Virus record (IMG/VR): IMGVR_UViG_3300043120_000039 | Coordinates: 60,996-124,995 of that record | Origin: a virus | Lineage: Duplodnaviria; Caudoviricetes | DNA: 64,000 bases | Direction: 5' to 3' (one strand) | Part shown: piece after piece, positions 1 through 64,000 of the stretch | Layout of the letters: each line of letters opens with the position of its first letter | Position numbering within the stretch: the stretch's first letter is position 1 | Notes under the pieces: model-generated | The model's database searches: none | What the model saw: the letters and a program-made list of their open reading frames with translations, nothing else | What the model was told of the DNA's origin: nothing | Program-made: the position numbers and the translations under genes

Positions 1-32
1 GCTAAGATTAACACATCTGGATATATTGTCAA

Positions 33-425
33 CTAGTTTTCAATAATTTCAAATACTAAGTATTGTAGCATCTCAATGTCGCCATGAAGAATGTCATATT
101 GTTCCAAAGTTAAACCTTCTGAGTAACGTGTCATTGTGTCCTTCAAATCAGCAAGCTTTTCTGAAACTTCTTTTAATTTAGTAAGTTTCATGTTTTCTCT
201 GTCCGAATAAACTTCCACAACTTCATATACATCTTGGTCATCGAATTTCAAAGGTACATGCGTTGGTGCCATAATATACTTCTTAAATTGTAATTCGATA
301 GGTACATTAAAACGACTACGTTTCCAAGCTGATTTTGCATCACTAGCTTTGTTCCAACTACTTTTACCTGAATCAGCTACCCACTGTTGCAAAGTGTCTT
401 TGTTACGAATTATGAATGTGCTCAT
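33..425 (-). CDS. hypothetical phage protein
   Basis: 130-aa ORF with RBS-like GGAG, directly downstream of the polymerase-like gene. Confidence 0.75.
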   Translation of the reverse strand: MSTFIIRNKDTLQQWVADSGKSSWNKASDAKSAWKRSRFNVPIELQFKKYIMAPTHVPLKFDDQDVYEVVEVYSDRENMKLTKLKEVSEKLADLKDTMTRYSEGLTLEQYDILHGDIEMLQYLVFEIIEN

Positions 426-427
426 AT

Positions 428-1708
428 TTACTTCTCCTTTCTAATAGTACAATTGTTTGATGAACCAAGAACCATTTCAAATCCCTGCTTCATTACTTCT
501 CGCAACTTATCCTCTATAACATAAGGTGCTATAAACTCATCGAATACTTGTACAACTAAATAATCAGTATTCTGTAAGAAGTAGTTCATAACATAGTCAT
601 TAATCAACCCTCCTGCATATTGTAATTCGTAACCAAAATTACAATAGAAACAGTCACGTATTTGATAGTGAACTTCTTCTAACTTATCTAGTATTACTTT
701 CGTTGGAAATACAGGGCAGTAGAGTTTACCGGATTCGTAGAGTGCTTCTGCATCATAAGTTTTACGTAATGCTGATATAAGAGCTTTATCTGCTTGTTCA
801 TAAGATTCAGTGTTGAACATGATAAGCAGTGCTTTCTTGGCAACATCTCTCATAATACTTTTATCTATACCAAAAATTTCTATATCATAAGGGTCTTCCA
901 TAGGTTTGGTTAGGTGTAACATTTGGTAAGCAATAGACGGTTCAAAACCTTTGTAATCCAACCTAACCACATTGTATTCATCTATAATCAGCTTACTACG
1001 GTCTTCTTTAGACAACTGTTGAATACTTCCACCCTGCATATATGTTCTTCCACCTTTTGTTAAGGTTTCATTGTAAACTTTATAACTTTGTACATCAAAT
1101 TGAATATCATCTAAAGATATGGTATGGGATAGAGACCTTGTATTGTAATCTTGTAAATACCCACGAACCTCTTGTTTATGTGTGTTCATCTTAAAAGTCT
1201 TCTCCTTACCATCTTTATCTCTAAGAAATAATACATTCATCATAGGATCTTGTCCAAAAGTATTTTCATAGTTCATATAGAGTTCAATTAGTTTTGTTTC
1301 AGCAACAGCGTACGAAGGATGTGTATCAACAGGTCTCCATTTACCATCTACATAACCCCAACCCTCATAGCCACCTTTAACTACATCAATATAGCTTTCA
1401 TGATATAAGAAGTCAAATAATTTCATGGTGTATGTATAGCTAATCTTTCTCTTGGTGTCACGACCATTAACAATAACATGTTTACTATAGTGATTCTGGT
1501 TTAAGGTTAGAGGTATCTTACTCCTACCTTTTCTTATCGGATAGAATGAATTCAAGACCCAACACTTAACGACATTAGTTATCTTTTCTTCTCGACTACT
1601 GGTGATATTTAGCATCTCATGATCAACAAGGTATTCAGTGAACTCCTGTACTAATACTTCAACAAGTCTATTAAACCCTTTATTAATATTATAATCTAAT
1701 TGATACAT
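428..1708 (-). CDS. PolA/T7-RNAP superfamily (TV-Pol-like) polymerase, paralog 1
   Basis: GGRTY motif, motif A LDYKGFEP, motif B RDVAKKALLIMFN, motif C VFDEF; GAGGAG RBS; paralog of 56109..57386. Confidence 0.7.
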   Translation of the reverse strand: MYQLDYNINKGFNRLVEVLVQEFTEYLVDHEMLNITSSREEKITNVVKCWVLNSFYPIRKGRSKIPLTLNQNHYSKHVIVNGRDTKRKISYTYTMKLFDFLYHESYIDVVKGGYEGWGYVDGKWRPVDTHPSYAVAETKLIELYMNYENTFGQDPMMNVLFLRDKDGKEKTFKMNTHKQEVRGYLQDYNTRSLSHTISLDDIQFDVQSYKVYNETLTKGGRTYMQGGSIQQLSKEDRSKLIIDEYNVVRLDYKGFEPSIAYQMLHLTKPMEDPYDIEIFGIDKSIMRDVAKKALLIMFNTESYEQADKALISALRKTYDAEALYESGKLYCPVFPTKVILDKLEEVHYQIRDCFYCNFGYELQYAGGLINDYVMNYFLQNTDYLVVQVFDEFIAPYVIEDKLREVMKQGFEMVLGSSNNCTIRKEK

Positions 1709-1854
1709 TATACTCCTCTTTTAAGTGTATCATGGGGAACACCCTACTGTTAGTATTGAAAATTTATAAAATAATACATAAAATCTCCTATAACTCTATG
1801 AATCATAAGAGAAATTTTGTATGTTATAGGAGGAAACAGCGTGTACCACAGGTG

Positions 1855-2019
1855 TTATTTTGTTAATTCACGTTCCCCTCTAACCAGACATAAGCAATAG
1901 TATTCTTCTTCATCACCACGCTTTTTAGCCCTGTACATACGCTTAGTAATATTACTTTGTGATAACTCCAATGAACGTAAGAAATTTAAACGTTCGTGAT
2001 TAATTTCAATGTTATTCAT
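1855..2019 (-). CDS. small hypothetical protein (54 aa, MNNIEINHERL...)
   Basis: read manually; GAGG RBS; TTGACA(2075-2080)/TATAAT(2051-2056) promoter upstream. Confidence 0.6.
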   Translation of the reverse strand: MNNIEINHERLNFLRSLELSQSNITKRMYRAKKRGDEEEYYCLCLVRGERELTK

Positions 2020-2429
2020 AAACCCTCTCGAATACTTTGACCTATACCTAATTATACACTATTTACATCCTACATGTCAATTATCATGGACAGATAGTCA
2101 ATAATTAAAACCAAAATAACCTACTCACAAATCCACACAAATAAACTCCAATCAAGATTAATAACTTATAATCAAAAGGTTTACTCTCACTAGAAGGAAC
2201 ATCATCTTTGACATAGCGCACACCAATTGGTGGTGCAGGAGGTTTTGATTTTAATTGATTTTTCATTTAGAACCTCTGAACAGTCTTTCTGGCCTTTTAA
2301 CAATAGTGTCATTATCTTCTACAGTAACCCACCACCAATCACTAAAATCATTAACCCTCCGAATTAAGGTGTACTTCTCTTTTGTATGAATGTCATAGAC
2401 TACTTGGTCTTGTATATAGGAATTACTGC

Positions 2430-3319
2430 TCATAAGTTCATCTCCTCTAAAGTATAAACATAGTCAACAATATCCTGCACAGAAATATTACTGTCTTTCC
2501 AAGACTTACAACGGCTACCTTCACCTGAATCCGCAAGGTTTTGATTAGTTTGATTATGTTTATTCTCAAAATTCTTCAACATTTTAACAATCTGATACGT
2601 CTCAGGAAATTTATCCATCATCTTCTGAACATCAGGATGTGGTGGAGCTGGATAAGGTGTTTTCATAATTATACTCCCTTAGTTAATCTTAGTTTACCAA
2701 TAAAACCTTTAGCAATATTAAAGAAGCTGTGAGTTTTCTTATTCTTGCTATGTTCTTTCTCTAAGGTAAGCATACATGACTTAATAGCATAATCCCAACC
2801 TTTCTGGAATTGTTTATACCGTTCTTCGGCGCGCTGGATACCTTCTTTTGTCATAGGTAACATATGTGCCTCTGATCTACGCCATGCATGATAACATGCA
2901 CTCTCGCCTTCTTCTTTATCAAAATTATCCATTACTTTCCTCCATATCTTCAATCTCAAAACAATCAATAAATGCAAACTTTCCATCATCTGCAAGAAAC
3001 TCTTTCAAGTAAGTAATAATGTCACCATCATAATACTTCTGCAGAGATTCCTCATCAATAAAGAAGCCTTTGCTGTAAGATAATTTTAGGTTAATGTAAT
3101 CTTTGCTCACTTAATCATCCTCCAAATAATAGTATCTACAATTTCAACAATTTCTTCATCTTCCAGAATGTCTGGCATACTAGTATCATACTCTGAAAGG
3201 TACAACCCACTTTCTGTCCAAACTTCTTCATCCAAAAGGTATTCTCCATAGAAGTGTGCTGTTGTGTCATCTTCATAGAAATTACCTTGCCATAAATGTT
3301 CATATTTAGATTTACTCAT
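2430..3319 (-). CDS. cluster of four small hypothetical genes (2430-2666, 2669-~2932, 2925-3110, 3107-3319)
   Basis: abutting or overlapping ORFs with RBSs on one strand; the last two are acidic. Confidence 0.65.
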
Positions 3320-3475
3320 ACATACCTCCAGTGTAAGTATAATACTTCTCAGACAACGTGTAAAGCTTGTGGTAAGGTTTTAACCTCTAAGATGATAAAC
3401 TACCTTAGTTAATATTAATTCTTCACCACAGAGCTTACAGATACTATCTAAAGCTACATACTATGTCCTTACGGA

Positions 3476-3640
3476 TTAATCTTCAAGATTATACTGCACC
3501 CAACAAATTTCCTCTTGCTCAGAAGGACTCAGAATTGTGAAAGGTACTTTCTTAAAGTGATAAGGTTGGTCTTGTTCTTTGATGAACCAACCAATATGAT
3601 GCTCACGACCTTTATCATTTTTATTCCAGACTTCAAATAA
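3476..3640 (-). pseudogene. headless ORF (LFEVWNKND...LSPSEQEEICWVQYNLED), remnant of a gene related to 4937..5149
   Basis: no start codon, preceded by in-frame TAG at the TnpB element right end; C-terminus aligns with LSTEEEEQLCW of 4937..5149. Confidence 0.6.
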
Positions 3641-3780
3641 CTAAATGTGCAACAAGTGCAACATATTCACACCAAGGTGTGCATTTTATAGTGACGCTGT
3701 TATCTGTCGCCACTGAAAACATTATAGTTGTTTCAAACATTCTGTCAAGATATTTCTTGCAGCATTCAAATCTCTATCTA
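3641..3780 (-). ncRNA. putative TnpB omegaRNA/reRNA scaffold
   Basis: position at tnpB 3' end and right end; hairpins AGTGGCG..CGTCACT and CACACC-TT-GGTGTG; 5' boundary is a guess. Confidence 0.55.
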
Positions 3781-4819
3781 TACTAGAACCACAATCACAA
3801 CTGTATGTTCTATCTGACAGTTTTAAGTCTTCCTTGATGTTACCACAAACACTACACAGTTTGCTTGAAGGGAAGTATTGGTCAACAAACAATACTTTAC
3901 ATCCTCTTAAGAAGGATTTATACTCCAATTGTCTACATAACTCGTACATACCAACATCAGAGATCATACGTGATAAATTCTTGTTACCATTCTCAAGCAT
4001 ACCTTTGACATCTAAGTCTTCCATGCAAATTATTTCATATTCTGATGTCAAGTAGTCACTTACTGAATGTAACAATGATTTACGTTGTTGTGCAACATAG
4101 AAATGTAGTTTACTAATATTTTGCTTGGTTTTCGCTCTACGATTACTACCTTTCTTTTGCTTTGCAAGTCTTTGTTGCAATTTAGCTAGTTTACTTAATT
4201 GTTTAGAAAGTCTATTAGATTTTCCAATACATACACCTTCAGACGTGGTAACTAATGCCTTGATACCCAAATCTATACCAACATGTTTATTGCTTGTAGG
4301 TTGTTTAAGATTATACCCAGACTCTACTTCTACCAACACAGATGCAAACCATTTACCACCTGTTTTACTAATTGTCAATTGTTTAGGTTTACCTGTAAAT
4401 CGAAGTTTTTCTCGTAAAGATATAGGAGGTAGACTCTTAACTTTATTGAATTTCTCTATACGAAGTTCTCTGCCGACAACAGAGAATTTAGGTGATTGAG
4501 AGATTCTAAAGGAATCTTTGATGCCCTTCTTCTTAAACTTAGGAAACCCTTTCTTATTTTTAAAGAAACCTTTAAAAGCATTTTCAAGATTGTCAATAGT
4601 AGATTGGAAGATCTCTGTACTTAACTCGTTGTACCAAGTAAACTCATTACGACTACTGTAATAAAACTCTCTCGCAGATTTCTTCGAAAACTTATTCTCT
4701 TTATTCGAGAAATGTGCAACCATGTTATTCCATAAATGACGGGAACTACCACAAGCACTTTCAAAGAATTGTTCTTGCTCAAGTGTTGGACGTATCTCTA
4801 TCTTGTGTGCTAACAACAT
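3722..4819 (-). CDS. tnpB: RNA-guided endonuclease TnpB (IS607/IS605 OrfB)
   Basis: MLLAHKIEIRP N-terminus, RuvC motifs GIDLG, MEDL and DRDLNAARN intact, zinc ribbon CSVCG..CDCG. Confidence 0.95.
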   Translation of the reverse strand: MLLAHKIEIRPTLEQEQFFESACGSSRHLWNNMVAHFSNKENKFSKKSAREFYYSSRNEFTWYNELSTEIFQSTIDNLENAFKGFFKNKKGFPKFKKKGIKDSFRISQSPKFSVVGRELRIEKFNKVKSLPPISLREKLRFTGKPKQLTISKTGGKWFASVLVEVESGYNLKQPTSNKHVGIDLGIKALVTTSEGVCIGKSNRLSKQLSKLAKLQQRLAKQKKGSNRRAKTKQNISKLHFYVAQQRKSLLHSVSDYLTSEYEIICMEDLDVKGMLENGNKNLSRMISDVGMYELCRQLEYKSFLRGCKVLFVDQYFPSSKLCSVCGNIKEDLKLSDRTYSCDCGSSIDRDLNAARNILTECLKQL

Positions 4820-4907
4820 TATAAAATTCCCCATTTAAATATAATTGCAAATCCGCTTCCGTATAATACCTTCTATTGGTTGGTGTCCTACGAGCTTTAA
4901 ATATACT
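4790..4907 (-). pseudogene. remnant of IS607 TnpA N-terminal MerR-like HTH
   Basis: manual translation RRVSIFKARRTPTNRRYYTEADLQ, preceded by a stop; no serine-recombinase domain follows. Confidence 0.65.
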
Positions 4908-4936
4908 AACTCTTCTCTAAAGCGATTACAGAAGCT

Positions 4937-5683
4937 TTAATAGTATTCTCTCAATAGCCAGCAAAGTTGTTCCTCTTCTTCTGTAGAGAGTCGGATTGGT
5001 AAACGCACAAATCCAACCTGTTGCTTCTCACGTTCAAACTTTGCAAGACCTTCTGAGTTTACAACAATCTTACCTAATTTACGATGTGTAAAACTATCTA
5101 AGTCTATAATATTCAATTCTTTATCAACTTTTAATGTAGTCATAATCAATCTCCTTAGTGTATAGTTTTACATGCATCGTAAAGATAATAGTTTCCATTT
5201 GAAGCAATTCCAGCTTCAAGTTCCATTTTAAGATGTTCCAAGCACATGTCAAGATCAAAGTTGCTTAAATATTCTTCATTAAGATTAATGTTGACTTCAA
5301 TAGGGTAATCAAACAATTCAGAATAGAGTACCAGATCTAGACTTTCAAAAATACCAGAAGCATCTTCGTATTCACCAAGCTTGATTTCAACACTAAAACA
5401 TTGTATCTCATTCTTGATACGACCAAGTAGTAAGTAAATTTGTTGCATTTCTTTCATAGGTTAATCCTTATAATTTGGTTAGTTTAGAGTAATTCGGAAA
5501 ACTTCTCCAAGTACACCATTGCTCATCTGGGTAATCTTCATCAGCATACCAATCGAGTGTATCGTAACTTCCAAAACTATTGTCAACATTGCGATAGAAT
5601 ACCACATGGCTTTTAAACTTTCGGTAATGTGTTGCACCTTGTGGTGGATTGTTAATCATCTTAATAAAAGTTTCTTTCTTCAT
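4937..5683 (-). CDS. three small hypothetical genes (4937-5149, 5155-5457, 5468-5683)
   Basis: consecutive ORFs with RBSs downstream of the leftward promoter at ~5.72 kb. Confidence 0.7.
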
Positions 5684-5711
5684 AACTATCTCCTTTTCAA
5701 AATTTACCTTA

Positions 5712-5802
5712 ATCTTAGCAAACAGAATCTTGTTGTCAATAAGTATTTTGTAGAAAATTTATCATAGGTAAAGGTTGACTTTGGTGAGAGAGGTGGTATG
5801 AT
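5712..5802. promoter_or_regulatory. divergent sigma70 promoters at the strand switch
   Basis: minus TTGACA(5734-39)/TAAGAT(5712-17); plus TTGACT(5775-80)/TGnTATGAT(5797-5802). Confidence 0.7.
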
Positions 5803-5811
5803 TGAGGAAAT

Positions 5812-7562
5812 TTGTATATGGAGGGTTTTATGAAGAGGAATAACAAGAGGTTGAAAGCTGCTAAGAGAATTATTCATGAAGAATACATTGATAAGTATGC
5901 TGAAAGAGGTATGTCTAAAAGCAGAATCTACAAAGAAATAAGTTTTAGATTAGGTTATGAATTCCACTGCGCAGATATGACACATGATACAGATTTTGAC
6001 TATGTAGTTAGTGTTGTAAAAAGTGTAATAGAAGATTTACATGTAGAATATATGAGGAATTATTAAGGATAAGATCATGTTGGATGAAAAACAAGCTATT
6101 AAATTTTGGAATAATATTGCAAGAGGTGAGGTTATTGGTTACATTCCAGATTCACAACAGTATCAAGGTGATTATCTAACAAAACCTACATACTTAAGCA
6201 CTATCTGTGATCAATTTGAATTACCTACACTTATTGTGCCTTACACAAGTCACTTTGGTGCTGGATACGGGTGTGCACCAACAAGTCATAAACCTAATAA
6301 AGATGAATGTTACAGAGTTGCTAATTTCTTGAGAAACTTAGCTGACAGTATTGAAAGTGCTGGAGAGTAGTTTATGACCTCAGAAAGATATGATAAGCGT
6401 CACAAAGAATTGTGGAAACTTATGTGCACTTATGATGATGAAGATAACAATAATCATCAAGTAATATCCTACTTCTGCAAGAGAAATCGTGGTGATGCAG
6501 AAGATGTTGGTAAAATAGTCCTAGAGGCTCCTGTGATTGAATATAAGCACCTTTTCAAGACAAGTGAAGCAAGACTACTGCTTAAGAATAAATACTCTCA
6601 GAAACGCTTCTGGGAAGGAAATACACATACTTGCAATGTCATTGCTAATTTAGAACATTATCTAAGGCAGGCAGAAGATGAATGCTGTGGCAAAATATTA
6701 TTGACAAGCGAAGAAATTGCGTCTATTCTTGGAAAGAAATCTAAACGTTGAGGAGAAAACTTAATATGATTAAAACTTATATTACACTTGACAAGGCTAT
6801 TGCAAATGTAGAATACTTTACAACACCAAACAAGAAGGGTAAGACAAAATTAGATACTTGTGAAACAGGATTTACTTGTTATGCAAACAGTTTGCATGTT
6901 GTAAAAGACTATGCTTGTAATGGTAAACTGTCTGTTCCAACACAAGCAGAGAAAGCACAAAAAGTTTTGGATAAATTAGGGGGTAAGTAATGAAGAAGTA
7001 TGAAAATTGTATTGGTTACGTAGAAGGTGTAAATCCTTCACCTACAAACAAAGTAACTTTTAGTATTATTGAACTATTTGGAGAAACACCTGTACATCCA
7101 GATAAGTTTGAAAAGTTGGATCCACGATTAAAGTGGTTCGGCATTTGTAAAGAAAGTAAAAGTTTTTGTGTAGGTTGTGGTACACTTACGCCACATATTC
7201 CTTATGAACATCACACAGAATGTGGACATTATCTATCAAAAGAATATTGTCAAGAAATGGAAGTTTATAAAATTAAATGTATGGGCACTGAAAAGCAACG
7301 TTCCCAGCCACTTAAGGTTGAATTAAAGAGTGGTAAACTTTTGATTTCAATTGGTATTGACAACCTTGCATATGCCGTAAGTCATTCTGATAATTGGAAC
7401 GAAGAAGATAAGATTGTTGATACATATGAGTTTGCAAGAGATATTAAGACTACAATTTCAGATGATGGAGGTGAAGGAACAATTTACCATCTGTTTGATA
7501 TGGCAGCAATTGAAGCAGCAGAACATGGAAGTCTTGGTGTAGAATTTGGAGAGGATAAATAA
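5812..7562 (+). CDS. five hypothetical genes (5812-6066, 6077-6370, 6374-6751, ~6766-6990, 6990-7562)
   Basis: contiguous plus-strand ORFs; no recognisable motif. Confidence 0.65.
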
Positions 7563-7885
7563 TGCCGGCTATTAAATCTGATGGAGGAAGTTCTTCATAT
7601 TACGATATTGAGATTCCAGAGTGGCTATTGGAAAAACTTAATGCACGTAACATGGATGGTAAATGTTTTATCAAAACAGAAGAGATTAATGAAATTTTAG
7701 GTAATGATTTCAATTATTCTACCATTTTCAAGAGTATGGTTCGAGCTATCTCTATTGAGAATGGTATTGGTAAGGCAGGGAATACACATAGTTATGAGTG
7801 CAACAAGGTTCGATATTATATTGACCGTGTAGAAGATAAATTTAACCGAGGTAAATCTAATGCAGAAGAAAAAGATTGCAGTTGA
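7562..7885 (+). CDS. conserved phage protein, DUF3310/SaV-like
   Basis: DGGSSSYY N-terminal motif, F..FK..R..GK....Y...K..YY pattern. Confidence 0.5.
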   Translation: MPAIKSDGGSSSYYDIEIPEWLLEKLNARNMDGKCFIKTEEINEILGNDFNYSTIFKSMVRAISIENGIGKAGNTHSYECNKVRYYIDRVEDKFNRGKSNAEEKDCS

Positions 7886-8462
7886 CATCGACTTAGTTTG
7901 CACAGAAGATTTGGGGAATCGATGGTGGGATTATTTGGTGATGCTTTGGAAAGATCATCTGACAGATGATAATTATTACCAATTCGTCAAGGATTATGAA
8001 AATGGTTGTGCAGAATATAATCTGACAAAATACTTCAATCTACCAGATTATGCAGACCCTATGCTGTTCTGGAAACAAGATAACCTTTATGATGAAGAAC
8101 CTCTTGCAGAAGGTTGTTATGAAGTCGTCAAGAATTTATGGCAAGCAGGTTTTGAGATTTACTTTATTAGTGTAACAGAACCAGCACATATGCAAAGCAA
8201 GAAAGATTACCTTGCACGAAGTTTTGATTTTATGGATAATATCAATTTTGTTGCAACAGATGCTAAGGATTGTATGGATGGTTGTTTTGCAATAGTAGAT
8301 GACCGTCTAGATAATCTTAACGGATTTGAGAATAATGATACTCTTCGAATTTTATTTGACACACCATATAAACAGGATGTAGAATCAACACAAGATTACA
8401 AACTTGCTAAGAATTGGCAGGATGTAGAAGATTTTATTTGCCAGAGAATGGAGGCACTATGA
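7860..8462 (+). CDS. HAD-family 5'(3')-deoxyribonucleotidase
   Basis: IAVDIDLV motif I, IVDDRLDNL motif IV, ILFDTPY. Confidence 0.8.
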   Translation: MQKKKIAVDIDLVCTEDLGNRWWDYLVMLWKDHLTDDNYYQFVKDYENGCAEYNLTKYFNLPDYADPMLFWKQDNLYDEEPLAEGCYEVVKNLWQAGFEIYFISVTEPAHMQSKKDYLARSFDFMDNINFVATDAKDCMDGCFAIVDDRLDNLNGFENNDTLRILFDTPYKQDVESTQDYKLAKNWQDVEDFICQRMEAL

Positions 8463-8628
8463 AACGAGTAATGATTACAGATCCTGTGTATGAAGGTATG
8501 ACTGGAGAAGTGGTATCAGTTTGCACAGATGGACAACATCCTATGGCAAAAATTAAACTTGATGCAGATGGAAGCTTTTTGTTTCTATTTCTAGATGAAT
8601 TTGTTGATATTAAAGAGGAGAATATTTA

Positions 8629-9747
8629 ATGAAAGCACGTACTATTGAGAAAACAATTAAAGAGAAAGTTCTAGATTGGATGAATTCACTTCCTGTAGAA
8701 CTACAAGAATATGTTGGTAGCAAAGTTGTTGTAACAGGTGGGAGTATTGCATCTATGTTCCTAAAAGAACCTGTGAATGACTATGACATCTATTTTAAGA
8801 ATATTAAAGCAGCTATGATGGTAACACGTCATTACTGTCAAGAATGGATTACCAAAAACAATGAAGCTTCCAAAGCAGGCCATGTTAGTAAATCAATTGT
8901 ACCTAAATTACGTCTAACCTTTTCAGAAGATCTAGGTGCGGATAAGAAAGGTAATATTGCAGCAATTTTTACACACAAAGAGTCAAACACTCATTACCCT
9001 AATGGTAAGATGGTAATTCACCCAGAAGATGACGGCCTGAACACACTATTTGATTCTGCAAATTACTGGTCAGAAGTAGAACGTGTTGAAATCTTTATTC
9101 AGAGTGCTGGTATGGTGGGTGAAAACCCCGACGAAGAGTATGACTATTTTGAAAGTTGTGAACCGCAAGCTGCAGAAGATTACATTGATAAAACTATTAT
9201 GTCAGAAGATGCGTTGGAATCTAAATGTGATAAGTACCGCATTGTGTTTATGTCAAGTAATGCTATTACTCTGAGTGACCGTGTTCAACTCGTAATTCGA
9301 TTCTTTGGTGAACCAAGTAAAATTCATGATACATATGACTTTATCCATGCGACAAACTATTGGACAATGAAAGAAGGTCTTGTTACAAACACTAAAGCTC
9401 TTGAAGCTATTCTAGCTAAAGAATTAGTTTACAGTGGAAGTAAATACCCTCTTGCAAGCATCTTCCGTACACGTAAATTCTTGAAACGTGAATGGACTTG
9501 TCATGTAGGTAACTATGTCAAAATGGCAATGCAGTTGAATGATATGGATTTGTGTGACCCAGAAGTTCTTGAAGAACAGTTGACAGGTGTAGATGCTGCA
9601 TACCTACATCAGATTATCCGAGCAGTTAAAGATAAGAAGAAAGATGATCCAACCTTCGAATTTAATTCAACTTACATTTGCACACTAGTAGACCGTATGA
9701 TGGGTGTAACTGGTCAACAACCAGAAGATATTGAGGGTGTTCTATGA
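8629..9747 (+). CDS. Pol-beta-superfamily nucleotidyltransferase
   Basis: VTGGSIAS...VNDYDIYF signature, YDFIH motif. Confidence 0.75.
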   Translation: MKARTIEKTIKEKVLDWMNSLPVELQEYVGSKVVVTGGSIASMFLKEPVNDYDIYFKNIKAAMMVTRHYCQEWITKNNEASKAGHVSKSIVPKLRLTFSEDLGADKKGNIAAIFTHKESNTHYPNGKMVIHPEDDGLNTLFDSANYWSEVERVEIFIQSAGMVGENPDEEYDYFESCEPQAAEDYIDKTIMSEDALESKCDKYRIVFMSSNAITLSDRVQLVIRFFGEPSKIHDTYDFIHATNYWTMKEGLVTNTKALEAILAKELVYSGSKYPLASIFRTRKFLKREWTCHVGNYVKMAMQLNDMDLCDPEVLEEQLTGVDAAYLHQIIRAVKDKKKDDPTFEFNSTYICTLVDRMMGVTGQQPEDIEGVL

Positions 9748-9984
9748 TAACAAAAGAGTTAATCAACAAACTATTTGATGTTTGTGAAAAGTTAGATTTA
9801 GATTTCACAATATTTAATATAGGTCTGCACGAAGATAGTTTAGAAATTTATACTGCCGAGGAACATGATGAGTACCTTTATCATGGGTCTATGGGTGTTG
9901 AAGCTAAGTGTGAATCTGACATAACAGATTTTCTAAGATCAGTACGTGCCCAGAATAAATATTACAAGAATAAGGAGAACAACA

Positions 9985-10671
9985 TTGACTAAAAAAGAAC
10001 TAACATTGGCAGACATTCTAGCCTTTCAAACAAAAGTTATTGATTGGAATCAGATTTTTGGTATTAATCCTGATTCAAAAGAGTATACAGGACTTTATCA
10101 ACAATTGACTTTTGAAGAATGTTTCAAGGAAAACGAGTTAGTAGAATCTATTGAGAAAGGTGATATGGTTGGAGTAGCAGATGCTTTGGCAGACAATCTA
10201 TTCACCTGTCTGCAGTGGGCTGTGCTTGATGGTAAGCCTCTAACGCTTGATGACAAGCAATGGTTTGACAGAGTTGTCAAAGGTAATGACATGAAAACTA
10301 TTGCTCTTGAACAATACAAGGATGCTGTTGTCAATGGTGATTCATATAAAGCACAAACATCACTTTTGCACCTATTAGAAAGCTATTCAGATGTAATTGA
10401 TATTATTGGTGCATTCAATCGTGTGCACGAAAGTAACCTTTCTAAAGCTGTACATGAATCAAAAGATATTGACATTTCTGCAGAGATTGCTAATATTGAA
10501 TCACAAGGTCGATATGGAGATGTAACTTGTGTGAAAAGTGGAGAATATTGGGTATTCAAAGCTGGACAAGATGTGAGAGATGCTGTAGTATTTGATAAAC
10601 CAAAAGTGGTGAAAAGTAGTCACTTCCAAGATGTGAATAATCTTGGTGGATTAGGTCAATTCGTATATTAA
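9985..10671 (+). CDS. MazG/PRA-PH-like NTP pyrophosphohydrolase
   Basis: EE..E..VADALADNLF and F.RVHESNLSK motifs; TTG start after AGGAG. Confidence 0.75.
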   Translation: MTKKELTLADILAFQTKVIDWNQIFGINPDSKEYTGLYQQLTFEECFKENELVESIEKGDMVGVADALADNLFTCLQWAVLDGKPLTLDDKQWFDRVVKGNDMKTIALEQYKDAVVNGDSYKAQTSLLHLLESYSDVIDIIGAFNRVHESNLSKAVHESKDIDISAEIANIESQGRYGDVTCVKSGEYWVFKAGQDVRDAVVFDKPKVVKSSHFQDVNNLGGLGQFVY

Positions 10672-10755
10672 ATCTTGAGGATAATATATAAAATTACCTA
10701 TGATATACAACATAATTTAGAAACACAATATTTTATAAACTAAAGGAGAACAAAT

Positions 10756-11073
10756 ATGACAGAACAAAATAACACACAAGTATCAATCATTCCAAAATCA
10801 GATGAAGCTCGTGAAAAGTTTTATGCACGTTGCAATGAATGGATTGGATTGCAATATCAGATTGAATCAGCACAGGAGGCTCAGAAAGAGTTGATGAATC
10901 TTATTGCAGATGATTTTGTAGAAGCTAATCCTGATGTTAAAAAGGGTGATGTTAAGAAACGTACAGGTTTGATGATTAAAGAGTTTCTCGAAGGTAAGGC
11001 TACAGCAGAAGCACAACTTTGTGACGATGTTCTTGGTGACTATTCAATTGCACAGAAATTCTTGAAAGGGTAA
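10756..11073 (+). CDS. small helical protein, possibly DsbA/GapR-like DNA-binding
   Basis: size and coiled-coil pattern; strong RBS; function weakly inferred. Confidence 0.4.
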   Translation: MTEQNNTQVSIIPKSDEAREKFYARCNEWIGLQYQIESAQEAQKELMNLIADDFVEANPDVKKGDVKKRTGLMIKEFLEGKATAEAQLCDDVLGDYSIAQKFLKG

Positions 11074-11078
11074 TATTT

Positions 11079-11303
11079 ATGACACTAAATGAACTAATGG
11101 ATGAACTACAAGATTTGAAAGATTCAGGTGTAAGTGGTGGAACTGAAGTACGAGTTTATGCAGATCATGGACAAATGAGTATGACTTGTGGTGGAGCTGG
11201 AATCTCTTATATTGAAGAGGAAGGTTACAGTGTGGAGAGTATTCACCCTGATGACTTAGAGGACTATCCTGATGCAATTAAAGTTGTAGAGGTTTGGGGA
11301 TAA
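11079..11303 (+). CDS. hypothetical acidic protein
   Basis: 74-aa ORF MTLNELMDELQDL. Confidence 0.65.
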   Translation: MTLNELMDELQDLKDSGVSGGTEVRVYADHGQMSMTCGGAGISYIEEEGYSVESIHPDDLEDYPDAIKVVEVWG

Positions 11304-11607
11304 TTTTATAGGATTATATTCCTAATAATGTGATATTGTTGGGAATATAATCCATGTTTTGGTGGAGATTAAGTTCTCCCATTTTGGTAATAACTTATTC
11401 CAAAAGGTTATTTCACAAAACAATGATTTCCTGAGAAAATAGAATATTACCTTTGATAAAGGAGAATAACTTTGACAGAAGAAGTAATAATTCTCAGGAT
11501 AGATGAAATTATGGAGAAGATTGTCTCTGACCAAACAGGGACTTTCCTGCACATAGAGAAAACTATTCTGAGGGAGTGGATTGAGGATGTATTGATGGAG
11601 ATTGTGG

Positions 11608-12366
11608 ATGGATGATGTAGAAGTATTATACGATGGAGATTTAATAACACGTAAGGAAGCCTTTAATAGTAATGGGGTATATTATTTTACAGGGAAGCCT
11701 TGCAAGTACAACCATATAGATAGAAGAGAGGTATGCTCTGGGCAATGTGTTAGATGTAAGCGGTTGAGAACTAGTCGGTATAGGAATGAAGGTTCCGTCG
11801 ATAAGCCCATAAAACCAACACCCTCTGTAGAGAGGCTTATCTACCTCTTTAATTTTGATTTGGATAAAGGTATTATTTATTACAAAGAACGTCCAAAAAC
11901 CTACTTTAAAGATCTACGAGCATATAAAGCTTACAATACAAGATTTCTTGGAAAGCAAGCCGGAAGTTTGCAGAAGTCTGTAGGTTATAGGGAAATACGT
12001 ATTGACGGAGAGTTGTTCAGGGAACACAGAGTTTTGTGGAAAGTTGCTTATGGGAAAGATGCTGATAGTCTTATAGATCATATAAACGGAATAAAAGAAG
12101 ATAATCGCCTCACAAATCTCAGAGAAGGCACTAACCAAGAGAATAGTGCCAACAAAACCCCCAGTAGGAATCATACAAGTTACAAAGGTGTTACGTATCG
12201 TAAAGGTAAGTGGGATGTAACTATATCCAAAGATAACGGAGAAACGATTGCTCGTAAGTCTTTTAATTCTGAAATAGAAGCTGCAAAATATTATAACAAA
12301 AAGGCTAGAGAATTCTTTGGTGATTTTGCAAAACTTAACATTATAGAGGAAAATGATGACAAATAA
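11608..12366 (+). CDS. HNH-AP2 homing endonuclease
   Basis: HRVLW...IDHINGIKEDNRLTNLR HNH, C-terminal YKGV...AAKYYN...FGDFA AP2 domain, N-terminal YFTGKPCK..H. Confidence 0.9.
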   Translation: MDDVEVLYDGDLITRKEAFNSNGVYYFTGKPCKYNHIDRREVCSGQCVRCKRLRTSRYRNEGSVDKPIKPTPSVERLIYLFNFDLDKGIIYYKERPKTYFKDLRAYKAYNTRFLGKQAGSLQKSVGYREIRIDGELFREHRVLWKVAYGKDADSLIDHINGIKEDNRLTNLREGTNQENSANKTPSRNHTSYKGVTYRKGKWDVTISKDNGETIARKSFNSEIEAAKYYNKKAREFFGDFAKLNIIEENDDK

Positions 12367-13885
12367 ATTTTCAATGAGTTTCAAACCTTCGGGACAGGTT
12401 GTTGATAGTGGTGAATTAGACCAGAAGAAAGAGTTTATTCGTGATGAAAGTGATAATAAGTTATTTTCAAATATTCAGGTTGATGATATAAAGTCCGTCA
12501 CCGATGAGAACACAGAATGGTATCTTGATGGAGACGGGATCGTCTGGAAGTCATGTTCTTCTGTAGAAAGCCTATACCTTGAAGTGACAAACCTTGTAAC
12601 AAAAGAGACCTTTGAGATTGAAAATATAACAAAATTTAAAGGTTCAACAAAAGAGATTTCCGAAAACTCATGGTTAGGTACTGAGAATGTTAAAAGATTA
12701 GCTAAAGGTTTAGAACCATATACTGTGGACGATTTTGAAATCAAGCAGAAATCAAGATTGAATTATAGTTCCGAGGATAAAGCTTTTGAACAAGTTCAGA
12801 TCATGATTAGAACTAAACTTAAAAACCTAAGACAACAGTTCCTGATTGATAATATTAGATTCTGTATTGGGGAAGGTAAATGTTTCAGGAATGATGTACC
12901 TACTGTAGAACCTTATAAGGGTCAACGCTCCGAACTCAGACCAATCTTACTAAAGAGGACAAGAGATTGGGTTATTAAAGATTTAAATGGCTTATTAGCA
13001 CCACAAGGTTACGAAAATGATGACTTCGTAGAGTGGCATGGGGCTGAGGGGTTTAAGAATTTTAAGAAGACTAATATCTTCACAAAAGGGGTCATAGCTG
13101 AAGATAAGGACGCACTATCAAACGCAAAGTTGTTGATATCGTTCGGGGTACATACTGGAGAAGACAACCCTAATAAAGGTAAATTTAAATTCCCAAAACC
13201 TTGGTTGATTGGTGACACGTCAATGTCTGTTGGGGAAATAGATCTAGTAGTGAAAGGGGTTAAAAATCCTAAAAAGGAATGTAAAGCCACAGGACTTAAG
13301 TGGTTGATTTTACAGGCATTTTTCTTAGGTGATACCTCAGATCATTATAAACCATTACAACATTTACGAGAATATAAGACCAATTATGGTGATGTTCAGG
13401 CATATAATGATTTTGTAAGTCTAAAAACACCACAGGAAGTCTTACAAAAAGCGGTAGACCTATATGCAGAAATGTTCCCATATGGTATTACATACACTGA
13501 CCACAAAGGGGTGCTTCATGACGTACCAACTATTGAATATATGAACACGTATTTTAAAGTTGCTTATATGACTAGATCTCCTTCTGATCCGACAGATTTT
13601 TATGTGTTATGTAAAGCTTTCAATGTTGATACAAGTAAAATCACCAACAACAATCTTTACTATCCACCACAAAAAGTATATGTTGGCAATGAAGAACATT
13701 CTCAAGAAGTTATGTCTCTTGTAGAAAGCATTCTCAAAGATGACCTCAAAGGTTTCAAAACTTTGAAAAAGGCTGATGCTGCAGAACGGATTGATATTAT
13801 CAAAGCGAAGCTTGAATCAATTAATTTTGATAGTCATTATGAAATGCAGCAAAAACGCAAGGAACATTTGGAGGTAAGTGAATGA
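12353..13885 (+). CDS. 5'-3' exonuclease (FEN/T7 gp6-like)
   Basis: LDGDG, FR...YKGQR, YENDD, EDKD and GDTSDHY acidic motifs. Confidence 0.8.
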   Translation: MMTNKFSMSFKPSGQVVDSGELDQKKEFIRDESDNKLFSNIQVDDIKSVTDENTEWYLDGDGIVWKSCSSVESLYLEVTNLVTKETFEIENITKFKGSTKEISENSWLGTENVKRLAKGLEPYTVDDFEIKQKSRLNYSSEDKAFEQVQIMIRTKLKNLRQQFLIDNIRFCIGEGKCFRNDVPTVEPYKGQRSELRPILLKRTRDWVIKDLNGLLAPQGYENDDFVEWHGAEGFKNFKKTNIFTKGVIAEDKDALSNAKLLISFGVHTGEDNPNKGKFKFPKPWLIGDTSMSVGEIDLVVKGVKNPKKECKATGLKWLILQAFFLGDTSDHYKPLQHLREYKTNYGDVQAYNDFVSLKTPQEVLQKAVDLYAEMFPYGITYTDHKGVLHDVPTIEYMNTYFKVAYMTRSPSDPTDFYVLCKAFNVDTSKITNNNLYYPPQKVYVGNEEHSQEVMSLVESILKDDLKGFKTLKKADAAERIDIIKAKLESINFDSHYEMQQKRKEHLEVSE

Positions 13886-13983
13886 CCAAAATACTGGGTA
13901 TTGACCAATCATTATCTAAATGTGCTTTTGTTCAGATGGTTGATGGCCTTATACGGAGGTATTATGAGGAAATTCCCCAATAG
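13882..13983 (+). pseudogene. orphaned N-terminal stub of the RuvC-like gene (MTKILGIDQSLSKCAFVQMVDG...)
   Basis: ATGA overlap with the exonuclease stop, GGAGG RBS; aligns with MIIFANDQSYSNFAVVVFKDG at 14919. Confidence 0.75.
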
Positions 13984-14911
13984 AAAGGCAAGAGATCTTT
14001 ATTTTAGAAACCGAAACCATGTTTTAGGTAAACTGTTCCCAACTAAAGGAGGGCATGTCTTTGTAGTTAGTGAATATATAACTAATAGTGTAATACATGG
14101 AAATTTCTTAGGGTCTACAGTAAAAGTAACAACAACATTACGTAATCTTAATAATGGATTGATAAAACATCCTTGCGAAAAACAAATGGTATTAGAAGGT
14201 ACTATTAATTGTAGCAAGAAATATGGGGAGATGTATCTTGAAAATTATGTCACCAGTTCTATTGTGTTTGTAAGATTTTTAAATACAGGTAGTACTACAA
14301 AAACTACGTTTAAAGCGTTTAGATCTGGTAATGTCAAGGATTATGAAGCTCCAACTGTTTATGGAAAAGGTATTTTAGGTTCAGGGGAATTCAAATTATC
14401 AAAAGACCCATCTGATATTGTAAATATCGCATACAAAAAGTGGAGTGCCATGTTAAGAAGAGTATATGTTTCTGACCATATACACAAAGACCCTACATAC
14501 AAAGATTGTGTGGTAGATGCGATATGGTTGAATTTTCAGAACTTTGCAAAATGGTATACAGATTCTTGTGTAGATACTACTTATGAACTTGATAAAGATT
14601 TATTATTTAAAGGTAATAAATTATACTCACCCTACACATGTACACTCTTACCAAAAGAGATAAATACTACCTTAACCAAGAATGATAAAAACAGAAGTGA
14701 TTATGGTATCGGTGTAGGCTTAAGAGAAAATGGTACATATAGATCTAATAGTAAACTTAGTAACTACTATAAAAGTAGAGATCAAGCATTTTTGGAATAC
14801 AAGCTATGTAAGGAAGGTAGATTACAGAAGTTGGCAGAAAAATATAAAGACACTTTAAGTAAAGATGCTTATATAGCTTTATATGATTATAAAGTACTAA
14901 TGGGGGATTAA
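13964..14911 (+). CDS. HNH-type homing endonuclease
   Basis: W..ML.R...Y.DC....WLNFQNFAKW...ELDKDLL.KGNKLYSP.TC motif; GGAGGT RBS before ATG 13964. Confidence 0.85.
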   Translation: MRKFPNRKARDLYFRNRNHVLGKLFPTKGGHVFVVSEYITNSVIHGNFLGSTVKVTTTLRNLNNGLIKHPCEKQMVLEGTINCSKKYGEMYLENYVTSSIVFVRFLNTGSTTKTTFKAFRSGNVKDYEAPTVYGKGILGSGEFKLSKDPSDIVNIAYKKWSAMLRRVYVSDHIHKDPTYKDCVVDAIWLNFQNFAKWYTDSCVDTTYELDKDLLFKGNKLYSPYTCTLLPKEINTTLTKNDKNRSDYGIGVGLRENGTYRSNSKLSNYYKSRDQAFLEYKLCKEGRLQKLAEKYKDTLSKDAYIALYDYKVLMGD

Positions 14912-14918
14912 ATTTTTA

Positions 14919-15539
14919 ATGATTATATTTGCAAATGACCAATCCTATAGTAATTTTGCGGTTGTTGTCTTCAAAGATGGTATTCCTATTGACAGAGAAG
15001 TCTTCCATACAGGTGGTGTCAACAAGAGTAATGAAGATAAAGTGTTTGGTGAATACTTCCCTACTATGCAACAACAGTTGATGTACCTTATGCACCAATA
15101 TGAAGAATTCTTCATGAAACATAAACCAGAGAAACTTGTCTTTGAAGGACTTGCCTTTGGTGCAAAAGGTGATAGAGTTTTTCAACTTGGTGGATTGTTT
15201 TACCACATTACAACAACTCTTTGTGAGAAAGGTTTGATTTTACCAGAAGATATTATCACTGTTACACCAACAGAAGTTAAATCTATTGCACGAGAAGATT
15301 TGATTGGTGATGAACAGTATGCTTCTGACAAGAACGGTATTATTTACCTCAAGAGTAAGAAACCTAAGCTCAATCCGATGAAAGAGAAAAAGTGGGTGAA
15401 GAAAGCTCTGTGTAATACTCAAGATGCTTGGTTGGTAGATGGTTATACAACTTCATCAAAGAGTAAACCAACTGGTGCACATGATATCCCTGATGCATAT
15501 TATATTGGTAAAGCTTATCTAAGGAAGGTTAATGCCTAA
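14919..15539 (+). CDS. RuvC-like Holliday junction resolvase
   Basis: NDQS, VFEG, P.EVK and DIPDAY catalytic motifs. Confidence 0.75.
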   Translation: MIIFANDQSYSNFAVVVFKDGIPIDREVFHTGGVNKSNEDKVFGEYFPTMQQQLMYLMHQYEEFFMKHKPEKLVFEGLAFGAKGDRVFQLGGLFYHITTTLCEKGLILPEDIITVTPTEVKSIAREDLIGDEQYASDKNGIIYLKSKKPKLNPMKEKKWVKKALCNTQDAWLVDGYTTSSKSKPTGAHDIPDAYYIGKAYLRKVNA

Positions 15540-16083
15540 ACGTAGAAAGAGACGCTCGAAGTCAATAATTCTTGATGATAGAATGTGGGTTAAATCTACG
15601 GATGTGAAGGATGTCAGAGAAGAGAAACTTCGTGAGCAAGGGGGTAACTGTGCTATACACGGTAATCCTCCTGAGAAGCCTGTTCTCGACCATTCTCATA
15701 TGTTCTATGAAGATAATTGTGATATTAATCCTTATAATGAACCGGGTCGCTGCAGAGGTGTGCTGGAATCAGCGGTCAACATGTTAGAAGGCCGATATCT
15801 GAAACTTTATCAAAAAGCACGTATTCAAGAAAAGTATGGAATTTCTTTTCCAGATATGTTGATTAATATGGGAGAATATCTTAAACTGGACAACTCCCAA
15901 GAAAAGTTTCATTATATGTATGTCACTGAGATGCGCAAGAAAGTTAAATATTGGAGGAAAGATTACTTGCTTTTGAGACTCAAAGAAGATTATAATCTTG
16001 CGCCAGATAGTAAAACTTTAATGGAAGATCTTGTTCAAATGTACATGCAATCTTGGGTTTATGACGTGGAGAAAATGTTTTGA
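15532..16083 (+). CDS. endonuclease VII-like protein
   Basis: QGGNCAI...VLDHSH...CRGVL...N..EG; some zinc cysteines replaced. Confidence 0.75.
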   Translation: MPKRRKRRSKSIILDDRMWVKSTDVKDVREEKLREQGGNCAIHGNPPEKPVLDHSHMFYEDNCDINPYNEPGRCRGVLESAVNMLEGRYLKLYQKARIQEKYGISFPDMLINMGEYLKLDNSQEKFHYMYVTEMRKKVKYWRKDYLLLRLKEDYNLAPDSKTLMEDLVQMYMQSWVYDVEKMF

Positions 16084-16280
16084 CAAAAGTTAATAAATAT
16101 CAAGCAGTAAAACTTCTGAGTGCTCAGAAAATCTATGATGCTATGCCAGATGAAGACCTTTATCTTGGTAATGGTAAGTATTTGACAATCTATGATATTC
16201 TGGCAGGATTAGATGTTACCAAAGAGGATATTGAATATACAAATAATCTTACTTTTAAAGAACTAGGTTTATTGGATTAA
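16080..16280 (+). CDS. hypothetical protein
   Basis: 66-aa ORF overlapping the upstream stop. Confidence 0.6.
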   Translation: MTKVNKYQAVKLLSAQKIYDAMPDEDLYLGNGKYLTIYDILAGLDVTKEDIEYTNNLTFKELGLLD

Positions 16281-16476
16281 AACAGTTGACAATAATTGTT
16301 TCTGTGTTATTATCAATATTCCTATGACACCAAAAGGAGAACTTTATGTACTGGCTAAAACGTTTATGGAAAAGATTGTTGTGTAGTCATTCAAATACAC
16401 ACTATACAGAAACAGAATGCTTTCATGTAACTACTTGTCAAGATTGTGGTCATCAACACCTTGAACGGAAGATTAG

Positions 16477-17034
16477 ATGATGCGTAAATTAAAGAATAAA
16501 CTCAAGCAGAGACTTGTGCCACACTTCGATAAAGCATTAGACTTTTCAATGCCAATGTTGCTTGGAACACTTGTTGCTTCTGCAATCTTGGTAAGTTGTG
16601 ATGCAAAGAGTAGTGAGGTTGAGAATGTTCACGATATCATGAAAGCTGATGTTGGTGACAGAACTTGCCTTGTGATGAATCTTTACCATGAAAGTCGCAG
16701 TGACTCTGATATGGCAAACATTATGGTTCTCAATAGTGTGTTCAATCGTGTTAAATCTAAGAACTTTCCAAATACACCTTGTGAGGTAATTAAACAGAAA
16801 TTTCAGTATTCGTGGTCATCGGATGGTCGTGATGATTTAATGAAAGATAAACATCAAATTAAGAGATTAACTAAACTTGTAGATAAGTACATTCTTAATA
16901 AAGAGTTGTTTCTTTCGTTGTCACAAGGGGTGGATCACTATCATCATGTGAACATCACTCCAGAGTGGAGCACTTCATCAAGGATGAAGAAGGTTACTAC
17001 AATTGATAACCACACATTTTATAAGAGGAAATAG
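16477..17034 (+). CDS. SleB-like cell wall hydrolase (Hydrolase_2)
   Basis: CL..NLYHESR, V.NRVKS..FPNT.CEVI.Q..QYSW, IDNHTFY; N-terminal hydrophobic segment. Confidence 0.85.
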   Translation: MMRKLKNKLKQRLVPHFDKALDFSMPMLLGTLVASAILVSCDAKSSEVENVHDIMKADVGDRTCLVMNLYHESRSDSDMANIMVLNSVFNRVKSKNFPNTPCEVIKQKFQYSWSSDGRDDLMKDKHQIKRLTKLVDKYILNKELFLSLSQGVDHYHHVNITPEWSTSSRMKKVTTIDNHTFYKRK

Positions 17035-17040
17035 AGTTTT

Positions 17041-17663
17041 ATGTTAGAGATTGAAGATGTAAAGATGATTGATTCTTTTGATTTGGATAAGCTAGTGGTT
17101 GCCACGTATGGTAGACCATATTGCTTTCAACAACAAGACGATTGTAAACCAAGAGGTATCCATCGAGTAAGTGTTCCTCCAAAATATGTACACGATTACC
17201 CAAACGATACCTTACCAGAGATTGTAAATCACCATAAAATGGTGGTTTCTTTTAAGGCTTGGTTGGAACGTAACCCTAACCAACCACTAAAGTCTGAATT
17301 GGATGAGAGAGATGATAAATTTGGTATTGAATTATGGTGGCAGCGAAACTTCTACCCTAGCTCCTCCATGATTTTACAGGATCTTCATAGCAAGGGATTA
17401 ATCCCAGAAGGTAAATATATTATTAATATTGATTGGTAAGGAGAACTTTCTTGAACAACCCTAAAGATTATTGGTTCCATCCCACACCTCGTATCAATGG
17501 ATTCATTTACATTAAAGATGGAGAAGGTCGATTTGTCACAATCAACCATAAATTGAAGAAATTTAAAACTGTAACCAAAGCTGCACAGTTTATTTATAAA
17601 CTTGAATATGCGCGAAATGTTAAGCTTCGTGAAGAGAAGAAGTTACTTGAGAAAGGAGAGTAG
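17041..17663 (+). CDS. two hypothetical genes (17041-17439, 17433-17663)
   Basis: contiguous ORFs. Confidence 0.6.
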
Positions 17664-17664
17664 T

Positions 17665-18639
17665 TTGTCAAAATATACACAAGAGCAAGTTGATAAAATC
17701 ATTGAACTTCATTTACAGGGAGTTTCATCTCGTAAGATTTGTCGTGAATTAGGGATTTCTGAGAAGAAGAAATCTAGTGTAAATTATATCCTTTCTGATT
17801 GGCGGGAAGGTAAGGTGAAGTATAGTAAGAGTGATACAACTTTAAAAACTCTACATCCTAAAGTGCTTCTGATCGATCTGGAAACTGCCCCATGTACTTT
17901 ATATGGGTGGTCTTTATGGAATCAGAACTTTGGACTTAATCAAATTGAGAGTGAATGGTATATTCTTAGCTACTCAGCGAAATGGCTTGGTTCCGACGAT
18001 GTGATGTATAAAGACTTAAAAGGTAAGGTAAATACCGAAGATGATTCAGAGTTACTACATGACCTTTGGTGCCTTATGGATGAAGCAGAGGTGGTTGTCG
18101 GTCAAAACCATCGACGATTTGACATCAAGAAACTTAATGCTCGTCTGATTATGAATGGATACAAACCATACTCTCCTGTTAAAACAGAAGATACTCTTGA
18201 TATTGCTAAACGTAAGTTTGGGTTCACGTCTAATAAGCTTGAATGGATGACTGATAAGCTTTGTGTTGAATTTAAGAAACAGACACATGGGAGTTTCGCT
18301 GGTTTTGAACTTTGGAAGCAATGTATGCTTGAGAATGAAGAAGCTTGGGAAGAAATGAGAGTTTATAACATCTATGATGTATTATCTTTAGAGGAATTGT
18401 GGTTAAAACTACGTGCTTGGGATGATCGTTCTGTAAACTATGCACTCTACTTGGATGATACACACACACGTTGCACATGTGGCTCTACACATCTTGTTGA
18501 AGATGGTTATGCTTATACATCACTGAGTAAATTCCAACAGTATCGTTGTCAAGATTGTGGGAGTTTTGTTCGGGGACGTGTTAATTTGTTTTCTAAAGAT
18601 AAACGTGCAAGTTTACTTATGAATGTAACTAATCGGTGA
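17665..18639 (+). CDS. RNase H-fold 3'-5' exonuclease with N-terminal HTH and C-terminal zinc ribbon
   Basis: LIDLET, N.RRFDIK, DTL, YNIYDV DEDDy motifs; CTCGS...CQDCG. Confidence 0.8.
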   Translation: MSKYTQEQVDKIIELHLQGVSSRKICRELGISEKKKSSVNYILSDWREGKVKYSKSDTTLKTLHPKVLLIDLETAPCTLYGWSLWNQNFGLNQIESEWYILSYSAKWLGSDDVMYKDLKGKVNTEDDSELLHDLWCLMDEAEVVVGQNHRRFDIKKLNARLIMNGYKPYSPVKTEDTLDIAKRKFGFTSNKLEWMTDKLCVEFKKQTHGSFAGFELWKQCMLENEEAWEEMRVYNIYDVLSLEELWLKLRAWDDRSVNYALYLDDTHTRCTCGSTHLVEDGYAYTSLSKFQQYRCQDCGSFVRGRVNLFSKDKRASLLMNVTNR

Positions 18640-19009
18640 TTTAACATGAAAGAAACCAAAGCCTTAATTGAGCATCTTTTCACACAACAAGGATTACCTA
18701 TTCCACAAAGTGAAGAAGATATTTATCAACCTAAACTTGTCCCACATCTTATGTGCATTTTAGCAGATTTGTGTGAAGCAAGTGGTGTTTATCAGAAAGA
18801 GGATAAGCCTCTAGAGTAAGTATGGTTGAATTATTAATACTCTACATCATAATCACAATTGTTATTGGAAAATTCTTGCATTATTTGACAACTAAACCAT
18901 TGACAAAATGTGATTATGTGGTAATATTGACTGTAGCTAATGGAATAGCTATTTTAATAACAGGGTTGTTTTGGTTGAGTAAGATTATAATTTAGAAAGG
19001 AGAATGATA

Positions 19010-19138
19010 ATGGCAAAGAATAAACAGCGTAAAAGTGTTAAAGAAATGTCGCTTGAAGCATTGCGTTCCGAATTGAAGAATGCATCTGGTTCACGAAAGT
19101 CTCAAATTGTGAATGAAATTAATCGTCGTGTGAAGTGA
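19010..19138 (+). CDS. small basic protein (42 aa, MAKNKQRKSVK...)
   Basis: read manually; AAGGAG RBS; TTGACA promoter at ~18900. Confidence 0.55.
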   Translation: MAKNKQRKSVKEMSLEALRSELKNASGSRKSQIVNEINRRVK

Positions 19139-19146
19139 GGTGATTC

Positions 19147-19986
19147 TTGCTTAAATACGAAGAAGATTACCTAAAACTTTGTCATCGGGTGCTTGATGAA
19201 GGTGAATGGCTTTATAACGAACGCACAGGTAAAAAGTGTCTTACAGTAATTAATCACGATTTTGTTTACGATGTAGCTAAAGGTGAAGTCCCACTTCTTA
19301 CTACAAAGCAATGTTTCACAGTGTCAGCTATTGCAGAAATCATTGGTTACCTTCGCAAATATACAAATGCACAAGACTTTGCGAATATTGGCTCTCCAAC
19401 ATGGTTCTCAAATGCCAACAAAAATACGAGCTGGAATAATAACCCACACCGTAAAGGAGAGAATGATTTAGGTTTAGTGTATGGAGCTGTTACAGGTGAT
19501 ACTCTTGAGAAGATATACAACAACCTAAGCAAAGGTATTGATGATCGCGGTGAAATCTATCAGATGTGGAAGCCAGAAATTTTTGAATATGGTTGTTTAC
19601 GTCCATGTGCATTTGAACATATCTGGAGTCTTGTGAAGGGTAAACTAAGTTTAACTGTTACTCAACGCAGCGGAGATTTACCATTGGGCGTACCGTTTAA
19701 TAGTCTAAGTTTTATGTTCCTACTAAAACTCATGGCTAAGATTACAGGTAATATCCCTGATAAGGTTTATCATAAAATTATCAATTGCCATATTTATGAA
19801 GACCAGATTGAACCTTTAAAAGAACAGTTGTCACGCACACCATTAGATATTCATCCAGAACTTAAGATTAATGGCTGGGTAGAACACCTAGAGGATGTTA
19901 CCAAAAGTAATTGTCATGCAAGAGAATACTTTACTTTGACAGGATATGAACACTTAGGTAAGATTGTGTTTCCTTTTAGTGAGTAG
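19147..19986 (+). CDS. thyA: thymidylate synthase
   Basis: NERTG, PLLTTK, LRPC catalytic Cys, QRSGDLPLGVPFN, HIYEDQ. Confidence 0.95.
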   Translation: MLKYEEDYLKLCHRVLDEGEWLYNERTGKKCLTVINHDFVYDVAKGEVPLLTTKQCFTVSAIAEIIGYLRKYTNAQDFANIGSPTWFSNANKNTSWNNNPHRKGENDLGLVYGAVTGDTLEKIYNNLSKGIDDRGEIYQMWKPEIFEYGCLRPCAFEHIWSLVKGKLSLTVTQRSGDLPLGVPFNSLSFMFLLKLMAKITGNIPDKVYHKIINCHIYEDQIEPLKEQLSRTPLDIHPELKINGWVEHLEDVTKSNCHAREYFTLTGYEHLGKIVFPFSE

Positions 19987-19994
19987 GAGTTTCC

Positions 19995-20483
19995 ATGATT
20001 AAAATGATTTTGGCAACAGATATCAATGGAGGGTTAGGTTATGAAAACTCATTACCTTGGCACATTCCAGAAGATTTAAAATACTTTAGAGATATCACAC
20101 AAGGTAAAACTGTTGTCATGGGGCGTAAGACTTTTGAAAGTTTACCCTTTAAGAATGGGTTACCTAACAGATTAAACTGGATTATCTCTCATAATAAAAA
20201 GGCAGCAGGTATTGGGAATATTGTCACAGATGTGTCAGCATGGGAATCCCATTCGGAATACTTAAATCGTGTTAGAGGTAATATTTGGATTATTGGTGGA
20301 AAATCAATCTATGAACAACTCTTCCCATTTGTAGAGGAAGTTCATCACACTAAGATCAATGCTTCTTATGGATGTGATACTTTTATTGATACAAACCTTT
20401 GGGAAAATAATCCTGATTTTAAGGTTGTAGAAACTGTACCACTATGTGATAATGTCGGTGTTAATATTTGGAGGAAAGTATAG
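19995..20483 (+). CDS. folA: dihydrofolate reductase
   Basis: LPWHIPEDLKYF, VMGRKTFESL, LPNR, IIGG, CDTF. Confidence 0.95.
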   Translation: MIKMILATDINGGLGYENSLPWHIPEDLKYFRDITQGKTVVMGRKTFESLPFKNGLPNRLNWIISHNKKAAGIGNIVTDVSAWESHSEYLNRVRGNIWIIGGKSIYEQLFPFVEEVHHTKINASYGCDTFIDTNLWENNPDFKVVETVPLCDNVGVNIWRKV

Positions 20484-21089
20484 TTGAATAAAGATTTAAT
20501 GTTTTCATCACAAAATCAACAATGGGGCACTCGATGGAAGACGTTTTATAGTATCCAAGAACAGTTAGGACGTAAATATAATCTCGACCCTTGCGCATTG
20601 CCTGAAACAGCAAAATGTAATATGTACATCACACCAGAAATGGACATGTTCTCTTACGAAACTTTAGAAGGTTTCCAAACAGCACTCGGTGAACCTATTC
20701 AAATGTTTGTTAACCCTGAGTATGGTCGTAATCAAAAGAAATTTATCGAGAAAGTTGTTGATTGGTGTGAATATGATGGTGTTATTGCGGATGTATTGAT
20801 CCCATCTAGGACAGATACAGAACTATACCACGACATTATATTAAACAAAGCCACATCTATCCGATTCGTAAAAGGTCGTATTACTTTCGGTATGGATGAG
20901 TATTGGGAGTGGCTTTGGGAACAAGAGATTGTTTACGGTAAGAAGAACAGTCTGTATGGTAAACACGGTAAGCTTAATCCAGCACCTTTTCCCTCAATGA
21001 TTGTAAGTTTTGGAGAGACTAAACCTTTTGAATATGGTTCTATTGTTCTACCAAAGGAGAAGTATAAGGAGAATAAATGTCAGATGTAA
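20484..21089 (+). CDS. phage DNA N6-adenine methyltransferase (T1/HP1 Dam-like family)
   Basis: W.T, LDPCA, FVNPEYG (NPPY variant), LIPSRTDT, GRITF, APFPS. Confidence 0.8.
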   Translation: MNKDLMFSSQNQQWGTRWKTFYSIQEQLGRKYNLDPCALPETAKCNMYITPEMDMFSYETLEGFQTALGEPIQMFVNPEYGRNQKKFIEKVVDWCEYDGVIADVLIPSRTDTELYHDIILNKATSIRFVKGRITFGMDEYWEWLWEQEIVYGKKNSLYGKHGKLNPAPFPSMIVSFGETKPFEYGSIVLPKEKYKENKCQM

Positions 21090-22041
21090 AACAACAATAT
21101 TTTGCTAATCTAGAAAAGCAAATGATGAAGAATCTCCAAATTGGGATGTATAACTATCTTGGTTTAGATGAAGAAGCTATCTCAGAAATGGATGAACTTT
21201 TAAAAGAGCATGATTTTGTTAAAGAAGTATTTGCTAATTCATACAAAGTTACTTTTGAAGACAGTATGCTAGACCAATTGATGGAGGAATCTGTTAAATT
21301 CGAAACCCTCATGAAGAAGTGCTATGAAGATTGTAACATTACCCCAGAAATCTTGGAACAACGGGTTTCTGATGCGATGCAACGCTTCCTCGATGATTTT
21401 CATGAACCTATTTATAAAATCGTTGAATCCTCTGCAAACCGTCAAGGCTTTATTCAGGAGTAGTATATGCAATTAGCAGCAATTTCACTGGAAACACTTA
21501 ATCAATGGATGGAACGGTATACTACTCTGAAAGGTGAAGAACTTACCCAAAAGCAAGCACTTTTTCTGATAGGGTTTGATATTACAAAGAAGATTGAAAC
21601 TCGGATGCAATTGTTCCGTTGTCAAAAAACACCTAGTAAAGTTAAAGAAGGTTTGGTCATAAAGGGCTATCTTCGAAACAGAGTAAAATCTCTTGACGAA
21701 AAAGGTAAGATTGTTTATACTAATATTCCACATCCACTATCTAAACTTTATGAAGAATGTGCTGTTGTGACAGGTAATGCACATCTTACAAATTTGATTG
21801 ATATTCTGGAAGTGGGTGATTATGACCCAAACAATCCTAAATCTAGAAAGGTGATTTAATGAAAGAAGAAATTAATACAGAAGATTTGACTCGCCTTGGA
21901 TTGACAGATGTAGATTATACTAAGAAATCTGATGCAGAGTTATTTGGATATAAAAATATTGAATGGGAAGGTTATCTTGATTTTCAACGTTGGAAGAATG
22001 ATGAAGAATATGATAACTTTTGCGAATCAGTACGAGATTAA
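21077..22041 (+). CDS. three hypothetical genes (21077-21463, 21467-21859, 21859-22041)
   Basis: contiguous ORFs with RBSs. Confidence 0.65.
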
Positions 22042-22053
22042 CAGGGGGTTATT

Positions 22054-22461
22054 GTGAAATGTGTTATTAACTTAGAAAACTACTTTAAAGATTATACCTC
22101 TAAAATACTTTGGAAGAAGACTTCCGCATTAGCACAAGTGATCCCGTATATTTTAAGTGACTATTTTCCAGAATTATCCGTGCTGCACTTAGACAAAAAG
22201 AATTTGGTGTGTCTTGAGGATTTTCAAGGTAATCGTTGGAAGGTTTGGTGTTCTAGGGATAATACTTTTGACATATCTCCATCATTAACTAAGGGTTTTG
22301 GACGTAGTAAAGATGGTACAGATATATTGAGTGATGCTAAGGAGAATTATTCTGGTTGTATTTTTATCAACTTGAAAGATGTTTATAGTGTTAAACTTTG
22401 GTTTAAAGATTGGAGATCCTTGGAAGTGTCTGAGAAAGGTAAGGTGTTTTTAGATGAGTAA
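22054..22461 (+). CDS. hypothetical protein, possibly a degenerate PD-(D/E)XK nuclease fold, coupled to MTase
   Basis: D.QGNRWKV...SPS..KG.GR pattern; overlaps the MTase start. Confidence 0.4.
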   Translation: MKCVINLENYFKDYTSKILWKKTSALAQVIPYILSDYFPELSVLHLDKKNLVCLEDFQGNRWKVWCSRDNTFDISPSLTKGFGRSKDGTDILSDAKENYSGCIFINLKDVYSVKLWFKDWRSLEVSEKGKVFLDE

Positions 22462-23209
22462 AAAGAATTCTCTCGATCAATACTATACGCGCCCAGAGGT
22501 TGCTCAATATTGCTTATCACTACTAACAAATTATCTAGGTAAGACAGATTATACTTTCGTAGAACCCAGTGCAGGGTGTGGAGCGTTCTTGGATAATAGC
22601 CTGACATGGGAAGCTTACGATCTTGAACCTAAACACGAAAGCGTAGTAAAATCTGATTTTTTTGATATATATGATCTTGAGAACAAAATTGTAGTAGGAA
22701 ATCCACCTTTTGGTTTTGCAAGTTCTTTAGCTCTAAAATTTATTAACCACTCGGAAAAATATGGGGCTACTGTTATTGCGTTTATCTTACCAAAAACTTT
22801 TAAGAAGGTATTGTTCCAAGAGAAAGTTTCCCATAATTTATCTGTTGCTTTAGAGGTGGATTTACCTGATAATAGCTTCATTCTTAATGGAGTGGTTTAC
22901 AATGTCCCTTGTGTATTTCAAATATGGGTTCGTAAACCTAGAGAAGTTTTAAAGTTTAATAAATATCTTGAAAAAGGTAATCCAGAGGATTATGATTTCA
23001 CAATTAGACGTGTTGGTGGAAGGGCAGGTAAAGTCATTAGTTTAGATGAGTTTACTGCATCAAGTAGTCTTTACGTGAAAGGAGATTTAAACCTTATAGA
23101 AAAATACCAAGATTTAATATGCAAAGAGGCTTCTTACACAGCAGGTGTTATGAGTATAACTCTAGATGAAATCAATTATATTATAACAAATAAGGAGAAA
23201 GTAAGTTGA
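22454..23209 (+). CDS. N6-adenine DNA methyltransferase, paralog 1
   Basis: DQYYT, EPSAGCGAF SAM motif, GNPPFG catalytic motif, VPCVFQIW. Confidence 0.9.
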   Translation: MSKKNSLDQYYTRPEVAQYCLSLLTNYLGKTDYTFVEPSAGCGAFLDNSLTWEAYDLEPKHESVVKSDFFDIYDLENKIVVGNPPFGFASSLALKFINHSEKYGATVIAFILPKTFKKVLFQEKVSHNLSVALEVDLPDNSFILNGVVYNVPCVFQIWVRKPREVLKFNKYLEKGNPEDYDFTIRRVGGRAGKVISLDEFTASSSLYVKGDLNLIEKYQDLICKEASYTAGVMSITLDEINYIITNKEKVS

Positions 23210-24084
23210 CAATCAATATCACAAAACGTGATGGTAGCCTAGAACCTATCAATCTAGAGAAAATCCATAAAATGATCACTGGTTGTGCAGAAGGTCTGGA
23301 TGTTTCAGTATCCCAAGTGGAACTTAAATCTCAAATTCAGTTCTATGATGGTATTAAGAGTGAAGATATTCAAAAGGTCATTATTAAGACAGCAGCAGAT
23401 TTGATTTCAGTGCAAAACCCAGATTATCAATATCTCGCCGCAAGACTAGCAATCTCTGATATTCGTAAACGTGTATACGGTCAATTTGAACCTTGTAGTT
23501 TATACGATCTAGTTACTAAAAATATTCAACTAGGTGTTTATGATGAACATATTCTTAAAGATTATACCAAAGAAGATATTGATGAGTTGGACGCTTGTAT
23601 CCAACATGATCGAGATAAGAACTTAGCTTATGCTGCGGTAAAGCAGATGGAGGGTAAGTATCTGGTACAAAATCGTGTCACAGGACAGTTGTACGAATCA
23701 CCTCAGATATTATATATGTTAGTAGGTATGTGCTTATTTTCTAAAGAGTCTGATAACCAGGTACGGATGCAAAAGGTCAGAAAGTGGTATGATGCTACAT
23801 CTACTTTTTCAATCTCACTACCCACCCCAATCATGGGGGGTGTACGTACACCAACAAGACAGTTTTCATCTTGTACTTTGATTGAGAGTGGGGATAGTTT
23901 AGATTCAATTAATGCAACGTCAGCAGCAATTGTAAAATATGTATCTCAACGGGCTGGTATTGGTATTAATGCTGGAGCTATCCGAGCAGAAGGATCTTCT
24001 ATTCGTAATGGTTCTGCCGTACACACAGGTTGTATCCCGTTTTATAAGCATTTTCAGTCAGCAGTAAAAAGTTGTTCACAAGGT
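23206..24084 (+). CDS. nrdA: ribonucleotide reductase class Ia alpha subunit, exon 1
   Basis: ATP cone ITKRDG, SLPTPIM, QFSSC, ends KSCSQG. Confidence 0.95.
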
Positions 24085-25120
24085 TATTAATAGCCGTGTG
24101 GTGTGGAAACATACCATATTATGAGTTCCTAAATTGCTGGGAAGCCATAAAGCTTAAGTGCTACAACATGACCTGTAAAGGTGAGTGTGAATGCTTAAAA
24201 AACTTAAGATATTACAATTGGTAATCAGCAGCTAAGACCCTATAATCTTCTTTAAAAATAGGAGGTTATATTGGAGAATTGGAAAACTATACCTTTTGAG
24301 GAAAATTACGAAGTCTCTGATTTAGGGAATATTCGGAATAGAACTACTAAGGTATTAAAAAGCTTAAGGTATGATAGGTCAGGTTACCTTAGAGTAACAC
24401 TATACCCGTCGGGGAAAACTTATTCTATTCATAGGTTAGTCGGTAGAGTGTGGTTGTCAGACACTTTCGAAGAATCCCTACAAATAGACCATTTGAATGC
24501 AGTAAGAGATGACAATCGTGTATGTAATCTTGAGTGGGTGACACAAAAAGAAAATGCAAGAAGGATTAAAAACAGACACGATGTATCTGGAGAGAATAAT
24601 CCAATGTCAACAATAACGGAAGATGTAGCTTTTATGGTAAAATATAGTTTTGATAAAACTATAAAGGAAATTGCCAAAGAGTTTATTGTGTCACGGGGTC
24701 TAGTTGAACACATCCGTAGAAGAGAGTGTTGGAAACACGTAGTTGACTCTGAAAAGGAATCAAAATTTCTTTCAGGAGAGTTGGATTACCCAAGAGAAAA
24801 GACCGCAAATCTTCGTAAGTCTGTTAGAGAAGCTTTGATATTAGATATTATCGAAGGTAGACTCTCTAACAAGGAGTTACAGAAGAAGTATGGTATATCT
24901 AGGTCATCAGTATGTAGAACAAAGAAGTTATACTTAAGTAAAGTTTGAAGATTATAGGGTAAAGTTCAACGACTATCCCAAAGGGGAGTAGGGGTAAGCA
25001 CTCCGAAACAGGAACCTCCGTAGTAAAATTACCGGAGAAGATATAGTCTAGTCTGCATGGAGACATGTAGCAGTTCATAAGAGAACGGGATGATACTAGC
25101 GCAATCATTCGAATATAACG
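24085..25120 (+). ncRNA. group I self-splicing intron in nrdA
   Basis: 5' splice after U24084 with P1 GGU/GCC; P AATTGCTGGGAA, Q AATCAGCAG, R GTTCAACGACTA, S AAGATATAGTCT; terminal G25120; splicing restores SCSQG|ALRGGSATLFYPMW. Confidence 0.92.
24271..24948 (+). CDS. intron-encoded NUMOD4-HNH homing endonuclease
   Basis: ENWKTI...YEVSDLGNIR NUMOD4, IHRLV, IDHLN..RDDNRVCNLEWVT..EN. Confidence 0.92.
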   Translation: MENWKTIPFEENYEVSDLGNIRNRTTKVLKSLRYDRSGYLRVTLYPSGKTYSIHRLVGRVWLSDTFEESLQIDHLNAVRDDNRVCNLEWVTQKENARRIKNRHDVSGENNPMSTITEDVAFMVKYSFDKTIKEIAKEFIVSRGLVEHIRRRECWKHVVDSEKESKFLSGELDYPREKTANLRKSVREALILDIIEGRLSNKELQKKYGISRSSVCRTKKLYLSKV

Positions 25121-26518
25121 GCATTAAGAGGTGGGTCTGCGACCCTATTTTATCCAATGTGGCACCTAGAGTTTGAAAGTTTAGTTGTACTCAAAAACAA
25201 TCGTGGTGTTGATGAAAACCGTGTACGTCATATGGATTATGGTGTACAAATTAATAAGCTTATGTACCAACGCTTGGTAGAGGGAGGGGAAATCACATTT
25301 TTCTCACCATCTGATGTAGAAGGTTTGTACGATGCTTTCTTCCAAGATCAAGCCTTGTTTGAAAAATTGTATATTGAAGCGGAAAGTAACCCTAGTATCC
25401 GTAAGAAAAAAGTAAAAGCTGTAGAAGCATTCTCTTGGTTAATGAATGAACGAGCCTCTACAGGACGAATTTATATCCAGAATGTAGACCATTGTAATAT
25501 TAATAGTCCATTTGATGAGAACGTAAGTCCTTGTAAACAAAGCAATTTATGTTTAGAAATCATACTACCTACAAAACCTTTAATGAATGTTAATGATGAA
25601 GATGGTGAAGTTGCACTTTGTACACTTGCGGCTTTCAATCTTGGTAAGATTGAATCTTTAGATGATTTCGAGGAACTTGCTGAACTTATTGTGGAAGCAT
25701 TAGATAATCTTCTTGATTACCAAAGTTATCCACTTCCAGCGGCTTATCGGTCAACCATGGATAGACGTACGTTAGGTGTTGGTGTGATTGATTTTGCTCA
25801 TTATCTGGCTAAGAATGGGGTTAAGTATTCGGATGGTAGTGCTAACAATCTTGTGCACCGTACGTTTGAAGCTATGCAATATTACCTGATTAAAGCCTCT
25901 GTTAAACTGGCAAAAGAGAAAGGCAAATGTCCTAAGTTTGATGAAACAAAATGGGCAAAAGGTATCATGCCTATTGACAGACACAAAGCTGCTGTAGATA
26001 CTTTACATAATGAGACTCTACATTATGACTGGGATAATCTTCGTAAAGATGTTGTTAAATATGGAATGCGTAACTCAACGCTTTCAGCTTTGATGCCTGC
26101 AGAAACATCTGCCCAGATTTCTAACTCAACTAACGGTATTGAACCACCTCGTGGTTATGTATCTGTTAAAGCTTCTAAGGATGGAATCCTTAAACAAGTT
26201 GTGCCTGAGTTTGAAAAACTAAAAGATAATTATGAGTTGCTGTGGGAAATCCCATCAAACAAAGGTTATCTTGAGCTAGTAAGTATTATGCAAAAGTTTG
26301 TATGTCAATCCATTTCGGCCAACACCAACTACGACCCAAGTCGTTATGAAAGTGGTAAAGTACCAATGAAACAATTACTGCAAGATTTGTTGACAGCATA
26401 TAAACTTGGTGTTAAAACTCTCTATTATCATAACACTCGTGATGGTGCTTCTGATACACAAGATGAAGTTATTATCCAAGAAGATGATTCATGTGATAGT
26501 GGTGCTTGTAAGATTTAA
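25121..26518 (+). CDS. nrdA: ribonucleotide reductase class Ia alpha subunit, exon 2
   Basis: QSNLCLEI, ALMPAETS, KTLYY, C-terminal CDSGACKI; spliced product 758 aa. Confidence 0.95.
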   Translation, partial: ALRGGSATLFYPMWHLEFESLVVLKNNRGVDENRVRHMDYGVQINKLMYQRLVEGGEITFFSPSDVEGLYDAFFQDQALFEKLYIEAESNPSIRKKKVKAVEAFSWLMNERASTGRIYIQNVDHCNINSPFDENVSPCKQSNLCLEIILPTKPLMNVNDEDGEVALCTLAAFNLGKIESLDDFEELAELIVEALDNLLDYQSYPLPAAYRSTMDRRTLGVGVIDFAHYLAKNGVKYSDGSANNLVHRTFEAMQYYLIKASVKLAKEKGKCPKFDETKWAKGIMPIDRHKAAVDTLHNETLHYDWDNLRKDVVKYGMRNSTLSALMPAETSAQISNSTNGIEPPRGYVSVKASKDGILKQVVPEFEKLKDNYELLWEIPSNKGYLELVSIMQKFVCQSISANTNYDPSRYESGKVPMKQLLQDLLTAYKLGVKTLYYHNTRDGASDTQDEVIIQEDDSCDSGACKI

Positions 26519-26562
26519 ATATTGTGAGGGTTGGAATACACCCTCTTTTAAAAGGAGAATAA

Positions 26563-27663
26563 ATGACATACTCAGTTTTTAATCAGAATAAAAATGACCA
26601 ACTTAAAGAACCTATGTTCTTCGGACAATCTGTTAATGTATCTCGTTATGATCAACAAAAACACACTATTTTTGAAAAACTTATTGAAAAGCAGTTGTCC
26701 TTCTTTTGGAGACCAGAGGAGATTGATGTATCTAAAGACCGTATCGACTACCAAAAACTGCCTGAACATGAACGACACATCTTTACATCTAATTTGAAGT
26801 ATCAGACATTGCTAGACTCTATTCAAGGCCGTAGTCCTAATGTAGCTCTACTGCCGATTGTATCTCTACCTGAACTAGAGACTTGGATTGAAACATGGTC
26901 ATTCTCGGAAACAATTCACTCACGTTCGTATACACATATTATTCGTAATATTGTAACAGACCCTTCTGTCATCTTTGATGATATAGTGACTAACGAGGAG
27001 ATTATTAAACGAGCATCTAGTGTAAGTAAGTATTATGATGAACTAATTGAACTGTCCCAATTGTGGCAGCGAGGGGAGTTTTATGATCTGAATGATATTA
27101 AAAAGAAACTATACCTGTGCTTGATGTCTATTAATATTCTTGAAGCGATTCGCTTCTATGTAAGCTTCGCTTGCTCGTTTGCTTTCGCAGAACGTGAGTT
27201 GATGGAAGGTAATGCGAAAATTATCAAGCTAATTGCTCGTGATGAAGCACTCCACCTTGCCGGAACTCAACAAATGATTAATATTCTACGAAATGGTCAG
27301 GATGATCTATCTTTCATGCAGATTGGTTTTGAACTAGAACAAGAATGTTATAACATGTTTGTTGAAGCGGCTGAACAAGAGAAAGAATGGGCAGAATATC
27401 TGTTCAAAGACGGTTCAATGATCGGTTTGAATAAAGATATCCTGTGCCAGTACGTGGAGTACATCACTAACATCCGTATGAAAGCTGTAGGATTAAAACC
27501 AGCCTTTGATGGTGTAACAAAGAATCCAATTCCATGGATTAATTCTTGGCTGACCTCGGACAACGTGCAAGTTGCACCACAGGAAACTGAAATCAACTCT
27601 TACTTGGTGGGGCAAATTGATAGTGTAGTACATGAAGAAGACTTTAAAGATTTTGAACTATAA
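26563..27663 (+). CDS. nrdB: ribonucleotide reductase class Ia beta subunit
   Basis: [36 protein letters not shown]. Confidence 0.97.
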
Positions 27664-27730
27664 CTCTTGACACCAACCATACCTTAACCTATGATGAAAA
27701 GGAATTCATCGTTCAACCAAAGGAGATTTT

Positions 27731-28225
27731 ATGAAAAAGTATGTTACTTTCAATAAATATAACGATATTCTTGATGTATGGGCTGGAGTTCTTGAACACG
27801 ATAAAGATTATCTATTAATTGGATATATTAATAAAAATAGTCAAGAACTTTCTTTAACCACTTATACTGTTCGTGTTGGTAATAAGGATGTTGATATCAA
27901 TTCATCTTTCTTCTACCCAGAACCCTCTCGTGAAGAGTTACTTCCACCAAAAGCATATGTTGAGGAAGAAGAATCCAGTTTTGACAATCTGGTGCGTTCG
28001 GATTATGTAATCCAAGAAGGTGATTACTTTGTTCTTAACAAGCTATCAGAAGAACAGAAAAAGTTTTTGTCGAAAGAGTTGCCTGTTTACGGTGAAGGAT
28101 TCTTTTCTGCACATTATAATCATTGTTATTATGACTATGAACAAGAATTTGTAGCTTGTAGTGGATTTGGTATCGAAGGTAAAGAACTTTCATTCAACCT
28201 ACTATTTGTAGAAAAATCCTCATGA
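27731..28225 (+). CDS. hypothetical protein
   Basis: 164-aa ORF with AGGAG RBS and TTGACA..TATGAT promoter. Confidence 0.7.
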   Translation: MKKYVTFNKYNDILDVWAGVLEHDKDYLLIGYINKNSQELSLTTYTVRVGNKDVDINSSFFYPEPSREELLPPKAYVEEEESSFDNLVRSDYVIQEGDYFVLNKLSEEQKKFLSKELPVYGEGFFSAHYNHCYYDYEQEFVACSGFGIEGKELSFNLLFVEKSS

Positions 28226-28402
28226 AACTTCGTTTCAACAAAGGAGACACTCTTGTAGCAACAAACCTTTCTACACAAGAGCAAGTATCTTTTATCTGCC
28301 CAGCAGATGGAATGTGCAAGCAAATGTTAACAAGGTATGTTGTTATGAGATTGAATTTACCGAAAGGTGATTATTTGTTTACTAAGCAATGAGAGGTAGT
28401 AA

Positions 28403-28924
28403 ATGGCTAAATTTGAGCCAAAGTATTTTTCTAAAACTTTAGAAGGCTTTGCTAAAGAAGTTCTTCCACCAAAAGTATTTGCTAAGGATGGGATTCAAGG
28501 TCTACGACGATTCGACCAACGCATCCTGGAGTTCCTAGATGAGTTTCGACATGATTGTGATGTACCTCTTACAGTTAATACCCCTTGGAATGGTACATTT
28601 ACACAAAGCGGTTTGCGTGATGATGAATTCTATGGAAGTTATGAAAAACACTTCTGGTCATTATCAGACCATTCTCGTGGAGCTGCTGTAGATGTGAAAT
28701 GTGATAAAGGTGGTGTATGGTTACGTAAGAAGTTTATTGAGAGGGAACAATACTACTACGATAAATATAGTGTTTGTTTCGTAGAGACTGGACCACTTAA
28801 AAACGGAAGCCAAATGTCTTGGGCACACTTTTCAATCAGAACTGACCTATTTGGAGAGGTAAAATACTGGTCACCAAAACTAGGTTACATTTCAAAAGAA
28901 AAAGTTCTTAAAGATAATCTATAA
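28403..28924 (+). CDS. peptidase M15-like protein (possible endolysin)
   Basis: SGLR, SDH..GAAVD and W.HF zinc-binding pattern. Confidence 0.7.
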   Translation: MAKFEPKYFSKTLEGFAKEVLPPKVFAKDGIQGLRRFDQRILEFLDEFRHDCDVPLTVNTPWNGTFTQSGLRDDEFYGSYEKHFWSLSDHSRGAAVDVKCDKGGVWLRKKFIEREQYYYDKYSVCFVETGPLKNGSQMSWAHFSIRTDLFGEVKYWSPKLGYISKEKVLKDNL

Positions 28925-28943
28925 CACCAAGGGAGGTGTGTAC

Positions 28944-29726
28944 ATGGCTAAACAAAATCGTCGTGCAGTTCAAGATCGTCGTGATGCTAAGAAAGAAGGA
29001 CGTACCCGACAAGAAGTTCAACCACAGAAGTTTCAGGAAGAACGTAAAGCAAGTGTAATTCCTTTGACGGCTAAGAATGAGAACCAGAAAAAAGCTTTAC
29101 AACTTATGGCGACTAAACAGTGTACCGTACTATTAGGAAGTGCAGGCTCAGGCAAAAGTGAATTGATGGGGTGGCACGCATCTAAGCGTTGGTTGGAAGG
29201 TGATGTAGAGAATATTATGATTACTCGCCCAAACAAAGTCCTTGGTAATGAGGCTGGTCATATCCCCGGTAATGATTTTATGAAGATGCTTCCTTTCTGT
29301 ATGAGTGTTCTCTTGAAACTTAAAAAATATCTTGGTGCGGGTATTCTGAAGAATAATCTTCGCACAGAAGATGTGGATGTCCTTTTCAATGAACAAGCTG
29401 GAATTCAAATTGTAAGCCTAGAGAAATTACAAGGTATCAGTGTCTCACCAACATCAATCCTAATTGCTGAGGAGATTCAGAATGCCACTGTTGCACAAGT
29501 AAAGTCCCTGCTTACCCGCATGGAAGAAGGTGCACAAATTATTATTACTGGTGATGTTACACAGTCCGCATTAACTGGGGAGAATGGCCTAAGTTACCTA
29601 TTGCGTAAGATTAAGACTCACCCACATGACGAGGTAGGTTTCGTAGAATTTACACCCGATGATTGTTGTCGTCTAGGAGTCTCTGCACACTTCACCAAAG
29701 TATTTGAACAAGATGGTCAGTGGTAA
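28944..29726 (+). CDS. phoH: PhoH-family protein
   Basis: GSAGSGKS, ITRP, EEIQN, LLTR, ITGDVTQS, NGL. Confidence 0.92.
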   Translation: MAKQNRRAVQDRRDAKKEGRTRQEVQPQKFQEERKASVIPLTAKNENQKKALQLMATKQCTVLLGSAGSGKSELMGWHASKRWLEGDVENIMITRPNKVLGNEAGHIPGNDFMKMLPFCMSVLLKLKKYLGAGILKNNLRTEDVDVLFNEQAGIQIVSLEKLQGISVSPTSILIAEEIQNATVAQVKSLLTRMEEGAQIIITGDVTQSALTGENGLSYLLRKIKTHPHDEVGFVEFTPDDCCRLGVSAHFTKVFEQDGQW

Positions 29727-29798
29727 TCAAATAACCTCTTGACAACACTTCCAGATGCTATATACTCAAAACTGAATCAACCAAAGAGGAGTAATATT

Positions 29799-30260
29799 AT
29801 GGCATCTGGTCTTGTTAAAACTTGGAAAATTAAGAATCTACTTGATAACAATTATCCACACCCTGATGATTTGGAACCTAAACTTAATCAGAAAGTAGCT
29901 GAATTTGCAAAGCAATATGAGAATAACCTTCTCAAAGAGAATGACTCTTTTGTAACACGAATCTTTCATAAACGTGAATTAACCTTTTCAGAATCAGAAG
30001 CTATTTCTTGCACAAGTGCGAAAGATGTAATGAACTTACCAGATTGGGTGGATTTTCCTTGCAAGAAACAAATTGTTGATGTTTTCAAAGATATTCAAGA
30101 TTTGCGAAAGATTCTAAACATCAAAGCAGTAGGTTCACGTTCTGAAGATTTTCATGTTATGGCAGAATTGTGGGAACTTCTTGCAATTGACAGAGTTTTA
30201 GATAACAAAGAGTATTATATGGAAATGGATTTTGTTATTGATGAAATTGAGTATGAATAA
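29799..30260 (+). CDS. hypothetical protein
   Basis: GAGGAG RBS before ATG 29799; the annotated TTG start is the -35 of a promoter. Confidence 0.65.
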   Translation: MASGLVKTWKIKNLLDNNYPHPDDLEPKLNQKVAEFAKQYENNLLKENDSFVTRIFHKRELTFSESEAISCTSAKDVMNLPDWVDFPCKKQIVDVFKDIQDLRKILNIKAVGSRSEDFHVMAELWELLAIDRVLDNKEYYMEMDFVIDEIEYE

Positions 30261-30275
30261 ATAGAGGAGATGTTT

Positions 30276-31151
30276 ATGACTTGTATTGTAGGTGTAATTA
30301 AAGAAGGTCATGTTTGGATGGCAGGTGACTTGATGGGGTCGAATGGATTTACTCATAAGGTATACCCTGATACTAAAGTGTTCCAAAACGGTGAATTCAT
30401 TTTTGGATATTGTGGATCTTTCCGTGTAGGTCAAATTCTCCAATATAACTGGGAGCAACCACCACGTATGGAAGGTATGACTGATCGAGAGTACCTTCAA
30501 CTGGATGTCATTGAAAGTTTCCGAACAACACTAGCTAACTATGGGGTTGGGGAATTCCGAGAAGGTGAGCACCAAGGTGGTAACTTCTTAATTGGTTATC
30601 GTGGAGGTCTATATGAAATGCAACCTAATTTCAGTATTTTGAAGAATGAAGATTTTGCTTCAATTGGTAGTGGCTCTTACCATGCAGACGCAGCACTTAA
30701 AGTTCTTACTGAAGATAATGATTTTGACCCTGCTTATGTTCTTCAGAAGGCTATCCAAACAGCTAGTTACTTTACAAACAGTGTTAGTGAAGAATGTACT
30801 ATTGTAACTACTGATGTTGAAGCTATCGAACGTATGGAAGAAGATGAGAAAAATCTTGAACAAGAACTTGAAGCTATGTTCGCAGAATCTCTCCCCAAAG
30901 ACAAATTGGAAACTCTAGATAAATCTACCTTGATTCGTCTAATTACAGGTGAAATGGAAGATGAAGAATTTGATTCAATCTTTGGTGACTATAATGAACT
31001 ACCTGTAGATTTGGAAGTTATCAAAACCACACAAGACATGTCTATGTTGAAATCTCTTGCTGATACTTTATCAGTTAAATATTCACATAATATCGGAATT
31101 GAAAAACTTCGCTCTCGTATCCTAGATACACTTGACACTGTAGAAGATTAA
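30276..31151 (+). CDS. HslV/proteasome-like Ntn-hydrolase peptidase with acidic C-terminal extension
   Basis: MTCIVG N-terminal Thr nucleophile, AGD, KVF, SIGSG. Confidence 0.8.
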   Translation: MTCIVGVIKEGHVWMAGDLMGSNGFTHKVYPDTKVFQNGEFIFGYCGSFRVGQILQYNWEQPPRMEGMTDREYLQLDVIESFRTTLANYGVGEFREGEHQGGNFLIGYRGGLYEMQPNFSILKNEDFASIGSGSYHADAALKVLTEDNDFDPAYVLQKAIQTASYFTNSVSEECTIVTTDVEAIERMEEDEKNLEQELEAMFAESLPKDKLETLDKSTLIRLITGEMEDEEFDSIFGDYNELPVDLEVIKTTQDMSMLKSLADTLSVKYSHNIGIEKLRSRILDTLDTVED

Positions 31152-31159
31152 TGCACAAT

Positions 31160-31195
31160 AGCTCTATCTGTAAAAAGATAGGGCTTTTATTTTAA
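31160..31195 (+). terminator. intrinsic terminator
   Basis: AGCTCTATCT..AGATAGGGCT hairpin followed by a T-run. Confidence 0.6.
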
Positions 31196-31207
31196 TAGGA
31201 GAACACA

Positions 31208-31726
31208 ATGCTTAATACAACAACACTTTGTCACCTATATTGTGACTTCTGTAAACAAGGTACTTTGCCAACAAAAGGTTCAGCTCAAGGATTTATTAAT
31301 CTTGTAACAAATAGTTTCTTTTTGCCAGTATTCCTTGCTTTTATTGTCAAGGAGAATTATTCTGTTCAGCAGTTTGAAGATTGGGAGAATGAAACTTTTA
31401 TGGACGGAAGTCCTGATACTTTCTTTGAAGATGTTGAACATGCTTTTAAAATGATGGATAATTGAATGAAACAATCTAAGCTTATTGGCAAAACTATCGA
31501 AGATTTCATCCATGACGTTATATTTGAGTATATCACAGAGATTAACTTCAGAGATGGTGAACAGCTTGAATATATGCTGTCTGACTTTGAAGAAAGAGTA
31601 CGTTCCAATGCTATTTACGAACTCGAGGAGAAGTGTACAATACTTGAGGATGACTTACAATCTGCAGAAAGTCGTATTGATTATTTAGAAGATTTATTAC
31701 AGGAGAATGAAATTGAGTATGAATAA
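31208..31726 (+). CDS. two small acidic hypothetical genes (31208-31465, 31466-31726)
   Basis: contiguous ORFs. Confidence 0.65.
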
Positions 31727-31737
31727 AGGAGATAACT

Positions 31738-32550
31738 TTGCCTAAGAATCCTATTAAAAAGAAGTCAAAAGATGATAAATTTTACACTAAACCTGCTGTT
31801 GCTAAAGAATGTATAGATTTCCTAAAGTGTTTTATTAAAGATGACATCCTTTGGGTAGAACCGTCTGCTGGCAATGGTAGTTTCTCTTTACAAGTAGATT
31901 GTATAGCTTATGATATAAAGCCTGAGAGTGAAAACATTATACAACAAGATTGGTTGTCATATAAACATACTTCTTCAGGTGAATGGGTAATGTTTGGTAA
32001 TCCACCCTTTGGTAGTAGGAACATGTTGACTAAAAAGTTCATCTTAAAAGGTATTGAGCAGGGGTGTACCTATATTGGTTTTGTACTCCCTTCTGTATTT
32101 GAGAAATATACCAGTCAGAAAGTATTCCCTGATAATTGGAAACTGTTAGGGGAAATGATACTCCCTGTTAATAGCTTCTTACTTGATGGGGAAGATTATC
32201 ATGTACCTTGTGTTTTTCAAGTTTGGTCATGTTCGGAAGATTTCACACAAAACTATCGTAAGGTTAAAGGTAAAGAGTTTACAGACAAGTTCTCTTTTGT
32301 GAAGAAACATGAATGTCCAGACTTATTTATGTTTGGTGCAGCCCCAACAAAACTGATATCACCAGATGAAGTTTGTAAAAATAATAGAGGATATTACTTG
32401 ACAACGCAATCACCACTTGATACATTCATATCACAAGTTAAAGCTATTAACTGGAAACAATATGGTAAATCTTCTGTCAATGGTGGCGTAAGTTGGTTTA
32501 CTAAATCAGAAATTATTGAAATTTGGGAGAAACATTATGGAAGCGAATAA
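31738..32550 (+). CDS. N6-adenine DNA methyltransferase, paralog 2
   Basis: DKFYT, EPSAGNGSF, GNPPFG, VPCVFQVW; same family as 22454..23209. Confidence 0.9.
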   Translation: MPKNPIKKKSKDDKFYTKPAVAKECIDFLKCFIKDDILWVEPSAGNGSFSLQVDCIAYDIKPESENIIQQDWLSYKHTSSGEWVMFGNPPFGSRNMLTKKFILKGIEQGCTYIGFVLPSVFEKYTSQKVFPDNWKLLGEMILPVNSFLLDGEDYHVPCVFQVWSCSEDFTQNYRKVKGKEFTDKFSFVKKHECPDLFMFGAAPTKLISPDEVCKNNRGYYLTTQSPLDTFISQVKAINWKQYGKSSVNGGVSWFTKSEIIEIWEKHYGSE

Positions 32551-32836
32551 CATTTCACGTAAAATTGCTAAAGAGGTTGCTGTTAAAATGGGTTGGGTGC
32601 AAGAGGGTAATAGTAATTTCTTCCGCAACACTCAAGGTAAATTAATCAATATCACAGTATCAACATCCGGCACTGTAGAATCACGACAATTCCGTAAAGA
32701 TTGTGATTATCTTGTGAGCTATGATACAAAAACTAAGAAAGTTTCAATCTACCGCAATCAAGACCTTAAACTTTCAAGCGTTACTCGGATTGGGGCTGAT
32801 GGTGTTGTGTACTACCAAGCACGACCAAAGTTTTAA
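32537..32836 (+). CDS. hypothetical basic protein
   Basis: overlaps the MTase stop; GGAG RBS before MEANN. Confidence 0.65.
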   Translation: MEANNISRKIAKEVAVKMGWVQEGNSNFFRNTQGKLINITVSTSGTVESRQFRKDCDYLVSYDTKTKKVSIYRNQDLKLSSVTRIGADGVVYYQARPKF

Positions 32837-32852
32837 GTAGAAGGATTATTTT

Positions 32853-35003
32853 ATGAAAATTAAAGAAACACTTTATGGTGAACCTAAGAATGGTTCCGCA
32901 AAGCAATGGTCTGTGTTTGTTGAAGATGATAAGGTTATTGTTGAATGGGGTCGTGTAGGTGGTAAACTTCAAACTAAAGAAACTATCTGTACACCAAAGA
33001 ATGTTGGCAAAGCTAATGAGACATCACCACATGAACAAGCTATGTTAGAAGCACTTGCTAAATGGCAGAAGCAACATGATAATAAACTGTACCGCACTTC
33101 AATCAAAGAAGCAGAGTCAGTTGGTAAACTTCTTCCAATGTTAGCAATTGATGGTAGCAAGAAGCCTGAAAAGATTAAGTTCCCATGTGACATTCAACCA
33201 AAATTGGATGGGTGTTTTAAATATGATACACGTATCTGGACTGATAAGGGTTACCTGAAAATAGGATATATTGTTGAAAATAGGTTACCAGTAAAAGTAT
33301 ACTCTAAGAATTTAAAAACTGGAAAGTTAGAGTTGAAAAAGGTGGTGAATTATTTTAATAATGGACTTAGTGATAGTGGAGATTTTTATAAAGTATTAAC
33401 CGACGAGAACCAAATTATTGCAACAGGAAATCATAAAATATACACTGATAAAGGGTGGGTCTGTGTTGATAAACTAGAAGAAACTGATTGTAAGGTTTTA
33501 TCTAGTAATAATCTGAAAGATTTTCAAGCTTTTATTCTCGGATCTTTATTAGGGGATAGTTGTGCAAGTTTTGAGAAGAGGTGGGGTAATTCTTATAGAA
33601 TTATTTTTTCTGTATGTGATTCTGATGAGAGTTATGGTGATAGGAAGAGTGAATATTACAGTAAGATTTGTTCTGTAAACAAGTCAAGTTATACCTCTGG
33701 TTATGGGTCTAATTGTAAGAGATACACCATTGGGAAATGTACTTCATTACCATTTGACATATCCGTATTGTATGAGACCAATAAAAACTCAGATAATTAT
33801 GGTAAAAGATTGGAACACCTTGATGTAAAGGAACTTAAAGATTATTTCTCAGATATTTCTCTAGCAGTGTGGTATTTTGATGATGGAACGTACCATGAAA
33901 ATAATAGTAATCCTTTAACTCCAAGACTCAGTTTATCGGTTGCAAGATATTCAGATCAAACAATAAAAGGTTTTGTAAAACTTTTTAAAGATTTATATAA
34001 TGTTAAACCTACAGTAGTGACTACAGAAAAAGATAAAACCTTATGGTTTGATACCCCATCTTCTTGTTACTTATTATTTCGTATAGCATCTGTTGCAAGC
34101 GGTTTTTGTGATAGGAAATTAAAGACTTTTGCAAATGAAAAAGTGGAAATAGGTGACGTTTCTATGGAGGTTTTTAAAAAACCAATAGTTCGTAATCTAC
34201 CTAATGTTAAGTACAGTAAGTATGATATAGAAGTAGAAGATAACCATAACTACTTTGCCGAGAATATCTTAGTACATAATTGCCGTGCCATGGTATTCTT
34301 GGATGAAGATAACCAAGTGAAAGCAATCTCTCGACAAGGTAAAATTTATGAACTACATAAACAATTGGAAGATGAGCTACATTATCTGTTAACCACCAAT
34401 AATTATGAACGTTTAGATGGTGAACTCTATTATCATGGTATGAAACTTCAGAATATTGTATCTGCTGTGCGTAATAAAGAAAACCCTAATCACAGTATTA
34501 TGCAATTCCATATCTTTGATATCCCTTCAGATGAAGTATGGTCTAAACGAAAACAGACTATGTTGATGAAGGATGGTGAGTTTGTTAAATGGGTTCCTTA
34601 CACACAATGCGACACTGAATCACAACTTCAAAAATCAGTATCTGAATTTATGGCAGAAGGTTATGAAGGTACAATTGTCCGTAATCTTAAAGGTAAGTAT
34701 GAGTACAACCATCGAAGCAATGACCTTATTAAAGTTAAAGTTATGCAAGATTCAGAAGCAAAAGTAATTGCTTGCCGTGAAGATAGGAATGGTGAAGGGG
34801 TGTTGACTTGCTATTGGAATGGTATAGAATTTGATGTGAAGATGAAAGGTTCTCACGAAGAACGTTTATATTCAGAACAATGTACACTTATTGGTCAATG
34901 GATTAACTTCTCATATCAAGCACTGACTGAGGATGGTAAACCTCAATTTCCATCAGGTAACTATATCCGAGAATGTGACTCAAACGGTCAACCACTAGAA
35001 TAA
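32853..35003 (+). CDS. ATP-dependent DNA ligase (N-terminal WGR-like domain) interrupted by an intein
   Basis: PKLDG adenylation motif, LDGELY, FHIFD, GYEG, LIKVK; spliced product ~360 aa. Confidence 0.93.
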   Translation: MKIKETLYGEPKNGSAKQWSVFVEDDKVIVEWGRVGGKLQTKETICTPKNVGKANETSPHEQAMLEALAKWQKQHDNKLYRTSIKEAESVGKLLPMLAIDGSKKPEKIKFPCDIQPKLDGCFKYDTRIWTDKGYLKIGYIVENRLPVKVYSKNLKTGKLELKKVVNYFNNGLSDSGDFYKVLTDENQIIATGNHKIYTDKGWVCVDKLEETDCKVLSSNNLKDFQAFILGSLLGDSCASFEKRWGNSYRIIFSVCDSDESYGDRKSEYYSKICSVNKSSYTSGYGSNCKRYTIGKCTSLPFDISVLYETNKNSDNYGKRLEHLDVKELKDYFSDISLAVWYFDDGTYHENNSNPLTPRLSLSVARYSDQTIKGFVKLFKDLYNVKPTVVTTEKDKTLWFDTPSSCYLLFRIASVASGFCDRKLKTFANEKVEIGDVSMEVFKKPIVRNLPNVKYSKYDIEVEDNHNYFAENILVHNCRAMVFLDEDNQVKAISRQGKIYELHKQLEDELHYLLTTNNYERLDGELYYHGMKLQNIVSAVRNKENPNHSIMQFHIFDIPSDEVWSKRKQTMLMKDGEFVKWVPYTQCDTESQLQKSVSEFMAEGYEGTIVRNLKGKYEYNHRSNDLIKVKVMQDSEAKVIACREDRNGEGVLTCYWNGIEFDVKMKGSHEERLYSEQCTLIGQWINFSYQALTEDGKPQFPSGNYIRECDSNGQPLE
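33213..34280 (+). mobile_element. 356-aa intein with LAGLIDADG endonuclease in the ligase active-site motif
   Basis: KLDG|CFKYDT...ILVHN|CRA; ATGNHKI block B; GSLLGDS and WYFDDG LAGLIDADG motifs. Confidence 0.93.
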
Positions 35004-35229
35004 TATTGAATTAAGAGGTATCAATGTCAGAATTAATGAACAACTATCTAGAAACACTTTACCAAGAAGATAACCTTCTCGAAGTACATTTCTCTGCAGA
35101 AGAGTTTGATTATCTTTGTGTTCCACAAGAAGAAATTTATGCTTAAAACTTGTTGACTTTTACTAAGGTGGCTTTATAATGAAGTCATCTTGTTGAGAGA
35201 AATATGTTGAATATGAATAGGAGAATTTT

Positions 35230-37383
35230 ATGGCAATCCCAGTAACACCTGAATATGAAGTGAATGTAGGTAAGAGTAAAGAAAGTCAAGATTTCGGTTT
35301 TCATTTCTCTGCTAAACTTGCACGTACCTTGGCAGAAACTATGTATGATTACAAAGTAGAAGCTGTTGTTCGTGAGTATTCTACCAATATTACAGATAGT
35401 CATACAGATGCGGGTTTTCCTGAGAAAGCTGGTTTTGTGCATGTACCTACAAAATTAAACCCTGTCATCAAGTTCCAAGATTTTGGTATTGGTATGACAA
35501 AAGAAACTATTTTTAAAATCTATACTGTTTTTGGTAAGTCTACAAAAGAACATGACAATACCACGAACGGGTCTTTAGGTTACGGGAGCAAAAGTGCTTT
35601 CTCTGTATCTGAACAATTTACAGTTACTTCTGTTAAAGATAACATTAAAACTGTAGTTGTATGTTATAAAGACCGTAAAGGGCTACCAAAAGCAGATGTA
35701 AAACTTGAAACAAAGACAACCGAAGTCAATGGTACTGTGGTAGAAATTCCCGTTAAATTGTCACAAGTACCTCAATGGCAAGAAGCTTGTGCTCGTGTAC
35801 TAGGTGCTTTCCGTGTCCCACACAATGTTAATACTTTTGGTAATTACCAAGATGAATATGAAGCAATCTTGAATTTGTGTGAACAGGTTCGTGAAGAAGG
35901 TAGTGTATTTGTGCAATCACCATCTTATGAGTTGTGCAACCACCGTTCACGTACACTTGCGCTTATGGGGGATGTTCTTTACCATCTACCAGATTTTGAA
36001 AGTTTGGTGGGTAAGACTAAGATTAAAAACTTAGTTGGAAGTTTTGTTGAAAATGGTATGTATGTCACAAACTTTCATATTGGCGACTTAGACCATGCAC
36101 CTTCTCGTGAAGCTATTAGTTATGACCCACAGACTTTTAACAAGGTTCGTCGTCGTGTTAATGGTGACATTAAGAAAGAGTTCCGTAAGTTTACTAAGGA
36201 CGTTAATTTTGATTTGAGCTTCTATAAATTCTATAAACAGTATCATCGTACTAAAGCATGGATTCTTATGGAAAACTTAGAACTTCCTATTACACGTGGA
36301 CATAAGCTCAGATCGATAGATCCTTCTTCCAAGGGTGGTTGGTGCTACAAACAAATTATGTTCCTACTCAGCGAAGAAAAGTATGGTAAGATTCGTGGCA
36401 TTATTCCATCTACAGTAAACACATTGATGTTTGCTCATAGTGTTGAGTCAATGTACCAAGACCGACTGGTAAAGATTCATAAGCCCATTGTTATCTACTC
36501 AGAAAAAGATAAAGGTTTCTACAAAATTAAAGATACACTTGAGAATGTGAATAAACATTTCGAAGGGCGTCATGTTCTTTCTGCTGAAAGTAAAGAAAAA
36601 GCTGAGAATATTGCAAAATGGTTTGGTTCAGAAGATATTATCTGTGGAGATGAATATTCCCCAGAGAAGAAAGTCCATGTTAAAGGTGAGAAATCTTCTC
36701 GTGGTACCTATGGTATCAAAGAGGATTATGAAACTGTTGCAACCTATATTGAGTTAATGAATGAGGGTTGGGTACAATCTACTGGAAAGGTTAATCTATC
36801 TGAAAAAGGTGTTTATTGGGCAAGTCAAGACTCTATTGTTGTTAATGGTATTGTACCTAAACAGGAAACAACATTCTCTACCTATGGTGCTAATATTTGT
36901 AAAATGCTTAAAGTAGTAGAAGGTACAAAGGTTGTTTTCAAAAATCTTAATAACAAAGGTAAGATTGAACGCTCCGGTATTGAAAAGATTGATGTTGCTG
37001 TGCAAAAGGTTGTTAAGAAACATAAACAAGATTTAGTTAAATATCTCTCGTGGAAGAACAACCCATTTACTAATCTTACCAAGAAAGAAATGGTATTGGT
37101 TGACAACAAGCCTAGTCATGTTAAGATTAAACAACAGATTCAAAATAGAATTAAACCTTGTGAAAAGATTGAACTGATTTCGAGTTTATCAGATTTCCAT
37201 CTGAATAAAACAAAGATGTTTGAAAAACAAGTTAGTATCAAGAAAGCTATGTTTGAGAAAGTTAAACTTGAGGTAGAAAATACAATGAGTAAGCTACCTC
37301 TTACAGATAAGTTTTCAGATTGTTCGCAAAGTGACATTGAAAAATTTAAGTATTACTTAAAACTTGAGAAAGTTATTAAATAA
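35230..37383 (+). CDS. rIIA: rIIA-like protein
   Basis: GHKL motifs REYSTN..DSH, DFGIGM, STK, GSLGYGSKS, PSREAISY; followed by rIIB. Confidence 0.9.
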   Translation: MAIPVTPEYEVNVGKSKESQDFGFHFSAKLARTLAETMYDYKVEAVVREYSTNITDSHTDAGFPEKAGFVHVPTKLNPVIKFQDFGIGMTKETIFKIYTVFGKSTKEHDNTTNGSLGYGSKSAFSVSEQFTVTSVKDNIKTVVVCYKDRKGLPKADVKLETKTTEVNGTVVEIPVKLSQVPQWQEACARVLGAFRVPHNVNTFGNYQDEYEAILNLCEQVREEGSVFVQSPSYELCNHRSRTLALMGDVLYHLPDFESLVGKTKIKNLVGSFVENGMYVTNFHIGDLDHAPSREAISYDPQTFNKVRRRVNGDIKKEFRKFTKDVNFDLSFYKFYKQYHRTKAWILMENLELPITRGHKLRSIDPSSKGGWCYKQIMFLLSEEKYGKIRGIIPSTVNTLMFAHSVESMYQDRLVKIHKPIVIYSEKDKGFYKIKDTLENVNKHFEGRHVLSAESKEKAENIAKWFGSEDIICGDEYSPEKKVHVKGEKSSRGTYGIKEDYETVATYIELMNEGWVQSTGKVNLSEKGVYWASQDSIVVNGIVPKQETTFSTYGANICKMLKVVEGTKVVFKNLNNKGKIERSGIEKIDVAVQKVVKKHKQDLVKYLSWKNNPFTNLTKKEMVLVDNKPSHVKIKQQIQNRIKPCEKIELISSLSDFHLNKTKMFEKQVSIKKAMFEKVKLEVENTMSKLPLTDKFSDCSQSDIEKFKYYLKLEKVIK

Positions 37384-37393
37384 GGAGAAGATT

Positions 37394-38281
37394 ATGTCCA
37401 ATCGTACAAATATTGTAAAATGTAAAACACACCAAGAGAAAGAGATTATATATAAAGGGTGGGAGTGGCAAAATGTCCTTAACAAAACTCAATTTGCAAA
37501 GCAGTATGGTATTTCTGTACGTACTTTAAACCGCATTCTGGATGAATTTAAGGATGATAAAGTTTGCTGTTATGATTACACAGTAACTAAGAATCAGATT
37601 ACCATTTTCTGCAATGAAGATAGTCGTAGTGTTGCTAAAGATTATCCTAAGTTCAAAAGTCTTCGCACTAAGCTTATGGAATCTGATTTCAGTGATGAGG
37701 TTCTTGCAGAAGTATATGAACTTTTGAATCTTCCTAAGTTTGTGGAAAAGTTTAGTGAAGGTAATATCACTGTTGATCATGAAAATGGTAAAGTGTTTTA
37801 TGGTACTTTTGAAATTAAGAATAGTGTTGTTGATCGAATGATGTTGATGCTTGATGGTCGTGAGGACATCAAACCTTTAGTTAAGTTCTTAGAGAAATTA
37901 ATGATGAACCCTAAGACAACAGTAATCGAAGAATTGTATCCCTTCTTGAAACACAATGATATTGAGATTTCAGAAGATGGTGATATTATTGCATATCGTA
38001 GTGTACGTCATGATTGGAAAGATTTCCATACAGGTACAATGGATAACAGTATTGGCACAGTAGTATCAATGCCGCGCACTCTGGTAGATGATGACCCTAA
38101 TCGTACATGTTCAAGCGGTATCCATTGTGCATCTTTTGAATATGCAAGTACTTTTGGTAGTGGTAATTCACATTTGGTGAAGGTACAGGTTTGTCCTTCA
38201 GATGTAGTCTCCGTTCCAACAGATTATAATGGTATGAAATTGCGCGCTTGTAAACTCAAAGTCCTAGAGGAAGTACTATGA
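37394..38281 (+). CDS. rIIB: rIIB-like protein
   Basis: N-terminal HTH, NP...ELY.FL, D.HTG, MPR..VDDDP..TCSSG.H, P.DVVSVP.DY. Confidence 0.9.
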   Translation: MSNRTNIVKCKTHQEKEIIYKGWEWQNVLNKTQFAKQYGISVRTLNRILDEFKDDKVCCYDYTVTKNQITIFCNEDSRSVAKDYPKFKSLRTKLMESDFSDEVLAEVYELLNLPKFVEKFSEGNITVDHENGKVFYGTFEIKNSVVDRMMLMLDGREDIKPLVKFLEKLMMNPKTTVIEELYPFLKHNDIEISEDGDIIAYRSVRHDWKDFHTGTMDNSIGTVVSMPRTLVDDDPNRTCSSGIHCASFEYASTFGSGNSHLVKVQVCPSDVVSVPTDYNGMKLRACKLKVLEEVL

Positions 38282-39591
38282 CCTGCTTCACAACTACTAC
38301 TCAAGAAGATTACTATTCCAAAGCATCTGAACTTGCTGCAAAAGGTGCTATTGTAGAATGGTCTTCTGATAAGAAAACTTGTACATATACTCTTGAAGGT
38401 GTACCTTATATCCAAAAGACGGATTACTTTAAGAAACGTGTATATTATGTAAATAAACTTGCTTATGAGGAGAATAACATTGGCTAAGATTAAAACAACT
38501 GCAATTCTTGATGAAGTCTCTACAAGTTCAGATAAAGTAAACTGGACTTCTCAAGGTTTTCATGATTTCGAAATTAGTACTCTTCTGCAAGAAAATGGTG
38601 ATGAAGCTGTTGTCACAATTCCAGAAAGTGTCGCTGGTAAACAATTGTCTATTAAGGAAATGCGTGAACTTTTGAAAGCTATGGAAGTTTGTGACCGAGC
38701 AATTGAGGATTGATTATGTTTAAGAATAAATATCGTATTGTTAAAGACTGTTACTGTGGTTATGAGGCTCAAGTCAAGTTTTGGTGGTTTCCCTTGTGCT
38801 ATTTTCAAATGCATAATCATACAGGATGTAATACTTGGAGTTCTGTAGAACAAGCAGAAAACTTCATTAAAAATAAAAGTAATAAAGTGGTTAAAAAGGT
38901 AGACCTATGATGGAAACAATCTATACACTTTTGCAGGAAGAATCTATTCCTCGCACAACTAAGATTCAAGAATTGGCTATGACTTCTCAACCATACCATC
39001 TTGCGCAAACCCTTCTTCGTCTACACGAAGATAATGAATACTTGCGCGAAAGAGTCCTCCAGCTTGAGACAGAAAAAGATGCCTTCAAATTGCTTCTTTC
39101 TGCACATGAAAATGTTGAAGAAAATTAAAATTTACTATTGACAACTGCACCACTTCTGATAATATTACTCATATTGAGAAGGAGGTTTTATGATTAATGA
39201 AAATAGGTTTGTTATAGAGAGGAAGTGGAAACTCTTTGGGTATGAAATCTCAGATTACCTTAAACAAAAATTAAAGAGTGTATTTATTACCCACCCAAGG
39301 ATAATTATACCTAAACATTTCGCTGACAGAGTTATGGATAGGCTAACCATACTTAATCAGCATGTTGTAAAGGCAATGCTGTACCACATGTTAGATAATA
39401 ATCTTTGTGAGCTATTATTTTGGTATAAAGGGTGTTCTCATAAAACTCTAGACATTATCGATCAGGATTTTAGAGTAACACTAGTTAAGAGTAAATATGG
39501 AGATATCATCTGTAAAACTTTATGGTACGGAGAGAAGCATAGAGAAGAAGGTGAGGATTTAATGCAGATTTATTTAAAGAAAACTAAATAG
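38278..39591 (+). CDS. five small hypothetical genes (38278-38487, ~38480-38713, 38710-38910, 38907-39128, 39190-39591)
   Basis: overlapping start/stop chain. Confidence 0.65.
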
Positions 39592-39600
39592 GAGAAAATT

Positions 39601-40701
39601 ATGGAACATCCAACTAATTATAAATATCACAGCACACAACAATTTCGTAATGTGGTAAAATCTATTCGTGACCAAGCTACTTTTGTAGGTGTTGATGAAG
39701 ATGGTAATGTAATCAAAGATTCAACTAAACCTATCCCTAAACTTGAGTATATTGGTACAACTAAGCTTCATGGGACTAATGCAAGTATCGTTCTTCATGA
39801 AGATGGTACAATTTCATTCCACAGTAAATCACAACTTCTTGGTTATGTGCGTGATGAAGAGTTTACACTACTCTCAGATAACGCAGAGTTTGCACAAACA
39901 ATGTATCGTCGTTTTGATAGTGTAAAAGAAATGATGTACAAAGCTCGTGAAGTAGTTAAGCATCACCAAGGTACAGAACTATACCCAGTTAAGGTATCAG
40001 GTGAGTGGTGCGGATCTGGCATCCAGAAAGGTGTCGGTATTTCCTATCTACCTAAACGTTCCTTCTTTGTATTCGGTATTAAAGGTGGTGAGACTATCCA
40101 ACAAGTTAAACAGGGTTGGCTGCCAGTTACAGTTTGTAGCGATATCGTAGATGATGAAGATAATGGTATTTATGCTATCACAGATTTTCCTGTTAAACAC
40201 GTTACCATTGATTTTAACAATGCCACTTATTCGCAGAACACACTGGTAGAAGCTACAGAAGCTGTAGAAAAATCATGTCCAGTAGCAAGTACACTAGGTT
40301 TGAAAGATACAGATGGTAATCCAGCAGAACTTGGAGAGGGTCTAGTGTGGACTCCGAAAGACCCTGAGTATTGTTGGGATAGCGGTAATTGGTTTAAAAC
40401 AAAAGGTCAAAAACATTCAGTATCAAAAGTTAAATCTGTTGCTGCTATTGATCCAGAGAAACTTAATTCAATTAAGGAGTTTGTTGATTATGCGGTTACT
40501 GAAAATCGTCTGGAACAAGGATTGACAGAAGTGGGTCTTGACCAAAAGCTTGTTGGTACTTACATTGGATGGGTTAGTAAGGATGTTAACAAAGAAGAGG
40601 CTGACACTTTAGAAAAGAGTAACCTTTCTATGAAAGATGTTGGCAAGTATATTGCAAATAAAGCACGAGAGTTTTATATCTCAAAACTAAATAATATCTA
40701 A
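39601..40701 (+). CDS. RNA ligase (Rnl2 family)
   Basis: KLHGTNA motif I, GEWCG, F.FGI, GEGLVW, FKTKG. Confidence 0.88.
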   Translation: MEHPTNYKYHSTQQFRNVVKSIRDQATFVGVDEDGNVIKDSTKPIPKLEYIGTTKLHGTNASIVLHEDGTISFHSKSQLLGYVRDEEFTLLSDNAEFAQTMYRRFDSVKEMMYKAREVVKHHQGTELYPVKVSGEWCGSGIQKGVGISYLPKRSFFVFGIKGGETIQQVKQGWLPVTVCSDIVDDEDNGIYAITDFPVKHVTIDFNNATYSQNTLVEATEAVEKSCPVASTLGLKDTDGNPAELGEGLVWTPKDPEYCWDSGNWFKTKGQKHSVSKVKSVAAIDPEKLNSIKEFVDYAVTENRLEQGLTEVGLDQKLVGTYIGWVSKDVNKEEADTLEKSNLSMKDVGKYIANKAREFYISKLNNI

Positions 40702-40782
40702 ATAAACCATTGACACAAGAATCCTCTGTTGATAATATTAGCCTGTATCGAAAAGGTTAGTTTTACACAGAGGGTTTTTATT

Positions 40783-41493
40783 ATGTCAGAAATTAAATAT
40801 GTTGTATATCGTCGTCTTTCTAAAGAAGATAAGTCTCGTACACAACATGGTTTTGATTCACAAATGAATGATATCAAATACTTCCTTGATAAAGAAGGTT
40901 GTGGTCAAGTTATTGGTGATTTCAAAGAATTCATCTCTGGTACTGCAGAACACAAGCCTGAGCTTGAGAAAGCAATGCAACTCTGCAAAGAGGAAAAAGC
41001 TATCCTACTTGTGGCGAAAATCGACAGGATCAGCCGTCGTGTCTCACAAATAGCTCGTCATATGGAAGGTGATGTTAAGTTTAAAGTTGCGGCACTTCCT
41101 AATGCAGATAACTTCCAATTACACATCTACGCAGCACTATCTGAACAAGAGCGCCTAATGATTGCTGACCGTGTTAAACGTGGCCTTGCTGCAGCTAAAT
41201 CAAAAGGTATTAAACTCGGTGCTGCGTCTGATGCTTATCAACAAAAACTTGCACAAGGTAAAATCAATCATGTGTCAAAACGTACTTCATCAGAAGCATC
41301 CGATTATTGGCAACAACATCGTCCTCAGATTGAACACATCATCCATATGATGAAGGCTTCTAAAACAAAGTTGACTTTTGCAAATATTTGTTCTAATCTG
41401 AACAAGATGAAGATTACTTCTCGTGAAGGTAAACCACTCAACCCTTCACAAACACAGAGAATTTTGGATAAATTGAATATTAGTCGAGTATAG
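40783..41493 (+). CDS. serine recombinase (resolvase/invertase family)
   Basis: YRRLS catalytic Ser, EFISG, LLVAKIDRISR, EQER..I..R...GL..AK..G..LG. Confidence 0.9.
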   Translation: MSEIKYVVYRRLSKEDKSRTQHGFDSQMNDIKYFLDKEGCGQVIGDFKEFISGTAEHKPELEKAMQLCKEEKAILLVAKIDRISRRVSQIARHMEGDVKFKVAALPNADNFQLHIYAALSEQERLMIADRVKRGLAAAKSKGIKLGAASDAYQQKLAQGKINHVSKRTSSEASDYWQQHRPQIEHIIHMMKASKTKLTFANICSNLNKMKITSREGKPLNPSQTQRILDKLNISRV

Positions 41494-41503
41494 GAGAATT
41501 CTT

Positions 41504-41988
41504 ATGGAAAAGTTATATGTTTACACAGGTTATACTCAATCCACAACAGATGCTTTGCAAACTTATATTGAGAAACAAGGTTTCAAAGTTGTGAACATTG
41601 TCTATGGGAATGATAAGAAACGTTCTCGGAAGATTATCTCTGCTTGGTATCCACAAAGTGAATATGATTATCAACAATTGGCAAATGTTTCCACCAAAGA
41701 AGCAGATGCTTATGATGAAGAATATTTCAATCGTACACAAAAAGAGGATTGATTGTGAAAAATAAAACTGTTGTGCAAAATACACCTGTTGCAGATAAGT
41801 ATCAATCTCTAAAAGATGAAATCATCCTTCACTTGGTAGAACTCTCTGAACAAGGACTTCTTACTCGACATGGTGCTATCTCTGATATAGAAGAAATTCT
41901 TACCGAGAAACAGTTTGACAATTTGAAGGTAAATGTTTTATCTTTAGGGAACAATGAATTTAAGATTAATGTGGAGGATTTATGTTAG
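41504..41988 (+). CDS. two hypothetical genes (41504-41752, 41749-41988)
   Basis: contiguous ORFs with RBS. Confidence 0.6.
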
Positions 41989-42154
41989 AACGATTACAGA
42001 AATCTATTGAAAATAAAGATACACTGGTGTGTTGTACACGAAAAGAGTGGAATGTTTATGAGAGAGATGTTACTTGTAACATTAAGTATCTAACTCATTA
42101 CTATTATAAATTTTCAGATACTGCTTGTGTAGGTATTTGTTTGAGAGGTGGAAA

Positions 42155-42601
42155 ATGATTATCAAACATGAACGACTTTATTATAAAAGAGGGATTGTTG
42201 GTAATGAAATCTATATGTTTACGGCAAATTCCACATTGAAAAATGATGGTAAACTTGTTATGGGTGCTGGTTGTGCAAAAACAGTTAGAGATACTTACCA
42301 CGGTATTGACAAAATGTTTGGTGATAAGATTGGTCATTTATCTGAATTCAACGTACTGTTTGTAAAACATAATGAACAATGGATCGGAGCTTTTCAAACT
42401 AAGATTAATTGGCAAGAATCGTCACCAATGTTCATAGTAATGGACAGTGTTAATAAACTGACACGTATTGCTAATGAAAGACCTCTCTGGACATTTCATT
42501 TACCATGTCCAGCAATTAACCACGGTGGTCAAAAGGTAGAAGATATTTTACCTATGTTAGAGCAACTCCCAGACAATGTTATAATTTATTTAGATAAATA
42601 A
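42155..42601 (+). CDS. macrodomain (ADP-ribose binding/hydrolase) protein
   Basis: FTANS..K.DG.LVMGAGCAK, FQTK..W, LPCP....GG. Confidence 0.8.
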   Translation: MIIKHERLYYKRGIVGNEIYMFTANSTLKNDGKLVMGAGCAKTVRDTYHGIDKMFGDKIGHLSEFNVLFVKHNEQWIGAFQTKINWQESSPMFIVMDSVNKLTRIANERPLWTFHLPCPAINHGGQKVEDILPMLEQLPDNVIIYLDK

Positions 42602-42711
42602 CTTCTATCGTCACGATAAAATATTACATTTGAAGTTAATATAATATTGTGTGAAAATAGAATATACTCTCGATAAGAGTACTCACATATATTTAAACTA
42701 AGGAGAAAATT

Positions 42712-44385
42712 ATGAGTTTTACATATACCTATGATGCTTCAACAAGTACTTACATTCACAAAGGTACTGAATACAAAGTTTACACAGGAGAATATGATTT
42801 TCACCCCATGTTAGCAAACATCATTGCTTGGGGTGAAGGTGATAAATCCCTACAAGAACTTTATACAGATCTTCTTGTGTGGGAAAAGAAACTCACTCAA
42901 GATAAACGAACTATTATCAATGTAAGTGAAACTAACTCTATTAAATAGGTGCAGCTATGAACATCAAACAACTATTCCTTGGCTTTCTAGCCCAAGAGAA
43001 AGAGATGCGTGATGATTTTAAGAGTGTCATCACGAAAGTATACAACTTTACACAAAACAACATGAACCTTTGTGGGAAAATCTTAGGTGGTTATCCAGCA
43101 TTGATTATTCTTGCAATGTTTGGTATCTTTATGCTATTATTTCAAGTATATATGTTGCTAATGGCATTTATTATCTTCCCAATTATTGTAATTCTTTCAT
43201 GGATTATTGATTTTGTAGGAAAGATGACATTGTGGAGTAAAATTAAGAAATTATTTGTTAAAGGCGAAAATGAATGAAGATTGATTATGAATTGGTATGA
43301 GGAGTTGATTTCTGAACAAGAATATCTTAAAAGAGTAAGTTTTAGTACAATTATGTGTTTGTAAGGAGAGGAAATATGGAACAAGTAATCTTATACAGTC
43401 AATATGAAGATAACTGGTCTTTTGCAGATGAATCTATTGAAGATGTTGCACAACAAGTTTTAGATGATACCACAGAGGAAGATTTCTCTGAGTGTGGGTA
43501 TATAACAATTTACAAAGGTGTGCAGAAACCTCAGAGTTTTACCTCTTACTTTAATGTAGATCATTTGATTGAAAGCATCAATGAACGTGCTTATGATGAA
43601 TGTGGCGATTTCGCAGAGGATTATTTGCAAAAACTACCACAAGATGTAATTGATGATTTAGAAAATGTTGTTTGTAAATGGGCAGAGAAGCATGACTTAG
43701 AACCTACATGGTTTATGGTTGAAGATATTGTTGAAGTTAAAGTTTTCCCTGTTGATAAAGAAGATATTGATAAAGGTTTTAGTGTAGAGGATGTCAGTCC
43801 TTACACTCTCAAAGATAGCCAGAAGTAATAGGTGAGAATGAGGGTATTGGTTTATGAAATTTGTAGCAACTTATACAACATGTGCTCAAGTAGGTGAGAA
43901 CTATTGGCAGGATTATAAGATGAGTAAAGTGTTTGATTATACACAACCACTCTCAGAGGTTATGACATGGTTGGAAAGTTTAGGGGTTAAAGAACCTAAC
44001 TTGTCTTGTGTAGAATTGTCAGATTTAGTAGAGTGAATTATTGGAGATAACTATGATTAAAAAGAAAGGTTCTATTGTTCCACGTTACCTTGTGGGTGCG
44101 ATAGAGAGGAAATAGCAACACCTAATTAAGTTTGGATGTGATGTGAAAATTGAAGGTAGTAAAGTAACAGCTCTTAGTGAAGGGAGTATGTTTGTAATAC
44201 CAAGAGAAAAGTATTGCAACCTAAAGAAAAATAAAGGTACTCAGAAACGTAAGTGGAAAGGATATGTGGTTGGTAAAAATCTTGTAGTATACGGCGATTA
44301 TAAACTACATTCCGTATTCTATGTTCATAGTGACAACCCTTCTGATATTACTATCCAATCCCCAGTAGAATTATTTATATTGTGA
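42712..44385 (+). CDS. five hypothetical genes (42712-42948; 42957-43277 membrane protein; ~43376-43828 acidic; 43854-44036; 44143-44385)
   Basis: plus-strand ORFs with RBSs; two hydrophobic helices in 42957-43277. Confidence 0.65.
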
Positions 44386-44403
44386 TACATCATAAACCTA
44401 TCT

Positions 44404-44432
44404 AAGACGCTCTCACAGGCGTCTTTTCTTTT
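44404..44432 (+). terminator. intrinsic terminator ending the rightward block
   Basis: AAGACGC-TCTCACAG-GCGTCTT then TTCTTTT. Confidence 0.8.
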
Positions 44433-44439
44433 ATCTGAT

Positions 44440-45960
44440 TAATCATACCAGTAAACCACTAACACCTCTCAGGAAGCCTCTCAGAGCTTAATTAAAGGTA
44501 TATTAAAACCTTATTTAAACTTTTAGTACCTACCAATAGAGAAATATCTGTAAAATATACCCTTCTTAACAAATTATCACACCAACAGTGTTAATTTATG
44601 ATAATTATTGTAAAATTATAATGAATACAAACACTTATAGGGTTGTTACTTGTAACATAACAATCAAAATATCTTGTATATATTATAATTTTATTTATAA
44701 ATTAAACACTTAGAGTAACATACTACACCCTTTCTACAAATATCATATCTTAAAATATCTATAACCCTTGTCACATAAGGATCCTTTGTTACATAGTAAC
44801 AGAAATATCCACCCTTCAAATAATTCTATAAATTCTCTAAAAATTTTTCTGGACTTAGCAATAAAAGACCCTTTCTGGATGGTTTTATTTCCATAATATC
44901 CATACTTTTAGGTAAATATTGTATTCAGTAAAAGTGAATAAGTTTTGAATAAAATATTCTTTGGTAAATTTATACAGTTTTATAAAAATTAAATTTTTGA
45001 GGGGAATAATCATGTTGGGAATAGTAGGAACACTTGGGTAAATATCTGGAATTTTGAGAGTTCATTGCTTGATGCGGGGCGTGGCCCCAAAATAGTCCGA
45101 TTTTCTAATATTAAAATATCCTGGATGTCAAGTAATTTCTACCATTCTACAACCTTATATCCTTGTCATTCCATGACAGAACAAACCTATCCCTTGTCAC
45201 CACGTGACGAACAATAAACCCTTTCAATAGATGATAACCTTTCTCAATTATCCAATCTTCAATCACATGTTTAACCTGTTATAAATAAGAATAATTCTTA
45301 ATACACTATTATTTGGTGCATGTGCACCGAAAGGTATTAGTTTATGAGAACAATTTGTGTTTATAAAGTGTAATGATAATAGTTATTATTTGTATTTTTA
45401 TTCACGGATGTGAATGAGAAGTGTAATATTTTAATGCGTTGCATTAGATGGTATCACTATCTATGAGCGATAGCGTGAAGGAGTTGCTAAACAATTCTAT
45501 CGAATGTTTATCCCCTCTTCATCACAATCATATGCTCATAAATGTTATATTATTTAATGCTTCGCATTGAAGAGTATATTACTTTGTCACGCTGTGACGA
45601 TATAAAGTACCTTTACAACTACGTTGTGACCTAACAATCCCTTGTTACTCACGTAACCAATCCGTCTACCCTTTGTTTGATTATCAGCTTATCTAGTCAA
45701 TCAGATAGTTATCACTATCCTCTCTCCTATCTAATCTTCACACACTATCAAACATATAATAATTATTTACAGTGTAAACAACACTTTGTCAATAGTTAAT
45801 ACACTCTCACGGTATTATTGTTTAGTAAAGGTTATCCTTTTAGATAGTTTTAATATTGTGCAGGTATTATATAGTATTCTTATACCGATATTTTGTCGTA
45901 TGGGGTGAAGCCTTGCTGTATAAGTGATTGCTCAAAATACCGTACGACAATATGTCGGTG
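44440..45960. repeat. 1.5-kb non-coding region with an array of short palindromes (possible genome end, origin or packaging region)
   Basis: no ORF of 60 aa or more; recurring TGTYAC-N3-GTRAC and other micro-hairpins. Confidence 0.6.
45884..45959. repeat. 20-bp imperfect inverted repeat upstream of the RHH/HTH operon
   Basis: ACCGATATTTTGTCGTATGG ... CCGTACGACAATATGTCGGT (17/20). Confidence 0.75.
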
Positions 45961-45962
45961 GT

Positions 45963-45992
45963 ATTGATAATCATTCTTATTTGTGTTACAAT
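45963..45992 (+). promoter_or_regulatory. sigma70 promoter overlapped by a Fur-like box
   Basis: TTGATA-17-TACAAT; ATTGATAAT-C-ATTCTTATT covers the -35. Confidence 0.65.
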
Positions 45993-46029
45993 TAGTAATA
46001 CATCAAACAACCTTAAAGGATAACTGAGA

Positions 46030-46203
46030 ATGAGAATCAATCTCAATAATCAAGTTACTATTGATCAGGTTATGGAATTATGCCAAGAATTGAGCATATC
46101 CCCGACAAGATTAATAATTGACCTAATAGACCGACAACATGCACAAATAGGATGCAAAGACAATGCCAACACTGAAGAGAACACAAAAGATACTCTACAA
46201 TGA
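46030..46203 (+). CDS. small RHH/CopG-like protein (57 aa, MRINLNNQVTIDQVMELCQELSISPTRLIIDLID...)
   Basis: read manually; AAGGA RBS; beta-helix-helix pattern. Confidence 0.5.
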   Translation: MRINLNNQVTIDQVMELCQELSISPTRLIIDLIDRQHAQIGCKDNANTEENTKDTLQ

Positions 46204-46651
46204 TCATGTAGAAATTGATACGGGCCATTATGTAAACGTAAAAAAATGGCTGTCTAGAATCTATAGAGTTCAGGCTATTAATTCAATAAAAGATAAAAAA
46301 ACCGGATTAGATAAAGAGTGGATCTTAGATAGTGATTGTAAGCTGATTTTTGCTTATTTGTTTAATTTTGGCAAGGTACATGGCTTCGATAACATTTACC
46401 CTAATTATTCTCTAATATGTGAAGAACTAGGGATCAATGATAGAAAGTTATCAAGAAAGATCTCTCTGCTCTCTGAAGTGGGCCTGTTAACTATCATCAA
46501 GAATAAATCTAATAACGGGCGATTTGATAGCAATCAATACAAAGTTAATACACCAATAACGATCACTAATAGGAAATGGTACAACGTGAAAGGTGAACAA
46601 CTACAAGGGCAATTGTACCGGTTCGATTATAAATTGTTTAGAAAGGTATGA
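46163..46651 (+). CDS. winged-HTH protein resembling phage replication-initiator N-termini
   Basis: KLIFAYL...YPNYSLICEELGI..RKLSRKI..L.EVGLL.......SNQY. Confidence 0.7.
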   Translation: MPTLKRTQKILYNDHVEIDTGHYVNVKKWLSRIYRVQAINSIKDKKTGLDKEWILDSDCKLIFAYLFNFGKVHGFDNIYPNYSLICEELGINDRKLSRKISLLSEVGLLTIIKNKSNNGRFDSNQYKVNTPITITNRKWYNVKGEQLQGQLYRFDYKLFRKV

Positions 46652-46664
46652 TTGATACACAAAC

Positions 46665-46689
46665 AAAAGCCGCCAATTAAGGCGGCTTA
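46665..46689. terminator. bidirectional terminator between convergent genes
   Basis: AAAAGCCGCC-AATTAA-GGCGGCTT. Confidence 0.85.
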
Positions 46690-46694
46690 TAAGG

Positions 46695-49600
46695 TTAAAA
46701 AATGGATTTGCCTGTATATCGATCTTTATATAGATCACGTCCGTTTGTATCTTTTACCATCATAAACCACCCTTGGTCAGTTTCCTGAAGGTTAGAACAT
46801 TTAAATTTTTCAAAGACCCCTTTCTGTGCGTCTGCCATGTCAAAAAGTATACGGCCGCAATTGTATTTTTTACCATCTAATAACGCCGCTGCTGTGCCTG
46901 TTGCCGTTCCTTCAGTTCTTTTAATTTCGATAGAATCCACTTTAACAAATTTGGCTTTAGTCTTTTTAGCGTTTGGATTAACTTTACGGATGCAAGTATA
47001 ACCATAAACCCCTTTATTGTAAAAATAAGGTACTGTTACATCAGATCCACAACACGTACAAGAATATACTTTACCCATTTTATTCACCTTGGCAATTTTG
47101 CCACTTGTCCAGTAAGAAACTATTCCCTCTGCCGACAAAGTAATAATAGCTAAATTAGACTTTGATTGCAAGCTTTATTAAAAGAAAAATCCCACCCCAA
47201 CTAAGAAGCGGGACTTGTATCACAATTTATCAATAATTTCGTTTAACATCTCGACCACTGCGATCATGCTTCTTTTTATCGCGCTTAGTTTGTTTTGAAT
47301 CTTCCCACTCTGCAAAATTGTACTGTTGTTTATTGCGTGTCTTGGTAAAGTTCATTGATGCATTCATTTTGTTTTCCTTAGAATTAGTATACTTTAGTAA
47401 ATCTTACTTGGTTTAAAAGATTATGCTTTGACCAAATAATCTCTGCTGATAATCCCCTATTAATTTTAGATTTGGTAGCCTTTTCTAGCTTGTTTACCCC
47501 TTGGATTGTTTTATAAAACTCATATAAGCTCACTCGAAATTCTTCTTCAGATAAACTCAAGTCTTCCCAAACATCTGGAGTTATTTCGATAGTATCGCGA
47601 TTCTCTAAGAGATTAACAATTTGGTAAAAAGTGTAAAACTTTTTGAAATCTTGCATGATCTTTTCATCTGGATCATTGCTACCACTTAAGGCATTGAATA
47701 TTTGTTGCTCAATAATTTCTAAAGTTAAGTCATCTAGCTTTTTCCTTTTGGTGATATAATAGCCGAGTAATCGCATGTTGTAACCATTACTCTGCAATGT
47801 AACTATTAAACTGATTTTCAGCATAGGCTTTCATTTGCGACATCTGGATCAATTTGTGCGCCATTAATTCGAACCATTGTTCAATGAACTTTTGCTCGTT
47901 GTTTTCTGTTGTGGTTTTATATTTTCCTTTCTTTATAAGGTCTAACTTGTACCCGATCTCGATGATCTCTACATAGTAAAAAGGGACCGTAATAATTGTA
48001 GGTAAACCTTGCAACCATCCGGCTAGGCGTTTTGTGTAGTTTGGTTCACTACGATCATAGTATTCATTCTCAAAACATTTTAAAACGTATTTACACTTAT
48101 CCGCCACTGTTGAGAATTCTTGATCTGTATAAGATTCAGCATCAATTGAATCATTAACAATTTTGAAAAGCGCTAGTTTGATTTGTTTTTGGTTTGACAT
48201 AGTATGTACCTTTTTCAGTATGTTAAGCTTTATTGCCTATCTATGTAATTAACTATAATCGGGAATTTTCATCAAGTCAAACAAAAATTCCCTGTTATAA
48301 TTAATTTATGACTGTCGTCACTAAATAAATTTTAAACCATTAAAGATCTTACATTTGATAACTTTCCGCTTGATGTGATAGCTATCCCCGAACAAAGTTA
48401 ACCCCATAAAAGAATCATGTTTTATATTTGAGCGTGAAACCGTCTTAAGTTTTCCATTGTGCAGAATAGTGTCGCCTACTTTAATTTGATCCAGTGGCAC
48501 AAGCGTAGGAATAACAAATAAACCTTCGATCATGATTGCTTGCATGTTATGCACCCTTATAAGCTTTTGTTGAACGGCTAGACCAATACGGGGCACCGTG
48601 ACCACCTGCTAAAGCATATTCACCTAATAGGCGTTTTTTCTCTGCTCTGAAGGCTTTATAATCTTTGAAATCTCTAGAATCTAATTGATCGATTGTTTCA
48701 ATTTGCCCGTGTAGTTTTGTATTAAGATGTGCAATTGTCATATTATCACCTTGTTTGCGTTGGTTTATGTTTTCACATTATAAAGCGTTATCTATACAAG
48801 TAAATAGCGCTTTTGTTAATGTGTGAACTTTATCACATTAAAACGGATTAAACCATTTATTATACTGATTTTCTGTGATAACACCATCCTTGCAAAGACT
48901 GTCTGTCCAATCGTTCCAAGCTATGCGTAACATAACGCGATCTTTCCGTGCTTTGCACTCTTTGATAAATTCTGAATTTTCCATCTTGTAAAGTTTAACC
49001 GCTTCGATTTTCGTCATAATATACTCACTTGTCTAAATTGGTTTTTGTTGTTTACGTGTTTAATATTATTTTAATTATGTCGCTATGTCAATAGATATTT
49101 AGAGTATTTTCAAAAGCTTTATATTCTTCTAATTTTCTAGTTTTTCTTGCAACACTATAAACAGTCCTACCATCTATTAGTAAACCATAATACCCCTTGC
49201 CATTTAGATGTACAGTATACCACCGATCTTTAACCTTTGTTAGCTCATAACCCACTACATAAAAGGACGTTGTTTTTGGTTTGCTGGTAAAATTAATCAT
49301 AATCTTAACCTCTTTTAGTTGGAAGCTTTACCGCTTCGATGTGTTCATATTATCAAATAGATTTTATAGTGTGTAATGGTTTGTTTTAGTGACTTTTATT
49401 AATCTTGTTACGCTTTCTAAATTTAAAGGGGTAAGCGCAGAATAATAGCTAGTTGTTACTTCTACAATTTCACTAGTAACATTGTATTTTTTAGATGTAT
49501 TCTCCTTTATTCTTTTAATGTTCTTTCTACAAGCGCTGCATGATGTAACAGTATTTAAAGCTTGTTGCTGTGTAGTACCATCCGCAATCTCTAGGTATAC

Positions 49601-51065
49601 ACTATCGCCGATCTTCATAGATCGCAATAGTTTAGAGATATCTATGCTATTCTTAAAATGTTTTGTAATTGCCATGGTATACCCTTTTAAGGTTTGTTGT
49701 TTGTTGTGTGTAATATAAGGCACATTAAGCCAAAATTCAATGGTAAAGTGCTTATAAGTGCATTTTATGTGATGTTGATCACATTTATATTTTAGGATCG
49801 GATCTCCCCATCCCCTTGGGAACTTGAAAGCGTGTTCAACGTTCGCCCCGTTATTCAATTTGTAAAGTGATTATATACAAGAAAAACGGGACCGACAAGC
49901 GATCCCGATCACATTATTAAAGGAAATTATTACGAACTAAGGATCGTAAGGCTTCAGGCGTTTTTGTTACTTTTAAGGTATCTATAAATTTTTTGACGTC
50001 ATTGTCTAAGTAATGGATAAAATTTTTAGCTGATCCCAAAGGTTTATTAAATACCCGTAAGGCTATAGTCTGATCTTTTCTTGGATCATTGTAAAAAGAT
50101 ATTTCAATATATTTTAATTCAATATCGCAAAATAGATCTAAAATTCTAACGAGTTGTTTTGCCTCTATTGGATTTCGAAAACAAAAATACGTCTCAAGAT
50201 GGGTACCTTCTTTTAATGTATTGATCACCACTTGAGATAGATTGATAAAACCTTTTGAACATTCCATAATATTTAACCTTATTCAAAAGCGACAATTGAC
50301 AAGGTTTGCCGCTAACCTTTGAAGATAGTATAAGGGATCTTGATTTAAGATCAAGTGATTTGTGTCACATTATCAATCATGCATTTTTAACAATGTGAAA
50401 AATGTAGTTAGATCGATATCAAACGAACTACTAACGGTTGTATGTGGGTTCCATTTCCCGATCCGAGTGTATAAACAGATCCGCCCAATACTCATATCCG
50501 ATCCGAATCGTTTAACGTCTTCTAGTCTTGTAGCTTCAAAATACAAGGTAAACTCATTACCTTCTAACTTATAGCGGCCGCTTGAATTTGTGATTTTGTG
50601 GGTATCATATAGATCTAAAATCAAGTTTTCTAGTTCTGTTTTATGATGAAACATTGTTTATTACTCCTTAAGCTTTATATTCAAAATCAATCTGATCAAA
50701 GTCGCCTAGCAATTGCACTTTATATAATGCTTTTGATAAGCCCAGTTTGTGAGCGTGGCTTGCTGGCATTGTACGACGTTCTGGAACGCTTGTTTCGTAT
50801 TCTTGGATGATAACCTTGATCATGTTTATTTTTCCTTAGCAATCATTTTCAGTTGAGAGGATAGCCTACCAATATCACGAAAACAGTGGAACTCTTTTAT
50901 AGTTGCATCTTCAGGGATATTTGATCTCTTTTCAGGGTAGGCGCAAAAAATGCAATCAACTGCATTATCACGATCAATCTTTTTGTCAAATTTCCAGTAC
51001 TCAACTGATCGAATAGGATTCAATACCGTACCAATATTTACTATATTTTGTAGATAATATGCCAT
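46695..51065 (-). CDS. leftward early-type genes, mostly with their own promoters (46695-47078 Zn-finger; 47384-~47776; 47787-48200; 48321-48545; 48547-48741; 49088-49300; 49364-49675; 49917-50267; 50373-50654; 50826-51065)
   Basis: short ORFs, most preceded by near-consensus sigma70 promoters and RBSs; functions unknown. Confidence 0.7.
49790..49863 (-). ncRNA. putative structured small RNA
   Basis: promoter TTGTCG-17-TATAAT (49870-49898) followed by a GC-rich hairpin segment with no credible ORF. Confidence 0.45.
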
Positions 51066-51335
51066 AACTTTAAACCTTTGTTAGTAGTTCCCGTTGGAAT
51101 AACTACACAATAAACAATCTTATCAAGTTGTGCAAGTTGTTTTTACATGGTAAGCGCATTTATACACTTTTAAGCGCCAAAATTGTGCGGAATCTCACAC
51201 TTTTCTGCGCCTTATCCTCCAGGTGGATGCTTTTCACCTGGACAAAGATAAATTTTACTTAAAAGTGTTTGACATCCTGAAACAGTAGTTTTAATCTATA
51301 GGAAAGTTTACCGAACAACAAAGAGGATCGCAGAT

Positions 51336-51536
51336 ATGGAAAAGAAACCATTTAAAACCGGTAGCACATTTTACACCGACAGTAATTTTAACGTCATGAA
51401 ATTTACACGTAAACAAGCTGAGGCTTTAATGCGGACATTTAAACGTAAGCAGGAAGCACGTTTTACAAATGGTTTTAAGTTTAAGCATTGTGAATTAATA
51501 GAAAAACCTGGCTATTTTTGTTACTCTATGAGCTAA
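51336..51536 (+). CDS. small basic hypothetical protein (cassette copy 1)
   Basis: TTGACA promoter at 51269; GAGGA RBS in the duplicated leader. Confidence 0.75.
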   Translation: MEKKPFKTGSTFYTDSNFNVMKFTRKQAEALMRTFKRKQEARFTNGFKFKHCELIEKPGYFCYSMS

Positions 51537-51589
51537 AATTGTGATATAGATCGCTTGCAAACGCGAGCGGTCTCTTTTATACTGTATTC

Positions 51590-51680
51590 AACAAATCAGG
51601 AAATCACTAGCGAAGCCGTTATTGTCGCAGACTTAAGTCTAAATAGGTTGGTAGCTATAAAGAGTGGATGATATTTATAA
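51590..51680 (+). ncRNA. putative small RNA, copy 1
   Basis: promoter TTGCAA-17-TATACT; 24-nt leader shared with 52076; tandem hairpins; no ORF. Confidence 0.5.
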
Positions 51681-51808
51681 ACGTGACTTGAGTCACAAAA
51701 TTAAATATAAAGCTTAAAAGGTATTGTATTTTCATACTTAAAGGATTAATATTCTTATTAAGGTAAACGTTACCTATTAACAAGTGAACAACAAAGAGGA
51801 TCGCATAT

Positions 51809-52027
51809 ATGGCTATCAATATGAACAAACTACTGGATGGCGCGCAAAAGATGGCAGCTAATGCAAAAAATGGTACTTTAAAGCTTAATGGTCATCTATT
51901 TACTTTTGAATTTTGCCAAAAAACTTGGGTTTATAATGTTTATAAAAACGGATTCTATTATATAAACTTTAACACTAAAAGCATTATGCAAGCTAGAAAG
52001 TGGCTAAAAGAGTACGAAAATAGCTAA
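51809..52027 (+). CDS. small basic hypothetical protein (cassette copy 2)
   Basis: promoter TTGTAT-17-TAATAT; same leader/RBS as 51336. Confidence 0.75.
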   Translation: MAINMNKLLDGAQKMAANAKNGTLKLNGHLFTFEFCQKTWVYNVYKNGFYYINFNTKSIMQARKWLKEYENS

Positions 52028-52080
52028 AATTGTGATCAAAGTCACTTGCTTTTATTGGCGAGTGGCTTTATAATATATTC

Positions 52081-52175
52081 AACAAATCAGGAAATCACTT
52101 GCGGTTAGCCATTAGCTCGCGAATCTTACAAGTTAAGATCAAGGTTTTGCAGGAACCAACCGATCCCGCCATTTA
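52081..52175 (+). ncRNA. putative small RNA, copy 2
   Basis: promoter TTGCTT-17-TATAAT; same leader and similar hairpin layout; no ORF. Confidence 0.5.
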
Positions 52176-52589
52176 TTAATAACAATATTATCAAATAATA
52201 ATGATTTTCATTCCACAAAGTAAATAATTCTCACACTCATTATCATTATCCCAAATTTTCACGATTGCTAAAGATCATTTTCCAATCTGATACAAATTTT
52301 TAGAGAAACACGATTGGTCAAGATAATTCTTTCGTCGTGTGCAATTGCGTTTACTTGAAATCAAATCGACGTCCTTTCAAAAGTAAAATGCTTGAGATAA
52401 TTTTCGTCCCCTGTTTCAAAATTTTCTACTTTGCTAAGAATAATCTTTTCAATCGTTTCTAAAAATTACGATTGGAAGAAATAATTTATTGATTAAGAGT
52501 AAAGTTTGTTTGAGAATGGTTTAAATCGTTCGTGTATGGCTTTGTGAGAAGATTTATGATATTATTTGATGAAGTGTATTGCTTAAAAG

Positions 52590-52610
52590 AAAAGCCGCTC
52601 AGAGGCGGCT
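52590..52610 (-). terminator. intrinsic terminator ending the leftward block
   Basis: AGCCGC-CTCTGA-GCGGCT then TTTCTTTT on the minus strand. Confidence 0.8.
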
Positions 52611-52638
52611 ATAGGAGTCTTACGTACATTAATAACTA

Positions 52639-54889
52639 TCAACTATAATCCCATTTGTTAGGATCAATCTTCAACTTATTCCAAGAGTTGTTGCTATGAT
52701 ACCAGATGAAAGTATCCTCTGGAACATCCAACCTCCACTGACGTACTGTATCACATTGGTCTAAAGCATGACAAATACCCCAAGCTGCATTACCATCAGC
52801 AACAACACATTCTAAAGTTTTACGTTCAAATTCATCGTACCATAGGATTTTAATAAGCATATAGACCTCTCACAAACTTCTCAAATGTTCATAAAGCTCT
52901 TTACCTTTCTCGGTAAGCTTCACCATATTATTCTGAACTTTTACACCATCAGATTGACTCTTATCACGCTGAAGTTTTACTTGTTCAACAAGTTTAGCAT
53001 TCTTAGCAGAAGTAAAAGAACTATCTGCAACATCAATATGTTTTAATTCAAGAAAATCATAAACCTTCTCACCATTTGGCATCTCAATTACACGGTGCAG
53101 GTGCCAATCATGTAACTTAATCATATCTTCCATACTGATATATTTGGTGTGCCATGTACTCATATCAATAGTTTGGAAACCTTGACACAAACGTTCAGAA
53201 CTAACTGGAACATAACCTAATGTTTGTGCAAATTCAATTAAACTTTTAATCTGCAAATCTTTTGTATCAATCATCTTAAATTCTGTCATTGTTGTTCTCC
53301 TTAATTACAACAAGATTCTGTCTCAACCCAACTAAACTGACTTAATCTTCTCACACATAACCTTTCTTGTCAACATAGAAATCTAGGTCTGTTGAAATTA
53401 ATTTTTACTTCGTTTTCAAAATTTTATATTAACTCTGCAAGAGCTTCTTCCGCAAACTCTTTTGTGATTAAGTCGTAACGTAGTGCTTCATAAATCACTT
53501 CACGTTTTGCACGAGTAATCTCAACATTACTATGTTTTAGAATATTATCTTTGATTTCATACTGGATAGCACCTAGACTAGATTCACTCCCCTCAAACAC
53601 AGCTTCCACCCAATGCAGTGGGTATTTAATCTGCGAATCAGAGTCACAAATTTCATCATAAGAATCTTCGTAGCTAAAATGAACTGTGATTGAATTATCT
53701 TCCAGATCAATCCAGTGTTCTTGATAGGTTTCGTTGTAACCAAGCTCATAAGGATTATTCACATAATCTATTCCTTCAAAGTATTCTGGATTATCCTCAG
53801 TGAAGTTGCTACACATAGCTCCTAGTGTATTTAATGTTTCAGATAGTTCTTCTTTATAAGCTTGATATTGTTTTTCTAATTCTAAAAATGTCATTTTATT
53901 CTCCTATTGGAAACTTTTCTGGATACTCCCTCATATACCATTCAGCACACTCTTTGTTATCTATAAGTAAATCTTCATAAGAATCGAACTCATAATAAGC
54001 AAACTCTGCACCACAACATGTTGACATCAACCAATCAACTTTATCCGAGACTGGTAAAGTATCATAATTATCAGGAAAAGCGTTTTCAATAAAGTACTCC
54101 TGTTCAAACTCCTCCATAGGATTATTTTGACAATAGTTCTCAGCCTCTGACTTTCTCACTTTACAACTTGTGCAAACATAAGAATCTAACATATCAAAAA
54201 TCATATTGATATCTGTGGTTGTTAATTCAAACCCTTTTGATGAAAGTTTTATTAATTTATAGTATTTGCTCATATCTAATAACTCCACTCATAAAAATCA
54301 TTAGCCAACCAATCATGTATATAAAGATCTTCACATTCTTCATTACAACATTTATAAATTTCACCAGTTTGCTGGCCTGAATAAGCCCTTGGGGAATCAT
54401 AATTGCTATAAGTAGTATCATGTAGCAACATTTCACTACCACAAGATGGGCATAATTTACTCATAGTTTTTCTTCTCCAACAATATCTGTGATTTGTTCT
54501 TGGTGGCGCTGTGTTTTGAGCTTAGCTTGTTCATATGCATCAAAGAAAGATTGTTTTCTTTCAGATTTAGACATATCAGATGAAAAACTATAACCTAGTT
54601 CTGATTCACGAAACTTGATCTCTGGTTCTGGATTGTCAATCAGCCACTGACCTCTATCTTCCTCTGATATCAAACCTGAATCTACTCTAAGATTCTTCTG
54701 AATATATTTCAGGTTCCAGCTCAGGTATTCAGACGTATATTTCATATGAACACCATCTACATCTTCACCAGAAATGTAGATAAGTTGTGAAGGGTCATCA
54801 ATCTGTTGTGCACGAGAGATTAGTACGCCCTGAACTTCTTCCTTTTGAAAGAATTGGTCTAGATTGTCTGCAGCTTTATCTTTATTCAT
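52639..54889 (-). CDS. six hypothetical genes (52639-52860, 52870-53289, 53424-53894 very acidic, 53896-54273, 54276-54464 Zn-finger, 54461-54889)
   Basis: contiguous minus-strand ORFs. Confidence 0.65.
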
Positions 54890-54929
54890 TCTCGGCATCC
54901 TTCATTTTCAGAAAGTAAATCATTACCCT
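54882..54929 (-). pseudogene. orphaned C-terminal stub (RVMIYFLKMKDAENE*) of the DUF2591-like gene
   Basis: resembles the usual ...RAAMIVFL.. C-terminus of this family; its stop overlaps the next gene's ATG. Confidence 0.55.
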
Positions 54930-55437
54930 ATTCGTACCTATAATACTCACCGTGCAACTCCATTGCTTTTTTGTCGTAAGCTAATTTCGCCTCTTCTGCG
55001 GTGTCAAAGCTACCAAGATAATATTTGACGCCTTTGTGCTTTACTTGAGCGCAAAACGGCTTACCTCTTCCTGAGTTTTTATAAACTCCTTTAAATCCAG
55101 TAGAGTTGGTTGATGGCTTTTTCATGTTCTTTTGATTTTGATGGAACTCAACAACTCTCAAATTCGACGGGTCATTATTATCCTTGTCGCCATCAATGTG
55201 ATCCAAACTTAGTTCTGGGTTATATCCATGCTCAATAAACCATGAAACCCTATGCGCTAGAAGTATGTCACCACCGGCGCAAATCCTTCTGTACCCAGCC
55301 TTGTCAACACTACCCGCTGGTACCCCTGTTTTTGCGCCGCTTTTATGGACTACCCAATAGGGCTTTCCTTTTACAAAATTAATCTGCTCTTTCGCTAAGA
55401 TATAGCTCTGCAATTTTTCTTGTGATACTTTTGCCAT
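54928..55437 (-). CDS. HNH-AP2 homing endonuclease
   Basis: AHRVSW, LDHIDGDKDNNDPSNLR, STGFKGV...YLGSFDTAEEA..AYD. Confidence 0.92.
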   Translation of the reverse strand: MAKVSQEKLQSYILAKEQINFVKGKPYWVVHKSGAKTGVPAGSVDKAGYRRICAGGDILLAHRVSWFIEHGYNPELSLDHIDGDKDNNDPSNLRVVEFHQNQKNMKKPSTNSTGFKGVYKNSGRGKPFCAQVKHKGVKYYLGSFDTAEEAKLAYDKKAMELHGEYYRYE

Positions 55438-55699
55438 TCAAAAAATCTCCATTGATTTTATCTTTCTCAACAACAACTGTACACCCACAATTAACAAGAC
55501 TCACCAACAAAGACCAAGCGTCTGACGGGTTGTTACAGAAGTCCAAATCTTGAGGCCACATTTTATAAGCGTTAACCTGAACAACGTTTCCGTTATTCAA
55601 TCTGTAAAACTTAAAGTATTCAGGATCGCTTGGGTGATTGTATTTCATCTTGGCAACAGCTAAGTTAATCTCAAAATCGCTCATTTCTTCGTAGTTCAT
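55379..55699 (-). CDS. DUF2591/NinX-like phage protein
   Basis: MNYEEMSDFEIN..VA and DFCNNPSDAW motifs. Confidence 0.7.
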   Translation of the reverse strand: MNYEEMSDFEINLAVAKMKYNHPSDPEYFKFYRLNNGNVVQVNAYKMWPQDLDFCNNPSDAWSLLVSLVNCGCTVVVEKDKINGDFLNGKSITRKIAELYLSERAD

Positions 55700-56105
55700 G
55701 AATCCCCCATTTCATCCAAATCATAATAACCACACCACTTTCCATCAATGTAGATGCAATATTCAAGTTCTGTATCATTCCAAACAATCTGAACTTTGTC
55801 AATAGGAATATTCCACTTTGTAGAAATTTTCTTTGTTACATAAGGTATGAAATGCTCGGTATAGTCTTCTTCATAAACAGTTTTCATCGATTCTCATAAC
55901 CTCCACATTCATCATCTAATTCGTCTTCAAGGTAAGCATAGTACAATTCTTCACCTTCTTCAATCTCTTTCTGAACTAATCTTTTCTCAAGAGATTTACT
56001 TGGAGTACAGACATCTTTCCACCAACAATCATATTCTCCATTGTCACGGATGTAATGCTTACCACCAGTTTTATCTTTGTAATATTTACACCCAAGTGGT
56101 TTCAT
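55696..56105 (-). CDS. two hypothetical genes (55696-55887, 55884-56105)
   Basis: ATGA-coupled ORFs. Confidence 0.6.
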
Positions 56106-56108
56106 TGG

Positions 56109-57386
56109 TTATGCTTCTCTAACTATGCGGCAATTGATTGAGAAACCACAAACATGTTCATAAGCTTTCTTCATACAATCCAGCAACTCTTTTCTGAATT
56201 TAGCTGGTGCTATAAATTCATCATGTGTTTGGATAACAAGACACCCATAATTCTGCATCATAGATTCAACAACATAGTCATTAATTAAACTGCCAGCGTA
56301 TTGAAGTTCTGCACCAAAGCCACGATAAAATTTATCTGATATTAGGTGATGTTTATCTTCTAGCATCTCCATCAACATCTTAACGGGGATCCGTGAATCT
56401 GGTATCTTTCCGTCTGTGCATAACTTATCTACATCAAACTCCGCCCGTACTGCTGAATTCAAAGCTTTATGAGCAAGTTCCTTAGATTCTGTATTGAACA
56501 TGATAAGCAAAGCTAATTTAGAGAACTTACGAAGAACCTCAGAGTCATATCCATCTAAATCCAATTCATAAGGATCTGTGAATTCCATATTTTCTTGAGA
56601 CATACTATAAGCAAGACTCGGCTCGAATCCTTTGAAATCATATGCACATATATTTTCGTTGTCTATTGTAATACTATGCCTCTGTTGTTTGCTTAAACCT
56701 TGTACTGAATTTTTCATATGAGTTCTACCTCCTCTTTGAAAGTTCTCATTGAAAACTTTATAACTCTGTACATCATACACTTTGTCACCACTCTTGACAA
56801 CCTTTTCCTTAGAAAATTCATTAAATTTTTGAAGGTAATCTTTAACCTCTTTTATATGGACATTCATTTTAAATGTCAAAGATTCTTTATTTCTGTTGCG
56901 TAATATTATTACATTTGTTAAAGTTTTTACATTATCACCATTAAGTGGATGATTACAATATAAAGTCTTGAGTTTGTCTTTAAAAACAATGAAACTCCTG
57001 ACGAAAGAAATTATTTGCCATTTTCCCATGTGGAAACCGTATTCAGGAGTACTACCAATATCAAGAGTGATGTAACCTTTTATAACTAAGAAATCTAACA
57101 GGCTTCTTGTGTAGGTATAACTTACCTTACGTCCTGTACTCTTACCATTAACTATAAAAGGTTTAGTATAAACACTTTCATCTAAAGTTACACCAACCTT
57201 ATCATGATTATTCATACAGTTATTATATGTGTTTAGTATGAAACAACCAACTGCTTTCTTTGCTAACTTACGTTTATTGTCGGTTACTTTATTATACATC
57301 GATTCTAAATAAGTTAAAAATTCTGAAGTTATTTCATCTCTAAGTTGATATAGTTGTTTATTAATCTTATAATCTAATATATACAT
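56109..57386 (-). CDS. PolA/T7-RNAP superfamily (TV-Pol-like) polymerase, paralog 2
   Basis: GGRTH, YDFKGFEP, RKFSKLALLIMFN, THDEF; colinear with 428..1708. Confidence 0.7.
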   Translation of the reverse strand: MYILDYKINKQLYQLRDEITSEFLTYLESMYNKVTDNKRKLAKKAVGCFILNTYNNCMNNHDKVGVTLDESVYTKPFIVNGKSTGRKVSYTYTRSLLDFLVIKGYITLDIGSTPEYGFHMGKWQIISFVRSFIVFKDKLKTLYCNHPLNGDNVKTLTNVIILRNRNKESLTFKMNVHIKEVKDYLQKFNEFSKEKVVKSGDKVYDVQSYKVFNENFQRGGRTHMKNSVQGLSKQQRHSITIDNENICAYDFKGFEPSLAYSMSQENMEFTDPYELDLDGYDSEVLRKFSKLALLIMFNTESKELAHKALNSAVRAEFDVDKLCTDGKIPDSRIPVKMLMEMLEDKHHLISDKFYRGFGAELQYAGSLINDYVVESMMQNYGCLVIQTHDEFIAPAKFRKELLDCMKKAYEHVCGFSINCRIVREA

Positions 57387-57569
57387 TAAACCTCTCTATG
57401 TCTTGTTCCAAGAAGTAGCTCCGCTACTATAAAAGATAAATTTAAAATAAACGCCGAAAACCCATTGTTTATCAATGGGTTATAATATTTTACATTGGTA
57501 GATTTTCGAAGTATTGAAACTAATAGTTGATACCTTTAATTTCTGTGTAATCAATAAAATCTGTCATAA

Positions 57570-60500
57570 TTAATCTCCCTCTTTCAAATAGTCTACGTAA
57601 TTAACAACAAAGTTATCTAGGTAATTATCTACTTGATCCAAAATGATGTCAATAGTTTCAAGTGGAATATTTTGTGTTGTAATAACCATACCTTCTTTAA
57701 CAGACTTCATTACTTTTGTTAACATCTCTTGATTATCAAGAATAAATTGTTCTACTTCTGACATAACACCTCCTGTTCATCAACTCTCTAATCCACGGCA
57801 ATCATCACCGTAAATTGTACTCTTTCCAAACTACCTTAATCCCAAAATGTATCAAGATGTTTAGCAATCAATCCAAAGCAATATTCTTTGTCGTACTTAC
57901 GACGAGCATCTTGATATTTATAATCTAAGTAAACAATCTCATCTTTGTAAATAGGAGAATCCTTTTGTTTAGGAATAATTCTATTACGATTGTTGAAAAC
58001 TTCACAAGGCTTATCATATTCACTATCACGAATGCGCTTCAGAAGCTCTGTAATCAACTTTAGCTTCTTACCAGTGTCATTACTGCGTACAAGATTTCCA
58101 TGCTTGCTGTGCATCTTAGAGGCGTTCTCTGTCCACAGAATCATTGCATCTAATAGATATTCTTGGTCATACCAAGGAAATTGTTTATGAAACTGCTTGC
58201 TGAATTTCTTTTTCATGGTTAAACACCTTTAACAAAGTCAAACTCTTGAGTTCCAAATTCAAACATACCTACTGTTTTCAAATCATACAGGGCTTCTTGG
58301 CAGATAAAGTATGCAACACGTTCTTCAAACTTAGGGTTCCATTCATAATTAAGACTACTAACAAAGAAATCCTCTGCAATCATTGACAGAAGAGAAGGAA
58401 GGTTAAAATTTACACCATTCTCTTTTGCTTTAGCAATCTTAGGTAGTAGATAGTTTGTTGCATTAAGTAAAGTTTCATGTGTATGTTTCATAAATATTCT
58501 CCTTGAATATTATTGGTTATAGTACAAGAGTAACACAGACGAGGTTTTTGTCAACATACATTTCCAAAATCAACCCCTCCTTTCACCCAAAGTTCACTTC
58601 GACTAACTGTAATCTGATTTACATGATATTGCAAGTTAAATACATCAAGCCACTCTGTCAATTCAACCATATCCCTGTATGAATCAATAGTATAAATTGT
58701 ATAGTCGTCTTGTTGTCTTATTGATGTGAACATTACTTAATCCTTGCAAAATGCACATAACGTTTTGACATAGTTGTCAAGACCACTTCATGACCACGAA
58801 ATTTGATTTTACCAGATTCAACATCACACTTAAAGTCATGATAGTTATTAATATTATGCAAATCATAATATGTATCATGATCCATGTAAAGTATGAACTC
58901 AACCTCACTAGGGTCAGTTTCACCCATTTGACAAGCCATATTATAAGCTTTATCCATTTCAGAGTAAATGTAGTGGATTAAAGTGTTGAGGTGTTGCTCT
59001 TCAAAACTGTCACTACTTCTGAAAACTGGACGTTCTGTAGTTTGAAACTTCACTGGACGATTAATACGTTGACAAAATTCACTGTTTGCAAAAGCAAGTT
59101 GCTTTTCAAGGTAATCTACCTTCCGTTGTAAACGTGCAACCTTTTTAGTTTTACTCATAATCACCCCAACCAAATTCGTTCTGTTCAATCCTGTAATTCC
59201 ATTCATTAACCAAAACCTGATTAATCTTAGCAGGGTAACCTTTCAATGTAAAGTAACATAGACTCTCTAAATGACCATCCTCTAAATCTTTTAGTGCAAT
59301 GTATTCTGTTTGAGGAAGTTTCTTACCATTCTTGTCAAAATTTCGTCCCCAGATAAACTCTTCTCGAATCTTTTCATGAGGATCATCTGTGTATAGTGAT
59401 AAGTCCTCAAACTCAAGATCAGAATACCCTATTCGTTGATATTGTGTTCCTCCATCAATAAAGTATTCTCGTCCATCTTCTTGAATATGTTGTTTGAAAT
59501 CATGTTGGTGTGTAGATTGTAATACTGTTCCATCGGGACAACGGATTTTATTCACCAAAAGTTCTCTTTGTTTATATTCCTTAGGTATTTCGTAGTCATC
59601 CATAAAACCTCCTATAACCTTCTGTAATCAATTTAAATTAATCATAAGGTAATCTATCACATTTGTCAATAAAACCTTGTGATAAGCCTTACAATTTGTT
59701 TAAACGTTATAATATCAGCCTTTCTCAAATAGTTTTATATTTCACAGATTATTCTTCTACAATTTCAAAATCTGCATAAATAAATTTGTAATTAGGTTTA
59801 ACACTATCACCTTTTACACCAATACGCAACAATTCTTCACCAAGAATATACGCACCTTGCAGACCTTTGTGTTCAAACAATTCTGCTTCGACAATAGCGT
59901 TGTCATAATTAACATTTTTCCAAGCACCATAAGGTTCTGTTTCTGCGGAGGATTTGGGTAATAGTTTAATTTTAGTCATAACTGTAAGTTACCCCCATAG
60001 ACTTTGTTATAAAGTTTGTGATATTCTTTCCAACCACTTTCCGCATAGCGATTACGGTTCTCTAGAACCTCTCTGAGACGTTTTAACTCTTTGAGCATAA
60101 GTTGGTTACCTTGCAGACGAACACGCTCTCTGGCTTGTTGTAGGGCTGATTTTAGACGTAAGTTGTCAATAACTTCTGAACCACTATAACCATTCTCTGT
60201 AAAGCCGTCAAACACTTGATCCATGACATGCTTAATAATGGTGTCTTCACATGACAAACGTTCTGCTAGTTCAAGTTTAAAATCATAAGAGGTATTATCA
60301 AAGATATCTAGTACATCTAGAATTACTTCCCCGTTTGCGTTAATTGTTGGTTTAATCATAGTTATTCTCCTTGCTGGTATTCGTTCATCAGAAACTTCAA
60401 AATCTCTTTACTACCATCGTCCAATTGGTTAATCTTAACCACAAGGTCTACCATTCTTTCTGCTGCATAAAAGTTGATATTATTGAACGCCGTTTTGATT

Positions 60501-61574
60501 TGCTCTACACTTTTAGCCGTTTCATCCAGTTGTTGTTTAAGTGGAGAGATTTCCTTTTCGATCTCTACTACAAGTTTTTTAGATTCAGATTTAACTTTAG
60601 GCATAATATCCCACATATTATCGATAACTTTCTCAATCTCTTCTTGCTGAGAACTATACACTCCCATAAGAGATTGTTTGAAAACCACACATGCTGCTTT
60701 ATATCGCGCCAAATCATCATCGAGTTGTCGTAATTCGCTTTCGATATTTAATTGAAGTTTCTTGGCCACCTCTTCAACCATAAGTTTTTCATTTTCACCT
60801 GATTGTAACTTCTTCAATTCTGCTGCAGTTTCTTTGGTTACCCACAAGCTTACGTACTCTTTATTTTCAATACTCATAATTCCTTCTCCTTCTTAACATC
60901 ATTAATACGTTTCCACATAACCTCTTCAGAAATATCGTCTGACAAGAGGTAATCTATGTGATGGATGATCTTAGATGAATAGTCTAACATATTAATTAGC
61001 TTATCAATTTCTTCAAACAAAGACTGCTTATCTTCAACAAACCCCAACCTTTCATCTTCTTCTACTAGGTTACGCAGATCATCTGCAATGTTTTGCAATT
61101 TATATTGATTGTAATCAAAGTAACCTCCAGACATAATCATTCTCCTTTAAGAAACAAACGTTCCATAATCAAATCTCCAATACGAACATCTAAATCCAGT
61201 TGCCAATCTTCTCGTGGTTGGAGGTTAACTACAATCTCTTTTACACGTTCATCAATTAGGTGTTTATTGTTTTCAACAGATTGCATCAGGAGTTTATAAG
61301 CAGAGTTTGTTTCTCGGCTCCAAGCATCTGGTTTCTGGAACAAGTTAAACTCAGAGAAACTCTTCATCTGCTTTTGTACAGCATGTTCCAGTTGTTCTTT
61401 GAAAGTTCCATCAATAACTTCATCAACACTCTTCCAAATGACATGATAAGCTGCATTATTCACCATACGTTCAAAGTTGCTATCAATATATGATTTACAT
61501 TTATCTTTCACAGCTTCAGCCATGATAGCTTTAATTTCACTTTCTGACATGTAATCACTAATTTCAATATTCAT
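57570..61574 (-). CDS. block of about 11 hypothetical genes, including a conserved C..DG.VLQS.H.HDF..IDGG protein (59151-59603) and coiled-coil proteins
   Basis: contiguous minus-strand ORFs with RBSs. Confidence 0.65.
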
Positions 61575-61582
61575 ATTATCCC

Positions 61583-62143
61583 TTAACCTCTAAAACTATC
61601 CAAAACTTTCAAAGCCTCCATAACTTGCTTTAATTGTTCATAATTTTCTACAATAAATTCATCTTCTTCTGAATATGCAGTCACTTTACCAGAAGGGTCA
61701 AAACTTATCAAGAGGTTAGTTTCTTTTGCTAAAGATTGGATCTTTGTGAAAGCAAAGGCATTTTCATCAAGAATGATATCTTCTCCAAAAGCTCCTGTGG
61801 TGGTCTCAGGGATACATTTAGTAATATGTGAATGGTCGGCTAAACTAACCCCACAAATCTGCTCTACGTTGCATACAGCAGCTTTTTGAGCCACCCGACT
61901 AGCATTCAACATATTAGCAAAAGTAACAAAGATATCTTCCACAGTTTTGCATTCTTTGAAAGAAGAAACCTGAATCTTAGTATCAAACTCTTCCTCTAGA
62001 GCCATTGTTAATTCTACCATATCTAGACTATCTGCACGCAGATCTTCTCTTAGAGTAGCATTTAGTTGAACTTCACATAAGTCTGCACCCAATTGCTCTG
62101 AGATGATAAGACGTACTTTATCTTCAAATTGTTGTTTGTTCAT
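61583..62143 (-). CDS. acyl carrier protein domain fused to an unknown C-terminal domain
   Basis: IISEQLG...EDLRADSLDMVELTMALEEEFD with the phosphopantetheine Ser motif. Confidence 0.85.
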   Translation of the reverse strand: MNKQQFEDKVRLIISEQLGADLCEVQLNATLREDLRADSLDMVELTMALEEEFDTKIQVSSFKECKTVEDIFVTFANMLNASRVAQKAAVCNVEQICGVSLADHSHITKCIPETTTGAFGEDIILDENAFAFTKIQSLAKETNLLISFDPSGKVTAYSEEDEFIVENYEQLKQVMEALKVLDSFRG

Positions 62144-62155
62144 GATTTATTTTCC

Positions 62156-63097
62156 TTAATCTACATACAGTGCTAATCTATCACCATCAAAATCTTGCTC
62201 ATTGATTTGTTGTACTAATCCTAACAATGTTTCTGGCATAACATGATAACCTTTATGTGAATATTTCAACAGTCGTGAAAGTGTAGCAACTGGGTATGAC
62301 ACAAAATGTAAACCTAGTGTACGCTTCTTAACATGACTCACCCAATCTGGATGGGTATATAACACATCTTGATACATACAAGCACATGTTGGGATAAAAT
62401 CAAAGCTATTAATCAACTGTTCTGGTGAATCATAAAAACTTTTGGTAATAAATTGTACTTTACGTTGATTTTTATAATCTTCTGGAGTCTTATCTTCATC
62501 AGGTTTGTCAATTGCAGTTTTGTAAGTAATTAATTCACCTGCTGGACAACGGAATGCTTCATACCAACAACCATCTTCACTACCTTCATACATTTGCATG
62601 ACGTTTTCAGCTTTCTTCAAAGCAGTTTCACCATTAAAGAATAGATCAATATCTGCAATGATATCTTTACCTCCCAGTAAATTACGTAAACTACCACCTG
62701 CTAGATACACACCTTCGATATTACACAACTCTTCAAACCAAATAGGAAAATAGTCATATAGATTGTTTGTACGAGACTCTTTGATAAAGTTAAACTTCTT
62801 AATATCAAACCATTCTTCCGGTGTGATTACTTCTGCATGACCATAACCCTTAGAGAACACCTCATCTAAGATTTTATCAGCATCTTCATTAGTAATAGGT
62901 ACAATGATCTCATCAAATTCATTTTCATAGTTGGTATGTTTCTTTGCCCACTCAACAGCCTCATCCTCAGTTGAATGATAACTGTAATCTACAAAACCTG
63001 AATTTTCTGGTAAATATTTCACACACCAATGAGAAGGTATTTTCAACTCTGGTTCATCTGAGTAATCTTGAAAGAAAATCTCTAAAAATTTATACAC
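62156..63097 (-). CDS. nucleotidyltransferase (CCA/poly(A) polymerase head-like)
   Basis: LAGGSLRNLL...ADIDLFF, VQFI, SFDF, R..KY..KGY. Confidence 0.8.
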   Translation of the reverse strand: MYKFLEIFFQDYSDEPELKIPSHWCVKYLPENSGFVDYSYHSTEDEAVEWAKKHTNYENEFDEIIVPITNEDADKILDEVFSKGYGHAEVITPEEWFDIKKFNFIKESRTNNLYDYFPIWFEELCNIEGVYLAGGSLRNLLGGKDIIADIDLFFNGETALKKAENVMQMYEGSEDGCWYEAFRCPAGELITYKTAIDKPDEDKTPEDYKNQRKVQFITKSFYDSPEQLINSFDFIPTCACMYQDVLYTHPDWVSHVKKRTLGLHFVSYPVATLSRLLKYSHKGYHVMPETLLGLVQQINEQDFDGDRLALYVD

Positions 63098-63910
63098 TTT
63101 TACTCTCCTTATAATCCTTAATCTCTTTCTTAAATGCCTTATTCAACCACTTTCTGCAGACAGTAATCAAATCTGCATTAACATGTTCTCCAGCAAGTTC
63201 CCAAGCTTCTGTAGCTGTTGTTCTGGACATATGACTACATACACCATTAAGCTTGTATGTATAGGTAGTTCTACCTTCCATACGATAGACTTCTACACAG
63301 AAAGTATTCTCACCATTTGTATAAACACCTAAACCTTTTACATTAAAATTTGCACAAAAGATAACAGGTTTAGTGAAGTTCATTTCTGACATAAGGATTC
63401 CTTTTCTCGGTCAAGTTTAATCTTATCCACAGCACGTTTGCAAGAATGTAAGTTCTCATGGAAACTTAGAATCATTTCTGGTGGAACATAACTTTCTGAC
63501 AACATAGTAGATTGGTTGTCAAGAAGTATTGCACATACTCGAAGTAGAATGCTTTCTGTATCAGATGGTTTACCGTTCATAAGTAATCCTCGTAATCTTC
63601 ATCAAGATCTGTATAGCGTTGTTCAAAGTATTCTTTATCTTCAACTTCAATATCTATTAACTCTAATTGAATTGCATCTTCTTCTGATAACATAATAATC
63701 TCCTTAATTCAAAACTTGATTTAGCTTCTGCAGCATAGTTTGTAATCTACAACGTGTCAAGATGTTTCTTTTAACAGCCTCTGCGTGTTGCAAAGATTCA
63801 TAACGATGTACATTGTCATCAATCCACTTTAATTCAGACTGCGGATGTGGTAAAGGTTTGGTGGGTTTCATAGAAGTGTACCAATTAATACGAAAATACA
63901 GCCATACCAC
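63090..63910 (-). CDS. hypothetical genes (63090-~63383, 63380-63580, 63704-63910)
   Basis: minus-strand ORFs. Confidence 0.55.
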
Positions 63911-64000
63911 AGAGAATCTAAAACTTTCCCTAAATCTGATTGAGTATACCTTCCGGTAAACAAACTCATAAATCTAGCAAAAGTATTTCCCAGTCCTAGC

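Follow-up and report, generated by a model that had tools for sequence, protein, structure and literature searches.

Two divPolA2 polymerases with DNA-polymerase-type active-site residues in an ICP1-like Vibrio phage

The window analysed here, a stretch of 64,000 nucleotides, comes from an ICP1-like Vibrio phage and encodes two proteins that, judged by their conserved residues, are catalytically intact members of divPolA2 (divergent phage PolA group 2), a family named in Virol J 2024 (PMC11348598). The finding is a further instance of this described family and no new kind of system. What is added here is a third copy of 546 aa in the same genome, the presence of two active-site types, and the exchange of these types at one locus. 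The preferred, though tentative, reading is that the two window proteins are accessory polymerases that make DNA and may initiate its synthesis. The two genes are as follows.

428..1708, minus strand: divPolA2 copy 1, 426 aa, E-type (Glu type, defined below), matching phrog_4756 with E 1.7e-107; motif A LDYKGFE, motif B RDVAKKALLIMFN, pre-C QYAG, motif C FDE.
56109..57386, minus strand: divPolA2 copy 2, 425 aa, E-type, matching phrog_4756 with E 2.2e-102; motif A YDFKGFE, motif B RKFSKLALLIMFN, pre-C QYAG, motif C HDE.

The sequence-only reading of this DNA had described the pair as colinear paralogs, and BLASTP agrees, aligning the two proteins over their full length with 181 identities in 427 positions (42%, E 2e-111). 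Most of the shared motifs it had quoted, i.e., MY.LDY.INK, GGRT, D(Y/F)KGFEP, ALLIMFNTES, QYAG.LINDYV, and FDEF versus HDEF, can be read in the pairwise alignment; GRK.SYTYT is exact in copy 2, whereas copy 1 has KRKISYTYT. The end it had given for copy 1, position 1790, is too high, because the open frame spans no more than 430 codons and the ORF stops at 1708. Its count of two copies is correct within the window and an undercount for the genome, since a profile search of the genome yielded the third copy outside the window (G000:C1:33003-34643, plus strand, E 1.6e-76). The third copy is N-terminally extended. That copies 1 and 2 are retained, diverged duplicates is borne out by the phylogeny it had proposed as a check: both fall within the E-type clade, where the tree separates them as old lineages that are not sister branches.

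Both window proteins match the published divPolA2 representative AUR84708 (Vibrio phage 1.063.O, MG592441.1) in tblastn, with 28.9% identity and E 1e-45 for copy 1 and 34.3% identity and E 3e-63 for copy 2, in each case over about 100% of the query; the match lies under CDS AUR84708.1. The family is large, as 1520 representatives (clusters at 50% identity) match at E<=1e-3. Among ten representatives whose source names were looked up, one is named, as 'hypothetical protein'. Scans of the genome and viral contig collections with a single protein found no relatives, and a search of the collections with a narrower alignment (A3) found four loci. The literature found to name 'divPolA2' consists of the 2024 paper and its preprint. 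The split into E/G/E and H/D/S types, the exchange of active-site types at one locus, and the extended third copy of this genome were not found in the part of PMC11348598 available to us, and the supplementary tables of that paper may bear on all three. A 2023 reclassification of PolA proteins (PMC10201439) describes phage PolAs as retaining the exonuclease and, in the part available, mentions neither ICP1 nor Vibrio phages.

The AlphaFold (AF2) model of copy 1 has a pLDDT of 96.8. In Foldseek and VIA comparisons, this model matches both family A DNA polymerases and T7/mitochondrial-type RNA polymerases, although the PDB matches listed by Foldseek are all family A DNA polymerases, with a best E of 1e-5. 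The aligned length is 347-361 residues against RNA polymerases, at an rmsd of 6.4-7.7 A, and about 235-250 residues against DNA polymerases, which are matched in their polymerase domains only. The fold of the Pol I / T7 RNAP superfamily, the invariant motif residues, and the absence of an exonuclease domain thus all agree with the earlier description of minimal PolA-superfamily polymerases, for which a structural search had been suggested as a check. Palm and fingers are of the family A kind, and the N-terminal 160 residues or so form a separate small domain that replaces the canonical thumb and is possibly winged-helix-like in the model. Searches with single sequences were uninformative: in Pfam, copy 1 has no family at E<=10 and copy 2 has only two unrelated sub-threshold rows, NCBIfam gave no match, and neither did PDB sequences.

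Residue conservation was counted in 143 alignment rows, drawn from the best 150 of the 1520 representatives. R237, D251, Y274, K291 and D390 are invariant in all 143 rows, while 142 rows have R221 and 140 have R287. Against this constant background, three coupled sites divide the family into two active-site types. Position 256, five residues after the motif A Asp, is E in 32/143 rows and H in 101/143; position 366, three residues after the pre-C Gln, is G in 31/32 E rows, the remaining 111 rows all having D or E there; position 391, in motif C, is E in 27/143 rows and S in 105/143. Both window copies are of the E-type (Glu/Gly/Asp-Glu), as in DNA polymerases, while most members, including the third copy, are of the H-type (His/Asp/Asp-Ser), in which two of these sites match T7 RNA polymerase. 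The E rows form a single, derived clade (support 100 in one tree, SH-aLRT 99 in another).

Positions 256, 366 and 391 are equated with residues of Klenow and T7 RNA polymerase on the basis of HMM alignment, spacing and motif reading. T7 RNA polymerase reads D537..G542, H784-S-Q-D787 and H811-D-S (from NC_001604), and the phage's own PolA reads Q-S-S-G ... H-D-E. The proposal that the Glu five residues after the motif A Asp corresponds to the Pol I steric gate holds up, as the HMM alignment places D-F-S-Q-I-E of Aquifex Pol I on the family's motif A and T7 RNA polymerase has Gly542 at this point. Eight residues after the motif B Lys, Pol I and T7 RNA polymerase have Tyr, whereas both window copies and 130/143 rows have Asn; hence the nucleotide pocket is not of the plain Pol I type. 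The coupled three-residue switch can be put forward as a hypothesis for a change of sugar choice within one lineage.

One type can stand in for the other at a given locus, as seen among ICP1 isolates and in a close relative. In ICP1, which has a single copy, flanks that are 98.5-98.6% identical surround alleles that are 28% identical, with 39 records carrying one allele and 43 the other. In the close relative vB_CoeS_P1, another type lies between matching flanks at both window loci. Each of the 11 genomes examined has one to three copies, and none lacks the gene. A block at 426/435-2028, containing copy 1 and a 54-aa ORF, recurs at about 96-97% identity on contigs that turn unlike the window at their ends, in 4/4 runs compared, a pattern that in metagenome contigs may reflect strain mixtures instead of mobility. 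ICP1 isolates differ in where the divPolA2 locus lies, within 52-61 kb, and a theta-replication peak is described 'near the 60 kb position' in the part of PMC7145576 available to us; this link to the ICP1 origin is positional only, with a resolution of a few kb.

The elements around the two window copies are listed below.

1784..1812, minus strand: hairpin with T run from a pattern scan, terminator- or attenuator-like, between the 54-aa ORF and copy 1.
1855..2019, minus strand: 54-aa ORF just upstream of copy 1, of no Pfam family, which travels with copy 1 as a block.
2051..2080, minus strand: sigma-70-type promoter match TTGACA-18-TATAAT (12/12, consensus match only), before the 54-aa ORF and copy 1.
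33..425, minus strand: 130-aa ORF, 2 nt past the copy 1 stop, of no known family and not a conserved partner.
55884..56105, minus strand: 73-aa ORF, 3 nt past the copy 2 stop, of no known family.
57624..57652, minus strand: sigma-70-like promoter match TTGACA-17-GATAAT (11/12, consensus match only), upstream of copy 2.

Host-type promoters upstream of all three copies were matched at 12/12, 11/12 and 11/12 positions in a pattern scan against the consensus only. The 24 sequencing runs listed include no RNA run. The match upstream of copy 2 sits inside a 64-aa ORF at 57570-57764. The hairpin is a weak candidate, because one such site was found against 0.9 expected in shuffles. The ORFs behind the two copies are not homologous to each other, and among the ORFs that could be found just downstream of 15 genes there were no homologous pairs at E<=1e-3, i.e., no conserved small partner resembling MP, the partner of CCPol. 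The neighbours of these 15 genes are small ORFs of no family, and an upstream Xre-type HTH gene scored above the Pfam cut-off in two of ten upstream ORFs scanned. Copy 2 has an HNH-AP2 endonuclease gene about 700 bp away, and copy 1 has a TnpB (OrfB_IS605) gene, seen at that one locus only, at a distance of 2 kb. A search for iterons or a shared motif in the regions upstream of all three genes found only short two-copy repeats. GC skew was considered as an origin marker and rejected: the cumulative minimum, at genome position 66,717, falls at a divergent switch in transcription, and the skew tracks gene direction throughout, so it is uninformative here.

A regular replisome is present in the same genome, with an 836-aa DNA polymerase (Pfam DNA_pol_A, E 1.6e-16, G000:C1:5420-7930) and a Toprim-containing, primase-helicase-like protein of 621 aa. 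The divPolA2 copies would act as accessory enzymes beside these two proteins, probably expressed early from the predicted host-type promoters. Since the E-type triad is of the DNA-polymerase kind, we infer that copies 1 and 2 would copy a DNA template into DNA using dNTPs. For the same reason, dedicated transcription appears the least likely of the roles proposed for them, the others being primer synthesis and terminal-repeat duplication. Initiation or repair of DNA synthesis is the probable task of such a small polymerase without proofreading, more so than bulk replication or transcription. As for the biological role, which we infer with less confidence than the chemistry, the copies would most likely start or restart DNA synthesis at particular sites. 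Candidate jobs include priming at an origin or at restart, and primer extension, by analogy with the CCPol-MP primase of SCCmec and with RNAP-primed origins. A priming role would tolerate either an RNA or a DNA primer, in keeping with the exchange of E- and H-types at one locus; if the two types differ in sugar choice, this exchange argues against roles that need one specific product.

A bolder version, which we regard as doubtful, is that divPolA2 proteins are the missing replication initiators of ICP1-like phages, i.e., site-specific primase-polymerases whose types lay RNA or DNA primers. The N-terminal domain would then recognise an origin near its own gene. The H-type would be ancestral and lay an RNA primer, as a T7-like RNA polymerase does, and the E-type, including both window copies, would be a derived subclade laying a DNA primer in the manner of CCPol-MP. 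Such a scheme would account for the type exchange at one locus and the presence of one to three copies per genome, one per origin.

Three other explanations have to be weighed against the accessory DNA polymerase reading. The copies could be polymerases for repair or damage tolerance, acting in gap filling, translesion synthesis or end joining, and helping the phage replicate damaged or host-modified DNA in the manner of Pol theta and Pol nu, which also lack an exonuclease. The DNA-polymerase-type residues fit such a role, as does the accessory and variable character of the genes, and repair is one of the options listed in the available part of PMC11348598. The neighbourhoods examined show no link to recombination or repair genes, however, and repair leaves unexplained both why an RNAP-like H-type allele can stand in for an E-type one and what the N-terminal, possibly DNA-binding, domain is for; we consider this rather unlikely. 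It is unlikelier still that the copies are single-subunit RNA polymerases, responsible for one class of phage genes or for a transcript at the origin; the N-terminal domain would then recognise promoters, of a different class for each paralog. This possibility is raised in the same paper, and the part of the literature on ICP1 that was available states that the phage encodes no RNA polymerase and that its late genes are activated without replication (PMC9040626, PMC13595925), so a hidden RNA polymerase would be interesting; a literature search on ICP1 and single-subunit RNA polymerases found nothing relevant. The whole-protein structural alignments are longest with RNA polymerases, most members and the third copy share H-D-S and the Asp three residues after the pre-C Gln with T7 RNA polymerase, and a nearby cluster of the ESM Atlas is labelled automatically as 'DNA-directed RNA polymerase family protein'. 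The window copies themselves, however, have Glu and not Gly at the steric gate and D-E and not D-S in motif C, and neither has a match to Pfam RNA_pol (PF00940). Nor was a repeated phage-specific promoter found: the most frequent exact 12-mers occur five times genome-wide, and the enriched upstream 9-mers are AT-rich or sigma-70-like, although degenerate promoters could escape such a scan. In addition, close genomes bear very different alleles at the same locus, so promoters would need to change along with the gene.

In a third explanation, the genes belong to exchangeable cassettes that evolve under diversifying selection, whether as arms-race genes or as selfish modules aided by homing endonucleases, and the polymerase activity serves counter-defence or the cassette itself instead of core replication. 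The ICP1 and vB_CoeS_P1 alleles between matching flanks, the block on contigs that diverge at their ends, and the HNH-AP2 and TnpB genes nearby all point in this direction. On the other side, the catalytic residues are strictly kept, therefore the chemistry is under purifying selection; at least one copy is kept in every genome examined; and the contig ends can come from strain mixtures. As an account of function we find it quite improbable; it covers gene movement and not function, and is therefore compatible with the other readings.

The finding is of interest because divPolA2, with its 1520 clusters, takes an intermediate place between the family A DNA polymerases and the T7-type RNA polymerases, and because it occurs in ICP1, which among cholera phages has been studied best. 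The coupled three-residue switch gives a concrete hypothesis on sugar choice that is testable by mutation, and the natural exchange of E- and H-types at one ICP1 locus provides ready-made isogenic material for such a test.

In comparison with known systems, the TV-Pol family, which includes CCPol of SCCmec (Iyer et al. 2008, PMC2579912; Bebel et al. 2020, PMC7581432, the latter available in part), had been proposed as the family to which the copies belong. Like the window proteins, its members are minimal polymerases of the family A type that lack a nuclease domain, and CCPol is described as using dNTPs and priming de novo with its partner MP (PMC7581432). The TV-Pol feature set is present (hairpin R221, catalytic D251 and D390, fingers D272, and RxxxK at R287/K291), yet this set is not discriminating, because it is common to all family A-type polymerases. 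The family profile matches one 506-aa ORF of Microcystis phage Ma-LMM01, a probable TV-Pol, with E 0.002 for that genome, and hhalign of the family alignment (A1) against a seven-sequence alignment of this putative TV-Pol gives 46% probability and E 2e-4 over 86 columns. The motif part of the proposal stands; the sequence-profile link to TV-Pol is weak, and membership in that family is no more than possible. The Ma-LMM01 protein shares with the family the His five residues after the motif A Asp and the Asn eight residues after the motif B Lys, and has H-D-G in motif C. The window loci show no association with a D5-type helicase, resolvase or integrase and no conserved MP-like partner, and neither window copy is fused to a D5-like helicase or to mobile-element enzymes, though the TnpB gene lies near copy 1.

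The T7-like single-subunit RNA polymerases (T7, mitochondrial, N4) share the fold over most of the length of the window proteins, and the spacing from the pre-C residue to the motif C Asp is 27 in the family and 28 in T7 RNA polymerase. The window copies are half their size, with an unrelated N-terminal domain (as also stated in PMC11348598, in part available). The T7-type set of Gly, Tyr and H-D-S is absent from them, G542, D787, S813 and Y639 being replaced by Glu, Gly, Glu and Asn, and motif C reads F-D-E or H-D-E; H-D-S and the pre-C Asp are common to T7 RNA polymerase and the majority type of the family.

Pol I-type polymerases (Klenow, Bst, Taq, apicoplast Pol) are the best Foldseek and VIA matches and share the steric-gate Glu and the D-E of motif C with the window copies. 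Aquifex Pol I gives a marginal profile match among PDB sequences (E 0.036) that aligns GR..., D-x-x-x-x-E, RxxxK and HDE, while Pfam DNA_pol_A (PF00476) does not match the window copies above its curated cut-off. In comparison with Pol I, the window copies lack the exonuclease, have Asn for the O-helix Tyr and carry the N-terminal domain in place of the thumb; copy 1 has Phe in motif C where the Pol I type has His. The closest agreement is with divPolA2 as described in the available part of PMC11348598: proteins of about 430 aa that retain motifs A, B and C, have an N-terminal globular domain but lack an exonuclease, and occur in genomes with a regular DNA polymerase, with two to three paralogs per genome in variable neighbourhoods. 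The window proteins and their phage share all of this, and no feature sets them apart from that family.

The window encodes two minimal PolA-like proteins of the divPolA2 family, and a whole-genome profile search (E 1.6e-76) recovered a third copy elsewhere in the same genome:

Window 428..1708, minus strand: divPolA2 copy 1, ORF of 426 aa
Window 56109..57386, minus strand: divPolA2 copy 2, ORF of 425 aa
Whole virus record G000:C1:33003-34643 (equal to L004:13003-14643, a stretch of the same genome), plus strand: third divPolA2 copy, 546 aa

Copies 1 and 2 align colinearly with 42% identity (181/427, E 2e-111). The two paralogous polymerases proposed by the sequence-only reading are thus real, and the motifs it quoted are legible in the alignment. 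Its count of two holds for the window but not for the genome, given the third copy, and its end of copy 1 at 1790 lies too far out, since the frame is open for 430 codons only. Overall, that interpretation was partly right. Both proteins match PHROG 4756, labeled "unknown function" (E 1e-107 for copy 1 and 1e-102 for copy 2), and no family was found for either one in Pfam or NCBIfam.

The family is already known. The modelled divPolA2 representative AUR84708 (MG592441.1) underlies the sequence matches of both window proteins, which are therefore members of divPolA2, described in "DNA polymerase swapping in Caudoviricetes bacteriophages" (PMC11348598). As presented there, the family occurs in 110 barbaviruses and other phages, in variable gene neighborhoods, with an intact palm, without an exonuclease, and with an N-terminal domain that fits no known type. 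A full-text literature search for "divPolA2" returned nothing beyond the 2024 paper and its preprint, so no later experimental work using the name was found.

The window (35% GC) spans 60996-124995, the second half of a 124,995-bp virus record to which CheckV assigns 99% completeness. The record represents a vibrio ICP1-like myophage. The best protein matches come from 115-145 kb phages of Vibrio, Rheinheimera, Aeromonas and Pseudoalteromonas, and the closest DNA record is Vibrio phage vB_CoeS_P1, with 88% identity across window 2559-22041. The phage carries replication genes of its own, for a Toprim protein (621 aa) followed by a DNA_pol_A protein (836 aa), and also encodes NrdD, a Mu-type portal and a T4-type terminase; window genes include a class I ribonucleotide reductase, PhoH, DNA ligase, RNA ligase and several homing endonucleases. 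The reductase large subunit is split over two ORFs (23272-24090 and 25157-26518, plus strand) with a 225-aa NUMOD4 + HNH_3 homing-endonuclease ORF between them (24271-24948), and looks like an intron or split gene. The ATP-dependent DNA ligase (32853-35003, plus strand) contains an intein that carries a LAGLIDADG endonuclease domain (Pfam Intein_splicing, LAGLIDADG_2, DNA_ligase_A_M and DNA_ligase_OB_2). Cumulative GC and AT skew reach their global minimum at about window 5700-5900 (genome 66,717), some 4 kb from copy 1, where genes switch from the minus to the plus strand; as the skew tracks gene direction throughout, transcription rather than an origin may be its source.

The sequence-only reading had suggested structural modelling of these proteins, and the AlphaFold2 model, built on an alignment of both window proteins with 105 of the 150 best family representatives, indeed matches family A DNA polymerases in the PDB. 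The model presents a pLDDT of 96.8 and a pTM of 0.91, and Foldseek returned 104 PDB matches at E<=0.001 (best E 1e-5), every one of those listed being a family A DNA polymerase. A VIA structural search, independent of Foldseek, gave Apicoplast Pol (14.4; 235 residues aligned, rmsd 3.9 Å), Aquifex Pol I (13.5), yeast mitochondrial RNAP (13.5; 347 residues, 6.4 Å), Pol nu (13.4), Klenow (13.3), T7 RNAP (12.7; 361 residues, 7.7 Å), N4 mini-vRNAP (8.3) and N4 RNAPII (7.6). Against PDB sequences, the family profile reached at best only E 0.036, with Aquifex Pol I, and the profile alignment pairs GR..., motif A D-x-x-x-x-E, RxxxK and HDE, which supports the earlier claim that the Glu five residues after the motif A Asp is Pol I-like. 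In BFVD the top 11 matches are all family members, after which E leaps from 5e-19 to 3e-7; the family therefore forms a discrete structural cluster.

Two types of active site exist within the family. They were compared in a 143-row alignment, skewed towards copy 1 relatives, which comprises three sequences from this genome, three from vB_CoeS_P1 and those 137 of the 150 best representatives that reach at least 350 aa. R237, D251, Y274, K291 and D390 are invariant, and positions 256, 366 and 391 co-vary. Position 256 (motif A Asp +5) is Glu in all 32 rows of one type, termed E-type; the other rows, mostly H-type, have His in 101 of 111 and different residues in 10. Position 366, in the helix before motif C (conserved Gln +3), is Gly in 31 of the 32 E-type rows and Asp or Glu in all 111 others. 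Position 391, after the motif C Asp, is mostly Glu in the E-type (27/143 rows) and mostly Ser in the others (105/143 rows). T7 RNAP (NC_001604) has D537...G542, H784-S-Q-D787 and H811-D812-S813, and the phage's own PolA reads Q-S-S-G ... H-D-E. Hence, the E rows are arranged as in DNA polymerases at each of the three places, and the majority type as in RNA polymerases at two of them, although T7 RNAP has Gly where the H-type has His at motif A +5. The presumed three-site equivalence with Klenow, in which we take 256 and 366 to match E710 and Q849+3, rests on the Aquifex HMM alignment, spacing and Klenow numbering; the conserved Gln lies 27 residues from the motif C Asp in the family and 28 in T7.

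The E rows form a single clade, with a FastTree support of 100 (144 rows) and an SH-aLRT of 99 in IQ-TREE quick mode (72 rows: 30 E-type and 30 H-type chosen representatives and 12 named sequences). The E-type includes copies 1 and 2 as well as AUR84708 and the 2017 ICP1 allele. In the trees, copy 1 clusters with S4-7, 5P1c and P0001, and copy 2 with P0002, P0003, P0005 and P018-4; the duplication therefore predates the window's phage, and the two are diverged duplicates, as had been proposed. The third copy is H-type (H / D / HDS), lies ~800 bp upstream of nrdD, has a Lys-rich N-terminal extension of ~120 aa, and groups with the long ICP1_2006_C allele.

When one profile was searched against 11 genomes, the window's and ten others, at least one divPolA2 copy was found in all 11: three in the window's genome and in vB_CoeS_P1, two in S4-7, 5P1c, P018-4 and each of three IMG/VR genomes, and one in 1.063.O and each of two ICP1 isolates. 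Two ICP1 isolates differ in allele at one locus, between flanks that are 98.6% and 98.5% identical:

L007:5995-7299 (ICP1 2017 isolate, MZ292654): E-type allele, 434 aa
L027:3459-5120 (ICP1_2006_C): H-type allele, 553 aa

Their products share 28% identity across 240 aa, and at >=95% identity the E-type allele is found in 39 phage records and the H-type in 43. The accompanying small genes also differ between isolates, the ICP1 lineage being dimorphic at this locus. In ICP1 MW794154.1 and MW794164.1 the match to the E-type gene is broken in two, with the pieces falling under two annotated CDS; a frameshift, an insertion or faulty sequencing could explain this. All three vB_CoeS_P1 copies are H-type, one located between flanks matching those of window copy 1 (84.6% and 68.9% identity) and another between flanks matching those of copy 2 (88.6% and 89.7%). 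Contigs of four other sequencing runs, from four studies, were compared with window 1-6000: block 426/435-2028, comprising copy 1 and a 54-aa ORF upstream, is ~96-97% identical in all four and lies on one contig in three, whose contigs diverge from the window past the block ends, a divergence that strain mixtures can also produce.

No conserved neighbor was found across the 15 divPolA2 genes examined. An Xre-type HTH gene, which may be a cassette-borne regulator, lies directly upstream in the ICP1 2017 isolate (L007:5595-5888) and of one vB_CoeS_P1 copy (L009:3186-3473), the proteins being 59% identical, and a weaker Xre-like small ORF precedes the third copy (L004:12664-12867). Upstream spacers measure 106-290 bp. 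A 12/12 sigma-70 consensus match precedes copy 1 together with its leader ORF of 54 aa, and 11/12 matches precede copy 2 and the third copy; these pattern matches would suggest that the host enzyme transcribes the genes early. Downstream of copy 2, at a distance of about 700 bp, an HNH_3 + AP2 homing-endonuclease-like gene (54928-55437, minus strand) may aid exchange of the neighboring cassette. Window 3722-4834 (minus strand) holds a TnpB-like gene (OrfB_IS605, Cas12f1-like TNB, HTH_OrfB_IS605) with a 79%-identical copy in Vibrio phage IBT_VpB-34; no TnpA was seen nearby, and the region is little covered or uncovered in three of the four other runs.

As every row retains the catalytic residues, the window copies almost certainly perform template-directed nucleotide polymerization, and the DNA-polymerase-type triad of both would point to dNTP use. 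Since the phage has a regular replicase, they would be accessory enzymes, whose favored job would be the start or restart of DNA synthesis. Such a role tolerates the swap of a DNA-type for an RNA-type allele, and relatives of the fold, T7 RNAP and mitochondrial RNAP, prime origins. It is also favored by the ICP1 theta-replication peak, reported "near the 60 kb position" (PMC7145576), close to a divPolA2 locus that lies at 52-61 kb across isolates (58.8-60.8 kb in 2004_A and 2005_A), yet this is a positional coincidence at few-kb resolution and not proof.

Repair synthesis, transcription and a cassette or arms-race role are less favored alternatives, the published proposal (PMC11348598) being either a DNA polymerase for repair or an RNA polymerase. 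The statement that ICP1 encodes no RNA polymerase (as worded in PMC9040626 and PMC13595925) would need revision only if the H-type enzyme makes RNA. The added observations on divPolA2 give rise to testable hypotheses.

Among known systems, the minimal A-family CCPol is described as dNTP-using and capable of de novo priming with a partner (PMC7581432). The features given as defining TV-Pol in 2008 (hairpin Arg, two Asp, fingers Asp, RxxxK; PMC2579912) are all present in the window family, yet are common to every family A-type enzyme. Ma-LMM01 is listed there among TV-Pol carriers, and the family profile weakly matches one of its ORFs, of 506 aa (E 0.002), with hhalign giving 46% probability and E 2e-4 against that ORF's small family. 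The ORF shares His at motif A +5, Asn at Lys+8 and H-D-G in motif C, likenesses that make a distant link of the family to TV-Pol plausible.

Follow-up and report, generated by a model that had tools for sequence, protein, structure and literature searches.

The window analysed here, a 64,000-nucleotide stretch of DNA, belongs to an ICP1-like Vibrio myophage of 125 kb (whole genome 124,995 bp), of which it forms the second half; the record is metagenome-derived. It contains an island of small genes with a one-gene, one-promoter layout and predicted sigma-70-type promoters, many of them accompanied by palindromic boxes of the form TGTGA-N6-TCACA. The leftward array of the island comprises 13 small ORFs (45-146 aa; 46695..51065, minus strand), with start codons chosen by us from the ORF lists: 46695..47078, 47230..47367, 47384..47824, 47787..48200, 48321..48545, 48547..48741, 48838..49017, 49088..49300, 49364..49675, 49917..50267, 50373..50654, 50668..50823, and 50826..51065. 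Most of these ORFs have their own promoter, and several have their own terminator. DUF7170 (50668..50823) was the only Pfam family found among them, and three matched PHROGs, all of unknown function, including phrog_11687 for ORF 49917..50267. Two small ORFs on the plus strand, 51336..51536 (66 aa) and 51809..52027 (72 aa), span 51336..52027; their leaders are near-identical, and a module of box plus promoter comes after each. That the island genes are early-type is suggested by their size, by the type of their promoters, and by the RNA-seq description of ICP1 early genes given in PMC7567579.

Mismatches were counted against TGTGA-N6-TCACA, and promoters were taken from a program scan together with reading by eye. 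The first-pass annotation of this DNA had counted about nine to ten boxes in 5 kb, and all ten for which it gave a position were recovered there; the two described as perfect, at 48822 and 49768, are indeed without mismatch. The island is also enriched, as a whole-genome scan and dinucleotide shuffles of 47100-52100 demonstrated. Six matches with at most one mismatch (two of them perfect) were seen in 3.2 kb against 0.157 expected, and none of 2000 shuffles reached six, the largest count being three. Perfect boxes numbered two, compared with 0.0035 expected (0/2000 shuffles reached two), while allowing two mismatches gave 12 boxes vs 2.39 +/- 1.52 expected, with 0/1000 shuffles reaching 12 and a largest count of 8. 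The whole genome (124,995 bp) holds 12 matches with at most one mismatch; half of them (6/12), both perfect ones included, lie in 48822-52046, and four of the six outside the island fall within ORFs of at least 125 aa. Shuffling the whole genome 200 times gave no 5-kb stretch with more than five matches (mean of the densest stretch, 2.0) vs the six observed. At up to two mismatches, no enrichment was found across the window (47 found vs 47.6 expected), so two-mismatch boxes prove nothing on their own; 12 of these 47 matches fall in 47209-52046. An upstream box with at most two mismatches accompanied 4/7 of the PWM-predicted promoter-like sites in the island and 3/112 elsewhere, an island-specific association.

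Box centres are given with the first base of the predicted -10 set at -12, the transcription starts being predicted. The weakest member, and a doubtful one, is the two-mismatch box at 47209..47224 (TGTGATACAAGTCCCG in promoter orientation), which has a single intact half-site, overlaps a terminator-like hairpin (47216..47187), and is centred at about -80.5 of a leftward promoter (47171..47143); the orthologous promoter in VnaP has a class II box there instead (L003:663). Another degenerate box with two mismatches, 48307..48322, is centred at -69.5 of the leftward TTGACT-17-TATAGT (48280..48252). When five orthologous promoters were aligned at this box, GTGA and TCA were invariant and the N6 spacer was different in each phage; its counterparts in four relatives have at most one mismatch, three of them sharing the 49-nt spacing and VnaP having 50 nt. 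The perfect box TGTGAACTTTATCACA (TGTGA-ACTTTA-TCACA; 48822..48837) is centred at -59.5 of the leftward TTTACT-16-TATAAT (48804..48777), predicted to drive ORF 48547..48741. The perfect box TGTGATGTTGATCACA (TGTGA-TGTTGA-TCACA; 49768..49783) is centred at -70.5 of the leftward TTGAAT-17-TATATT (49740..49712), predicted to drive ORF 49364..49675. Two leftward class II-type boxes are fused to their -35 elements. The one at 49898..49913 (TGTGATCGGGATCGCT in promoter orientation; two mismatches) is centred at -42.5 and fused to the -35 of TTGTCG-17-TATAAT (49898..49870), with the upstream gene's terminator hairpin (49907..49887) nested within it. This box and a 10-nt flank are also present in 10AMN and ICP1, and in the qdvp001 counterpart (L005:7204) the hairpin sequence has changed with the TGTGA and TCACT half-sites retained. 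The other, 50354..50369 (TGTGACACAAATCACT in promoter orientation; one mismatch), is centred at -41.5, fused to TTGATC-16-TATACT (50354..50327), and predicted to drive ORF 49917..50267; in its ICP1 orthologue the N6 differs, but both half-sites are retained.

In the divergent intergenic region, the one-mismatch box at 51184..51199 is centred at -91.5 of the leftward TTGCAC-17-TATTGT (51135..51107) and at -112.5 from the rightward TTGACA-17-TAATCT (51269..51297). At the orthologous leftward promoters of 10AMN, ICP1, and PWH3a-P1, the box is 20 bp nearer, at -71.5. On the plus strand, the class II-type box TGTGATATAGATCGCT (51540..51555; two mismatches) is centred at -42.5, fused to TTGCAA-17-TATACT (51555..51583), and has a terminator-like hairpin (51548-51573) nested within it. 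The one-mismatch box CGTGACTTGAGTCACA (51682..51697) has its centre at -69.5 from TTGTAT-17-TAATAT (51724..51752), a weak rightward promoter that scores only 4.2 and lies upstream of ORF 51809..52027. The module at 52031..52046 is a duplicate of the 51540 module; its class II-type box TGTGATCAAAGTCACT (one mismatch) is centred at -42.5 and fused to TTGCTT-17-TATAAT (52046..52074). A near-identical promoter occurs in ICP1 (L002:7072), and no ORF of at least 45 aa follows this box on the plus strand up to about 52640. The only strong island promoter without a box is the leftward TTGACA-17-TAATAT (49063..49091) upstream of ORF 48838..49017, where the best match has three mismatches.

Altogether, 10 or 11 of the roughly 12 predicted island promoters in the window have a box upstream, and none has a box downstream of the -35 or over the -10 or predicted start. 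The first-pass annotation had placed the boxes at canonical activator positions. Its centres reproduce with the predicted -10s, but the upstream ones fall 1-3 bp nearer than the canonical -61.5, -71.5, -82.5, and -92.5, which counts against a reading of the boxes as sites for the cAMP receptor protein (CRP). CRP is described as activating from sites centred at -41.5 or -61.5 (PMC6050953). A survey of 35 well-scored box-promoter pairs from seven phages, which are non-independent as many are orthologous, placed eight at -41.5/-42.5, six at -52.5/-53.5, two at -59.5/-60.5, 11 at -69.5 to -71.5, five at -79.5/-80.5, two at -88.5/-90.5, and one at -112.5. Class II spacing is strict, at 21-22 nt in at least 14 promoters of the seven phages, four of them in the window. 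The spacing follows the helix, with R = 0.80 at a period of 9.5 bp and 0.71 at 10 bp (orthologous pairs included), and a best-fitting period of 9.5-10 bp rather than 10.5 also counts against CRP. The -52.5/-53.5 position, observed in relatives (6/35), is not known as one from which CRP activates in E. coli spacing studies.

The motif itself, examined in 70 island boxes from the seven phages, bears out the earlier assignment to the cAMP-CRP consensus, since neither its core nor its secondary preferences could be distinguished from that consensus. Mismatches were concentrated on the first T of TGTGA (38/49), position 6 was C or T in 81% of boxes, and T8 and A9 were favoured at the centre (57% each). 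Flanks were A/T-rich, with an A preceding TGTGA in 49%. The derived motif, wwaTGTGAYnTAnRTCACAtww, equals the CRP consensus. It is also similar to the top V. cholerae sites in the CRP ChIP-seq table of PMC6050953. Comparison of orthologues found invariant half-sites and a varying N6 spacer.

Related phages, where conservation of the cluster had been proposed as a check, bore the pattern out: all ten surveyed relatives with Vibrio or Aliivibrio hosts have the box cluster in the orthologous small-gene island. Expressed as matches in the cluster over matches in the whole record, ICP1 had 14/19 (6.3 kb, seven perfect), 10AMN 11/18, VnaP 13/18, PWH3a-P1 10/14, HNL01 12/18, vB_CoeS_P1 8/17, eugene 12A10 14/17, 1.193.O 9/18, and K412 19/23, and qdvp001 had 5 plus 3 of 16. 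The two Pseudoalteromonas-infecting relatives, J2-1 (four matches) and HM1 (six), had no cluster, an absence that lineage could explain equally well. Nor was a cluster observed in the unrelated V. cholerae phages ICP2 (two matches) and ICP3 (none); because these share a host species with ICP1, the trait belongs to the phage lineage as much as to the host. The comparisons support the boxes being a strongly enriched, evolutionarily conserved protein-binding palindrome. No published description of these CRP-type boxes was found in the literature searched.

Judging from the sequence, host cAMP-CRP probably binds these boxes and boosts the early promoters. The boxes would be sites for the host protein, and host sigma-70 RNA polymerase would transcribe the individually promoted small genes, and at almost every promoter a CRP site would lie on one helical face. 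Some sites would act fused to the -35 (centre -41.5/-42.5, class II geometry) and others from one to five helical turns farther up (about -60, -70, -80, and -90, class I geometry). Bound CRP would recruit RNA polymerase and raise promoter strength just after DNA injection, and early expression would be tied to a cAMP-replete, nutrient-limited host. We infer CRP as the binder, activation as its effect, the earliness of the genes, and the physiological meaning. The first-pass annotation had proposed coupling of the first-expressed genes to host carbon status. That proposal is partly supported: the enriched and conserved CRP-consensus palindrome, its predicted-promoter positions, and the lack of a phage CRP speak for CRP sites at these promoters, but a boost is likelier than gating. 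Island promoters keep good -35 (TTGnnn) and -10 hexamers and therefore may not need an activator; because the sites are also near consensus, a boost is expected rather than an on/off switch, and strong sites of this kind would respond weakly to changes in cAMP. Since a conserved CRP-matching cluster lies at early-type genes, the first genes of the phage are probably coupled to the nutritional signalling of the host. The altered vibriophage susceptibility of cyaA/crp mutants is put down to adsorption, not phage transcription, in the review PMC3545932.

Host CRP might instead bind with a main role other than activating the adjacent promoter, either repressing or timing early promoters or being soaked up by near-consensus sites on replicating genomes, which would titrate CRP and shut CRP-dependent host functions. 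Repression has a precedent in phage T1, where cAMP-CRP represses pir, dam, and recE (PMC6737242), and class II boxes share one base with a good -35; the -10s and predicted starts in the window are, however, uncovered. The -52.5 class, not known as an activating position, also fits a role other than activation. For titration, most V. cholerae chromosomal sites given in PMC6050953 are farther from consensus than the phage sites, and 6 to 19 sites per genome could after replication rival the cellular CRP pool. A pure sponge would need neither confinement to the promoters of one island nor the helical phasing over five turns and strict 21-22 nt class II spacing, which indicate contact with RNA polymerase, and we hold these CRP-based alternatives to be quite unlikely. 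A role of the palindromes as structural elements in RNA or DNA (3' hairpins, terminators of upstream genes), or their origin as composition-driven chance matches, is very improbable. Most boxes do start 0-5 nt past the upstream gene's stop codon, and terminator-like hairpins overlap those at 49898 and 51540 and, by eye, 52031. Yet the arms are only 5-6 bp, by eye no T-run follows the boxes themselves, and arm sequence, not pairing alone, is fixed in the 70 sites. The mismatches are one-sided and uncompensated (38/49 at the outermost position), and overlapping terminator stems covary between phages with half-sites constant (L005:7204, L006:7604). Chance matching agrees with the window-wide two-mismatch count, but the enrichment is far above shuffles; together with the 70-box motif detail, it contradicts both the structural and the chance readings.

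A phage protein that binds DNA as a dimer, and that is either an early product or a virion component, could also read the palindrome, shutting off early promoters or activating delayed-early ones, and the likeness to a CRP site would be coincidence or mimicry. This would suit a cluster that is a one-lineage trait, absent from ICP2 and ICP3 (same host species) and from Qingdaovirus relatives. The -52.5/-53.5 boxes in 6/35 promoters of relatives misfit canonical CRP activation, and the genome has numerous small proteins without a known function, along with at least two weak HTH candidates. Against it, no cNMP-binding match was found in the phage genome, and all Crp-type HTH matches were sub-threshold. 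An unrelated protein would be unlikely to match CRP in both pentamers, the 6-bp spacer, and the secondary preferences; the window boxes, each either fused to the -35 or upstream of it, have activator rather than operator geometry; and a factor for the very first promoters would need injection with the DNA. We therefore consider a phage-encoded binder unlikely. A weak Crp-like HTH ORF (61 aa, G000 2842-3027) was rejected as a candidate because it is not co-conserved with the boxes: it has tblastn relatives in eight phage records and was undetected by tblastn in the box-bearing ICP1, 10AMN, VnaP, PWH3a-P1, qdvp001, and HNL01.

Under host CRP activation, the arrangement can be compared with known systems. 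As at class II promoters of Enterobacteria and Vibrio, of which E. coli galP1 is an example, the 16-bp core lies 21-22 nt above the -10 and overlaps the -35, and the degenerate half-site is the promoter-proximal one (TCACT or TCGCT). Unlike them, the last base of the phage box is the first T of a well-kept -35 TTG, the core shows no obvious defect, a terminator hairpin belonging to the upstream gene sits between box and -10, and the setting is the early-type genes of a virulent phage. Class I sites such as lac P1 (-61.5) and malT (-70.5) are matched by the upstream boxes, which keep to a single face of the helix at roughly -60, -70, -80, and -90 from predicted promoters, and in one orthologue set the box has moved from -71.5 to -91.5, exactly 20 bp. 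The phage positions differ in being 1-3 bp nearer than canonical, if the -10 starts at -12, and in the extra -52.5/-53.5 class in relatives. T4 early promoters depend on core and UP-element strength, and MotA boxes stand in for the -35 of middle promoters and are recognised by a phage protein acting with AsiA; these too are extra upstream DNA helping phage promoters out-compete the host's for host RNA polymerase, whereas here a palindrome at variable, helically phased distances matches the site of a host activator. In phage T1, as described in PMC6737242, host CRP likewise acts directly on promoters of a phage generally counted as virulent and ties its development to sugar uptake, but its effect there is repression, at a small number of promoters with regulatory or late functions. 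In the present phage, near-consensus sites in activator geometry occur throughout an island of about 12 promoters, and the trait is conserved across a family of Vibrionaceae myophages.

The window covers positions 60,996-124,995 of one virus record of 124,995 bp. The region at 47100-52100 matched Vibrio phages only, with vB_VibM_10AMN as the top match (85.7% identity, 22% query coverage) and ~60 ICP1 isolates as the next best (~80% identity, 16% query coverage). Given these matches and a G+C content of ~34%, the source phage is an ICP1-like myophage. Its DNA was found in metagenome runs only, and the hosts cited here are those of its relatives. The ORF lists place 13 small leftward ORFs at 46695-51065 and two small rightward ORFs at 51336-52027, separated by a divergent region. 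Individual sigma-70-type promoters are predicted for most genes of this island, and individual terminator-like hairpins for several. Searches with Pfam and PHROGs placed none of the island proteins in a DNA-binding family, and no Rfam match reached the gathering threshold in the entire window.

The first-pass annotation had listed ten palindromic boxes resembling TGTGA-N6-TCACA in the island, and every one was found where it had been placed (boxes are named here by their first base). Measured against the core TGTGA-N6-TCACA with its 6-bp spacer, two of the boxes are perfect, four have one mismatch, and four have two. When up to two mismatches were allowed across the entire window, 47 matches were found compared to 47.6 expected, with 12 of the 47 lying within 47209-52046. 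Because the window-wide count is that expected by chance, such loose matches are uninformative alone, and two-mismatch boxes were retained only with support from orthologues or promoter architecture (48307, 49898, and 51540). The membership of box 47209 in the set is doubtful. With at most one mismatch, the whole genome contains 12 matches, half of which fall within 48822-52046; both of the genome's perfect matches, 48822 and 49768, are in that half. The enrichment over shuffled sequence that the first-pass annotation had proposed to examine was clearly present: six matches with at most one mismatch were seen, compared to 0.157 expected, and none of 2000 dinucleotide shuffles of 47100-52100 reached six (the largest count was three). 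For perfect boxes, two were seen against 0.0035 expected, again with 0/2000 shuffles of 47100-52100 reaching that number, while for up to two mismatches the 12 matches seen, versus 2.39 ± 1.52 expected, were reached in none of 1000 shuffles of the same region. Under the start codons we chose, all island matches with at most one mismatch are non-coding. The six outside the island comprise four inside ORFs of at least 125 aa, one overlapping a stop codon, and one intergenic match. We also observed a one-mismatch box with a TGTAA half-site outside the island, at 59678-59693, centred at about -51.5 of TTGACA-17-TATGAT, the genome's strongest predicted promoter.

Box centres were computed from predicted -10 elements, with the -10 taken as -12 to -7, and this reproduced the positions reported in the first-pass annotation. 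Four boxes sit at class II-type positions, near -41.5: box 50354 at -41.5 of TTGATC-16-TATACT, and boxes 49898, 51540, and 52031 each at -42.5, of TTGTCG-17-TATAAT, TTGCAA-17-TATACT, and TTGCTT-17-TATAAT, respectively. All four of these units carry the box as TGTGA-N6-TC(A/G)CT, whose final T is also the T that opens the -35 TTG. The remaining boxes lie further upstream: 48822 at -59.5 of TTTACT-16-TATAAT, 48307 at -69.5 of TTGACT-17-TATAGT, 51682 at -69.5 of the weak promoter TTGTAT-17-TAATAT, 49768 at -70.5 of TTGAAT-17-TATATT, and 47209 at -80.5 of TTGCAA-17-TATTAT. Box 51184 is centred at -91.5 of a leftward promoter (TTGCAC-17-TATTGT) and at -112.5 of a rightward one (TTGACA-17-TAATCT). 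The window has no box downstream of a -35, and the strong island promoter at 49091..49063 is box-less. Among 119 promoter-like sites found in the genome with a simple matrix, a box with up to two mismatches lies upstream of 4/7 in the island versus 3/112 elsewhere.

In three of the units, the terminator-like hairpin of the upstream gene is nested inside the class II promoter, with the box on one side and the -10 on the other, at 49887-49907 (-), 51548-51573 (+), and 52038-52069 (+); those at boxes 49898 and 51540 were called by a tool and the one at 52031 by eye. The T-run of these nested terminators extends into the -10. The nested stems covary in relatives, with the box half-sites fixed (HNL01 locus L006:7604 and qdvp001 locus L005:7204). 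Downstream of the 49898 class II promoter and upstream of the next box is a non-coding stretch of ~85 nt (49784-49869, minus strand), which is kept in five relatives and is a possible leader or small RNA; its RNAalifold structure is weak (-7.1 kcal/mol, one compensatory pair). The segments 51540-51600 and 52031-52100 are duplicated box-promoter modules, identical over ~23 nt after the -10. As the second faces ~550 bp (52075-52640) with no plus-strand ORF of at least 45 aa, it may drive a non-coding RNA.

Conservation in related phages, another check proposed in the first-pass annotation, was evaluated by counting the pattern with at most one mismatch in 12 related records and two unrelated cholera phages; the relatives were taken by name from sequence-match lists and are not a random sample. 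The cluster was present in 10/10 Vibrionaceae-infecting relatives and in 0/2 Pseudoalteromonas-infecting ones. In ICP1, 14 of 19 matches are clustered at 4335-10606, seven of them perfect, and eugene 12A10 has 14 of 17 in the cluster, eight of them perfect. Clustered matches were likewise found in K412 (19/23), VnaP (13/18), HNL01, whose host is Aliivibrio fischeri (12/18), 10AMN (11/18), PWH3a-P1 (10/14), 1.193.O (9/18), and vB_CoeS_P1 (8/17), while the partial record of qdvp001 has five plus three of 16, the three being at the record end. The Pseudoalteromonas-infecting phages J2-1 and HM1 have four and six matches, no cluster, and fewer matches than a reversed-pattern control (16 and 11, respectively). 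The unrelated ICP2 and ICP3 have two and zero. The cluster is therefore not shared by vibriophage DNA in general. Between orthologous promoters, individual boxes have been gained and lost; those that are orthologous keep both half-sites unchanged, with a different N6 spacer in each phage. In HNL01, boxes 2433, 3391, and 3693 and boxes 6697, 7250, and 8141 belong to two sets of longer, repeated promoter cassettes, nearly identical copies of a box plus ~45 nt, which points to duplication of whole promoter modules.

Spacing was evaluated across seven phages by pairing each box with its best-scoring downstream sigma-70 promoter, giving 35 pairs whose promoter scored well under approximate sigma-70 weights; the box centre is then -(20.5 + d), where d is the box-to-(-10) distance. 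The distances fell at 49-51 nt (11/35 pairs), 21-22 nt (8), 32-33 nt (6, centred at -52.5/-53.5), 59-60 nt (5), 39-40 nt (2), 68-70 nt (2), and 92 nt (1). They show helical periodicity (R = 0.80 at 9.5 bp, 0.71 at 10 bp, and 0.45 at 10.5 bp), a result that is descriptive only, since many pairs are orthologous and non-independent and the promoter weights are approximate. In one orthologue set, three phages place the box at -71.5 and the window places it at -91.5, further off by exactly two turns. Such spacing is expected of an activator contacting RNA polymerase from a single face of the DNA. Canonical CRP activation centres are -41.5, -61.5, -71.5, -82.5, and -92.5 from the transcription start, and the 32-33 nt class is off the canonical positions established by E. 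coli spacing studies.

For motif identity we used 70 island boxes from the seven phages. As these had been selected at no more than one mismatch, the information they hold is confined to the non-core columns and to where the mismatches fall. Of the 49 mismatches, 38 are at the first T of TGTGA; position 6, directly after TGTGA, is C in 45% and T in 36% (C or T in 81%), the box centre prefers T8 (57%) followed by A9 (57%), and the flanks are A/T-rich, with an A before TGTGA in 49%. These secondary preferences equal those of the 22-bp CRP consensus, in which the first T is weaker, TGTGA is followed by a pyrimidine, the centre is a T-A step, and the flanks are rich in A/T. In V. cholerae, the host of relatives, CRP sites of the form TGTGA-N6-TCACA have been mapped, and by eye the boxes resemble the strongest CRP ChIP-seq sites in that report (PMC6050953).

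It is very improbable that the boxes are structure or chance. True terminator-like hairpins do overlap some boxes, and these are separate elements; the boxes themselves do not fit an intrinsic terminator or RNA hairpin, which would have covarying pairing, a G+C-rich stem, and a T-run. Their one-sided, uncompensated mismatches and fixed arm sequence exclude the RNA hairpin explanation. That a phage-encoded protein binds the boxes is unlikely, although a conserved binder of another, non-CRP fold could still do so. A phage-encoded CRP/FNR-family regulator with its own operators was rejected on domain content: the whole genome has no match to the cNMP-binding domain PF00027, and matches to the Crp-type HTH families PF13545 and PF00325 were sub-threshold only, scoring 17.7 and 16.5 bits and lying in a 61-aa ORF outside the window (G000:C1:2842-3027, +) and another of 306 aa at 37361-38281. 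The 61-aa ORF scores over its first 22 residues (Crp-type HTH, 17.9 bits against a cut-off of 27). Its tblastn relatives occur in eight phage records, including vB_CoeS_P1, eugene 12A10, and Pseudoalteromonas phage HM1, and sit upstream of RNase H and primase genes. No tblastn match to it was found in ICP1, 10AMN, VnaP, PWH3a-P1, qdvp001, or HNL01, and because these six phages all bear boxes, the 61-aa ORF is not co-conserved with them and cannot be the common binder.

If the hosts of the Pseudoalteromonas phages lack CRP, the absence of boxes from those phages would be telling. The Pseudoalteromonas haloplanktis genome paper reportedly describes a host without a cAMP-CAP system, which serves as a lead only; our literature search found no published word on CRP absence in Pseudoalteromonas hosts. 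A further possibility, that CRP binds the boxes in a repressive, timing, or sponge role, appears quite unlikely. It has a precedent in phage T1, the nearest published case we found, where three promoters are described as repressed by cAMP-CRP (PMC6737242).

The reading we favour is that host cAMP-CRP probably binds the boxes and boosts early promoters; the promoters and starts are predicted, and the early timing is presumed. At -41.5/-42.5, CRP would make class II contacts, and further upstream class I contacts. Such a boost could help the injected genome compete for RNA polymerase, and would be of greatest use in cAMP-rich (nutrient-limited) cells. With near-consensus sites and good core hexamers, tuning is expected, not strict CRP dependence. 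This weakens, and does not remove, the coupling to host carbon status proposed in the first-pass annotation. Its broader form is speculative and rather unlikely: the whole immediate-early promoter set of ICP1-type phages may be built on cAMP-CRP, gating or strongly tuning the first minutes of infection, with the replicated near-consensus sites drawing CRP away from the host regulon. Among lytic phages of epidemic Vibrio cholerae, ICP1 is dominant. If the broader form were true, host nutritional state would directly determine the infection success of epidemic cholera's main lytic phage and its marine relatives.

Section 2.1 of a 2021 ICP1 review describes the control of the ICP1 expression programme as little known (PMC9040626). 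In ICP1 RNA-seq data, early genes are reported as mostly short and of unknown function, with peak expression at 4 min (PMC7567579). The ICP1 orthologues of the island genes, about ORF7-ORF27 of HQ641347, would be expected to peak then. According to a 2012 review, which equates ICP1 with JSF4, cyaA and crp mutations shift vibriophage susceptibility in step with adsorption (PMC3545932). The OrbA paper gives neither the location nor the promoter of orbA. Our literature search found no published description of CRP sites in ICP1 or in lytic-phage early promoters. A conserved CRP-type array on early promoters offers a concrete, directly testable mechanism, with the prediction that early phage transcription would change, apart from any effect on adsorption, with crp/cya genotype and with cAMP level, as between glucose and chitin or starvation. 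It would clearly exemplify a virulent phage that launches infection via a global host activator, as opposed to core promoter strength or its own factors only, with relevance to phage ecology in nutrient-poor seawater and to phage use against vibrios.

Two other repeated sequences were observed in the island. The leaders of both rightward ORFs (51300-51335 and 51775-51808) have the common string GAACAACAAAGAGGATCGCA directly before the ATG, and this leader is seen again in relatives (ICP1, qdvp001, and loci L001 and L004 of two others). The 8-mer TAAAGCTT has 26 copies genome-wide on both strands, compared to ~9 expected from base composition; its island copies are at 47170, 48225, 49114, 49323, and 50670 (-) and 51708 (+), several of them intergenic.
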